64,000 nt of DNA. It comes from Macrostomum lignano (lineage: Eukaryota). The translations under genes were made by a program, and so were the position numbers. The first letter of the stretch is position 1, and every line of letters starts with the position of its first letter. The stretch spans positions 392,512 through 456,511 of the forward strand of contig NIVC01000735.1 in assembly GCA_002269645.1 (NCBI GenBank), in the 5' to 3' direction. The notes under the pieces were generated by a model. That model was not told the DNA's origin. It made no database searches and was given only the letters and a program-made list of their open reading frames with translations. Shown piece after piece: positions 1 to 64,000 of the stretch.

Positions 1-44
1 CTGATCCCACACCGCACTCACACTGATCCCACACCGCACTCACA
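1..44. repeat. 22-bp tandem duplication (CTGATCCCACACCGCACTCACA x2) covering the splice donor of the calmodulin-like gene; probably continues beyond the window edge
   Basis: Two exact copies at 1-22 and 23-44. On the minus strand each unit contains GTGAGT. Confidence 0.85.
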
Positions 45-498
45 CTCTCTGGCGCTGAGCCGCTCTCCCTGGTTGCAGAGGACGCGGCGCAGCTCGCTGA
101 CGGGCACGGTGCCGCGGCCCTGGGGGTCGTACAGCTTCAGCGCCTCCATCATGTCCCGCTCGGCATTCTCGGCCCGCCGGTGCCGGTGGAGAATCTCCAG
201 GAACTGGGGGAAGTCCAGCTCACCGGTGCTGGCCTTGCCCTCCGCCAGGTATTTCCTGGCCTCGTCTATGTGGGGCGCGAACCCCAGACTGCGCATGACC
301 AGCAGCAGCTGCTCCGCCGTGCCCACCCGGCCCTGCTTGCAGTGCAGGTAGAAGCACTCGCGGTAGGCTGATGTGAAATTGAGGAAAAAAGATCTTGGTA
401 TGTGATGGAAATTTAATTTTTCTTACTAGCATTAGCATACCAACATCTGACAAGCTTTTGCACTTACTGTCTAACTGGTCCTGTGTGAAGTGGCGCGC
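44..498 (-). CDS. CALML4: Calmodulin-like protein 4 (EF-hand), partial. Exons 498-468 (ARHFTQDQLD) and 367-44 (TYRECFYLHC...GERLSARE). The ATG is probably a separate micro-exon (candidate ATG|GTAAAA at 2850-2848). The last exon lies outside the window.
   Basis: Splice sites CAG|GCG at 498, A|GTAAGT at 468, CAG|CC at 367 and T|GTGAGT at 44 have consistent phases. The peptide follows the calmodulin/CALML4 pattern (QDQ..YRECF, MRSLG, GELDFPQFL, DPQGRGTV..SELRRVL...GERL). Confidence 0.8.
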
Positions 499-1431
499 CT
501 GAAGTCAAAAAAGAAAAAATGGTGGAGCGAATTAATATTGAGTTTTCTTTATTAAACTTCATCATTATATATTTTATTATCGTTTATCTGCACCATTAGA
601 TAATTTATAGGTCAGACACATCTAAGAAAGATCTTTAATGAACATTTGGCGAAGAATAGAGATTATAATTTCAAGCTAAGAAATTTTCTATAAGAAGGAT
701 ATGGATTTTTATAGAGCATACAAGTGTAAAATTACAAAATGAAACTTTAATGCAGTATTTTTGCTACTAACTATCTCTTCTTTTATGAAGATATTTTTTA
801 TAAATTTATTGGGTGGCTTCACATTTTATGTACAAGTAATTATTAAGAAGGCTGTGGCTTCACAATTTTCTTTGCACATTTTTTATTTTGTCTAAAATAA
901 GTTGACTTTTTTACAAGTAGCTTTGCAATTTCTTCCTTGCTGGATGCTAGATAAAGATTATAAACTCAGTTAATTAGATCATTTAACCTCATTCATTCAT
1001 AGACTTAATTTTTATAACAATTTTTGACAATAACTAAACTAACTTACGCTAACTTATGCCATGTTATAATTAGCTAGTTGTTTAAGCCTAATAAAGTTTG
1101 ACTCTCAATAGAAAATAATAGCCTTAGATACCTAATTTTTTAATATATCTAAGTATTTTTTGTAATTAAAATATAAATAACAATTAGGATTAGGACATTG
1201 TAATAATCAAATTTTGTTATAAAAGAATTATTCATAAAAAACGAAATTGGAAAATATACATTTATTGATGAGACATTGAAGTTCTTCAAAACTTTAGGCA
1301 CTAGGTCCCCCCCTAAGGCACTAAGACAGGAAAAAGAAAATTGTCGGAGTTATATTATAATAAAATATGATAACCAAAGTTAAACCAAAGTTAAACCAAA
1401 GTTAAAGAGCTGCAAAAATATGGTTGTACTA

Positions 1432-1563
1432 TACAAATTTTTCATCTTTTTGTGCCTTTGATATTGTACAATATCTTATATATACTGTATATACAATACA
1501 ATATACAATGTACAAATTAGAATATACAATATCAAAGGCACATAAAAAGATGAAAAATTTGTT
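1432..1563. mobile_element. Small inverted-repeat element (MITE-like hairpin, arms about 37 bp)
   Basis: ACAAATTTTTCATCTTTTTGTGCCTTTGATATTGTA at about 1432-1468 is nearly the reverse complement of TACAATATCAAAGGCACATAAAAAGATGAAAAATTTGT at about 1526-1563. No TSD recognised. Confidence 0.55.
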
Positions 1564-4241
1564 GGATTTTTAATGTGCTTTAAAATGTACATAATTTATT
1601 AATTTGCATTATATATAAAAAATATGATTTTAAAAAGGCCTTAGGTTGTTCAGTTGTTTAAATTACAGATTTATTTGCAAATTCATAATACATGTATAAA
1701 AATCAAATATCAAAAGAAAGGGACAAAAAGTAATCCTGCGACTGTAGTTGTTTCTTTAGTTGTGTTTTTAGCTAGGCTAGAAACACTGACAAAGCTAAAA
1801 GTAAAACTTGCGATTAAGCTTTGTAAGCCATCTGCAAATTTCGACAAAAGAGTTGAGGCTGTTGAGCGAACACAACTAACGAATCTGTGCCAAATTAGCA
1901 CATATTAGCACGATCAGGTACCAATACCAAAGTAATTATAAAAACGTTATTGTTTCAAGACAGAGACAGTTAAAAACAGAGACTGAATAACTGAAAAGTG
2001 ATTCAATACTTCATGGCTGGCCGCTGGGTTAAATGAATTTGTGTATAGGCCTAATTCATCAAATATGTTGGCATCACATTGAGAGGGTGCGGCTTAATTA
2101 TTGACCCTGACAATTTAATTTTCTGCTTGCAATGCAAAAGTACATTTTTTGTTTACAGTTCAGTTTTATTTTTCTTTATTGCTGCGAACTAACTGTAATT
2201 TATGGTATTTTTTGGTTGGCTAAATAATTTTGTTTAATGCGTCAACATTTTGCAACGCCGTCAAGTACTGAACATTGAGCCTTTAAGAGTGCCAATTGAT
2301 TGAACCCCAAAAGTGCCTGCGTTTATGTTTAATTGTATTAGTGGAACCAATGACAACTTTATGTTCAATAGCTCTCATTGAAAACAAGTGACAGTTATTT
2401 TGGTGCCGCTATATGTTTCCAGGGTAGGTGTATTCTATAGAGAACGTTCTAGAAACTTCCCAATTGCACACCCCGAATGACCGAATCTATTAATGTAAAT
2501 CGAAACACCCCTACTGTTCCATAACCACGAGTTTAAATTGCTACTGCACTGATAACTAATATACTACTACAACAATATACGCTCCTCCTCGTTGCCGAGC
2601 ATTTGTCGTTTTGGTTATACCGATAAAGGTTCTGTTCGTTTATTTACCGAAAGATACAACAGTTATATATCTATAAACCTTTTTGCTAATACATTCACGT
2701 AAGTTTTATAGAAATGATGTGAACTGGCACTTGCTAATAATGTTCCGTCAGTATCTTCCTATTAAGTTTTTTAAATGCTTTTAACATTCTCAAATCATCA
2801 TGCTATTTGATTGGACTAGCCGTATTATTGTTCTTAACTTGTTTTACCATTTCTAAAAAGAGATGTGCAGACCTCAAGAGATGACAGTGACTTATTTGTA
2901 AATCAATCGATAAAATACTTTGGGTGACGAATAATCCACCTTGAAAGTTACTTTTACCGTCTTTTGTGAGAATTTAAAAAGTCGAAATTTTTTATAAAAA
3001 AACTTGTTCCGTGTTGAATGTTAAGTTGTAGTAGCATCATGCTAACAATAAAAAGGTAATTATATATATATATATATGCATAGCAATATACGTTCGTAAT
3101 ATATTTATAGATAGTGTCACTGAACAGCTCAGCTAAAATTGTAGTTGCACAGTGGCGGTCAGAAGAGATCCTTATGAACAATGTAGCAGCAATAACAGAA
3201 ATTGAAGCCAGCTTAAAACACTGCGAGACAAAACAGCAGAGCAGCGTGAGTGACGGCGGGGCGGTCAACAAAGGGTCCGTGCGAGCTGTATGTGGGACAA
3301 GTGAGGGCCTGAAGATCGCGAAGGACCCAAATGGCATGAAGAAGGAACAGGATGATGCACTGGTAACAAGCAAAGAAGCAGGGAAGCGAGAGACAAAACA
3401 AAAAGCAGAGAGTGAGAGGCAAACTGAACAGATAAAACAGACGCATCAGAGGGTCGCGAGGGCGGGCCTGTGAGCACAAGCAGCAGTTGAGACAGAGCAG
3501 AATTGAGGACTAACATGATTTGCTTAATCTCTATAATTAATTTATCATTTGTCGTTGCAGACCTAAAACAAAAAATCGCACACTACCGATATATACTACC
3601 GTAACAGCGGTGGTAGTAGTGTAGTAAGTAAATAATCGCTACAATAGACATCCGAGTAGCAAATCATAACGCAGTAAATTAATAATTGATCGAATAGCAG
3701 AATGACTGACTGAATGTCAAAATATATCGAATACCCGCAAGACGATACACATACTCGTACGATAAGAGTTGACAATTGGATTCCGCATTCACAGATTCGG
3801 ACTCGCTCCTCGAATCAATCAGACCGGCAGGCCATGCAAGCACGAAATTAACTGTGCATTGAGAATTACAAAATAAAAGACTGCCCGACCCTCCCTAGCT
3901 AAGCTGTGAAAAGGCAGCCAAGTGAGGTTTGGTTAAGACAGATTCAGTGCAACACATACTAAATTTGGAGATTGCATGGGCTAAGGCTGTGGCATAGAGA
4001 GGCAGGGAGAAGTGCACACAGATGGCCAGTCATGGAAGAGAGGAGGCCGGGTGCACAAACTCGCTTGGCTGCTGAACAGCAAAATTAATGCAAACAGTGG
4101 CTAAAATTTTAGGGGCCCGGAACTGCGGCGCCGCGCAGTGCGTTGAAGTACATTGGAACCCAGTGGGCGGGGCTGAGACAGGCAGGCTGGCGGGCCAGCG
4201 GACTAGACTAGCGCACTCGGGTCTGTCAATCGCCATCACCA

Positions 4242-7200
4242 TCAGACGAACACTTTAGCGAGGCCGTCGGCTCCGGCGCTGGCCATGAAACTCTTGGACG
4301 GGTGCAGCGCCAGGGCGTGGATGGCCTCGTCAAATTTCTTTCTATGCGCGGTGATCTCCTGCATGCAGGTGCGGTCGTCCAGGCGCCACAGCCGGATGGA
4401 GCTGTCGTGGCTGCCGGACAGCATGTACAGGCCGTTGGTGTCGATGGCCAGGCTGGTGACGCTGTCCAGGTGGGCCACCATGCTGTGCGCCAGGCCGCCC
4501 GAGTTCATGTCGTAGAACCGGATCCGCCTGTCCTCGTGCGCCGCGATGCAGACGGCCTGGGCGGGGTGCGCGATGGCCGCGTTGGCCGGCCCGGCGCCGT
4601 CTTCGCTGAGCCGCGCGATCACCTGGCCGGTCTCGGCGTCCATCAGCAGGCACTGGCCGGACTGCAGCGACACGAGCAGCTTGCCGGGGTCGGCCGGCAG
4701 GAGGCCCAGGCTGGTCGGCGAGTGCGGCAGCTGGCGGCAGCTCAACAGGCGCTGCTCGGCCGGCTGGCTGGGCCGCCAGGCGCGAAGCGTCCGATCGGCG
4801 CCGATGGAGAACAGCGTGGTGGGGGCGCCGCTGGCCGGCCTGAGGACGGATTTGACAGTAATAGACAATAACTCAATATGCGACTCCCCCATGAGCTCCT
4901 ACAGCCACTGCATCGTACCCGAACCCTCCTTACCTGGAGGCGGCGAGGCCCCACACGGCGTCCTCGTGGCCGGTGAGCACGGGGCCAACCAGGCTGGCAT
5001 CGAACGGGTCGTAGGGGTCCATGGACAGCGGCGGGAGGCCCCAGACTCTGACGGTGCCGTCCAGGCCGCCAGAGAACAGCAGCTGGTCGGCGATGCAGGC
5101 GCAGAGGACGGGGCCGGCGTGGCCGCGGAAGGTGTGAATGGGCTCCAGGTCCACCGACATGCCCTTCTTGGTGGGCTGCTCGCTGGGCGCCTTGCTGACA
5201 TTCCACAGCTTCAGGGTGCAGTCCTCCGAGGCCGTCACCAGCGCCGGCTCGGTGGGATGGAAGAAGAGCGACCTCACCGAGTCGAAGTGCGACCGCAGGC
5301 TGAACTTGATCGCCCAGGTGCGGCGGCACTCGGCTGTCGTGCCGGCGTCGCTCTCGTTGGCCACGGTGATGTCCTGCAGGTCGCCCAGGTTGAGCCCCAG
5401 AGCCGAGCGGAAGCCCTCCTCCTCGGAGCCGCCGCCGGACCCCGCAGCGCCGCCACCGCCGCCAGACACGGCCAGGCGGATTTCGGGATCGTCAAGAGTG
5501 GGGTAGGGCCCTGTGGGCTCCGTCTCGGGCGGCGGTGAGCCCGCCCGGTCCGGCTCGTCCATGAAGCCGCCGGAGCCGCCGCCGCCGCTTGACCGTTTCG
5601 GAGCGCGGACCCGCTCTTTGCGGAAGTCGGCCATCTTGGAGAGGGTCTTCTCGTCCATGGCCCATTCGGACTGCTCCTGCTGGTTCACCAGGAAGTCGAA
5701 CTCGGCAATTACCTGGGGATTGAGAAAAATGCAGCGAACTTATTAATAGTAGGAATAGCAAGACCCAAGCCCACTTTTAAAATGATCATCTCAGCAGCTC
5801 TGGTGATAATAGGTTGGTAGCCACACAGCAACGGCTTCATCACCTGTTCCTCCTCAGTGACGGTAGGTCCGCCTCCGCCGCTGCTCCCAGACTCCTCGTC
5901 GCTGCCTTCATCGTCGACATTGATTCCCATGCTACTCAGTTGCTCCTCGATGGTCCGCCGACCCTTGCCGCCGCCGCCGCTGTCTTTGACGTCCCCGGAG
6001 GCTGGGCCGGCCGGGTATGCGGCTGTGGAAGAGGCGGCAGCGGACGGGGAGCCAAGCAGCTGCTCAACTCGAGCCTGCTTGACATCCGTGATGACCTCAT
6101 TGTAGCCCATCTCCTGCAGGTACTGCTTGATCACCTCCCGGCCATCCTTGCGCTTAGCCGGCTGCTGCTGCTGCAGCGCTTCGGTCAGCTCAGCAGCGGC
6201 CGGCTCGGAGACCGGCGCGCCCTCGTCCTCGGCGCCGAGGTCGGGCTTGGCAAGGTCGGCTGCGGTGAAGCCGGGCGGCTCCGTGCCGAACTTCAGCCGG
6301 TGGAATTTCGCCCGCTCCTGCTTCAACGCGAATTCCAGCATCTTGATGCGGCGCACCAGGTCGTGCTTCAGGTTCTCCTGGCCCTTGCGCTCGCCCTGGA
6401 GGAAGGCGATACGCGCCTGGGGTGGGAAAATGCGGTTTTGTTAAGGCCTGCAGCTCCCGGAGTTGTCAAACAGCGCCATAGCTTGAGAGAATCGGCACTG
6501 GATGGCAAGGTTTGTAAACTATATCTTCGTGTTGGAAAAAATGCTGTACTACTCATTACTAGTTACCAAAAATGTAATTAGCGCTACTTCTTATCAGTAA
6601 CGATCATTCATTTTTTAAAATTCTCCCATTACTTCATTACCAAAATGCTACAAGATATTGAATAATACACGTATCAAGGTACAAATAATAAATGCACTTA
6701 TTAATGACATGCAACTAACAAAGGAATGAATAAATTTGTGGTGTATTTTTATTGTTGGTTAATGGCTGGTCAGAATGGCAAAAATCTTAGTGTATATATT
6801 AAAAAAATTATTTTGTATATTTAATTTGGAAGATTTTTTGTTTAAGGTCAGGAGGGTAAAAAAGTATTTCAATGTACTTAAACTTTGCTTAAATTTCACT
6901 TTTTTGAAAATTGAGTTTAAATTAACTTTAACAAACTAAAAAATATAGAATGAAAGGCTCCTATATGTAAAAAATGTAATCCCATAGTAACAGACTGAGC
7001 ATAGTGCATCATATCAAGGGCAGTTGGCAAACAAATACATATGTAGCACAGTTGCCAAGTCAGGAAAATAATACTTTCCTTTAGGAAAAGAAACTTCAAA
7101 GCATATGAATTCATGACTATTGGCTAATATTGCCAATCTGGCTAGCAATGTTTGGATAACCCAGGTAAAAATTGCCATGTCTCCTATAGTGACTAGACAT

Positions 7201-10200
7201 GGTCCAGTAGATATCATTGGTGTATCATGTATGCAAATTCCATTGATGTCGCCATTGCCATCGGAGACATGTGGGGACATTAACCGAGACATCATGCTAT
7301 GTGGAAACATGGCGAGATATCAAGATGAGGCATAATGCAAGACATAAAGAGACATTACCCAAGAACTCATTTCAATGAGACATGGTGAGACACTGTGCAA
7401 GACATCATTCATATCCACAAGACATGGCGAGACATGACCACATAAATGACAATTTTTCTAATTATACACTGCACTAAAATACAAAAATGTATACTATGAC
7501 ATACTGCACTTAAGGTACATATTGTAATTAATCCTATTCATGATACTTACATAAAGACCATAGAATGATATAGAATACCAAATAGAATGAAATCCTAACT
7601 TTCAGTCCATAGAAGGGGAGTCATGTACAGGGACAGTCTACTATTGGTCTGTACTCATATTTTTAGCCTTCCCTTACTGACATACTTGCAAACTTTAATA
7701 AATACCAGGAAATTCTTTAGAAAACTGTTTCTCTAAACTGTTATCTAAATATACTAAATCAGTATACTAAATATATACATTGAGACATAAGTTAGTAATT
7801 TGAGAGTCATGAGCTACAAGTGCACATTGTATAAAACCAATGGAACACATCTATTCAAACAATTTAAGCATAATTTCCTATCCCTTCTTGCTTTCTTAAC
7901 CGGGCTGGGGATTGGATATGGCAGAGTTAAACAGGGTACAAAAGTGTCACCAAGTCATGTCCCAAGATGTCTTGGAAAAAATATGTCTCGGAGTGATGTC
8001 TTGGGATGTCTTGGAGTGATGTCTCAATGTCTTAGGGCCATGTCTCGAAAAAAAGATATCTCAGGCTAATGTCTTTAAAGAGACATCCTATATGATGTCT
8101 CCCCAACAAGTCAATAGACATGTCAACATGTCAATTGATATCTTTAGGAGGGGGTGTTGCAATGTCCTTGGGACATCTTTAATTTTTACTTGATAAAAAA
8201 AGGAAATTAGAAATTTGTTTTCAAGACCTACTAGTAGATAATTATATAAAAATCATAGGTTACATATTTGAGTTGAAATAGTTCAACTTTGTATGAAACA
8301 ATTACTTTACCAGAAATTAGTAAGGATAATTCTGCCAAGATTAACATACATAAAAGATTATGGTCCCTCTTTTGTATTTAAAATAATGTTGCTATATAAC
8401 TAAACCAATTATAGCTAACTAATTAGAATTAATTAGACAAATATTTAAATCTCTATAAGACTATTTCAACTATCTGCAATCTATCCAGGTTTTTATTTAT
8501 ATTTTTATGTATATTACATATATTATGTATATTAGAACCAATAAAAGCTTTATCAATGCCGTATAGTTAGAAAAAAAGGCATATATGCCAGAAATTTCCT
8601 AGGTATAGTCTAGAAATTGGTATAAAAAAGTGATTTTTTTTGCTTTTGGTATACATGTTTAATATTTTGGTGATAACATATACAAAAATTTAAAAAATAT
8701 ATAATAATAATAGTCATAATAGTTGCACTTGCATATTTAATTATAAAAATTGATAAATATTTAATATAAAACTGATTTCTATGTTTTTGAAATATAAAGC
8801 TTAAAAGTTTAATTAAAAATGCATAAGCCACACTCTGGATCATGTAGTATATGCCCAAAATATAGGCATGCATTGGCCTTGCATGCCAAAAATAGGTATG
8901 CACAGTTGGCATACATTACTCCTAAGAAACTAGTATGCATGCATACCTAGCATGCACTTCATAGAATCACATGGAAAAGTTATTGTGAAGTAGAAAAAAA
9001 AGCTGAAAAAAGGTTCATTTTTAGGCATAAATTTCAAGCTTTCTGGTTTTTTAAGCTTGTAATAAAGCATTTAAACAAAAAATTTACATGTATCAATTTT
9101 TACTATAAATAATATCATTAAAAAAGCAGAAAAATTATCCAAATTATTTGCAAAAAAGGGTTCATTATGCAATGTAAAAAAGGGTCATTTATTGTCACAA
9201 TATAAAAAAGGATCATTTATTGTTGCAACATTGGCATAGTTTTGAGAATGGGTATGCACTCAATATTTTTTGGCATGAATTTGTAATTATTTGATTTTTG
9301 TTCAGGTGTACACCCATCATGATCTGGACTATGGTGCACAAGTTTAACTTTTTCATATTTTCTCCATTTGAGAAGCTATTTTAGCATGTTTGGACTATTA
9401 AAACAATAAAATTAACAACTTTGTTTTTTAGTACTTTTTCTGTCTCTTGCGTGGGGTAAAAAAGAAATGAAAGGCCTATGCCATGAGTTAAACTTGTATT
9501 TATACTAACATAGTGAACAGGTTAGCTGAAATATCTATGGTAAATTAATGGCTGGGATTGTCTATGGGGAAAAGCATGGTAGACAAAGGGAGTTGGCTAA
9601 CTGAAAAGTACAAGGCTGAATTGCAAAACAAAAAGTACAAATTTTTGAAGGATGGAAATTTAACATATGTTGTCTGACATGCCATTGATACTTGTTGGGA
9701 GTCTATGGCCCAAAGGGATGAGTTGGTTAAAGGGGAAAGGGAAGTCTAAGCACTTAGACTTATGTTCTTGCTGGTGCTGCTAATTAATTCTTGCTAAGAC
9801 TATTAACCAACCATTAAGTCTATCAACACTGCCAAGAGGCCGCCCTCAAATAGTTAGGAATCATTAAGCCATAGTCTGGAAGAGGGGTGGTACGCCGGAT
9901 CAATCCGGCATATACTCATGACTTTTGGCATACACTTGGCATACAATTTTTTACTTTTTGAAATCTGGTGTACTTATCTAGCATATAAAAATGCTTATTC
10001 AAAAAGTGGCATATATGTTCCTGCAGTTGTGGAATCAAATCAAATAGTCTAAGAAAATAGTGCGCATGCAGCTAATAGTATCACGCAAGAGTTTGTGAAA
10101 AGTACAAAAAACATAAAACAAGTTCATTTTTAAGCATAAATTTCAAGGCTTCTGGGTTTTGAGAGCTTGTAATAGAAATTTAAACAAATCTTTGTGTGTA

Positions 10201-13200
10201 TTAAGTTTCCCCTATAAATAATATTAGCAAAAAAGCAAAAGTATCAATTATATTATTAGCTCAAAAGGGTTACTTTACGCAATTTAAGAGAATAATATAC
10301 ATTGTTGCAATGTAAGAAAAGGTCATGTATTGTTGCAACACTGGGGTAGATTTGAGAGTGGGCATACACCATAGTTCGGAATACCCTGAATGTATGCCAG
10401 ACTAAAATCTCTCACAATTTTTCGGTACAACAGTAAACATGCCTGCCCACCAGTAAGCATGCCCATTTTCAAATCTACGCCGGTATTGCGACAATAAATG
10501 ACCTTTTTTACATTGTAACAATGAATTATTTTGTTTTTAAATTGTGTAAAGTAACCCTTTTTAGCTAACAATTTGGTTAATACTTTTGCTTTTTTGTTGA
10601 TATTATTTATAGCAGAAACTTAATACACACAAAGATTTGTTTAAATTTTTTATTACAAGCTCTAAAAACCCGGAAAGCTTGAAATTGCTTAAAAATGAAC
10701 TTGTTTTATGTTTTTTATTCACTTTTCACAAACTTTTCTGCATGATTCTATTAACTGCATGCACACTATTTTCTTAGACTTTTTGATTTAATTCCGCAAC
10801 TATGGGAACATGTACACCACTTTTTAAATATGCATTTTTATACACTAGATAGTATGCCAGATTTCAAAAAGTAAAAAATTGTACGCCAAGTGTATGCCAA
10901 AAGTTGTGAATATACGCTAGATTAATCCGGCGTACTACCCCTCTTCTGGACTATGGAGCATACACTCAAACTTTGGCGTACACTGGCGTACCAAAAAAAT
11001 TGAGAGAGATTTTAGGGACTTCTTCAAGTTTATGTTGATAAAATACTTCCGATTTTTCAATTTTTCTGAAACTTGTAGTGGAGACTTATGGGGCACCCAA
11101 AATTACAAAAATGCAAAAAAAGTGTAGAAAGTTACCTATACGGTTAATGCAATGACGATTTACTTGATTCCCTATTCTCTTAATAAGGTTCGGTGAGAAA
11201 AAGTTTCTACAAATACATTTTTGAAAGTGTATCCACTTGACTTTTAATTTTATGGCACATGTGCTAGAACTTCATTAGGCCAATTAAAGATGAATATTAA
11301 TATCTACAAATTAATATGCAAATGTTTTTTATGTTTGCGGATTATAGTTTTTCAATTTAGTTATAATGCATAGACAGTGCCACGTCACTGTGTGCTTTTT
11401 TCAAAAAACTGCCACGTCACAACCCGCTCAATCTTTGCACTTGCACTTTCACTGCACCCAGCCAAAGCAACGTTCAAAATTCGCACTTGTATTTTGCACC
11501 TCAAAACCAACTACTATATAAGGCTAGATTACTAATTCTATTGTATTAAGGCAGTAACAACACTTAATTTTGGTAAGCAAATTCATTTAGATAAAGTTAT
11601 GTTGATTCAAGTTTATGTTGATATAATTAAACAGAGATTCATTGTCAAATAAATTCCAACTTGTTTCAACCCCCCCCCCCTATTAGAATTGGAATTTATC
11701 AGCACAATCTTGAATAGGTCTCTATGCCTCTATTCAAGTTTATGTTGATAAAATCAATCCCCATGAAGAATCTCCCCACCCTAAAACCCCCCATTCCCCA
11801 TGCCCTGGTGATTGGTTTTAAGCTACAACCCCCCCCCCCTATTAGAATTGGAATTTATCAGCACAATCTTGAATAGGTCTCTATGCCTCTATTCAAGTTT
11901 ATGTTGATAAAATCAATCCCCATGAAGAATCTCCCCACCCTAAAACCCCCCATTCCCCATGCCCCGGTGGTTGGTTTTAAGCTACATATAATTGGGTTAA
12001 AGCTACCTAAAAATGAAGCTCAAATTTGAAATCAGCACCATCAAAAACCTCTATAGAGACAAAATTATGATCCTATCCAAATTGAAACTATTTTATCAAC
12101 ATAAACTTGAAGTTGAAGAAGTCCGATTTTAGTCCATTGTACATTCAGGGTGTTCCAAACTATGGTCATTAGGAATAGCTTAAGATAGAAAAAAGTACTT
12201 AAAAAACAAAGTTGTTAATTTTAATGTTTTAATAGCTCTGGTCTGGGGATATCTAAACATGCTAAAATCAGCTTTTCAAGTGGAGTAGATGCAAAAAACA
12301 TTGAAAAAATAGTTTGACAAAACAATTTGAAAAGAATGCCAAAATATTATATAAGTATAATTATTATTTTTAGTTTTTTATTTCACCTGATTGAAATTAA
12401 ATATCAAAATCACAACTCTTGTAGTAATACTTAAATCAACAATTTAGAGCTTTGCATAAGGTAATATATTTAGTATACACCAGTATATACCAAAAAATGG
12501 TCAGAGTGTTTTGAACTATGGTCTATGCCATAAATTTGGCATTTGGCATTTGCAATTTTGATGGCACAAAAGTGATTATTAATGACATGTCAATATTACT
12601 AGACCTCTTAAGTGATAAGTCATTTTGCATTGTTAATAATTTATATTATTTGACATTTATATTATAAGCCAGCCATTATTTGTCCAGTGACTAGACAAAT
12701 AGCCTTTTTGCTATTTGTCTGTTTAAATTGATAACACAAAGTATCTTATTTGTTTTGTGATGAATATTCTAGATTTTTAAGACCTTTTCTCATATACTGA
12801 TTACACTCTACATGCACCTAGAGTGTAAGCAAAGCAGTGTATTCAATTTGGCAATTTGGTGTATAAGACACACACTAGTATAACAATATAATAATCAAGA
12901 TATGAGTAAGAAGTCTTTGAAGTCTAGAATTATTTACCCTTGTGGTTTTTATGAACTATATATTTTAGCATTATCATTTTAACCAGACAAATAACAAAAT
13001 GTCTATTTGTCTGGTAATAACCAGATGAATAGGAAAGCATGGTCAGGATCCAGTAACCGGACAAATAACCACATCACTATTCGTCTGGTCACCGGACAAA
13101 TAACAACTGCCATATTACAAATATGATATTGATAGATTAGATAAATTAAACTTTAAGACTAATGACACTTTTAGACTTAATTACTATACTTGTTTTAATG

Positions 13201-13580
13201 TAAAATGATTTTACTATTATTATGATCTGCACAGACATATAGCAAATTTATTAGAAAAGGTTAGTTAATGCATAATGATTAATGTCAATGTGTTGCTAGA
13301 CCTGGGCTAGCCAGCTAGGGTTAGGTTCATCTTAAATTCAAATAGGCAGGAGTTAATAGACATATTATAGTATTACCTGTAACTCAGCCCGCTCAACATC
13401 CCATTGAGATCTTTCCATTTCAAATTTTGTCCATTCTGTTTGTAAAAAGTGTAGAATACCAGCCATAGTATAAACTGGTTCTTTCCCATTGTTGCTATCA
13501 TTCATTGGGTTTCCATCATCTCCAGTTTGCTTATTATAGATTTCCATCGGTAGTGCTGTGAAAGCTGCCGCTTCCTCCAT
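4242..13580 (-). CDS. STRN: Striatin family protein (STRIPAK scaffold; N-terminal caveolin-binding/coiled-coil region, C-terminal WD40 repeats), about 717 aa. Exons 13580-13377, 6416-5844, 5712-4934, 4839-4242.
   Basis: Signature YTMAGILHFLQTEWTKFEMERSQWDVERAELQ|ARIAFLQGERKGQENLKHDLVRRIKMLEFALKQERAK; EFDFL; LGDLQDITVANE; WAIKFSLRSHFDSVR; WD40 repeats ending AGADGLAKVFV*. All introns are GT-AG with matching phases (0, 0, 2). Confidence 0.95.
7160..8192. mobile_element. Probable non-autonomous TIR element with oppositely oriented subterminal AGACAT/ATGTCT motif arrays
   Basis: The left arm (about 7240-7440) is rich in AGACAT and the right arm (about 7955-8175) in ATGTCT. Short imperfect termini CCAGGTAAAAATT / AATTTTTACTTG. 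Confidence 0.45.
8827..12330. mobile_element. Nest of related non-autonomous elements with CCATAGT...ACTATGG termini, including a roughly 1.1-kb foldback (9869-10956)
   Basis: 9869-10365 is an imperfect inverted copy of about 10440-10956, and a third diverged copy lies at about 8830-9335. A TIR pair CCATAGTTCGGAATACCCTGAATGTA (10369) / TACATTCAGGGTGTTCCAAACTATGG (ends 12165) is present. About 9345-9445 is inverted relative to about 12185-12300. Confidence 0.65.
11668..11985. repeat. Tandem duplication of about 159 bp, each unit starting with a poly-C run
   Basis: AACCCCCCCCCCCTATTAGAATTGGAATTTATCAGC...GGTTTTAAGCTAC is repeated twice, nearly identically. Confidence 0.85.
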
Positions 13581-14679
13581 TAGTAAAGCTTCTTCTTTTT
13601 AATTTTCCATTTGTTACTTTTACGTGCACCGAAAGCCATGCACTACTGAATTTGGTCGAGCTTAATACCAACCAGTGCAGTAATTTGCTGGCTGTTTCTT
13701 AGAATTTATTAGGTTAGTCAGCATGCATATCTTAACAAGTTTTTGTTAAAATAAGACCTATGAAGCCTATAAAGCTTAAGGATAAAGTACTTGCAGAGCC
13801 ATTTTTAACTTTCATAAAATTATTTGTAAATAAAACTGAAATATTTTGTCGTGTTTGCTTCACAGATTGGCTTAATTTAACTTTTGCTTGTCGTGATAAA
13901 TACTGATTTCATGGAATCAAGGAGACGAAACGATCAGCTCATAAATTGGTGCTGATCAGTTCAGATCGTGAGATCGTCATATTCTTTTTCGTCATATATG
14001 ATGACGAAGTGGCCAGAGTCAATTGGGGTCATAATAGACACCACACTAGCTGATGACGAAATGCAGCAGATTGACGAAATGACTAGGAACCTTAAATTTA
14101 GAATCTGTGGAGTCTAAACTTGAATGATGAATGCTAGTCCGCTCCAAATTATATGCACTATGCAGTTGCTATAAATCAGCGACTTATAGTCTACTTATTA
14201 ACTTTTTATACTCGTACATGTATTCACACAGTAGATAGGATCCTATAGCCATATTGGTACTTTAGTGCTAAATATAATATGTGTCATTATATAATATGGT
14301 GAATTACTGAATTTTTAAATTTCGTACCTACATGCGATTGACTTGATTGCAATTGTAAATGTGTCTTCCCAAAAGTATCTACATTCGCCTTTGAAGCGCA
14401 GTATCATACGTAAATACATGTACAAGCCACGTACAAAACATATGATAAACAATGTTTACAAGTCAATTTTTTTCTGTACATCAGCGTGTTATAAGCCGCA
14501 CGAGTACATTTTGCTGCATATGCAATAGATGCATGCCGCAATCATCAAAACGAAATATATATTAGCTCAGCCGTCCACGATTATTATCTCATATCAACAA
14601 GATTTAAACGGTTGAAACCCAAAGTACATGTAGATGCCATCCAGGATTTTTTGCAGCGCGAAGTTTCCATCTTGCGCAT

Positions 14680-15519
14680 TCATTGAAGCAGCTGAACCGC
14701 TGTTGCATTTTGGCTCTCATCGGCGTCCCACTCGAGCTGGTCCCTAACCTGGTCGCTAGCCAGAAGGAACTCGCGCGCCTGTTGGCAGCCCAGATCGGTG
14801 GCCAGCTCCAATGGGGTCTGTCGCCGGCCACCCAGCTCTCGAGCTCGGACTCTCAGCTCAAGCCACACGCTGGAGTTGGAGCAGAACTGCTGCATCAGCT
14901 GGAGCATGTCTGCCCTGTCCCTCCTGACCAAGTAGTGCACCGGCGTCCACCCGAATCGGTCAGGCATCCTGAAGGCCCGGTGCAGAGGCCTCAGCCTGAA
15001 GCCGCCATTTGTCGCCATTGTCGCTTCGGTCAGACTGTCAAGCAGCACTTGCAGAGCCTCCAGGCCAGCGTCCTCCGCGCAGTGGTGAAAGGCGTTCTTG
15101 CCATAGGCGTCGTATCGGGTGTACACCTGTTCGGGATCGCGCAGCACCAGCTGCCGAATCACTTCCCGGTGCGCTGGTCCGTCGTGGCTCAGCGCGAGCA
15201 TCAGCAACGTCTCCTTAGCAACTGACCGGTGATCCAGGACACCCGCGAAGTAGCGGGCGGTCAGATCCACAAGCAGCTGAGCAGTCTCAGGTTTCCGCAT
15301 CAGCAAGGCGATGCCGATCAATGAATCGCCATTGCGGTTGACGCAAGCGAGCAGTCCTGGCGAAGAGACGAATTGCTGGAGCAGGCCTGACTCAGCCTCG
15401 CCGGTGCATGCATAGTGTAGCGCGGCTCGGATCCACCGGCCCGCAACCGCATGGCAACCAGCAGTCTGCTTTCCCAGCTTGGGAGGAGGCGCGCACTCGC
15501 CAACGAGCAGCGATTCCAT
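14680..15519 (-). CDS. Ankyrin-repeat protein, apparently single coding exon (about 279 aa from ATG 15519)
   Basis: Ankyrin-type motifs: ALHYAC, NRNGDSLIGIAL, ETLLMLAL, DAYGKNAFHHCA, DRFGWTPVHYLV, QTPLELA. GC-rich ORF. Confidence 0.8.
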   Translation of the reverse strand: MESLLVGECAPPPKLGKQTAGCHAVAGRWIRAALHYACTGEAESGLLQQFVSSPGLLACVNRNGDSLIGIALLMRKPETAQLLVDLTARYFAGVLDHRSVAKETLLMLALSHDGPAHREVIRQLVLRDPEQVYTRYDAYGKNAFHHCAEDAGLEALQVLLDSLTEATMATNGGFRLRPLHRAFRMPDRFGWTPVHYLVRRDRADMLQLMQQFCSNSSVWLELRVRARELGGRRQTPLELATDLGCQQAREFLLASDQVRDQLEWDADESQNATAVQLLQ

Positions 15520-16460
15520 TTTCTCAACATTCAAGAAAGGGAACTTTGAGCGGACAGGGCATAATTATCAGATATATAGGCGAGGTCAGGGCTGAGTACA
15601 GCAGATGCTACAAGGTACATTCTAAGCCACACAATTGTACTGCTAGTTTAAGACACTAAGTGGACTTCGCCTTCCAAACAGCACTGCATATTTTTAGCCA
15701 AGCTGTACTGTACTATACGTACAAGGTACTGTAGGCTACATGCATTGCAAAACACAAATTCTATTATTAGCTCTTGCACACGCAATGCTGCAGTTGAACT
15801 GCGCTAACAGATTGACATAAAAGCAGATCCGCAAATAATAAACAGTGGATTAAAAGTATAATCACAAAAGAATTTTAAACTCTGTCCTGTTGAGCAAAAG
15901 ACTCAGTAAGACTTTATAAATGCCAATTTAAATAAGTGCAATTTTATTTATAAAAGCGTTAAAAAGCTGACAAAAAGGGCGCACTACATGTACTATTGAG
16001 TGCAATTAACAGACTTGAACAGCGATACAAAAGGTTAAACGCAACCAACATTGGCCGAATGTTTAGGGACAAAAAGTGCACTAAGAACTTATAAAATTGT
16101 TTGAGCCAAAAGAAGAATCTGCCTGCTTGCTTAAAGCGTCATCGATTTGATCCTACAGCACACTCTATTAATATTCCCTAAAATATTGACACAATTTTAT
16201 TACTCTATCATGCGACTGCACTGTTGTCAGATTGGGCCAGGTAACATGCTACAGATGCGCTTATTTACGACCGCATAAAACACCCAACTCACTCAAAACT
16301 GACCTGATCATATCTCCTGATCATTGGAGCTGGGCTGACAAAAGTATTCGTAAAATTTAAACTGTAGATGTACGATGCGACAAGCATCAAAAGTATATTT
16401 ACCACGGATTGGCGAGCAAGAAGATGATACACTTAGCGATCGATCGAGAGGGACTTCGAT

Positions 16461-16610
16461 ATCGACTCGAAAAGTGAAGGATTCGGCCATCGACTCAGAA
16501 AGTGAAGGATTCGGCCATCGACTCAGAAAGTGAAGGATTCGGCCATCGACTCAGAAAGTGGAGGATTCGACCATTGACTCAGAAAGGGACTTGGCCATTG
16601 ACTTAGAGGG
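16461..16610. repeat. 28-bp minisatellite (TCGGCCATCGACTCAGAAAGTGAAGGAT), about 4-5 copies
   Basis: Direct reading of tandem units. Confidence 0.85.
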
Positions 16611-16774
16611 ACTTGACCAATGACTGAAAACACTGAAACCCCAGAATCGATTTTTAAAATTCATCTAAAGAATTGTATTTCGCTCTAATTTTCATGCCTT
16701 TGGGATTAAAAATATTTAATCCCAAAATAGAAAGCAGTAGAGCTCTCTCATTCACTGCATCAAGTCAGTAGGTT

Positions 16775-17040
16775 CCAGGATCACTGCATCAGGGTCAGTA
16801 GGGTCCAGGATCACTGTGTCAGGGTGAGTAGGCTCCAGGATCACTGTGTCAGGGTGAGTAGGCTCAAGGATCACTGTGTCAGGGTGAGTAGGCTCCAGGA
16901 TCACTGTGTCAGGGTGAGTAGGCTCAAAGATCACTGTGTCAGGGTGAGTAGGCTCCAGGATCACTGTCAGGGTGAGTAGGCTCAAGGATCACTGTGTCAG
17001 GGTGAGTAGGCTCCAGGATCACTGTGTCAGGGTGAGTAGG
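16775..17040. repeat. 30-bp minisatellite (CCAGGATCACTGTGTCAGGGTGAGTAGGCT), about 9 copies
   Basis: Direct reading. It generates the spurious EPTHPDTVIL repeat ORF. Confidence 0.9.
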
Positions 17041-17377
17041 TTCGAGTCGGGATTGCTGGATTACTAGAGTCGGGAAAAACAGATCTAAGGGTTATCTCAG
17101 CGGGGTCAGTGGGTTCGAAAAAGTGAAAAAGATCGCTGGTTTGCCGTCACCCGACTTTATAAAGTAATTGTCAAAAAATTGCTTGAACTAGTTTTCCCAT
17201 GAATACAGCTCAAATGCAATCTACATGTAGGACGTTAAACTAAGGTTTTTCAGTAATGCTAGGTTGTCTTAAGGTTACCAAAAAGTCTCTTAAGGAAGGC
17301 AGCGTCAACAAGGTGTCGATAGTCGTAGGGGAGAAACAGTTGTCTAAAAGGGACAGAAAGTCGAAAAAGGGGCTGTA

Positions 17378-18220
17378 ACTGGTGTCTGGAGGGGACGGTA
17401 ACTGCATGGTGTCTGGAGGGGACGTTAACTGGCGTCTGGAGGGGACGGTAACTGGTGTCTGGAGGGGACGGTAACAGGGGTCGGGAGGGGACGGTAACTG
17501 GTGTCTGGAGGGGACGGTAACAGGGGTCGGGAGGGGACGGTAACTGGTGTCTGGAGGGGACGGTAACAGGGGTCTGGAGGGGACGGTAACTGGCGTCTGG
17601 AGGGGACGGTAACTGGTGTCTGGAGGGGACGGTAACAGGGGTCTGGAGGGGACGGTAACTGGTGTCTGGAGGGGACGGTAACAGGGGTCTGGAGGGGATG
17701 GTACATAACTGGGGTCTGAAGGGGACGGTAACAGGGGTCTGGAGAGGACGGTAACAGGGGTCTGGAGAAGACGGTAACAGGGGTCTGGAGGGGACGGTAC
17801 ATGTAACTGGTGTCTAGAAGGGACGGTACATGTAACTAGAGTCTAGAGGGGACGGTAACAGGAGTCTAGAGGGGACGGTAACAGGAGTCTAGAGGGGACG
17901 GTAACATGGGTCTGGAGGGGACGGTAACAGCTGGTGTCTTAAAGGGAAAGTAACAGGCGTCTAAATGGGATAGTAGCAGGTTTCTAGAGGGGACGGTAAC
18001 AGGCGTCTAAAGGGGACGGTAACAGGCGTCTAAAGGGGACGGTAACAGGAGTCTAAAGGGGACGGTAACACGAGTCTAGAGGGGACGGTAACAGGCGTCT
18101 AGAGGGGACGGTAACAGGAGTCTAAAGGGGACGGTAAAAGGCGTCTAAAGGGGACGGTAACACGAGTCTAGAGGGGACGGTAACAGGCGTCTAAATGGGA
18201 TGCTAACAGCTGTCTAGATT
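17378..18220. repeat. Degenerate 22-25-bp minisatellite (GGAGGGGACGGTAAC[A/T]GG[G/T]GTCT)
   Basis: Dozens of variant units, grading from GTCTGGAGG-type to GTCTAGAGG/GTCTAAAGG-type along the array. Confidence 0.9.
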
Positions 18221-20324
18221 ACGGTATCAGATGGGATTTTTAATCCACTCTGGTCGCAGTGATGCAGCTGGTTCCAGGTCTACTCAACTCGAGGTAAGCA
18301 GGTGTCAGATGGATCTAACTTGATCATCAGAAAGTGCCGCATGCAGGCAGAGTTCCATGCTTTCGAGACTGGAAGGATCGCGGAATTTCACTAAAGATGG
18401 CGTAACATTGGGAATCTCAACATAAACAACACACGGCCCGTTGACCGGACTACCGATCTTCACTGACAGCCTTGCCAAACAGTCAATCAAAGGTTGGCTT
18501 TGCATGCAGACAAAATGAATCCAACTTGTAGGGCGATATTCTTCAGCCGTTATTATGTGGAAGCTGATTTCGACAGGAAGTAAACCTTAAAGTACGCACT
18601 GCATCATGATTCATGAAGCCGAAGCTACACAACCTTCCGGCGCTCCGATGATTCAATCGAATAACGCAGATGAACCCAACAGGTGAATAGCGAATCGACG
18701 TATTGTAGTACAGCTGCACTGAAACCTGCAAGATCCTTTTCAATGGGTGTTTTAGCATGCCATTGGCAACGACTACTGACTAGTATAGTAATATACGGTG
18801 CTTTTTACTCTCGAACATGGTGTTTCACTCTAACTCAAACCGCTACTTCTCATCGGATACATGCCACGATGCCAAGAAATTCAGTCGAGTGGCTCCAAGA
18901 AGAGCTAAGAGAAAAAAGAGCAACCCTGTACTATCAAGATTTCTCACTACTGCAAGTAGCTTAAATAACCAACAGTGCTTCATTCGCACCTGAAACCCTG
19001 AGGCTGAGTTGCTTTTCAAACGGCTTAAATAAGTAACCAGGAAGACACTCATTAGTTCGCTTAATTCGTTGCGTGTATTTGTTACATACTTTAAAGTACA
19101 TCGCACCTGGCCCATTGCATCGAAATCCTTGAGTATTTTTATGGTCCGGGTACTCGACTAAAAGTTCACTCCTAGCTGCTCTGGTTAATACTGGTACTAC
19201 AGTAATACTCACTGCAGTCATGTACAGTTAGACTATCAACCATCAGTACGCAGGCAAGTCATGCGCCACTCGGCTCCGAAACAGCGCCACCTACACGACG
19301 TCGCGTATCTTGAAATTCAATCAATCCGGCTTTTAATCTTCTTCATAAGTTTAAATTCAATGCTGCACTGTCACTTAATGAATCTTAAGCAGAGTCAAAC
19401 ACATGCACACGGGAGTGTTCGACGGCCTCGACCGATCTTTAAAAAAAGATCTTGATGAATAAAAATCTAGTTAAAACTCTACTCACACTACTAACTGCTA
19501 ATACAAGTAGCAAGCAGGCAGTTTTTTTCTTTACTGGCTCGAACTGCGTAGAAAAAATAAATGAAAAAAGCAGACAAAGAAGTCTCATCGAAACTGTTTC
19601 AAATTGAGAGTTTATTAACAGGAAAAGTTGTTTTAGTTTTCTCATCAGGATAGAACGGGTGCAGGGCGGGCAACTCGGCAGGAAGCTGATTGCAACACGA
19701 GCGGCTTCATCAATGAGATGGCTTCATCAACAAATTGGATTACGCTGGAGCTATAGATTGCCAGTCGAAAGAGGGGCATTATTAGTTTGAAAATTTGAAA
19801 TTAAACAGCAAATTCAACAACGAGAAGCAGGCGATCAATTCAGAATAGAACGCTGGAGGCGGGAAAATATTGAATCTTAGCCTCGGCGAGCTCGAACAGG
19901 GAACAGCCGCATGTTTGATACGGCCGAGCCGAGCGGCAAAACCGGTGAAAAATCAACACATATTGAAGAAATTATTAGGCCTACGAATCGCACAATGAGC
20001 CCACGGTACCATGCTACCTAATAAAATTGCTAATCCTGATGACCAACACGAGCTGACCAGGAATTTACTGGATAGAAAAAGCAGATTTGCCGGCAATGAG
20101 TTTGCAAAATTAGTCCAATTATTACAGCAAAGCCAGCGGGCAGCAAATTGTACAAATTGCGGTGAGCTGTTGCTACAGGAACACAAACTCGAATAGCATA
20201 CAGTAGAAGCTAAACGGCTACTTCAACCACCGGCATTTCCCCAGCTATGCAATAATATTCCAAGAAGACTAATGAATTAAAATAGTATGCATATATATAT
20301 ATTTGTATATTAGTTCCAAGACGC

Positions 20325-23300
20325 TCACGGCCGCCTGGGCGGGAAGGGGAACAGCGGCCGCGGCGGCCCGTTCGGGAAATTCTGGCGCGCGCCGGCTCCG
20401 CCGATGACGCCCGCCCCGATGCCGCTCATGCCGCCGCCGCCGAAGGTCGCTGTGGCGGCGAACCGGCTGAATGGCACCGGGCCGGGCCGCGATGACACTC
20501 GCTGCTGCGGCTGAAGCAGCGGCCCGCTTAGCAGCGATTGCGGCTGGCCAAAATGCGGTGACAGCGCCGGCGACATCGGGCCCGGCAGCATGCCCTGTCC
20601 GCGCATCAGCTGCGGCGGCGGCGGCGGCATCCGCAGCAGCGGCTGCACCTGCTTGGCCGACGGCTCCCGCTCGGGCGGCGCCGAGGGATGCCGCTGTGGC
20701 ATTGCCAGCCGGGGCTTTGAACCCACCTGTGCCGCCTCCGCCTTCATACCGGACTTTGCTTCTGCATTCGCTGCTGCCTTGAGCTTCGGGGAGCCCGGCT
20801 CCGGCGCGGCTGGCTCGGCCGGCTTTGCCGCTTCCGTCGCGTTTGTCGCGGCCGAGGACGCTTCGGCTGCAGACGGTTCGGCAGACTCGGCCGCCTCAGG
20901 CGACTGCTCAGCCTGGGCGCGGTACTCGCTGGCCAGGGCCGGCGGCCGCTCGAACGACGCCGAGTCCACGGCCTCCTCGGTGCCCTTGCTGACAACCCAG
21001 TAGCGGCCGCAGCGGCCGTCATTCAGCAGCACCTCGCGCAGCTGCATGAGCGGCAGCTTCTTGCAGATGAGCAGCTGGCGGAACTTGTCCGTGTTGCCGA
21101 CAATCCGATAGAACAGGCCGAGCTCGCAGGCGCACTCGATAAACATTGGCCACTTGGGCTCGAAGTCGCGCTGATGAAATTTCAGCGGCTCCAAAAAATC
21201 TGGCGTGTTCTTCACGTAGTGCGTGAGCAGCTGCATGAAGTCTTGGCGCATGGTCTTCTCCTGCGGGATGTGGCGAGCCTTGTTAAAGTACAAGTATGTA
21301 TTTGCACCCCTCCTTGCTCCTTGACTTGCTTTCTTGAGCATAGTACTCAAAATTGAGCTGATTCCTGCACTCTTGCACTGAGTCTAGAAATGAATGAAAG
21401 CTGTAATTCCAACAGTCTACTTTTTGAAGTCCTTGACCCTAAGGCTCTGTTGCAGAATCCAGTAAATTTAACTGTCATCTTCCCAACTTGTCTAGAAGGC
21501 TATAAAAACAGGATTTCGGCAACAAACCCGAAACTCGGTAAGCCGCTGCATCTTCAAATACAGCAGGTAGTGCGTGGCGTCCACCTCCTGATCCCACAGC
21601 ACCGACGGGTCCAGCGGCTCCCGGCTGCCGCTGACGTCAACGGCTACCCGCATCTGCCTGTGGAACAGATTGTTCGTGGCGTTCCTGGCCGCGAAGCCGC
21701 GCGCCTTGTCGATGGTGCTGCCGTAGCCGTAGCCGGCGAACTGCCTGTCAACGAACAGCGCGCAGTTGAACAGGCCGTTGCTGAGCACCTCGAACTCGAA
21801 GCTGATCAGCATGTTGGAGAAGCGGCCCGAGTTGTACAAGAAGCGCACCGGGTTCATGATCTGGTGCGGCGTCTCAGGCGCGCCCTCGGTCAGCAGCCAC
21901 AGCTCGCGCAGCGGCTTTACGTTGCGGCTCTCGAAGCGCTCCTCGTCCATTGGCACAGCGTCGCGGCTGCTGGAGTCGGCGGGGTCCTTCCTGCTCAGCG
22001 GCTTGTTTTTCATCCACAGCGGCTCGTTCGGATCGCTCAGGTAGGGCGGCAGGTCCGGTATGAGGGTGTTCTTCTCGCTCAGGCACAGCACCAGGTATTC
22101 GGTGCCCAGCCAGCGCCTGGAGGAGCCGACCACGTGACACGGCCGCATCAGCAGCTTGAAGGCCTGGCGGGCCGCCGCCTCCTGTGAGCCGTTCTTCCAG
22201 TCGGCGCCGCCCTGCGTGATGAACACGTTGGCTGGCGGTGGGGATGGTTGGGTGTCGGTTGATTGCACAGGTTCTAGAGCTTGGATGCACATTTAAGCAC
22301 CAAACTGTAGAAGGTCTAACGTGTACGGATCGTGGACAAATAATGTATAACTTGGCAGCCGCTTTGAACTTGTGTTTTTGTCTACCTACGTCAGATAATA
22401 ATAATTTATTACACCTGCCTTAATTGGGCCAGGTGTGCAATCGACAGCTCAGCCGCAGCCATTGACTGGGGGGGGATGTCACCACATTCTGGTGCACATT
22501 TTACAACTGGGTGAACTGAAGCAACGCAGAGTTAAGTGTCTTACTCAGGGACACAAATTGTTTCAGTGAGATTTGGAATCGAACCGAACCCCCGACCTTC
22601 TAGTCGTGAGTCCGACGCTCTAACCACTAGGCTACAACCCCCCCCCCCCCCTTGGGGATGGATGACCCTACGTCACCGATGGGGAATGCACACTTCGCAG
22701 TTCTTCTACTCAAGCTTATGATGTAGTTGCATTCCTAGAGCTTGTTTCAAGTAAAAATTTTGAGCCAACATTGCAAATCTCGCACAAAACAGCAAAGATT
22801 TTGCAGCAGAAGCAAAAGAAGGCTTCTGTTTTAAGCTTGGCTATTGAAAAAGCAAGCTTCAATGATAGGCATCCAGCTTTACGAGCACATAATTTATCAT
22901 TCAATCCTAATGAAAAGCCCAGCTTCTAATTCTGAAAGCCTGCGAGCAGCAGTGAGTGAAGTGAATTCAACGATGGAGTGCAGGCGCATTGGCGCAACAA
23001 CAATGCAAGCCGCCTTACCGATGAGAATGTCGCACAGGTGCAGCCGATAGTTAATGGGCGGCCGGTCGTAGTAGCCCTGCTCAAGAGGGCTGAGATCTGC
23101 CAGGGTGCCGAACACGTACTGGACATTCAGAGACAGCACCTTGCTGACGGCCTTGTTCAGCAGCTCGGCGTAGGACAGCTTCAAGCGCAGCAAGATGTCA
23201 TTTTCAGCCTCCTCAATGGAGGCCTTCTTGCGGCGCAGCTCCTCGGACAGGCGGTTGATGGCGTCCTGCTTGTCGGACAAAATCTCAGGCGGCGGCTGCG

Positions 23301-24756
23301 GCGGCGGTTTCCAGGCCAGCTTGCGCTGCGGGTTGGAGCTGTGCAGCTCGAGCTCCTCGCGGCTGGGCGGCACAATCAGCTGCACGGCCTTCTTGGACTG
23401 GCGCTGCTTCAGCTCCTCCGGGTACGGCTGCCAATCGGAGCCGGACGGCGCAGCGGCAGCGGCGTTGGCCTCGCTGACCGCGGCAGCCACCGATGGGTCA
23501 ATGGTCATCGGCATCATCGTTGGCGGAGGCTGGGACGGTGCCTCGGTCGCGCCGGAGCCAAAGTACGCCTTGAGCTTGTTTAGCGCCTCATCAATGGCGG
23601 AGCGGCTCTCCGGGTTGAGGCTGCTCAAATTGATCTGCGGCTCAGTTGGCGAGGCTACCGCCGCCGCCGCCTGCTGCTGCTGCACATGCTGCTCGGTGAT
23701 GACCTTGTTGAAGTTCTGCGTGTACCAATTGCGGTAGTAGGCGTCGTAGTACTGGCTGTAGTACCGCTGCATCTCCTCCGCACTCGGCACGGCACCCGCA
23801 GCGGCCGCCGCCGCAGCTGCAGCCGCCGTGGCAGCAGACGCTTGGCCGGCGAGGTCGTTGATGTCGGCAGTCGAGGATGCAGCCGCAGCCGCTGCGGCGG
23901 CAGCTGCGTCAGACATGCTGTCAGCCAGGTTCTGCTGCATCTGGACGGACTCCTGGCTGTAGAGGCTCTCAGATGGCACGAAGGTGCCGTCCTCAGCGTA
24001 CTGACTCTGCTGGGCCAGCTGCTCTGCTCGCCAGGTGGCGGCGGCCCCAGCATTGTCCCATTGCGTGTTGTCAATCTTCTCGGGCCCATTGCTAGGCGGA
24101 TACTGAGGCGCCTGCTGCTCCTGCGGCTGCTCCTTGACCATCGGCTGAGCGGGCGCGGAGGGGGCAGTGGCAGCAGCTGACTGCGCAGGCTGCGGGTTAG
24201 GCAGCATGGACACCGGCGGGAATGCAGACACCGGGGTGGCAGTCATGCCGCCGTCCGACCCGAAGACCTGGCTTGGCGGCAGAAGAAGCGGGCCGCTCTG
24301 TACTGTTGCGGTTTGCTGCTGATACAGCTGCTGCTGCTGCTGCCACTGCTCAGGCATAGCAGCGGCTGCACTGGCATAATAGTCATTGGGCACAGCTGCA
24401 GGCACTGGAGCTGCCTGCTGCGGCTGCGGAGGCGGCCAGCCGGTCTCGGGCACAATGTACTTTCCGGCCACCAGAGGACAGCCGGAGAGGGGATGAGGTT
24501 CCCAGCCGATGTCCACATTGAATTCGATTTTGTGTTTGGAGAAGCGCAGCCGAGTCTGGGCTTCGCTGTCGCGCGTGTCGGTTTGCACGCAGGCGTCCTG
24601 CACTGTGCGGGCGCGCTTGCCGCTGCCGTGCCGGTGGTGGCCGGCCTTGTGGCTGCTGCTGCGCTTGCGGTCCTCTGCAGTGACGGGGAGGCGGGGCGGG
24701 AGCTCAGGCTGGCCACGGGGCAATCGGATTGAGCAGGGGGGCGCCCGCCCTACTGC
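20325..24756 (-). CDS. NKRF-like protein (dsRBD-like domains plus degenerate R3H-like C-terminal domain, long Gln/Ala/Pro-rich regions). Exons about 24756/24749-23019, 22231-21528 and 21278 (or 21377)-20325. Possible first exon 25668-25653 (MSSHK|G).
   Basis: Splice junctions ATC G|GTAAGG...CAG|CC and CGG|GTTTGT...AAG|GCT join three ORFs in phase. FLYNSGRFSNMLISFEFE...NCALFVD..GYGYG..KARGFAARNA..L..Q resembles the NKRF dsRBD-like repeat. FMQLLTHYVK...LKF...CELGL...RQLLICKK resembles an R3H-type fold. The family call is from recalled similarity, not a search. Confidence 0.6.
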
Positions 24757-26274
24757 CTGATGCGGCTTGCCGCTTTCCCGTGGGTTTCTAACAGTCAGCT
24801 TGGGACTCTTATTGATAATAAAAAAGCGCACTTGAGATGTTTAATTTGGATTCGCAGTGTTCACTGCAGCAGCAATAAGGTGGGTACACCTGGACAGGTA
24901 CTCACAGAGAGTGACAGAGCTTCTCAGATATGAAAACATGGAATATACACAAACCAAAGTCTATTGAAAATGTGAACTCCATAATGACACCTGGATATTG
25001 AGCAGTTTACTACCCACAGGATAAGCAAGCCATCACTGCTTAGTAACCCTTTCGCTTGAGTTGTTTTGTAGCAACTCAAAACCCCCGAGCACGCACGCGA
25101 AGACACGCACTCGCACAGGGTCTACAGTGGCCCTGAATTTCTCATCGGCTGGTGCCGCTGAGGGTTAGACTCTCACGGTCGGGAGTCGAACCCCGGGCAC
25201 TTCTGGCACGACTAATGCAGTTCTTTCCACTGAGGAGAACTCAAATAGAAAGTGATCTCAAAGCAGCTAGTCGCTAAGCTAAGCTGACTACTGATAGGCC
25301 ACAAAATTTAAAGAGAAAAACCAAAAGCCGCAAGTGACAGAGTGGCTCAGCTGATCAAGGACAGCATTTATTTTGCAATTTACTGCCACTCAAATATTGA
25401 AACTGGCTAGTCATGGCCCAGCTAATCCAGCGCTACTCCTGAAATACTTCACAGACTGTGCCTCGACTTCCATCTGCCTGGCTGCTCGCCTAAGTCTCTC
25501 GAATATTAAAGGCAAATGACGAAACAGAGAAAGAAGAACAAAACTCGAATCCAACTGGTGTTCTCAATTTACTATTTTTATCGAACAATTGGCGGGCACA
25601 ACAGGTAATAAAATGCACAGCGGTGGGTGGCAGCGGCCTCGCTCTGCCTTACCCTTGTGTGAAGACATTAAAGGTCGGCAACCTGGATCGCTAGAGAGTT
25701 CGCGCCGCCTTCCTTTGGCAGAGGCGCGGCAGGTCAAGACGGTGGGATTGGGCGATTCAATGCATGCATAAGTTTTGGCATGGCTTAATTACAAATGTGC
25801 AATCCGATTCTATCAATAGTATGAGCTTATGAGATCAGCTTAAATCCACGTAGAAGATTATATACCTTAATATATTTTAATTAGCTCTTAACTTTTGCCG
25901 TACACATGCTAAGTAGCTTGCAAAAAATTTACAAGTTATAACTCTACAATAAAAGTACATGGATCATGAATAGTTAAGTCAAATTTTTATATGATAGGAA
26001 TATAATTTAAAAAATTCAATAAAAACATTTTGTTTTTTTGTTGGTAGAATCTAAGAAACAAAAGTCTTTAACCAAAAATGGAGATTGAAATATAAAGATT
26101 ACATTAAACAAAAACATAAGTTATGTACAAATTATAAAAGTATTCATTTTTAACTAATCTTGGCATTTCAACCCTTTGATTATAAGACTAAGAATCTTAG
26201 GATTTTCCTAATCTATATATTAGATATATGAAAAATAAATATATATTTTATTATATAAATATAAATATATAAAT

Positions 26275-26398
26275 TCACCTGGCCATTTCTATTGGCAACA
26301 CACACATGTTGCTATTGGCTGAGAGCAGTCACACAACTACTATTCCATCCAATAGCGACTTACATGTGTGTGTTGCCAATAGATATGGCTAGGTGAAT
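26275..26398. repeat. Roughly 120-bp imperfect palindrome (MITE-like)
   Basis: TTCACCTGGCCATTTCTATTGGCAACACACACATGT ... ACATGTGTGTGTTGCCAATAGATATGGCTAGGTGAA. Confidence 0.7.
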
Positions 26399-26830
26399 AC
26401 TTAGGTTGCACTTAGGTTCAAATGTTGTTACATTTGAAAATTTATGGCAATCCTAGCAAAAATATTACAAATTTAAGTATTCTTAGTTGTAACATTTACG
26501 ATTCTCTAATAAAAGCTATAAGTTTTTTAGTATATGACTATTTTGATAATAGACTATCTTTTGAATAACTAAAAATAACTAAATTTGGTAACTAAAATTG
26601 ACAAAAAATTTATTTAAAGAATCAAAATATAAAACATCAACTTTTATAAACCTATTTATTGTTAAAAAACAATTACTAGGCGAACACAATTAAACTAAAT
26701 TGCTTAAAAGAATTTCTTTCATCTTATCTCTATAATCTTTTTACCTTAGAAAACTTTAAAAATTAAAATAATATATTACACTTAAATTTTAAAGATAGTA
26801 TATTAAACAAATTTAAATGGTCATCCCATA

Positions 26831-27431
26831 GGTTTCAACCTACTTCAGCAAAAAAATTTTAGGCAAAAGTCAGTAATGGCAAAAGATACATTTGCAATGA
26901 CCATTTTGGCAAAAAAAATATTCCAAGCTTCGTTGAAAAGTTTTTTGTTTTAGAAGAAAGTTAAAAATAAAAACAACAAACTTTATAAAGACAAATTTTA
27001 TTGTGACATGTTTTTGTTTTGTTGCAGTTTAATTTAGTTGTATTAGTTGTATTTGTATTACGGCAGAATTTCAAAATACAATTTTAGGAGCCTGGATAAT
27101 CTGAAAAACCACACCATCATCATCCCTAATCTACTGACTGCATATCAATAGACTGCATGTACATAACATAGCTATGAGCTAAGTCATGAGTTTTTTAATT
27201 TTCTAACTGCAAATAATTTGCAGCAATTATTTAATCTGTGATGATCAATGATCAATGATTTAAATTAAAAGCTTCAATCACCAAAGTGGTATATTTGCAA
27301 TATATACGTAGCCTATCTTTTCGCCAAACTGGTCACTTTCTTTTGCCGTAATGTACATCTATTGAAACTTAAAATTCACTTTTGCCGAAGCGTCTTTTGC
27401 CGAAAATTCCTTTGCCAAAATGGGTTGCACC
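26831..27431. mobile_element. Non-autonomous DNA transposon (Mutator-like by TSD length), copy 1, 601 bp
   Basis: 9-bp TSD CATCCCATA at 26822-26830 and 27432-27440. Imperfect TIRs GGTTTCAACCTACTTC / AAATGGGTTGCACC. Homologous to 32077-32647. Confidence 0.85.
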
Positions 27432-27857
27432 CATCCCATAGATGCTAGAGAGATGGGAAGATAATCAACCCTTGATAGATACAAATTTGGTCATCTAGGG
27501 GCTTATAGCCTACAGTCCAGATCATACCAAGTGCATACCAATGGCCAATACTAAACAAATCTATAGTATAAATGCTAATATACTAAGACAAATATTATAA
27601 TGAAATTTGGACTATGCAAAAGACTAGCAAACATCTGATATAATTTACGAAAATGGAATGGATGATATTGTAAATCTAATAAAAATCATAAGTTTTAATA
27701 TATTATACACTGTGCATGGCAATGCAATTATAAATTAAGTTTTAATTTTAAAATTATTTTAAAATTATTTTATTTTATTTTATTTTAAAATAATTTTTTA
27801 ATTTTTAATACTATATATACTAAGGTTTTAAAATAACACAAGAAAATTCTAGTATCT

Positions 27858-27985
27858 CTTCTATATTATACTATATTATACTTCTATATTATACTATATT
27901 ATACTTCTATATTATACTATATTATACTTCTATATTATACTATATTATACTTCTATATTATACTATATTATACTTCTATATTATA
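27858..27985. repeat. 23-bp AT-rich tandem repeat (TATATTATACTATATTATACTTC), about 5 copies
   Basis: Direct reading. Confidence 0.85.
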
Positions 27986-29119
27986 TCTTCTAGAAGATAA
28001 CAGTCCAATTTAGTAATAGCCACTTTGGTAAGCCACTTTGGTAACAAATGACTTATTTCATAGAGAGGATTTCTATGAGGAATGACTTATTTCATTTGTA
28101 ACAGCCATTTTAATAATAGCCACTTTAGTAACAAATGGACATAATAGTATATATTAAGTGATATACTCCAAAAGAATGTGCAAATGAGGTTTTGGAAAGA
28201 ATGACAAAAAAGAATTAGGATATATTCTTGCACACTTCTAGAGATAAAGTGATATAGAAAACTAGGCCTATGTAATGCATATATGCATATGTTTAACTTG
28301 TTCAAAAGATTTTTAACTGCAATATATTTTAATTTCTGGGAGCATCAGATATATAATTAATGACTTTAAAATAATAAGATTTACTTTAAGTTTTCATTTT
28401 TATAATTTTTTTTGCTTTAGTTTCTTTGCTTTCAAATTTTTAGAAAGCAAATGCAAGTTTAAAATAATTATAGTATAGTTTAACTTAAAAATGCAATTGT
28501 ATTTGGCAATAATTTTTATATATTAAACTACTAAGTACTAAAGTTAATAGTAGTATTATTATTTTAGTATAATGGATCTTATTATCAATTATAATATTGT
28601 GCTACATTGCACTTTTTTATATTTGTCTATAAATTGATTATAACTTCTATAATAGGCCTATAACAAACAATTTAGCTGCTAGGCCCCTATAGTTCAAGTG
28701 ACATATACACTGAGATTTCCCAGTATAGGCCTACAAGGGTATTTGCCATTTTCAATGTATATCAGCATATATCCCAATGTGTATAACATAGTAAAAATAT
28801 TCAGCTTAGATCTATGGTATATTTATATATGTTAGGATCAAATAAAGTGACTAAAGTTATATTATAGAAGGGCTTATGCTATTCTCAGAAATTTTTCGCA
28901 AAATTAAATTCTCGCCAAAATAACAACTATTGTATTATTTGTTTTAATGCACAATTTTGTTTTACCAAATAATCTTTGTTTTAATGATGCACATAATTTG
29001 TTTTAGTTTACTGATTTTTTTAATGCACAATATGTGAGCCAATAGAATAAGACATTGTTGGATAGAATTAAGAGTATTTTGTCAAAGCAGAAATTTTCAG
29101 TCAAGCATTGTGCCCAATA

Positions 29120-29262
29120 AAAAGGTGGAATACCCAGTAAAAGGGTGGAATACCCAGTAAAAGGGTGGAATACCCAGTATAGAGGGTGAAATACCCAGTA
29201 TAGAGGGTGGAATACCCAGTATAGAGGGTGGAATACCCAGTGTAAAGGTTGGATTACCCAGG
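29120..29262. repeat. 20-bp minisatellite (GGGTGGAATACCCAGTA[A/T]A[A/G]A), about 7 copies
   Basis: Direct reading. Confidence 0.85.
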
Positions 29263-29774
29263 AAAGGAGAATTTTCAGGCTGCTCCAGATTAGCGTGATG
29301 CAGTTCTAAGTTGTGAGAGACAGTACTTAAGAAGCCAGAAACCCCTTTGTCTGTGGTAAATGTGGTGTCTAGACTGGATAATTGTAGGAATTTAGCAGTA
29401 GTCAGCAGTGTCTTGCCGCTCGGGCACTGAAGCTACCAAGGGTAATTCGTAGCAACAATAGCCCATAATGTAAAAGTACATGTAAGTATAGAAATAGGAT
29501 TCTTAGAAATAGCAAACTTAGCAGATTTAGTACAGTTCAGTGATTAAACTTTAGAATTAAATAGAGAGAGCTTTTTTGTCTTTTCTCAATGCACATTGCA
29601 AAAGTGCATAATTTTAGTTTGCTAGGCCTACTTTTCTCTATATGAATAACAAATTCAAGAATGAAAAAAGTGTACAACTTTGGCATACAAAGTTTAAAAC
29701 ATTTTGTGGCAATCTTCTAGTTTTGCACATTTAATTATTTTAAAGCATTTTTTATTATTTTCAGCAAAGCAATC

Positions 29775-30120
29775 ATGGCTGGGTGCCCTGCAGCACCAAC
29801 AACTATTGTTCCAGTCCCAGACCTATAACTTGCTGCTGATCTATGCAACCTGAACCCCTTGATGCATGAGTTTAATTAAATTACAGCTACAAATGATGCA
29901 CTGATCCACTGGCTAGCCAGGTACCACCTGCTACTAGCCAATAAACATTGCTGTGCCAATTGTCCTGGGCAGCCATCCATGCAGCTGCAGATATAGGAAG
30001 GCAACTGCTTTATCAACTGCTGCTGCTAGGCTTGCCCACAATGCCGGACACAGGCCTCAATCTAAGGGAACATCCTTTTCTGGGTGGCACACTATTATGC
30101 CGTCTGATCTGAGGCATAAA
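29775..30120 (+). pseudogene. Decayed Merlin/ISXO2-like transposase N-terminal fragment
   Basis: Translation from ATG 29775 gives ...ALIHWLARYHLLLANKHCCANCPGQPSMQL...*ACPQCRTQASI, then after a frameshift KGTSFSGWH. This matches the W-L...C-x2-C...M-x-L...W-x-C-x2-C...S-I-R-K-G-S-F pattern of Merlin transposases as recalled. Five in-frame stops. Confidence 0.5.
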
Positions 30121-30510
30121 ACATAAAACAAAACTGTCGTTAACTGTCATTTTAAAAACAGTTAGAATTAAATGTGCAAAACTAGAAGATTGCCCATTTT
30201 TTGTCCTAGCATACAAATGTGGTCTTGCATTTTTCCCTTACTGGACCTGGCGACTGGCATACATTAGTACATTATTTGAACTATGCCTAGTAGACCCTAG
30301 TCTTAGTATATAATAAAATATTCATTTATTCATTTTTTGGGGCTCTAAAATTAGAAATCAATACAATTCAAGCAAAAAAATTTAACAAACAATTCTATAT
30401 GACAGTAGGCTTATGCCTATATAGACTACTTTGTCTATTACTAGAATAGAATGACAGAACTGTTATTACCAACTGTTCAGCTAATACCATATTTAAATGC
30501 CAATAAAATT

Positions 30511-30603
30511 GGGCATAGTTCTAGTTTACTTTGTTATATTCCAACCCCCCTACCCTTGAATAGAGGGCGAAATAATTTAATGCAGTAAACTAGAACTATG
30601 CCA
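30511..30603. repeat. Short inverted repeat (GCATAGTTCTAGTTTAC ... GTAAACTAGAACTATGC)
   Basis: 17-bp perfect arms around a spacer of about 55 bp. Confidence 0.6.
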
Positions 30604-32076
30604 AAAATTGTCATCATTCTCTAGATTCTAGGACCCACTCTTGTTGCTGTTGCAGGCCTACAACACATACATGGGTACTAACTCGCGGCAAATCGTCTTT
30701 ATAAACTTCTATTTCGAAAACTTTTCCAAATACATAGCTCTATAATATATTGGCCAAACAGGCTAATTGCCTGAGCCAAATTCTCTTACTACTCTCTTAC
30801 TACTTACAGAAGTGTTATGTAACAACAATATTTTAACGTTAGAGTTGAAACGCAAGCTAGCTAACCGATCGAATAGTTTTGTCAAACTCTGAAAGCCATT
30901 CTCTTTAGGCCCTACTCCAATCAGATTGTAAAAGAAATATCATAGGGTTGAAACGCTTAAAACTTATGAAAGTAAAAGTAAATATGAAATAGTCAAATAG
31001 TAGTCATAGAAAAGACTACTAGACTAGATTAGAATGCTAGTCATTAATTAGCATTGCCACAACCCCCATTTATTTCTAAATAATTTTGCGTTTCACAATT
31101 ATCTTTTAACCAAATATAATAATTAGAGCTCTACTACATGAATAGTAGTTCTGATGTAGTTCTGATAAAGCTCGCAATAAATTTAAAAAAATGCAAATAA
31201 AATTTTGTTTTACTGTTTCGGTGTTTCTAAACAAAGTTTATGACTTAAAAACATGTACATGCCTAGAAAAACAGTTTCCGTTATATTCAAAATACCAAAA
31301 CAAAATAAAATTTTATTTACTTATCAGACACTTCTAAAATAATCTATGATGAAACTTCTTGCAAACATAATTTTAAAAAGTGACGTGCAAGCATGAACAC
31401 ATCACCAGTATGATATAATTTAGTCGTTTTATTCACTTAGTCATAGTGTTTTGTACTCTTTACTTTGCATTTTCTATATACTATAAATATCTCAATCGAA
31501 AGCAAATGATTACCCAAAACTCTGTGTTCATTGCGCTACTTTCGTTACTTACTTCCCTTTCATTAAATCTCCCATTTTGTGAATTCTTGTGAATTATTCA
31601 TAATCATAACCTGTTTTTGATTTCCTATTTAAATTAATGACAGCTGGTAGCTTCTGGTGCTATTAGCCTTGAACTTGGCTATCTTTTGTATGCTGACTGT
31701 GTACACTTCATGTTGAACCTGAAAATTTTATATGCCAAGTGTTATGCCAAGATTGTTAGTGAAAGCAAAAATACACTGGAAAGTTCTGGCATAAAAGCCA
31801 CTTTCCAGTCCATGGCTTCCAGCTCCAGCAAAAATTGTCATATTCGATATTGTCATATGTGGGTAACAAGAAAAACAACTAAATTATCTAAATTGTCATC
31901 GTCTCTGCATTTAGACAATGCTGGATTCACTAAATTGTCATATTATATTTATGTTTCATTGTTTGTGCAAGGATCTTGGCTCTCATAGTGGCAACATGTT
32001 CTTGTTTGATAAATGATTTTCAACTTTAAATTATATTTATACCATCTGCTTAAAAGATGCAAAGCCTTGGACTAAT

Positions 32077-32647
32077 GGTTTCAACCTACTTCGGCGAAAT
32101 AATTTTCGGCAAAAGTCAATAATGGCAAAAAATACTTTCATAATGAGCATTTTGTTTAAAGCTGACCATTTTGGTGAAAAAATTTATTCTAAGCTTTGCT
32201 GAGAAGTTTTTTGTTTTAGAAGTAAGTTAAAAAAATGATAAACTTTAAAGAGACTAATTTCATCTAAACATGTTTTTGTTTTGTCGCAGTTTAATTTAGT
32301 TGTTTTATTAGATGCCCTTCCATTATGGCGGAATTTCAAAGTACAATTTTAGGAGCCTGGGATTTAATCTGAAAAACCACACCATCATCATCCCTAATCT
32401 ATCAATTGCATATTGATAGATTGCATGTACATAACATAACTACAAGCTAAGTCATGAGTTTTTTAATTTTCTAACTGCAAATAATGAACAATTTATTAAA
32501 AGCTTCAATCACCAAAGTGGTATATTTGCAATATATACGTAGCCCATCTTTTTGCCGAACTGGTCACTTTCTTTTACCTAAATGTACATCTATTGAAACT
32601 TAAAATTCACTTTTGCTGAAGCGTCTTTTGCCGAAATGGGCTACACC
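32077..32647. mobile_element. Non-autonomous DNA transposon (Mutator-like by TSD length), copy 2, 571 bp
   Basis: 9-bp TSD TGGACTAAT at 32068-32076 and 32648-32656. Same termini and internal sequence as 26831-27431. Confidence 0.85.
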
Positions 32648-34276
32648 TGGACTAATTCCCATATTAAAGTTAATAGTCTAGCTGAACTTAAGGTTTAACC
32701 ATAGAATACTGAGCTAATATTAACAGAGTATTCTTTGGGTTTAAATAGGAATTAATAATAGAAAGATTATGTTTTAATAGTTTGATAGCTTTATAATTAG
32801 AAGCAGATTTATTTTTAAGCTTTATTTAAAATATTATTTCTTAGCTGTTGTAAAAATTTGCTTTTAATTTATTCTAGTGTCCTATGTTATTTTGTTTAAC
32901 TTTGTTTTAATTCTAAGAAATTTGATAAATTTGTCATATTTAAATGATAAAGTCTTAGGGATTGGCTAAGTTGTCATCATCATATGACAATTTAGAATAT
33001 AACAATTTTGATCATACCCTTGCTTCCTCTTTGCACTTTGTCTCATAAAAGGGTGCGCAGCATAAAAGGGATACAAGTATAAGACAAGAAGCAGTTAGAC
33101 TATGTATAGAAGATAAAGACTAAAGGCCTAGTACCTAACAATATATTAATCAAGATATAAGTAAATAGCTTTTAAAATCCAGAAATACTATATTCATATA
33201 AATATAAACATGTATAAATAGTAGTATCTATTTAACTACATGAATAACAAATTGGCTTTTTGTCCAGTATAATAAACTAGACAAATAGTGAAATATCTAT
33301 TTATCTAAGAACCAGAAAAATAACCATATTGCTTTGTCTGGTAACTAGACAAATAACAATTGCCAAACTTAATATATATTTTATGCAAAAGATTAGTTAA
33401 AATGAAAAAAAGGTTTACTTTTTTAGATTTTTGTTATATTTACTTTGCATTTAAAGATTTTGAAATTAAATTGGAATTAAATTCTTTTGCTTTTATAACT
33501 AATTAAAACTATAAATGAGATCCTTGTCATTGATTTTGTGTTTATCTAACTTTCTTAGCATGCGTGCTTTGTATTATAGCCTTGTATATAGCAAATTTTA
33601 TTTTTTTCAAATAGATTATTCAAAATAAAAATAGCATGCCAGTTTTAAAAATAAATAATACTTTTTAAGGTAAAGAAAAAGTGTTGTAAAGCTTCATTAA
33701 ATTATTATTAAAATCATGGAAACCTTAAGCATAAAGTCATTATAAAAATAAAAGCAACACAATAAAAAATTTTTTTAATTCTTCACTATGTATTTGCATC
33801 ATTAGTAATTAGTTATATCTGATATTTTGTTGCCCCTAGTCAAGAAACAAATTTAATATGATTTTTGTCTATTATGAAAAATGTCAATTTGTTCATTCAT
33901 GGTTTTATTGTACGCCTTAATTTTTTTATTGTAACATTGTATGTTTGCATGGCATTAATAGATAGCAATTTATTTATTTTCAGTTGCAATTTGACTTGTT
34001 CAAAATCAATAATGGAAATATGTAAGTCAAATGACACTTTATTTTCAAGATACTAATAATTAAAAAAATGTATTTGATCTCAATATTGACTATGGTCTTC
34101 ACAGATATTTAATGTTTATTATTTTTCCCCACTTGCCAATGCATTTTAGTGCAGCAAGCTGTTACAAATTACTGCAAACTTGACAAAAAGTTGGACTCCT
34201 GTACAACTATGTAAGTACTAACATGGTCAGGCTGTCACCTGTGCTATTGTCTTGTCTATGCAGGCCACTTCCATAG

Positions 34277-37200
34277 GACTCACCAATTCTTGCACTTTGC
34301 AGCTCTGAGCTGTATGATCGAATTGGCGGCACTGAGCTGGGCGCCTCCCTGCTGTGCACCGCCAATCCCGAGCAGCAGCTGCAGGTCACTCACTGGGTTC
34401 GCTACTCCCTGCTCCACCTGCGCCAGCGGCCTGACCTGCTGGCCTCTGCGCTGGCCCACGCCACCTACCTGGTGGGCGGCAGCCTCAGCCTGGCCGACCT
34501 GGCTGTCTGGGCGCAGCTCAGCTGCTGTCCGCGCTGGCAGGCCGCCAGGAAAGCCGGCGCCGCTCAGGCTGAGATCGAGCGGCACTTCCGGCTGATTGGC
34601 GCCGAGGTTGGCGACGCTGTTGGCGCGCTGAAAGCCCCAGCGACTGCGGCACCGGGCGATAGCGGCGCCGCTGGCATGAAGTTCGAGGAGGGCGGCAAAT
34701 TCCGCGACCTCTCTGGTGCCGTGCACGGCGAGGTGGTGGTTCGATTCCCGCCCGAGGCCAGCGGCTACCTGCACGTCGGCCATGCCAAAGCCGCGCTGTT
34801 GAATCAGCATTACAGGAACAGCTGCGGCGGCCGTCTCATCATGCGATTTGATGACACTAATCCGGCCAAGGAGACTGCCGAGTTTGAGCAGGTTAGAATG
34901 CCAGTTTCGCGTGTCCCAGTGTCTCTAACGTACCATTTGGCAGCTGCATGCTGAAGTACTCAGGGTAGGTAGATGCACTTCTAAAGTACTTAAGGCAGGT
35001 ACATTTGGATGCACTTCTTAAGTACTCGGGCCCCGTTTCTGTGCTGTAATTGGTCCATACCCCAATGGTGCTATTTCTAAAATCCACGGTACCAATGTGT
35101 AATTTGGAGTATTGGAGTCTCTAGTTTTTCAGTGCGACGCGACTGCTTCCCTCAGGTAATCCTAGAGGACGTGGCCGCCCTGGGCATCACCTACGATCAT
35201 TTCTCGCACACGTCCGACCACTTCGACCGGATGATGCAGCTGTGCGAGCGAATGCTGCGCGAAGGCAAGGCTTTTGTTGACGACACGGACCCAGAGGCCA
35301 TGAAGGCCGAGCGGGAGAAGCGGGTGGAATCCCGCAATAGAAACAATTGTGAGTGTAAAGCTTTACCTTAGCTATAATACTACTGGCTTCAGTAGTCAGT
35401 TTGGTTTATTTCACTGAACTCCGACTCCATCTCCCCTGGTCAGCCGTGGAGCAGAACATGCGCCTGTGGGAGGAGATGAAGGCCGGCACTCCGCTGGGCT
35501 GTCGGTGCTGCGTGCGCGCCAAAATTGACATGCAATCGGACAATGGCTGCATGCGCGATCCCACCATCTACAGGTGCAAAAATGAGCCGCATCTGCGCAC
35601 CGGTACTAAGTACAAGTGAGTGCTGTTGGAGTAGCAATAAGTAAATCTGCTGAATTTATGACAATCCAGCATCAGTAACTGACTTTTCTAACCGTCATTG
35701 AAGAGTCTACCCGACCTACGACTTTGCCTGCCCGATTGTGGACTCGCTGGAGGGCGTCACGCACGCCCTGCGCACCCTGGAGTACAAGGACCGCGATGCC
35801 CAGTACAATTGGTTCATTGACGCGCTGGGTGAGCTGACACAGCTGACCTACTTGATCACTACTTGCACCAAATGTGAAACATTAGTCACTGAGATTTCTT
35901 GTCGGTCTTTCTGTTTTTGAAGGTCTTCGCCGGCCCCTGCTAGAGGAGTTCAGCCGACTGGCCCTGCAGAACACGGTGCTGAGCAAGCGCAAGCTCACCT
36001 GGTTCGTGAACGAAGGCCTGGTGGACGGCTGGGACGATCCCCGATTCCCCACCGTGCGGGGCATCCTCCGGCGTGGCATGACGCTCGAGGGCCTGCGGCA
36101 GTTCATCCTGGCCCAGGGATTCGCCAAATCCAACGCCACCATGGAGTGGGACAAGATCTGGGCGTTCAACAAGAAGGTGATCGACCCGGTGGCGCCCAGG
36201 TACACGGCGCTGTTCAAGAAAGAGGCTGTGCCGGTCCGAGTGACCAACTTTGACCGCGCCGAGCCCTACAGCTCCAAGGCGAGTCCTAGGTTTATTATTG
36301 TTTTAGCATGACGAAGTTTTGTTCTTTAGAATGCTTTTTTAGTTTTTTACGCAGCGTCCGTGCAAATTAATAATCAGCCGCTCCACCTTGCAGGTTGCGC
36401 TGCACCCAAAGAACGCGGACGTCGGCACTAAAACGATGTGGCACTGGCGCGAATTGCTCATTGAAGGCGCCGACGCACAGACTCTGCACGAAGGCGAGCT
36501 GGTCACCTTCATCAACTGGGGCAACCTCTGCGTTACCCGCCTGGTCCGCGCGCCAGACGGCCGAGTCACAGAGGTTGAGGCTGAGCTTCGGTTGGACAAC
36601 ACAGACTACAAGAAGACGCTGAAGGTCACGTGGCTGGCAAACCTGCCCGCCAACCTGGTGCCCGCCGTGTGCGTCCACTACGATCACATCATCAGCAAGC
36701 CGCTGGTGGGCAAGGACGAGGACTTCCGGCAGTTTGTGAACCGGAACTCCAAGAGACAGGAGCTGATGCTGGGTGATGAAGGACTGGCCAACCTCCGCAA
36801 AGGCGACATCATCCAGCTTCAGCGGCGCGGCTTCTTCATCTGCGATGAACCAGCAGGCGAGAGCGCGTACTCGGGCTGCGCCATGCCCTGCTACCTCATT
36901 GCCGTGCCCGACGGCCACCAGAAGGAGATGCCCACTTCCGGGTCCAAGCACAAGGAGGCTCCGGCCGGCCAGGAGGCCAAGGCAAGCACCGGCGGCCGCG
37001 TCTCCTCGAAGGGCGCGGCAGGCAAGGCGGCCTCAAAGAAGGCCTCGTCACCGCCGGCCGTGACAGCAACGGTTAATGGCGGCGGTCCAGGACCAGACGC
37101 TAGAAGCCTTGACCTGCTGCGGCAGATTGAGGCGCAGGGCAACCTAGTGCGCGAGATGAAGGCCGCGAAAGCTGACAACGTGAGGATAATTAGAATGATT

Positions 37201-40200
37201 CATAAATTCTCCATTGTAAACTAGCCATGCGTTTTGGCCTTGCAGATTCACGCGTGTCGCTATCAGCATCTCTCTAACCTTCTCTTTTTGATTAAATACA
37301 GAATGCTGTACAAGTCGAGTTGAAAAAACTGCTGCAGCTCAAGGCGGACTTCAAGTCTCACAGCGGCCAGGACTGGAAGCCCGACCTGCTGCAGAAAGCC
37401 TCAGCTGCCGACCCAGCAACCGCAGCGGCGCCGCCTCCTCAGGGCTCGGGGCTGCAGCAGTTCAAGCCGCTGCTGGAGAAAATCGCAGCACAAGGCGATC
37501 TGGTCAGGGATCTGAAGGCGAAGAAGGCGGACCAGGTGAGCTGCGTGAGCCTGTTTGAGTAGGGAATTGAGCTGACCAGAGTGATGAACTCACAGTTGCA
37601 CTGAGACAGCGCAGTGATGCAAGTCATCTGTGTGCACTCTAATTTTTTTCTGATGCTGGTCGCTCCATCACTTGCAGCAGGCATTCAATTTGTCAATTTA
37701 GTTGGGTAACTGGGTGTGTTGCTATGGGATACTCTGTAACTGGGTGTGTTGCTGTGGTAGACTCGGTAACTGGGTGTGTTGCTGTGGCAGACTCGGTAAC
37801 TGGGTGTGTTGCTGTGGGATACTCGGTAACTGGGTGTGTTGCTGTGGTAGACTCGGTAACTGGGTGTGTTGCTGTGGGGGATACTCGGTAACTGGGTGTG
37901 TTGCTGTGGGATACTCGGTAACTGGGTGTGTTGCTGTGGCATACTCGGTAACTGGGTGTGTTGCTGTGGCAGACTCGGTAACTGGGTGTGTTGCTGTGGG
38001 ATACTCGGTAACTGGGTGTGTTGCTGTGGGATACTCGGTAACTGAGTGTGTTGCTGTGGGATACTCGGTAACTGGGTGTGTTGCTGTGGGATACTCGGTA
38101 ACTGGGTGTGTTGCTGTGGTAGACTCGGTAACTGGGTGTGTTGCTGTGGGATACTCGGTAACTGGGTGTGTTGCTGTGGTAGACTCGGTAACTGGGTGTG
38201 TTGCTGTGGGGGATACTCGGTAACTCGGTGTGTTGCTGTGGGATACTCGGTAACTGGGTGTCTTGCTGTGGTAGACTCGGTAACTGGGTGTGTTGCTGTG
38301 GGATACTCGGTAACTGGGTGTGTTGCTGTGGTAGACTCGCTAACTGGGTGTGTTGCTGTGGGATACTCGGTAACTGGGTGTGTTGCTGTGGTAGACTCGG
38401 TAACTGGGTGTGTTGCTGTGGGATACTCGGTAACTGGGTGTGTTGCTGTGGTAGACTCGGTAACTGGGTGTGTTGCTGTGGGGGATACTCGGTAACTGGG
38501 TGTGTTGCTGTGGGATACTCGGTAACTGGGTGTGTTGCTGTGGGGGATACTCGGTAACTGGGTGTGTTGCTGTGGTAGACTCGGTAACTGGGTGTGTTGC
38601 TGTGGGATACTCGGTAACTGGGTGTGTTGCTGTGGTAGACTCGGTAACTGGGTGTGTTGCTGTGGGATACTCGGTAACTGGGTGTGTTGCTGTGGGATAC
38701 TCGGTAACTGGGTGTGTTACTGTGGGGGATACTCGGTAACTGGGTGTGTTGCTGTGGTAGACTCGGTAACTGGGTGTGTTGCTGTGGTAGACTCGGTAAC
38801 TGGGTGTGTTGCTGTGGGATACTCGGTAACTGGGTGTGTTGCTGTGGGGGATACTCGGTAACTGGGTGTGTTGCTGTGGGATACTCGGTAACTGGGTGTG
38901 TTGCTGTGGGATACTCGGTAACTGGGTGTGTTGCTGTGGTAGACTCGGTATCTAGGTGTGGTGCTTCAATGGCTTAAAGTATAACTTGCTCAATTCCGAA
39001 TGCAATGATGACTCAAAGTCGCACTGATTACACATCTGTAATGATGTCAATCTACCTTTAATTTTACTGAAGCATTCGGACTCGTCGGTTCGAATTCAGA
39101 AAAGTGAACACTGTCGCATTTTTCTTAGAGACGGTCGGCTGTGCGCACACTGGCTGCATTTCAAGCGACATGCCATATTTTCACAATCGGCGAGATTCAT
39201 TACTGCCCATTCTGCCGACTTCTGTGCAGGCACACACTCACATAGGGGTGCACAGCGGCCCTAAATTTGTTTATCGATTGGCATGTTTACTTCACTGTGC
39301 TTTGGGGGTTGGCCATCAAGTGCGTTAATCGCACGAGCAGACCTAAGCCGAGATTGCAATTTAGAGCTTAGAATCGAGTCTGAGCCGCTGGCACATCAAA
39401 GCGCCGCGCTAGGCCCATCAGTGCAGCCGCTCCCCCAACCTCACTGTGAACCTTCAGGCCGCAATCAAGTCGGCAGTGGACCAGCTGCTGCAGCTCAAGG
39501 CGGACTTCAAGTCTCACAGCGGTCAGGACTGGAAGCCCGAACTGCTGCAGAAGGCCACCCCTGCCGCCCCAGCTGCCGCCCCAGCAACCGCAGCGGCGCC
39601 GCCTCCTCAGGGCTCGGGGCTGCAGCAGTTCAAGCCGCTGCTGGAGAAAATCGCAGCACAAGGCGATTTGGTCAGGGACCTGAAGGCAAAGAAGGCGGAC
39701 CAGGTGAGCTGCGTGAGCCTGTTTGAGTAGGGAATTGAGCTGACCAGAGTGATGAACTCACAGTTGCACTGAGACAGCGCAGTGATGCAAGTCATCTGTG
39801 TGCACTCTAATTTTTTTCTGATGCTGGTCGCTCTTCTGTTTCTATCGTGCTTTGCTATACTTCAGTTCTGAAGTCGAGTTCTGTAGGTCTTTAATTTAGG
39901 TTTCTAGCCGATTATCCGGTTCAGCCGAGTGCAGCAGCTACTTCCACGCCGTTTTGCACTGAAGCATTTGAGAATTCAGAGCCACATGCTCTGACAATGC
40001 GCTCGTATAGAGAGCTCAATTAGTTTGAATGGCGCGTGAGCATCAGAGCCACATGCTCTGACAATGCGCTCGTATAGAGAGCTCAATTAGTTTGAATGGC
40101 GCGTGAGCATCAGAGCCACATGCTCTGACAATGCGCTCGTATAGAGAGCTCAATTAGTTTGAATGGCGCGTGAGCATCAGAGCCACATGCTCTGACAATG

Positions 40201-41769
40201 CGCTCGTATAGAGAGCTCAATTAGTTTGAATGGCGCGTGAGCATCAGAGCCACATGCTCTGACAATGCGCTCGTATAGAGAGCTCAATTAGTTTGAATGG
40301 CGCGTGAGCATCAGAGCCACATGCTCTGACAATGCGCTCGTATAGAGAGCTCAATTAGTTTGAATGGCGCGTGAGCATCAGAGCCACATGCTCTGACAAT
40401 GCGCTCGTATAGAGAGCTCAATTAGTTTGAATGGCGCGTGAGCATCAGAGCCACATGCTCTGACAATGCGCTCGTATAGAGAGCTCAATTAGTTTGAATG
40501 GCGCGTGAGCATCAGAGCCACATGCTCTGACAATGCGCTCGTATAGAGAGCTCAATTAGTTTGAATGGCGCGTGAGCATCAGAGCCACATGCTCTGACAA
40601 TGCGCTCGTATAGAGAGCTCAATTAGTTTGAATGGCGCGTGAGCATCAGAGCCACATGCTCTGACAATGCGCTCGTATAGAGAGCTCAATTAGTTTGAAT
40701 GGCGCGTGAGCATCGTGGACCTCGAAGTCGTTTGGTGCCATCAAATTTATCTGGGGCATGCATTTCTGCTCCTATTGCTGAAGCTGTTCCACCAGATGCT
40801 GATATCCAGAGTTGTAAAGCTGCAAGGGGAACATGAGCTCAGGATTACCAGAGTATCGCTGAATTCCCGGCGATCCGCAGCCGTCGCCATAGTTATATCC
40901 GTCACAACCTTTGTAATTGCCGCATTAAAAGCTCATTCCCAGTTTGTAGCTCCACGGCTGTTGCATTTCGTCGTCTGACCCAGGTGTTTGGTGTGGGCAA
41001 TGCACAATTCGAAGAAAGATCATTCACATTCATTGTCTGCACGCTGATTTACCGTAGTCTATGGTGAAATATATGTTAAGCCATCAATTTTTTGTGCACT
41101 CTAATTTTTTTCTGATGCTGGTCGCTCCATCACTTGCAGCAAGCATTCAATTCGTCAATTTAACTGGGTGTGTTGCTATGGCATACTCGGTAACTGGGTG
41201 TGTTGCTATGGCAGACTCGGTAACTGGGTGTGTTGCTATGGGATACTATGGGATATGGGATATCACTTGCTCAATTCCGAATGCAATGATGACTCAAAGT
41301 CGCACTGATTACACTTTGTAATGACGTCAATCTACCAATGAACACTCTAATTTTTTGCTGATGCATTCGGATTGGGTTGAAAAGTGATTGGTTAAAAGTG
41401 GGACTTGACAATTCCATTCCAGCTGGTCATTGATCCATCCATCTCCGCTATCCTCAGGCGGCGGTGAAGCCTGCTGTTGATCAGTTGCTGGCGCTGAAGG
41501 CGGAGTTCAAGGCCCAGTCCGGCATGGACCACAAGCCGGACCTCATCAAGCAGCTGGACCAGCAACTGCAGGCAGCAGGCGCTTCCGTCGGCCTGGACCA
41601 GCTGCGGCAGATCAAGGCGGCCGGAGACCGGGTGCGCGCAATGAAGGAGTCCGGCGCTGGCAAGGCGGAACTGCAGCCGGCCCTGGACCAGCTGATGCAG
41701 GCGAAGGCGCAGTTCAAGCAGGCCACGGGCAAAGAGTACAAGCCGGAGATGCTGAAGACTCTGACTTGA
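34277..41769 (+). CDS. EPRS: Cytoplasmic glutamyl-tRNA synthetase (GST-like N-terminus, class I catalytic core, anticodon-binding domain, 4 WHEP repeats), the GluRS half of EPRS. Exons about 34277-34891, 35156-35348, 35444-35615, 35704-35828, 35923-36278, 36394-37179, 37302-37535, 39458-39703 and 41458-41769 (stop). The start-codon exon was not located.
   Basis: [16 protein letters not shown] (GST-like); [24 protein letters not shown] (HIGH); RFDDTNP; [23 protein letters not shown]; VLSKR (KMSKS); [12 protein letters not shown]; [13 protein letters not shown]. All junctions are phase-consistent. It ends [15 protein letters not shown]. Confidence 0.93.
37706..38950. repeat. 30-33-bp intronic minisatellite (ACTCGGTAACTGGGTGTGTTGCTGTGGGAT), about 40 copies
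   Basis: Direct reading. A 2-3-unit relic of the same repeat lies at about 41160-41240. Confidence 0.95.
39834..41092. mobile_element. Insertion of about 1.26 kb flanked by a 35-bp direct duplication
   Basis: TGTGCACTCTAATTTTTTTCTGATGCTGGTCGCTC occurs at about 39799-39833 and 41093-41127. The paralogous intron (37630-37700) has this sequence once, uninterrupted. Confidence 0.7.
39978..40714. repeat. 67-bp tandem repeat, 11 apparently identical copies
   Basis: Unit AGAGCCACATGCTCTGACAATGCGCTCGTATAGAGAGCTCAATTAGTTTGAATGGCGCGTGAGCATC; 737 bp = 11 x 67. Confidence 0.95.
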
Positions 41770-42295
41770 ATCAACGGGTTTATGAAATCGCCGCATGCTC
41801 AGCATCTCATTAATTCTATTCTTTAGTAAATTACGAGTGCTCTGCAAGCCGATGGCAACATTGAAGCTTTGTGATCTATCTTTCGCTGGTCTGTCTGATG
41901 TTGGTGTGACTGCCGTGTATGAGTGAGGTTATGGTATATCCAAAATTTACAATTAGTAAAGCAAGTTCAATAAGCACCAATGCTATGTTGTCAGTAGTGT
42001 CAGTTTTTCATGATTTTGCTTTTTCCCATGCGTTTTTTCTTTTCCCCTATTATTTGCCCTTTGACCTTTCTGTCCTGCTCGCATTCTTCCGCCCGAGTCG
42101 AGGGTTTCATTTGATCCTGCGCATCAACAGCGAAGCAAATCAAATACAGACTGAGAGAGATTCAATGTAACTGCTTTACCTGCCTGACCTGTTTGACTGG
42201 ATTCACTTGTATGCGACTTTTTCTTTTGGAGCTTTAAAGTTTATTCTAAACTTTGGGAATTTCCTTCCAATTACTGACTCTGTGCTACTGTCCGC

Positions 42296-42870
42296 CTCAC
42301 CTTCTCTCATCTATCTCTCTTCTCTCCTCTGACTCCCCTTCTCCCATCACTGACTCTCCCCTTCTCTCATCACTGACTCTCCCCTTCTCTCATCACTGCC
42401 TCTCCCTTCTCTCATCACTGACCATCCCCTTCTCTCATCACTGACTCCCCTTCTCTCATCACTGACTCTTCTCTTCTCTCATCACTGACTCTCCCCTTTT
42501 CTCATCACTGACTCTCCCCTTCTCTCATCACTGCCTCTCCCCTTCTCTCATCACTGACTCCCCTTCTCTCATCACTGACTCTTCTCTTCTCTCATCACTG
42601 ACTCTCCCTTTCTCTCATTACTGACTCCCCTTCTCTCATCACTGACCCTCCCCTTCTCTCATCACTGCCTCTCCCCTTCTCTCATCACTGACTCTCCCCT
42701 TCTCTCATCACTGACTCCCCTTCTCTCATCACTGCCTCTCCCCTTCTCTCATCACTGACTCTCCCCTTCTCTCATCACTGACTCTCCCCTTCTCTCATCA
42801 CTGACTCTCCCCTTCTCTCATCACTGACCCTCCCCTTCTCTCATCACTGACTCTCCCTTCTCTCATCACC
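42296..42870. repeat. About 21-23-bp pyrimidine-rich minisatellite (CTTCTCTCATCACTGACTCTCCC) in the GluRS-ProRS spacer
   Basis: Direct reading; about 25 variant units. Confidence 0.9.
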
Positions 42871-43025
42871 GACTCTCCTCATTGCCATTCTTCATTCCAT
42901 CTCTTAAAAGCCCAGCTAACTTTTCTAAATAGTTTTGATTTTGCTCACTAGAGGCATCCGAGTGCAAGTCTCTGACACTACTAACAGTAGTACCCGAATC
43001 GCCCCATGCCGGTGGCAGACGCGGA

Positions 43026-46000
43026 ATGGCTGACGCGGACGCGATTAAGAGTGAAATCGACCAGCTGGGAGACAAGATTCGCGGCTTGAAGGCTGGCGGA
43101 GCCGACAAGTCTGTGGTGGACATTGAGGTGGCCGCACTAAAGGAGCTGAAGCAGCGCTACAAAGACCTCACTGGGGTTGAACTGGCCGGCGGCCGGCCAA
43201 ACAAGAAGACCAAGGAGACTGCAAAGCCCCCGCCAGTCCAGGACGACCAGGACGATGCGGGCCGGAAGCACCAGACTCGGCTGGGCATGGAGGCTAGCAA
43301 GGCGGACAACCTGGCCGACTGGTACTCGCAGGTGAGTTCACTGTTGTGACTCACTGACAGCTGCCCCTGAGAATCGCCCATCGAATCGCCCCTGAGAATC
43401 GCCCATCAAACCGCCCCTGAGAGTCGCCCACATCAAACCGCCCCTGAGAGTCGCCCCCATCAAACCGCACTAAAGAATGGCCCCATCAAACCGCCCCTGA
43501 GAGTCGCCCCCATCAAACCGCACTAAAGAATGGCCCCCATCAAACCGCCCCTGAGAGTCGCCCCCATCAAACCGCCCCTGAGAGTCGCCCCCATCAAACC
43601 GCCCCTGAGAGTCGCCCCCATCAAACCGCCCCTGAGAGTCGCCCCCATCAGACCGCCCATGAGATTCGCCCCCATCAGACCGCCTTAGAACGCTCATCAA
43701 ACCTCTCTCAATAAAAATCCCACCGCAGGTGATAACAAAGTCGGAGCTCATTGAGTATTACGACATATCGGGATGCTACATCCTGCGCCCTTGGGCCTAC
43801 TCAATCTGGGAGATGGTGCAGCGCTACGTTGACGACCGCATCAAGGGCATGGGCGTGCAGAATGTCTACTTCCCCATGTTCGTGTCGAACGCTGCTCTGG
43901 AGAAGGAGAAGACCCACATCACCGACTTCGCTCCCGAGGTTGCATGGGTGACGCGAAGCGGCCGGTCCGACCTGGCCGAGCCCATCGCCATCCGGCCAAC
44001 CTCCGAGACCGTCATGTACCCGTCATTTGCCAAGTGGATCCAGAGCTACAGGGACCTGCCGCTCAAGGTTAACCAGTGGAACAACGTTGTCAGGTGGGAG
44101 TTCAAGCACCCGCAGCCGTTCCTGCGCACCAGGGAGTTCCTCTGGCACGAGGGCCACACGGCGTTTGCCACGCGAGAGGAGGCGGAGGTGGAGGTGAGCA
44201 ATTACCGAATGCTGGCGAACACATTTGAGAAAATTTGAACACCTGAGTAACATTATGTGGGATTTTTATTTGGGATCTAGGATTGGAGATCTGGGATCGG
44301 AGATCTGGGATCGGAGATCTGGGATCGGAGATCTGGGATCGGAGATCTGGGATCGGAGATCTGGGATCGGAGATCTGGGATCGGAGATCTGGGATCGGAG
44401 ATCTGGGATCGGAGATCTGGGATCGGAGATCTGGGATCGGAGATCTGGGATCGGAGATCTGGGATCGGAGATCTGGGATCGGAGATCTGGGATCGGAGAT
44501 CTGGGATCGGAGATCTGGGATCGGAGATCTGGGATCGGAGATCTGGGATCGGAGATCTGGGATCGGAGATCTGGGATCGGAGATCTGGGATCGGAGATCT
44601 GGGATCGGAGATCTGGGATCGGAGATCTGGGATCGGAGATCTGGGATCGGAGATCTGGGATCGGAGATCTGGGATCGGAGATCTGGGATCGGAGATCTGG
44701 GATCGGAGATCTGGGATCGGAGATCTGGGATCGGAGATCTGGGATCGGAGATCTGGGATCGGAGATCTGGGATCGGAGATCTGGGATCGGAGATCTGGGA
44801 TCGGAGATCTGGGATCGGAGATCTGGGATCGGAGATCTGGGATCGGAGATCTGGGATCGGAGATCTGGGATCGGAGATCTGGGATCGGAGATCTGGGATC
44901 GGAGATCTGGGATCGGAGATCTGGGATCGGAGATCTGGGACCTCATTAACGCAACCAGCCCGCCGCTGCCGTCCGCCCAGGTGATGGAGATCCTGGCCAT
45001 GTACGAATACGTGTACGAGAACCTGATGGCCGTCCCGGTCATCAAGGGCCGCAAGACCGAAAAGGAGAAGTTCGCCGGCGGCGACTACACCACCACCGTG
45101 GAGGTGTACATCGGCGCCAGCGGTCGCGCAATCCAGGGCGCCACCAGCCACCACCTGGGCCAGAACTTCTCCCAAATGTTCGACATCGTGTTCGAGGACC
45201 CGGCCACCGGCGAGAAGCGCCACGTACACCAGAACTCCTGGGCCATCACCACCCGGTCCATTGGCGTCATGGTGATGGTCCACGGCGACGACAAAGGCCT
45301 GGTGCTGCCACCCCGCCTGGCCGCCCACCAGCTGGTGCTGGTGCCCTGCGGCCTCACCGTGCGCACAACCGAGGAGGCGAAGCGCGCCCTGCTGGACAAG
45401 TGCAATTCGCTAGCTGCCGAGCTGCGCGCCTGCGGCCTGCGGGTGCATGCGGACCTGCGAGAGCACTACTCGCCCGGCTGGAAGTTCAACCACTGGGAGC
45501 TCAAGGGAGTCCCAGTCAGGATCGAAGTTGGGCCAAGGGACATGGCGGCCAAGCAGGTGCGTTCGCTGCTTCTTTTACATGTACTAACCCATCAATCTCT
45601 CCTCCTAATTACCCATCCCAATCTCATCCATCGCAATCTCACCCCATCTCAATCTCACCCCATCTCAATCTCACCCATCTCAATCTCACCCCATCCTAAT
45701 CTCACCCCATCCCAATCTCATCCCAATCTCACCTATCCGTCCTAATCTCACCCATCCAAATCTCATCCATCCCAATCTGATCATCCCAATCTCACCCATC
45801 CAAATATCATCCATCCCAATCTCACCCCACCCCAATCTCATCCATCCCAATCTCACCCATCTCAATCTCACCCATCCGTTCTAATCTCACCCATCCAAAT
45901 ATCATCCATCCCAATCTCACCCCACCCCAATCTCATCCATCTCAATCTCACCCATCCGTTCTAATCTCACCCATCCCAATCTTATCCATCCCAATCTTAC

Positions 46001-46443
46001 CCTGACCCGAACCCGCACTCTCCATACCGAAGGTGGTGGCGGCCATCCGGTACTCCGGTGAGAAGCGCACCCTGCCAGAGGAGGGCCTGGCCGCCAGTCT
46101 GCAGGCCCTGCTGGACTCGGTGCAGTCCGAGATGTTCGCCCGCGCCAAGGCGGAGCAGGACGCGCGCCTGTCCGTGTGCCCGGACCTGGCCTCCCTGTGC
46201 GCCGCACTGGACAAGCAGCACCTCATCCTGGCGCCATTCTGCGGCGACCCCGACTGCGAGGACCTCATCAAGAAGGACAGCGCGCGCAACGCCATTGTAG
46301 AAGAGGGCGCCCCGTCCATGGGCGCCAAGAGTTTGTGCATCCCCTTCAACCAGCCGGACGAGATCGGGCCGGACACAAAGTGCGTGCATTCCCATTGCGG
46401 CCGCAAGCCCCAATTCTACACCCTTTTCGGCCGCAGCTACTGA
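43026..46443 (+). CDS. EPRS: Cytoplasmic prolyl-tRNA synthetase with one N-terminal WHEP domain, the ProRS half of EPRS. Exons 43026-43331, 43729-44193, 44981-45556, 46033-46443.
   Basis: [44 protein letters not shown]; [10 protein letters not shown]; DWYSQ|[22 protein letters not shown]; [12 protein letters not shown]; [28 protein letters not shown]; [13 protein letters not shown]; [26 protein letters not shown]; C-terminal Zn-site cysteines and FGRSY*. All introns are phase 0 GT-AG. Confidence 0.95.
43365..43685. repeat. About 27-bp intronic minisatellite (CGCCCCTGAGAGTCGCCCCCATCAAAC)
   Basis: Direct reading, ProRS intron 1. Confidence 0.9.
44281..44940. repeat. Perfect 14-bp intronic tandem repeat (CTGGGATCGGAGAT), about 47 copies
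   Basis: Direct reading, ProRS intron 2. It has no stop in any frame, which produces the long spurious ORFs. Confidence 0.97.
45590..46005. repeat. Degenerate 14-15-bp intronic repeat (AATCTCACCC[C]ATCC)
   Basis: Direct reading, ProRS intron 3. Confidence 0.9.
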
Positions 46444-47382
46444 ACGCGCTGCATGTTGTGCTTGAATTCAGCCCGCGTCACTGCCGCATAGCAACTGGAA
46501 ATTCACCTTGGACTCAAATCCTGGCAGTTACTATGCGGCAGGATTGCTCTGTAGCAACGTTTTGGCCTTGAACTTTTAATATTATTATCATAGATATATT
46601 TCAAGTTAAAGGCTAATTTCTTTATTTTTGTCGAGTAACAATTATGAGTTCTCAGTTAAAGCCGGAAATTGAATCAGTCTCTCAGCTTCCCAATCTGCGC
46701 CGATTGTCCTTACAGCCCTGAGCACAGTTCACCTCGCCGCCTACTGTAAGCGCTATATACGGTATGCACTGTTGCCGCTCTGCTCTGCATCGGCTTCTGT
46801 GGCGGCTGCTTTTTTTTGCTAATTTCTTGTCCTAAATGTGCTGTCTTTGACCTGAAACTGTAGTGGTTGGAGCCGGACTGAGTCCACGACTGCTTATCTC
46901 ATTGCTGTTGCTTTTGCATTACCAGCTAAGAAAAATTAGTTATTAAAATTGATCAATCAAAATGCTATGCAAGATGCAGTACGTACTACTGTCAGTAGCT
47001 GGTGGCTGATTTAAAAATGTTCTGTTAGTCTTGGTTACGGAATCGGTTGTGATGCAGTCCTGTCTTCGATGATACTGATATTGATACAATTATCGCAGCA
47101 ACTTAGCAAATAAAATACATTATCGAACCGTCTGGTTTTCTTCTGTGGGGCTCAGCTCAGTAACTGGTGTTTTTTCTGGAACAAACCATTGGCTTGGCTG
47201 CTTTTTAATTGCGATCTTGTCATTTTGCTGCTTTAGAGATTCTTTAGAGATTTCATAAACGCTATCGAATACATTTACGAGTGATTATGAGTATTAATCC
47301 GAATTAACACTAGATATAACGTAATAGGTTTTCCGTAAAAGTCAAATCAAGCTATACTTGAACTGTACAAGTACAAGCCGTA

Positions 47383-48440
47383 ACAGCTCAGGAAACAGCT
47401 GTGGGTAGCGAGTGATCTGCTCAGGGAACAGGTGGCTAGCGGGTGTCTGCTCAGGTAACAGCTGTTGATCTGCTCAGGGAACAGGTGGCTAGCGGGTGTC
47501 TGCTCAGGTAACAGCTGTTGATCTGCTCAGGGAACAGGTGGCTAGCGGGTGTCTGCTCAGGTAACAGCTGTTGATCTGCTCAGGGAACAGCTGTGGGTAG
47601 CGGGTGATCTGCTCAGGGAACAGGTGGCTAGCGGGTGTCTGCTCAGGTAACAGCTGTTGATCTGCTCAGGGAACAGCTGTGGGTAGCGGGTGATCTGCTC
47701 AGGGAACAGGTGGCTAGCGGGTGTCTGCTCAGGGAACAGGTGGGTAGCGGGTGATCTGCTCAGGGAACAGGTGGGTAGCGGGTGAGCTTCTCAGGGAACA
47801 GGTGGCTAGCGAGTGATCTGCTCAGGGAACAGCTGAGTAGCGGGTGATCTGCTCAGGGAACAGGTGGCTAGCGGGTGATCTGCTCAGGGAACAGGTGGGT
47901 AGCGGGTGAGCTTTTTTAGGGAACAGGTGGCTAGCGAGTGATCTGCTCAGGGAACAGCTGAGTAGCGGTTGATCTTCTCAGGGAACAGGTGGCTAGCGGG
48001 TGTCTGCTCAGGTAACAGCTGTTGATCTGCTCAGGGAACAGGTGGCTAGCGGGTGATCTTCTCAGGTAACAGCTGTTGATCTGCTCAGGGAACAGGTGGC
48101 TAGCGGGTGATCTTCTCAGGTAACAGCTGTTGATCTGCTCAGGGAACAGGTGGCTAGCGGGTGATCTGCTCAGGTAACAGCTGTTGATCTGCTCAGGGAA
48201 CAGCTGTGGGTAGCGGGTGATCTGCTCAGGTAACAGCTGTTGATCTGCTCAGGGAACAGGTGGCTAGCGGGTTCTGCTCAGGTAACAGCTGTTGATCTGC
48301 TCAGGGAACAGGTGGCTAGCGGGTGATCTGCTCAGGTAACAGCTGTTGATCTGCTCAGGGAACAGGTGGCTAGCGGGTGATCTGCTCAGGTAACAGCTGA
48401 TCTGCTCAGGAAACAGGTGGGCAGCGGGGGATCTGATCAG
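47383..48440. repeat. Composite minisatellite built from 22-31-bp subunits (GATCTGCTCAGGGAACAGGTGGCTAGCGGGT / CTGCTCAGGTAACAGCTGTT)
   Basis: Direct reading; interleaved subunit types form higher-order repeats. Confidence 0.9.
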
Positions 48441-48999
48441 GCAACAGGTGGGGAGCGGCTGAGAGTTGATTTCAATTTGCTTTACATGTTTAACTTTAGT
48501 ACTTGCCTCTATTTTATATCCATTCTCGAATTCTAAATCGTTTCCAACCAAAAGAAAGTGAAAATCAAAATCAGAGCTCATTTGGTCACTACTCACTAGA
48601 CGTCATAAACTGATCTTTGTTCGTCGCGAGAGTACGAGTATCTGGCTATTTATTTATTGCCGATGGGTCAATCGATTATATTGGATTACGTCGGTAATAT
48701 ACAGTATATTGGATAATATTTTGCTTGCTGCAGAAAAAGCGACGTTAATTTGGTTAGAATTATAGTAGGAAACGCTACATACTACTGCCGTTGTATTAAA
48801 ACTGGCTGAGTAAAAATCCGCAGTTTAAGTTGATTGAGGATAAAAAGTACAGCTACGAGTATAACACTGCAGATTACGTACTATCTCAGCCTAACGGGGC
48901 TGGTTGCGGGCTTTGCAAGTTATTTCTCAGTTAATAAGTAAACAATTTTCGTCTAATTAGTCAGATTAAATCGCTGCTGTTAAGTTCGCAGAGCTCAGC

Positions 49000-50604
<1,605 letters not shown>

Positions 50605-50829
50605 GATTGCAGAATTTCAAGCTTTTAAACGATGAAATTAGCACAAACTAAATTGCTAAGCGATAGCGATAACTATGAAGCTGTCAAGTTGTAGCAGTGC
50701 GCTGCAGTCTGAGGAGACGCGAAAGCTGCCGAGACGAAGTCTAAAAGCGGGGCAAACGAGGCTTCTTATGCTGGCGGGAGGGGCCCGCAGACTTGCCACC
50801 AACCCCTCCCGCCTGCCCCACCCCAGCGC

Positions 50830-50844
50830 GTTGCCATAGACAAC
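50830..50844. promoter_or_regulatory. Candidate X-box (RFX site) upstream of alpha-tubulin
   Basis: GTTGCCATAGACAAC (reverse GTTGTCTATGGCAAC) is a near-palindrome with one perfect GGCAAC half-site. It lies about 60 bp beyond a TATA-like CATAAGA (minus strand, about 50763-50769). Confidence 0.45.
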
Positions 50845-53816
50845 GCTATCTAAAATGTATTGAGGAGGGGGTGGGTGTATATCTATCGACTGGCTAGGTT
50901 TCGCTATTTGCTTGATAGCAGAGCTGAGAGGGGTTTGAGTTCCCCCCCGCCACAGCGTTATCGATTTTTCTAGCGGGGGAATGGGACCTCTTACTGGTAC
51001 GGACGAAAGTGTGGATTGGGGGGCTGGTGCCTGGGGTGACGGCTGCGAAGAGGAGACTCGGGATGTGCGTGCGTGCCTTGTGCACGGGCCGCGGAAAGGA
51101 GGGGTTTGTGTGCATTCAGGGTGATGCCAGAGCGAACGTTTCAGACTGAGTCAAGTCCTGTCCTGTGAAATCCGCCCTGTCCCCCTCCCTCACCCTTGCA
51201 GGCCTTGCCTTATTGATTTCGTTGCCGAACTGCCTGCCCCGCCCAATCCTTCCCTGGTTCACTGACTGACTGGCGTGGCCTCTGAATTTTCTGAGCTCAT
51301 GGTCACTCACTTCGATGTCTCAGACAGAAGTACGTAATAAAAAATACAAGTTGCTCAGTATTCAGTATAGGATAAATTGCTGCCAAAGCAAAACCAAGCT
51401 TTTGAATTTAAGTGCTTATTTGAGTTAAATGAATGCACTTTCGAGTTTTGAGTAGAATACGACTCATACGAGTAAATGCTTTAGTTTAAAATGACAAATT
51501 TCTGTAAATGTTGTTGAAACGCTTGACAAAAAATAAGTCTGAATTTTTTTACTTTTCAGAAGACAAAAATTGACAAAAATAAGCTTTATTTTTTTACTTT
51601 TCAGAAGACGGCCCCTTTGGGTCTTCTGCAGGGACTCCTACAGATAGCAATCATAGCATATGATTGCATATGCTATGGCCTATGATCATATCATAGGGGG
51701 GGGGGGGCGGCAGTCCCGGCCAGGGTAATAGAGCAGTTTCATACGCTGAGGCAGTCTCATACGCCGTCTCATAGGCAGTCTCATACGCCTCAACTCAACT
51801 CCCCTCAGTCCCCTGAGTGCCGCGGAATGTAAATGCGAGCCCCGACCGCGAGGATATAAATTATTGCTTTTCCTGCCAGGCCAGTAAAAAACATCAAGAA
51901 TCGAATATATATGGCAAAAATACTGCGCTAGATCACCACTCTTCACGTCTGTCAGCCCCTGCATTTGTACAGAACAGAATGGAGAAGAGATCTGGGAGAG
52001 GAGAGGGAGCTCGCGGTCTGTCTATCGAGTCGGAGTCAAAACCATAAGTTTCCTTATGGCATGGCTGAGCAGCGGAAAATATCGATTTACTGTTGTACCA
52101 TAGCTCTTTCCTCCATGGCTGCTTTTCTAGCTTTCTGGAGTCAGCTGCATAGACCACACACTCCGCTCCCGTTCTAATTCTATTAGAATTAAACTGCAGC
52201 AGTAGCAGGATGACAGTGGCAGCATGCAGTGTCCAGGGGCTCGTTGTCTCTTACATTGTTGAGGGAGGCCAGAACATTAGCCATGGCACTGCAACTGCAA
52301 GTCTGCAACTTCTTTCTGCAAGCTTTGGACTGTCACTGCCAAGCCAACTCAGACGATTCCAACTGACTCAAGAACGGGTGGTCCATGCCTCGATCCCCTT
52401 ATGTCAAAAAGCATTTCGGCTGGGAAAGGGAAACTATAGCTAGCCCGTAGCTGAGATGTACAAATGAAATATGTACATGAATTGCTTACAAATGGTACTT
52501 ACGCTCGTACAATGCCTATATTCCTCCTATCTACGAGCGTACTCTTAAAACTTAATGTGCAGTTTGAGTAATTTTGCGAACGAAAGTAACTACTATGCAA
52601 TCAAGCAACTCTTCAATTAACGTTAAGGCATGAGCAGCAGCTATCTAAATATACTAAATCTCTAAGGTTTGTATGTTTGATTAGCTACTAAGCCTCGACA
52701 GTGGGCCAACCTGACAACCTCAACTGCAAGGCAGGCATTCTCAATAATACAGATAGTCTCAGCTCAAGCATTCAGTTGTCATCCAGACCAGACGCCGTCG
52801 GCACCTTCCCGCGTGCAGACAGTAGAAAAATTTGTGCAGTTTGAATAAATTTGCAATGGAAGTGGAAATAAAACAGGAGTGTCTAGAACGATTTCTAATG
52901 CATAATATACTGATATAACAAATATTGGTGATTAACACGTTTAGTTTAGTCTGAATAAGCGTGCACATAGTCTGCGAGCGTTTTAGTTTTGTAATGTGCT
53001 GTAATGCGCTCGTAGTATGTATAGCTACGAGCCAAAAAGAGTGTTTCTATTTATAAACGAAAATTAAAATGTGACCAATAAAAAAGATATTTAATTAATT
53101 GAATGACTCATTAATGAATTATAAATTCATTATAAATTCAGACAAAGACAAAGCGTCAAGTAACAAAAACTAAACTGATCACTTGGTACAGTTGTGAATG
53201 AATATGCTAGCAAAGGGCTATTTTAAAAGTTAAAATTAAAAAAATTATTGCATGAGTGAACACCAATATTTTCTTTCCCATCTTTGGATAATAGCTCCCA
53301 CCGATTGAATCAGAGAAAAACAGATATAGCCACCATGCAGTGCAGCAGAGGGGCAAAAACGAGCTCTCATGAGCACAAGCGGGTTTGTTTAGACACTCCC
53401 AGAAACTTTGCAGGCTTTGATGGGCACCTCCAATCCTGGGTACGCCCCTGTTTGCTGTACGTAAGATGTAAGCTTCATAGCTATTGATTGCATTAGTGAG
53501 ACAATCACTGCTAAAAAACAACTTTCCGGGTTAATCAAGCATCAAAGCATAAAATAAACGTCAGGTTACAGGCACAAAGTCTTACGAATCGAATTGTTTG
53601 TCATTACCTCATAGGGCTCACAAAAATAACATTAGACGAAGCTGGAGAGCCAAAGCAGAAAACTAGAGTCCTCAGAAATTTCAGTCCCAAATACCTCAAA
53701 GAACTCCAACAAGAGGAGCGGCTGAACCAAAATAACAGTATAGAAATCTGTTGCACCTATTCGTCGGTCAAAAACGTGCTGAGTTTAAAGTTAAATTATC
53801 CGACTCACTTCTGTCT

Positions 53817-56800
53817 CTACTGGCGCAGACTCCGCAGACTCTCGAGAGCCTCCTTCTCGCTGACGCTCTTCCAAGCGACCGGTAAATTATCGACAGGCTT
53901 TTTGTAGTACTCGCCAAGTTCTTTGACAAACGTTGCGCAGAACCACATCCAGAACTTGTTCCCGAAGTTACTTGGGTCTGGCTTGATATCCCAATATGGG
54001 AAGAAATCCTTGTAGTTCTTGTACGGATGATATTTTTCCACCTCTTCGCCTTCGGGTGCACATGATGAGGTCTTCACACTGTGCTTCCGGCAAATGATGC
54101 AGCGAAAGCTCCACCCGTCACAGGATACCTCCAATTCGCAATTTCGAAATACAAGTTGTTTTGAATCCTTTTCGTGCGTCCCTTTGACGCCCTGCGGTCT
54201 GTGCTGAATGCAGGTGTGAGGCGTTTTTTCGTTTTCATAGTGGTTGGCATCGTCTTTGCTGCATGGCTCAGAGCAGAATGGGCACTGCGCTGTGCAGCCC
54301 CAAAAACTCTTTAAAACCAGACGGTTGAGGGTTTCGCCCTGTGAGTCGCGATCAACTTCATAGATGGTAGTAACTTTGTACTTTTCTATTGTTTGCACTC
54401 TGATTTGCTCAATCGCTGGTCGAAAAAAGTCAGTAAAGTCGGAAAGGTCGATGTTAGAGTCATTTGATGGCAAAGCCGTCTCCAAATCCTGTGGAAGAAC
54501 TGCCAGCTCGGATTCCACATTCTCACAAAATTTCACAATCCACTGCTTCAGAGAGCCTGAAGACTCAGTGTGAGCTTTCTCATCAGCTCTGGTAACAACA
54601 ACAAGTATGGGCTCGAGTAGCTCTCTCGCAGCTGCTAACAGTCTGCTTTCATCGCTTGATGACGGCTTTTGTGACAGAAACTCGGGAATAAACTCATCAA
54701 GCCAATTCAGAGCAGCTGTCTCAGACTTGACAACATACCGCAATATTTTTTTGAACTTTCTCTTTCGTGAAAAGTCGTCCAGAATTCTCACGATCAGGTG
54801 AAACTTCCCATTTCCGATCTCGGCGATCAGCTTGGACTTCAGCTTCTCCTTCAGTCGCTGGTTGATTGCATCCTGTATCACTTTCTTCAGGTGGTCCCTG
54901 ACATAATCAGCTGCAATCTTGGCTCCACTCTGTCTCCGAACCATGTTGAAGAACATGTTCCTGATGCGCTCTTTGATTTTGTCAGTTTTTGCCTTGATGC
55001 TGCAGCTGTCACGAAACCGTTGGTCGAATTCGACAAAGTGCGGATAGGCATAACGAAGAGCCAAAATGACCACCTTGATTTCGAAAATGATGGTGGTGGT
55101 AGCTCTCTTAAAGTCGGTCAATTCTCGATTTAGACCATCAGCAACAACCTTCTGAACTCGGCTTGCATCAGTCTCTTCGAACCATCTGGTTGATTTGGAA
55201 ATGTCGGCAACTTCTGTTTTAACTTGACGAAACACCCTGTTGCTGATTTCAGTCAGTTCACTTTTTGCTTCGTCCTTAGCATTTTCATTGGGGTCAGAGA
55301 AAATGAATCCCCCGGTAAAAGTACTGCCAAACTGTTGAGCTCTTTCCCTCTTTTTTAAGCGAATTTCAAAGAAGGAGTTATTGTCATTTTCAAAAAGCTG
55401 CTGCTCTGTCAGATCCGAAATCTCTTCCGCACGGCTTCCAGAGCAATGCTCGAAATTGAATTGATCAAGGTAGTCCCGTATCACTTGCCTCTCCTTAGGA
55501 TAGCATTCGCGAAGGAAATTTTCGATTCTCGACAAAACCGATTCGCCATACTCTATCCTTTCAGGAGGCAAGTCGCCCAAAAACTTTTTCCAAAGGCTTT
55601 CAAACTTTTTCTCTACTTCATCATCAGGGCAGCCTTCGGGCATCTCTTCTGCAGCCTTCCTGGCCTCGATAAAAATGGCTTTCTCCCACTGGCTCTGCTT
55701 CGATTTCTGTTCTGTCTCAAGCAGCTGCAGATCACAGAACTGCTCCAGCTTCCTCGTGACTTCACCACCGAGCGACCTCACGTACTCAGACAGAGAATTG
55801 GCCTTGTTTGACTTCCACTGAATCGTCTGCTCACTGTAGGGTTTTCGTCAAAGAATTTCATCAACCGGTCCATTCCATTTGTCTCACAATTGTCTTGTAG
55901 ACGATGCAGCTCTATCTTCAGCCTTTCCTTTGTTTGGTGAACACTTTTGGAAGTGGTGCATTTCTGGAGCTGGATTGACGCAGTCTTTGTCAGCCACTCA
56001 TTGAGTTGGACGTCGCACCGACGCTTTACATCAAAGAATTCTGACTCCATGAGATTGTAGGCCTTCATCTCGATGCTGTTTCGAAAGCTGAACACAAAGT
56101 CTTCGGACATGATGGCCGTCCACAGGTCCTTGATGCGGAGAGCAAAGTCATCAAATCCAAGAAAAGTCTTGTACTTTTCATCCAGACAATGCAAAATGTG
56201 GGTTTTGATCTCAGTTACTTTGTGCGAATATCCGGGGTTCACGGGTGCCATCGGAGGGTCTCCCAGCCACAAGTCCGACATGTAGAAAATATCTTTGTCA
56301 CTGTCGAACGAGATAATGTCAGAGAAGCAGCGAACACTCGCAACCTTCTCTCCTTCGGCGGCTTCTCTTGTGATTTTGTCCAAGTCCTCCTGCATCTTGC
56401 AATTCTGATCCATCATTTTCTCCTTCGCTCCAACTGCGGGCACATTCTGGTGAACAAAGATACACCTTCTGCGCAGATCCTGCATCCTGTTTGCCATCTT
56501 CATTCTGATGAAGGCGTGAACCACAATCTGCAGAATGTCTTTTATCTCTGCGCTGTTCTCGCCCTTCAGATTGATTACAGTGACATCGCCCAAACCTAAA
56601 ACAAGTGTGGCGAGCTCGTTGTCATGACGATACTTGTCAAGTCCGAGCTCAGGCGCCCTGAGTCCCTCAGTGTCGATCACGGCCACAAAGTCGAACTTAC
56701 TCGAGCCAGGTTCGACAGGAACGAGCTGTAGAAAGGCGCCTCGAGTGCAGCGACCGGCGCTCACTGCGAACTTCAGTCCGAACATGGTGTTGAGCAGAGT

Positions 56801-59167
56801 GGACTTGCCTGAGCTCTGCAGTCCGAGTACGGAGACCGCCAAAATATTCTTCTGTCCCACAAGCTGCTTACAGTGAGTGAGCACAGAGGTCACCCAGGTG
56901 AGAGGAATGTTGCTAGCATCGCCGTCCAGAATCTCCAAGGGAATTCCCCAGAGCAGAAGGCGCGCAAAAACTTCTGGAAGAACTTCTGATTCACAACCAA
57001 AAGTTTTGTTGGTATCGTTCAGAGAACATGTGGCTTCAAAAAACTGACCGACTTCTCTGAAGACATTTTCCATGCCAATGGACATTTCGAGAATTGTTTT
57101 CTCAACTTGCCTGAGTGAATAATCAAATTTCTTTTGTAACTCGGTGCTAGTGCACTTCTCTACATCCTCAGCATCTGAAACGGTATCCTTCTGTTGAAAA
57201 ATACTCTGCAGTTGAGTGCGGATATCTTTGCGATTCCTGTGAAGGTCTGGAAGCTTCTTCCTGGAGATTTCATCAAATAACAGCTTTTCCCATTGGATGA
57301 GAAGCTGTACAGGCAGGCCGCCTTCCGATTTAAAACAGCTGTTCGTTAACTGCTGCACAAAGTCTTTCATGAAAGCACTCAAATTTCTGCACCTTGCGAT
57401 TTGGGTTGTCCTTTTCTCAGCTTTCTGTCTTTGGATTTCTTGAAGATCTTTTTTCTCGGCTTTGGAAGAGTTCTCTTTCTTGTGAAGCTGGCTGTACTCC
57501 ATCCAGATTGCTTGGAGGGGAAGATGCTTTGTCTTGAATTCGTGCATCTCGGAATCGCTGCAGTTCATGTGCTCAATTACCTTAAACGCAGATGTCCTTG
57601 ACTCTGCAAGAACATGGTTGCATTCGTCTGTTTCAAAGGAGGCATTTTGATTTAATGCAGTCAGTTTCAGGCCCTCGGTTTCAGCTAGAAGACTTTCTAG
57701 TTTCTTTGAGATCTCACTGAGCAACTGTGTCTCGTTCTTAGACTTCATTCCTCGAAACGCCCAAATTATTTCCTTAGGCAGCGATTTAAAGTCGATCTCC
57801 TCTGCCTTAACCAATCTATCTTCTTTTTTAAACACAATGAGCAGCACCTGTCGATGCCTCAATATATTAATGGCTTGTAGAACTTCAGAGCTCTCCAGTG
57901 CTTTGATTTCGACCATCAGAACAACAATATCTGCCACCTGCGCAACAGCCTGGAACTCCTTGCTATGCTCAAGCAGATCGCCTCGAAGATTTGCCAGCAC
58001 AAAGGCTTTGCTGAATGTGCTCGATGGGCCTTCCGACGGCAGGAAAACTGTGGCCTCTACCAACCCGTTTGTGCATTGTCGTCTGACGTCTCCGTTGTTG
58101 CAGTCGTGGTGGAAAAACGTATCCAAACTGCTCTTGAACAAAAGGCTGTTCAGCAGCTTCGACTTGGAGGTGCCGATCTCTCCAATTCGAGCAAAGCAGA
58201 CGACGGGAAAAGGGTGCTCGGAGACCAGACTCGTTTCCAGATACCGACCCTGACAGTCTCGGTATTCAACTACGATGTCTCTGAGGTTCCACTGACTCAG
58301 AGTGAGTTGACCCTCACGGTCACTGTATATGAATGGAAATGCGAGCTTGCAGGTGAACAGAGCTTTGCACAGGATCTGCTGCACCTCAGGATCGCAGCAG
58401 AGAAAGCACGCCTGAAGAACGTCCATCGGATTAAGCGAATCTGGACTTTCGAAATCACAGAAAGGGTCTTCAGCTTCTGGCTCCGTGTCTTTCTTAGCAA
58501 TTGATTTGTCTCTTGCAGTCCTATCGTAAGCAAGAAGACCTCTGAGAACAGTCCAACCCAGCCGATCGATTTCTGTTTTTTTAGGCTCCTGAAAACTGTC
58601 ACTGTAGAGTCGCACAACGTCTGAGAATGAAAATTTCTGTTTGATACTTTTCAGCTGCAGCAACTCTATCACTTTAAGAATCGCTGTTGGGGTATCACCA
58701 TTGAAAGCACCACTGCTGTCTTCCTCGGTCATCTCATGACTGGCATCTTTGGCGACAGCCTCGCCCTTTCCCTCAGTCTCCTCATGACTGGAATCTTTGA
58801 CGACATCCTCGCCCTTTCCCTCAGTCTCCTCATGACTCGAATCTTTGACGACATCCTCGCCCTTTCCCTCAGTCTCCTCATGACTCGAATCTTTGGCGAC
58901 AGCCTCGCCCTTTTCTTCAGTCTTATTTTTACTACTTGCGTCTTTGGCCACATGTCGCCGCCTTCTTCTTGATTGCCTCGCTTTTACGTTGAAGCAACAG
59001 AAGCTTAAACTGATTTTTCTCGAAGCTTCCGCTGTCTCCATGAGCCCTAGAATGTAAATTAGTCAGTCAGTCATTACAGGAGTATTAAAAAGACAAAAAA
59101 GAACAAGTTCAGGGAACTCACCTGCAGCCTCCTCGGTCTCGCCGTCTTGAATGAGACCCTCAGCCAT
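53817..59167 (-). CDS. GVIN1: Very large inducible GTPase (GVIN1/VLIG/URGCP family), about 1758 aa if a single 1-nt frameshift at about 55839-55845 is corrected. Exon 1 59167-59122, exon 2 59046-53817.
   Basis: Exon 1 MAEGLIQDGETEEAA G|GTGAGT joins TAG|GG CTC ATG in frame. Motifs: LNPMDV; LFTCKLAFP; FFHHDC; FVLANLRGD; P-loop VLGLQSSGKSTLLNTMFG; VSAGRCTRGAF; DTEG; DNELATLVLGL; C-terminal FWGCTAQCPFC...HRPQG...WDI...FWMWF. Confidence 0.88.
58735..58915 (-). repeat. 45-bp coding tandem repeat (EETEGKGED/AVVKDSSH x about 4) in the GTPase N-terminus
   Basis: In-frame 15-aa repeat visible in the ORF and in the DNA. Confidence 0.9.
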
Positions 59168-59289
59168 GCAGATTCCGGCTCCTGGAAGGCCAGACAGAAT
59201 TTCGCTGCGCTCTGCAGGCAACAACAGGCGATGAAATTCTGAAGAAGGGACGGAAAGCTTAGCAGAGGTCTATCGCATACGATGGATAA

Positions 59290-59627
59290 CCCGTACAACA
59301 ATCCGACGTCGCACCGACCTCTGAACCGACGTCGTACGACGTCTATGTAACATTACGTGTTTCCTATTGGTCGGACGTCGGGCCGACGTCGAAGTCGTAG
59401 TCCGAAAATTTATTTCGCGCTGCTTTAACATTTATTTTCGCGGGATGAACTGGCAAGCAATACTGTTATGCTTAATTTAATTATTTAAGGCGAATAACGT
59501 GAATTAAGGCGAATTTAATTTTTCGACTACGACTTCGACGTCAGCCCGACGTCCGACCAATAGGAAACACGTAATGTTACATAGACGTCGTACGACGTCG
59601 GTCAGATACGTCGGATTGTTGTACGGG
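59290..59627. mobile_element. 338-bp MITE with TIRs of about 120 bp and a TAA target-site duplication (PIF/Harbinger, Tourist-like)
   Basis: TAA|CCCGTACAACAATCCGACGT...ACGTCGGATTGTTGTACGGG|TAA. The long arms contain repeated GACGTC motifs. Confidence 0.88.
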
Positions 59628-61283
59628 TAAAGTATAAAACAGTGAGTCACCTTCACACAAAAACCTCTTTGGTGTCGATGGAGATCAAAATAAGTTTACT
59701 CGTAACTACTTCAAGCTCTCTCGGCTTGCAATTCTGGGCAGCAATCCTGAAACGAATATATACCAATGGATCGTGGATAAAACCACGGAAATGCCGCGGA
59801 CTAGCCGATGCAAAAGGGAAGTTCCTTTTTGAAGCAACTCCAGGGTTGCAAGCAAGGGCTGTGCTTAGTCGGCTTTGATTTACATTTAGCTAAAAATACG
59901 TAGCATCGGAGCAATGCAGCCGCAATTTGATGGGTAGGTTGTACTCGTACATGATCGCGTACAGGGCGCTATGTGACTACCGCTGGATTGTTCTCGAAGA
60001 GGGAGCGAGACATCAGCTACAGCAGAAAGACAATACAAGTACATTCTGAGCATTCTCTCTCCCCACAGTTGGTTCCTCCTAAAAGGAGAGCGGGCGACCG
60101 TACATCGGCCAGGAACTTTTAGCTAGTTCCCTTTTATCTTTTTTGTTTATTTTTTACCCCAGACAGTTTTTCCTGCACCTGAATAGAGGAGCTGAGACGC
60201 ACCAAAAAAGTTGTTCTAAATTTTACTTTGACCTTTTGAGCATGGAGTAGCGCTTTTTTTACATTTTTGGTAAAAATAATTACGGGAGAAGCTCCTATAG
60301 CTAGAAGATGACAAGAGAGGAGAAGGGAGATTTTGATAGCCAGTGATAAAAATTACTGCTTTTCGAAATCGGAATTCAGAATGAAAACAAAATGGACTTT
60401 TGAACAATTCTGCCAACATGTGTCATTTAGCTATCATATCGAAGTCATAGCGGATTATATAGGACACTGCTGGGACTTGATGGCGTTGACTATTCACGGA
60501 CAGAGAGTACTTGCAGCAGCGTGTTCCTTACAACCGCGAAATGTACTTTTATATTAATCCAATTTCGTAAATACTCGGACCACAGAGACCGTTCGCGTGA
60601 CAACAAATGGGGCCAATTTTTTCGTGCGATCACATGGCTTGTACATTTCGGGGTCGTACCTATAGAGCTGTCGTAGCGTAAGTTCGATCGTACGTCGGAA
60701 CTTTTACACTGCGAAAATGAGAGCTAATATCGATCTTATCTTACGATGGCTTAATACGATGGCCCATCGTCTTTGTCGCTCTGTGAACCAGTTGTGTGAT
60801 TTGATGGTTAATTCATTGGCGGTGTGAACTGTGAACAAGCCGTAAATGTGTTATCTGGCTAGGCCGCTAGAGCCTCAGAAGTCCATACACGATATTACAG
60901 GCACATAAAGTTGGCCGCTTGCTGCCTAAGCTTGACCTGGTGTGCTCACTGCATGCTCCGAATGACAATTCGAGAGACTGCAGAACTGTTTCTACTCGAA
61001 TTGGCAGGCCCCTGCCGAATAACTATGCTCCCTATTGGAACTTCCATAGCGAAAAATTATTACTCAAATGACAATAAACGTCCCCTTCTATCACTTTGAT
61101 TTTGTATTAAATCCATACAAGTCAGACTTAAACGATTATTTGAATTGCAGCAAACAAACTACTTTTAGTAGCAACCTGGACCACTTCCACCTCAATTTTG
61201 CGCAACCAGTTCAATTTGGTGTTAATCCTAATCCAGCTGCAGAAAATGGGTCTAGATCAAGAAAACAAAATCTTAAACTGAAA

Positions 61284-61373
61284 GCTGAAGGTGGAAATCG
61301 GATGCAGATGACAACTCAAACTGGAAGCTGAGGATGGAAATCGGATGCAGATAACAACTCAAACTGGAAGCTT
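61284..61373. repeat. Tandem duplication of about 43-45 bp (GGAAATCGGATGCAGAT[G/A]ACAACTCAAACTGGAAGCT)
   Basis: Direct reading. Confidence 0.8.
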
Positions 61374-61674
61374 GAAGGAACACAATTCCATTGCCTACCC
61401 TCTTACGAGCTACTACGATAGTTTGACTCAGCTTACAGATAAATAATTTCATAAATTTATCAAAAATTTATTGAACAGCACTATAATCTGGCGGTGAACT
61501 CGTATATTTACAGGCCATCACTCGTATATGAGCACCTTTTCTGCACATTATTTCAGTACAAAATCTGCAGCATCAAAACAATGAAATTAAAGCCAAAAAA
61601 TTGCAGTTTAAAACGCGGAATAAAATATTAATATTTATTATAGCAAAACGTTCACCGAAAAAGCGTCCAAGTGT

Positions 61675-63739
61675 TCACAGGAGGCCGCTGTCCAGGTCGG
61701 AGCTGTCCCGGCTGGGAAGGAACTTGGCCGTCAGACTGACCAGGTGTCGCTGAATGGTGTCCCGATTTGCCTCGAGCGAGTGGACCGTGACCAGCTCGAA
61801 TCCGGCGTCCAGCAGTCTCTGGTCTGCGCTCGACTGCTCCCACTGGATGAGGTAGCTGAACTGGAGGCTCCTGTCGCGTCGGTAGAGCTGAACCTCCTTC
61901 CTGCGAGCGAACTCTCCGCCTGTCTCTGAACCCGAAGCCCCAGAGCTGGAGTGGTCGCGCTCGCGAGCCTTCACGGCGTGGGCAGCGTCGCGCAGGGCGC
62001 CGATGGTGGCAAGGATGCGCTTAGAGAGGCCCTTCGGGTGGCGACCCCAGTCGGGCGTCGGGGCGACGATTTCGTCGCTGCGCCGGTCCACCAGGGCGAA
62101 ATGCACCAGGCCGATGTAGTTGGCGAGCACGCTGGACGAGGCCAGGTTTCTGCGCGCCTTTACGTCCAGAAATGGCAGGTAGTCCTGGAGGTCTTTTCTA
62201 CAAGCCTGGGCAAGGTCCTGCACAGCCTGGCACACTGTGGCCGTCATCTTGAAGGGAAACTGCAGGAAGAGGTTCTCAAATACGCCTTTCATGACGGAAG
62301 ACTTTAACTTATGCAGCAAGTTCTCTACCGCATTCAGGTACAAGTCTACGGTGCGGAAATGCTCGCTCCCTGGAGCTGCCCGGCTCAGGTGATCGTTGAC
62401 ATCGCGCATTGCTCGTTCGCAGGCGGGCGCGAAGCTGGCAGCGACTCCTGGCGGCTCCCTCAACGTCCTGATCAGCTCGACGAGGAGTCGTCTAACCGAG
62501 TGCAGCTCGGCGCAGATGGCAGCCTGCATTGCTGCCAGGTCGTCAACGGGTTGGCTTACATGGCTCAGGGCTCGGTCCGCCGCTCGGTGCATTCGATCTA
62601 CCAACCGGGCCACGGAGCGCGGCTCCACAGCTTCTAGTGCCAAGAATACAACATTTCCCGTCATTGGTACGAAGTGAGCTTTGAATGGAGATAAAGTCGA
62701 TGTGGTAGTGTTCAGAAACACAAGCATAGCTTTGGACTCTGATGGAGAGCTTTTGTTCAACTCAATCTGCTGCACCAGAGGATAGTGAGCATTGTGCTCC
62801 AACTCGATGCAACTGCCAGATGAGGAAGTAGATTGCCGCTGAGATGTCCCAAATGCGCCATTTATTCGTTCGGGTGTCGTCGCCAGACCGGAACTCCGCG
62901 GACTGTGAGGGGCAGAGAGGACGAACTCGTTGCACGAGTGGAAGGCAGAGGAAACATCGCTGTTGCTTGAACTGTTGGTCGGCTCAGCGCAACTGTTGAA
63001 GGTGGCTCCTTCTGGTTCCTTGTAGCGGCTCTCATCGTAGACGTCAAACTTTGGGAACAGAGCGGGCACCAGAGAGATTAGAGTGAGAAAGTCCTGGGCT
63101 ACAAGCTTACTTGTCCTCTCGGTAGAGTACAGGCACAGCAGCTTGGTGCCGCAGACAATCAGCACGTGCTCCACACCGCTCAACTCTCGACGTCTTCGCT
63201 GGAAGCCGCGCTCAATCGACTCGATAGCCTTGGCCTTGATGCTGCCTCCACCTTGACGCGCTCCACCGCAGAAAATGTGAACGCCAATTCGTGCGTAAAC
63301 AGAGTCTTCCAGCCGGACACCATGCTGCCAACCAGGCTGAATGCGCCTTCTTTGTAATGCTTCAGTGTCTCAAAGTAAGGTCCCACCAGCGACCGCAGCT
63401 GCCCTCCACATTGGCTAGCTGCTTGGCCGGCGGGCAGAATGTTTTTGAGCCGAATACACCGATCATGAGGAAGTCCTCGCACCGTCTGAATACAACTTCC
63501 TCACTGTTGGCCAGTACAACCCGGCGATAGGCGGACTGCTGCGTTCTCATCAAGTTGTAGGTGGTCAGTAAGGGCGAGAAGAGCTGCACAAGTACGTCCA
63601 GCGTCTGTCGGGACACGCCAGCTATCTCTCCAGCCTCGTTGGAGCCGCGATAAGCGGCCAGCAGGTTGGCCAAGTAGGCTTGATCCGCATGACAGAACAC
63701 AATGTCATTCACCGAGTTGAACACAACCAGGATTTTCAT
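61675..63739 (-). CDS. HPS1: Hermansky-Pudlak syndrome 1 homolog (BLOC-3 subunit, tri-longin), intronless, about 688 aa if two 1-nt frameshifts (about 63402-63404 and 63245-63246) are corrected
   Basis: MKILVVFNSVNDIVFCHADQAY...LVQLFSPLL...FLMIGVFG; FTFSAVER...IESIER; VEHVLIVCGTKLLCLYSTERTSKLVAQDFLTLISLV; LQDYLPFLDVKARRN; YIGLVHFALVDRRSDEIVAP; LQFSYLIQWE. These segments follow the HPS1 order as recalled. Confidence 0.82.
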
Positions 63740-64000
63740 GCTGTTAGACGTTTCTGCGCTCGCATATCTGTGCGCGACTAGAGGCTTACTTTATAAAGGC
63801 TCCTTCTGTACTGTCCTGGCGTACGGCTGCGTGCGCGGCCCAACTGCAGGCTGTGCGGGGCAGGAAACTCGCGTACACTCGCCTTTCCACCGGCATGACT
63901 AATGCGTAGCTATTTGTTTCACTTGCTGCCAGGTGACCTTCCTATCATTTTTGACGCGCCCTACCGAGACTTTGAGTACGAAGTCTCTGCATTTACAGTG

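What the first reader, a model, noticed from the sequence alone, without database searches (positions are those of the whole stretch)
34277..46443. EPRS split in place: GluRS-(WHEP)4-STOP followed by a separately initiated WHEP-ProRS, possibly a trans-spliced dicistron or an alternative-terminal-exon switch
Seen in sequence: the fourth-WHEP exon (41458-) ends [15 protein letters not shown] at 41767-41769, with no convincing splice donor before the stop. Poly(A)-like hexamers (AGTAAA 41955, AATAAG 41969) and a T-rich tract follow. ProRS starts 1.26 kb later at a strong-context ATG (43026) with its own WHEP. About 75 nt upstream is a pyrimidine-rich acceptor, TTTTGATTTTGCTCACTAG|AG| (42951/42953). 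The frame from 42954 to the ATG is open but has UTR-like codons (CTA CTA ACA GTA GTA). Established: most animals encode one fused EPRS; nematodes such as C. elegans have separate genes with WHEPs on both halves; Drosophila makes a ProRS-only mRNA from an internal promoter; several flatworms use SL trans-splicing. Inference, three models. (a) Fission with the halves still adjacent. (b) One pre-mRNA resolved by polyadenylation plus SL trans-splicing at 42951-42953. (c) Skipping the stop-containing exon from the phase-0 donor at 39703 or 37535 to the phase-0 acceptor at 42954, which regenerates a fused EPRS, so the locus could toggle between fused and split enzymes.
Basis: partly seen in the sequence, partly recalled or inferred. 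Interest (0 to 1): 0.85.

Follow-up and report, generated by a model that had tools for sequence, protein, structure and literature searches.

The report
Flatworm EPRS split into adjacent genes
In the flatworm Macrostomum lignano, the glutamyl-prolyl tRNA synthetase that most animals make as one fused protein is encoded by two neighbouring genes; GenBank already annotates them separately, so this is a second lineage with the split, not a switchable locus.

Summary
The window is Macrostomum lignano. An 11-exon GluRS gene with four WHEP domains ends at a genomic TGA (41767-41769). A four-exon WHEP-ProRS gene starts 1,256 nt downstream at ATG 43026. My exon models match GenBank PAA77577.1 and PAA77578.1 exactly; these come from a transcript-guided annotation and are two separate genes. 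A second, diverged genomic copy keeps the same TGA, so it is not a consensus error.

The fused/split toggle is not supported. No usable splice donor precedes the stop. The only in-frame acceptor (42953|42954) is a GAG lying 2 nt after a TAG. The 24 codons before the ATG do not look coding (GC3 0.46 against 0.79-0.86 in the real exons). A fused 1,507-aa UniProt model exists, but it uses a very weak donor and carries two other clear mis-splices.

How ProRS is transcribed remains open: own promoter or an SL-resolved operon. The annotated GluRS 5' end sits exactly behind a canonical spliced-leader acceptor. The ProRS 5' end does not, which mildly favours an independent start.

This is a new lineage for a known kind of event. 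The papers I found report EPRS fission only for Rhabditina nematodes. Here the halves are still adjacent. Interest is moderate.

The parts
33978..33983 (+). Probable spliced-leader trans-splice acceptor of GluRS (TTTCAG|)
   Evidence: It is an exact match to the published M. lignano trans-splice acceptor motif [T/C]TNCAG. The annotated 5'-partial CDS of PAA77577.1 begins at the first full codon, 33985, 1 nt after this AG. That SL is actually added here is inference.
34012..41769 (+). GluRS-(WHEP)4 gene. CDS exons: 34012-34021, 34150-34210, 34303-34891, 35156-35348, 35444-35615, 35704-35828, 35923-36278 (GC donor), 36394-37179, 37302-37535, 39458-39703, 41458-41769. Product 1,027 aa.
   Evidence: The spliced translation is contained exactly in GenBank PAA77577.1 (P0241). 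Pfam finds tRNA-synt_1c, its two C-terminal anticodon-binding domains, and 4 WHEP-TRS stretches.
37302..39703 (+). Recent tandem duplication of a phase-0/0 WHEP exon (37302-37535 and 39458-39703) together with the start of its downstream intron
   Evidence: The two exons are near-identical and share the donor context CAG|gtgagctgcgtgagcctgtttgagtaggga. The homeologous copy L001 carries a third intact copy of this exon.
41767..41769 (+). Genomically encoded TGA stop that ends GluRS after the fourth WHEP
   Evidence: Read directly. The stop is conserved in the diverged copy L001 (KALA-TGA against KTLT-TGA), while the flanking sequence differs.
41770..43025 (+). 1,256-nt spacer. It should contain the GluRS 3' UTR with PAS-like hexamers (41825, 41955, 41969), a T-rich tract, a 23-nt tandem repeat (42333-42878), and the ProRS upstream region and 5' UTR.
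   Evidence: Against L001, 41770-41919 is about 84% identical, 41920-42319 is 98.5% identical, and 42860-43025 matches at 165 of 166 positions. No Rfam family or tRNA was found.
42940..42953 (+).
   Evidence: It is present. TAG| (exon starting at 42952) is out of frame with the ATG. GAG| (exon starting at 42954) is in frame. There is no evidence that either is used.
43006..43008 (+). Out-of-frame upstream ATG in weak context. The annotated ProRS transcript starts just after it, at 43009-43011.
   Evidence: The 5'-partial CDS of PAA77578.1 starts with GGRRG, which is position 43011.
43026..46443 (+). WHEP-ProRS gene. CDS exons: 43026-43331, 43729-44193, 44981-45556, 46033-46443. Product 585 aa.
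   Evidence: The spliced translation is contained exactly in GenBank PAA77578.1 (P0243). Pfam finds WHEP-TRS, tRNA-synt_2b, HGTP_anticodon and ProRS-C_1.

Best explanation
The ancestral fused glutamyl-prolyl-tRNA synthetase gene of animals has undergone a complete fission in place in Macrostomum lignano. The break lies between the penultimate WHEP domain and the last, ProRS-proximal WHEP domain.

The upstream gene makes a GluRS with four C-terminal WHEP domains. It ends at a genomic TGA, and its mRNA is probably SL trans-spliced at 33983|33984. The downstream gene, 1.26 kb away on the same strand, makes a ProRS with one N-terminal WHEP, translated from its own ATG at 43026. The two enzymes are separate polypeptides, as in Rhabditina nematodes, but the genes have not moved apart.

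The ProRS mRNA most likely starts from its own promoter in the roughly 150 nt between the tandem repeat and the ATG (about 0.55-0.6 within this explanation). Such a promoter could descend from the internal ProRS-only start that other protostome EPRS genes have.

Shown: the gene structures, the stop in two copies, the lack of a usable donor, and the match to a transcript-based annotation. Inferred: the transcription start, the polyadenylation site and the SL status.
For: - The organism is M. lignano, and the ProRS hit is a 590-aa ProRS-only protein.
- My exon models equal PAA77577.1 and PAA77578.1. These come from the Mlig_3_7 annotation, which was built from RNA-seq, a de novo transcriptome, SL-read mapping and poly(A)-site reads.
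- The second locus, L001, carries PAA53324/PAA53325 as two genes. It has the same TGA despite an in-frame 6-nt indel, nonsynonymous changes nearby and about 16% divergence just after the stop.
- Every GT in the last GluRS exon scores below the real donors except 41632, which would cut a WHEP helix. The donor used by the fused UniProt model scores -4.5, against at least 4.1 (leave-one-out) for the 13 real donors.
- GC3 of 42954-43025 is 0.46, against 0.79 and 0.86 in the two CDSs. That equals the lowest of 67 real 24-codon windows.
- The ProRS WHEP carries the ...LTGxxLAGG ending of the ProRS-proximal WHEP of fused EPRS proteins. The GluRS WHEPs end in ...KP.
- The annotated ProRS 5' end is not behind an AG, whereas the GluRS 5' end is exactly behind TTTCAG|.
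- There is no YTNCAG motif in the spacer.
Against: - I could not see any RNA reads. No M. lignano transcript contigs were retrievable.
- The 5'-end argument rests on CDS coordinates of a 5'-partial annotation. That start lies right after CATG, which equals the last 4 nt of the SL, so it may be a trimming artefact and the true 5' end may lie further upstream.
- UniProt A0A1I8GLS9 models a fused 1,507-aa protein.
[quoted passage not shown] The separate gene models therefore do not prove separate promoters.
- High conservation of the spacer between homeologs may just reflect locally low divergence: the first 4 kb of the locus is 99% identical including introns.
Confidence: 0.78

Rival explanations
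1. This is a two-gene operon. GluRS and ProRS are co-transcribed from the GluRS promoter, and the precursor is resolved by cleavage and polyadenylation near 41980-42000 plus SL trans-splicing at an AG between 42910 and 43019. The proteins are still separate, so this is fission by conversion to an operon with no new promoter.
For: - The genes are adjacent on the same strand. Flanking genes are on the other strand or far away.
- The stop-to-ATG distance is 1,256 nt, of which 546 nt is tandem repeat. The repeat-adjusted distance is therefore under the 1-kb threshold used to call M. lignano operons.
- The authors of the annotation say that transcriptional units split at repeat-rich operon spacers.
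- Candidate acceptors follow a long CT-rich tract.
- A TACTAAC branch-point-like motif lies 34 nt upstream of CAG| at 43018 (read from the sequence).
Against: - The annotated ProRS 5' end (43009-43011) is not preceded by AG, while the TBONE pipeline cuts trans-spliced genes exactly at the acceptor, as seen for GluRS.
- There is no [T/C]TNCAG in the whole spacer, where about 2.6 would be expected from the local density. However, only 44% of true sites carry the motif.
- A repeat-adjusted distance of several hundred nt is well above the roughly 100-nt mode for operon spacers.
Confidence: 0.22
2. This is an alternative-splicing toggle. Skipping the stop-containing exon (donor 37535 or 39703 to acceptor 42953|42954), or using the weak donor 41735|41736 with acceptor 43018|43019, regenerates a fused EPRS alongside the split products.
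For: - Phase-0 donors and an in-frame AG exist.
- UniProt A0A1I8GLS9 (1,507 aa) models the junction ...QATGKE|RGMADAD....
- In bdelloid rotifers, the equivalent locus keeps a perfect donor at the WHEP midpoint that could skip the ProRS ATG exon. Such dual-output EPRS loci therefore do exist.
Against: - The in-frame acceptor is a GAG 2 nt downstream of a TAG. Splicing to the TAG gives RHPSASL-stop.
- The junction would leave half a WHEP fused to 24 residues with UTR-like codon usage.
- The donor of the UniProt model scores -4.5.
- That model also drops 12 conserved residues at the GC-AG intron and 77 residues of the ProRS catalytic core, so it is a poor ab initio model (one search compared).
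- The transcript-based annotation includes 43011-43018, which lies upstream of that model's acceptor.
- The position homologous to the WHEP intron inside ProRS exon 1 (43109|43110) scores -7.7 as an acceptor.
Confidence: 0.05
3. This is an assembly or consensus error, or one half is a pseudogene. The TGA or the missing donor is not real, and the functional gene elsewhere in the genome is fused.
For: M. lignano assemblies are repeat-rich and polyploid. In another species (Solemya velum, L008) an annotated split looks like a 1-nt frameshift artefact.
Against: - Two independently assembled, diverged copies have the same stop and the same 1.2-1.7 kb non-coding spacer.
- Both halves are intact ORFs with all domains and 99% protein identity between copies.
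- No fused M. lignano protein other than the flawed ab initio model appeared in the searches.
Confidence: 0.02

Closest known systems
Split GluRS and ProRS of Rhabditina nematodes (C. elegans ERS with six WHEPs and PRS with one WHEP)
   Same: There are two separate genes and proteins. WHEP repeats stay on the C-terminus of GluRS and a single WHEP on the N-terminus of ProRS, so the break falls before the last WHEP.
   Different: The event is independent and in a different phylum. In M. lignano the halves are still head-to-tail 1.26 kb apart. In the two nematode ProRS loci I inspected (Steinernema; Toxocara, which is not a Rhabditina species), no GluRS gene is annotated next to ProRS. M. lignano has four WHEPs (possibly five in the homeolog) rather than six.
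Fused bifunctional EPRS of most animals (human EPRS1, Drosophila; S. mansoni has a fused EPRS without WHEPs)
   Same: The two catalytic modules are the same, at about 50% and 60% identity, and so are the WHEP linker modules. The ProRS-proximal WHEP and the KxxTRLG...NLADWYSQ junction are conserved.
   Different: There is no continuous ORF. A genomic stop, 1.26 kb of non-coding spacer and a new initiator ATG separate the halves.
ProRS-only mRNA from an internal start within EPRS (Drosophila from my own knowledge; insect 'isoform X2' proteins; the bdelloid rotifer loci read here)
   Same: A WHEP-ProRS product starts inside or after the WHEP array. In Adineta and Rotaria an ATG exon lies 135-200 nt after the last GluRS-side WHEP exon.
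   Different: In those loci the GluRS side keeps a donor that can skip the ATG exon and make fused EPRS. The M. lignano GluRS side ends in a complete WHEP followed by TGA, with no such donor.
Human EPRS N1, a truncated GluRS-WHEP form made by coding-region polyadenylation
   Same: It is a GluRS-plus-WHEP protein without ProRS, made from the EPRS locus.
   Different: In human the stop is created on the mRNA by polyadenylation, and it is a minor isoform beside the fused EPRS. In M. lignano the stop is encoded in the DNA and appears to be the only form.
SL-resolved operons of M. lignano (Ustyantsev and Berezikov 2021)
   Same: The genes are adjacent on the same strand, the repeat-adjusted spacing is under 1 kb, and the upstream gene is probably itself trans-spliced.
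   Different: Trans-splicing of the downstream gene, which is the defining feature, is not supported by the annotated 5' end or by an acceptor motif.

Membership tests
Bifunctional (fused) EPRS | One continuous ORF or mRNA joins GluRS and ProRS through WHEP linkers | tested here: not met
   TGA at 41767-69 is present in two diverged copies. No usable donor precedes it. The transcript-based GenBank models are separate.
Class I glutamyl-tRNA synthetase (eukaryotic GluRS/GlnRS type) | tRNA-synt_1c catalytic domain with HIGH-type and KMSKS-type motifs, plus the two C-terminal anticodon-binding domains | tested here: met
   PF00749 E=7e-112, PF03950 and PF20974. HVGH and VLSKRK are visible in the translation.
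Class II prolyl-tRNA synthetase (eukaryote/archaeal type) | tRNA-synt_2b core, HGTP anticodon-binding domain and the ProRS-C_1 C-terminal domain ending in ...YTLFGRSY | tested here: met
   PF00587, PF03129 and PF09180. Identity to animal ProRS modules is 57-68%.
WHEP-TRS domain | A helix-turn-helix of about 50 aa that matches PF00458 | tested here: met
   Four stretches in GluRS (E=8e-68) and one in ProRS (E=1e-13). Alignment.
Nematode-type split ERS/PRS | Separate genes, with WHEPs at the ERS C-terminus and one WHEP at the PRS N-terminus | tested here: met
   Literature description.
Nematode-type split ERS/PRS | Common descent with the nematode fission (same event) | tested here: not met
   Per the papers read, other nematodes (Brugia, Loa, Trichinella) and the flatworm S. 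mansoni have fused EPRS. The M. lignano event must therefore be independent; this follows from the taxon distribution in those papers.
M. lignano SL-resolved operon | Adjacent same-strand genes with a repeat-adjusted intergenic distance under 1 kb | tested here: met
   The spacer is 1,256 nt from stop to ATG, minus 546 nt of tandem repeat.
M. lignano SL-resolved operon | The downstream gene's mRNA carries the 35-nt spliced leader at an AG acceptor | tested here: inconclusive
   The annotated 5' end at 43009-43011 is not behind an AG, and no YTNCAG occurs in the spacer. No reads could be inspected, and 56% of true sites lack the motif.
Dual-output EPRS locus (fused form plus ProRS-only form from an internal first exon) | A GluRS-side donor can bypass the ProRS initiator exon in frame | tested here: not met
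   The only in-frame route needs a GAG acceptor 2 nt after a TAG and yields half a WHEP. Rotifer loci do have such a donor.

The most novel reading that the evidence does not exclude
The pair is a dicistronic operon. The ancestral fused EPRS transcript would still be made from one promoter, but is now cut into two mRNAs by polyadenylation plus SL trans-splicing. This would be a documented case of a fusion protein reverting to two proteins through conversion to an operon. It would suggest that SL trans-splicing lowers the barrier to gene fission; M. lignano uses it, and so do nematodes and, from my own knowledge, rotifers, the other groups where split or splittable EPRS loci are seen.
Probability: 0.22. 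Interest if true: 0.65.

Novelty: new member of a known kind. Interest (0 to 1): 0.4.

Why it matters
The EPRS fusion is a textbook example of a stable gene fusion that arose before animals. It is tied to assembly of the multi-synthetase complex and to non-canonical functions of the WHEP linker. The papers I found report reversal of the fusion only for Rhabditina nematodes.

A second, independent fission in a free-living flatworm, caught with both halves still in their original order and spacing, gives a natural intermediate. It shows where the break falls: before the ProRS-proximal WHEP, the same place as in nematodes and as the internal ProRS start of insects and rotifers. It also allows tests of whether ProRS leaves the multi-synthetase complex, as it does in C. 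elegans.

There is a practical use as well. The finding flags the fused UniProt entry A0A1I8GLS9 as probably wrong. It also shows, through the Solemya and rotifer examples, that annotated 'split' EPRS loci need sequence-level checking.

Tried and rejected
- I looked for M. lignano transcript contigs or protein fragments that would show the real mRNA ends. I used a chimeric query made of the GluRS C-terminus plus the ProRS N-terminus. No M. lignano sequences came back, so there is no direct RNA evidence.
- I searched the main text of the library and the supplements of three M. lignano papers for Mlig003030, Mlig003944 and EPRS. Nothing was found.
- I first assumed that the different Mlig prefixes (003944 and 003030) proved different transcriptional units, and that the .gN suffix gave position within a unit. 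I rejected the second assumption: g1, g2 and g3 here denote genomic copies. The authors also state that units break at repeats.
- I considered using high spacer conservation between the homeologs as evidence for a promoter. I rejected this as weak, because nearby introns are equally conserved.
- I tested a cryptic acceptor at the position homologous to the WHEP intron inside ProRS exon 1 (43109|43110). It scores -7.7.
- I checked for an SL RNA gene, other ncRNAs and tRNAs in the window. None were found.
- The splice-site weight matrices come from only 13 introns and are noisy. I use them only for gross contrasts.
Full report
**Identity of the window.** A spliced model of the downstream gene (585 aa) is 99% identical over its full length to 'hypothetical protein BOX15_Mlig003030g1, partial [Macrostomum lignano]'. 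The upstream gene hits BOX15_Mlig003944g1 at 99%. Cluster look-up shows further copies: PAA77577.1 (Mlig003944g2, 1,036 aa) and PAA77578.1 (Mlig003030g3, 590 aa), which sit on one 456-kb scaffold. My translations from the window are contained in these two proteins exactly. The window therefore holds a locus that GenBank assembly GCA_002269645.1 already annotates as two consecutive genes.

**Check of the observation.**
- The last GluRS exon starts at 41458 behind cctcag| and ends ...[15 protein letters not shown], with the stop at 41767-41769.
- ProRS starts at ATG 43026 in the context GCGGAATGG.
- The motif ttttgattttgctcacTAGAG lies at 42934-42953.
- The frame from 42954 to the ATG is open.
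- AGTAAA is at 41955 and AATAAG at 41969.

I added several details.
- GluRS has two tiny AT-rich 5' exons (34012-34021, 34150-34210), so its ATG is at 34012.
- Intron 36279-36393 is a GC-AG intron.
- An out-of-frame upstream ATG lies at 43006.
- A 546-nt array of a 23-nt CT-rich unit (42333-42878) occupies 43% of the 1,256-nt spacer.

Pfam confirms the architectures. GluRS has the tRNA-synt_1c core, two anticodon-binding domains and four WHEP stretches. ProRS has one WHEP, the tRNA-synt_2b core, the HGTP anticodon domain and ProRS-C_1.

**Is the stop real?** A second genomic copy (L001, NIVC01003103.1, carrying PAA53324 and PAA53325) is 92-99% identical in long aligned blocks across the locus. 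In its last GluRS exon it differs from the window by an in-frame 6-nt indel and several substitutions. It ends KALA-TGA instead of KTLT-TGA, with the TGA at the same position. It is then only about 84% identical over the next 150 nt. Its spacer repeat is about twice as long. Two diverged copies that share the stop and a long non-coding spacer rule out a consensus error.

**Can the halves be rejoined by splicing?** The 13 real introns of the two genes have donors GT[GA]AG in 10 cases, plus GCGAGT, GTTAGA and GTGCGT. Their acceptors are CAG (9), AAG (3) and TAG (1).
- Within the last GluRS exon the only GT with a positive donor score is 41632 (CGG|GTGCGC), which lies in the middle of the first helix of WHEP4.
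- The GT nearest the stop (41736, AGA|GTACAA) scores -4.5. The real donors score at least 4.1 in leave-one-out scoring.
It needs a GAG acceptor 2 nt downstream of a TAG. Using the TAG instead gives RHPSASL-stop.
- Even if the GAG were used, the product would carry half a WHEP fused to 24 residues with GC3 of 0.46. The two coding sequences have GC3 of 0.79 and 0.86, and 0.46 equals the lowest of 67 real 24-codon windows.
- The site inside ProRS exon 1 that corresponds to the usual WHEP intron position (43109|43110) scores -7.7 as an acceptor.

One database entry does show a fusion. UniProt A0A1I8GLS9 (1,507 aa) has the junction ...QATGKE|RGMADAD..., which uses donor 41735|41736 and acceptor 43018|43019. 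The same model skips 12 conserved residues at the GC-AG intron and deletes 77 residues of the ProRS catalytic core. The transcript-based models also contain 43011-43018, upstream of that acceptor. I read this entry as a faulty computational gene model, not as evidence for a fused isoform.

**How are the two mRNAs made?** The Mlig_3_7 annotation was built from StringTie/TACO assemblies and a de novo transcriptome. It was then cut at experimentally mapped SL sites and poly(A) sites.
- The 5'-partial GluRS CDS starts at 33985, one nucleotide after ttatttatTTTCAG|. This is an exact match to the published trans-splice acceptor motif [T/C]TNCAG. GluRS is therefore very probably SL trans-spliced.
- The 5'-partial ProRS CDS starts at 43011 in both copies (GGRRG and GGRRE). 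The transcript model therefore starts at 43009-43011, right after ...CCCCATG. No AG precedes it.
- CATG equals the last four bases of the SL (...TTGCATG). I suspect adapter-style trimming removed four genuine 5' UTR bases from a transcript that began near 43005. This is inference.
- Either way the annotation does not place an SL site on ProRS, and the whole spacer lacks YTNCAG.

This favours a separate transcription start close to the ATG, but it does not prove one.
- The pair satisfies the published operon criterion apart from SL status: same strand, adjacent, and under 1 kb after subtracting repeats.
- 45% of conserved genes are trans-spliced.
- The annotators warn that transcriptional units break at repeat-rich operon spacers.

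I put an own promoter at roughly 0.55-0.6 and an operon at roughly 0.2-0.25.

**Comparison with what is known.** Ray and Fox (2014) found unlinked ERS and PRS only in C. elegans. They reported a fused, WHEP-less EPRS in the flatworm Schistosoma mansoni. Havrylenko and Mirande (2015) extend the fission to other Rhabditina and note fused genes in Brugia, Loa, Trichuris and Trichinella. I found no paper that mentions a flatworm fission.

The M. lignano break lies at the same place as in C. elegans. All repeats but the last stay with GluRS. The ProRS WHEP has the ...YKxLTGxxLAGG ending of the ProRS-proximal WHEP of fused enzymes.

Many short WHEP-ProRS proteins in the databases turned out to be a mixed bag.
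- In the bdelloid rotifers Adineta steineri and Rotaria, GluRS coding sequence and WHEP-ProRS are also adjacent, 135-200 nt apart. There, however, the GluRS reading frame runs into a perfect donor (CCAAAA|GTAAGT or |GTGAGT) exactly at the WHEP midpoint. That donor is in the same phase as the donor of the ProRS ATG exon. A fused EPRS that skips that exon is therefore structurally possible. These look like Drosophila-type loci with an internal ProRS first exon.
- In the bivalve Solemya, the annotated split looks like a single-base frameshift.
- In Steinernema and Toxocara, no GluRS gene is annotated next to ProRS.

M. lignano is thus distinctive. It is fully split, like Rhabditina, but still in tandem.

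**Verdict.** Interpretation (a), fission in place, is well supported. Interpretation (b) is open. Interpretation (c) is unlikely. The locus is already annotated as two 'hypothetical proteins', so the sequence fact is not new. Recognising it as an independent EPRS fission, still in tandem, appears to be undescribed in the papers I could search. I class it as a new member of a known kind, with moderate interest (0.4). The most novel reading still allowed is that the fusion reverted through conversion to an operon (probability about 0.22).

Noticed in passing
L001:7190-7424 (homeolog of window 37302-39703): The second genomic copy carries a third intact phase-0/0 WHEP exon, with acceptor ttcag|GCC and donor CAG|gtgagc. 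The GenBank model PAA53324 does not use it. That copy may therefore encode a five-WHEP GluRS, and WHEP exon number differs between homeologs.
   Followed up: partly
window 36279-36393: This is a GC-AG intron (AAG|GCGAGT ... ttgcag|G) in GluRS. The UniProt model A0A1I8GLS9 mis-splices here and loses [12 protein letters not shown].
   Followed up: yes
window 33978-33984: A canonical M. lignano trans-splice acceptor, TTTCAG|, lies exactly at the annotated GluRS 5' end. The ATG that ends the SL would open a 24-codon out-of-frame upstream ORF overlapping the GluRS start.
   Followed up: partly
L005:6700-7160 and L002:9740-10170 (bdelloid rotifers): GluRS and WHEP-ProRS are adjacent, and a perfect donor sits at the WHEP midpoint on the GluRS side. 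AATAAA signals lie just after the annotated Adineta GluRS stop. Elements conserved between Adineta and Rotaria (ACACGTCACC, TAGCGATCTCTACCGA) lie upstream of the ProRS ATG exon and may mark an internal promoter. In Rotaria the GluRS coding region upstream of ProRS has no called gene.
   Followed up: partly
L008:9900-10010 (Solemya velum): The annotated GluRS/ProRS split has an 80-nt gap. Another frame reads straight through as a typical Lys/Ser/Pro-rich linker into the WHEP. This is probably a 1-nt frameshift artefact in a fused EPRS.
   Followed up: partly
window 37705-38965, 39976-40714, 42333-42878, 43363-43684, 44274-44940, 45611-46002, 47413-48000: Every long intron of the pair, the spacer between the genes, and the region downstream of ProRS hold a large minisatellite with units of 14-67 nt. 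The 67-nt array at 39976-40714 has 11 copies at 100% identity. Copy numbers differ between the homeologs.
   Followed up: no
window 42976-42995: The sequence cacTACTAACAGTAGTAccc lies 30-50 nt upstream of the ProRS ATG. It contains a short palindrome (TACTA/TAGTA) and a TACTAAC branch-point-like motif. It could be a promoter element or the branch site for CAG| at 43018.
   Followed up: no
window 4242-6356 (-), 49000-50316 (-), 53817-59041 (-), 26000-34000: The neighbours are a striatin-like WD40 gene, an alpha-tubulin gene and a giant URGCP/GVIN1-like GTPase gene, all on the minus strand. An 8-kb AT-rich block (25-33% GC) lies directly upstream of GluRS.
   Followed up: no
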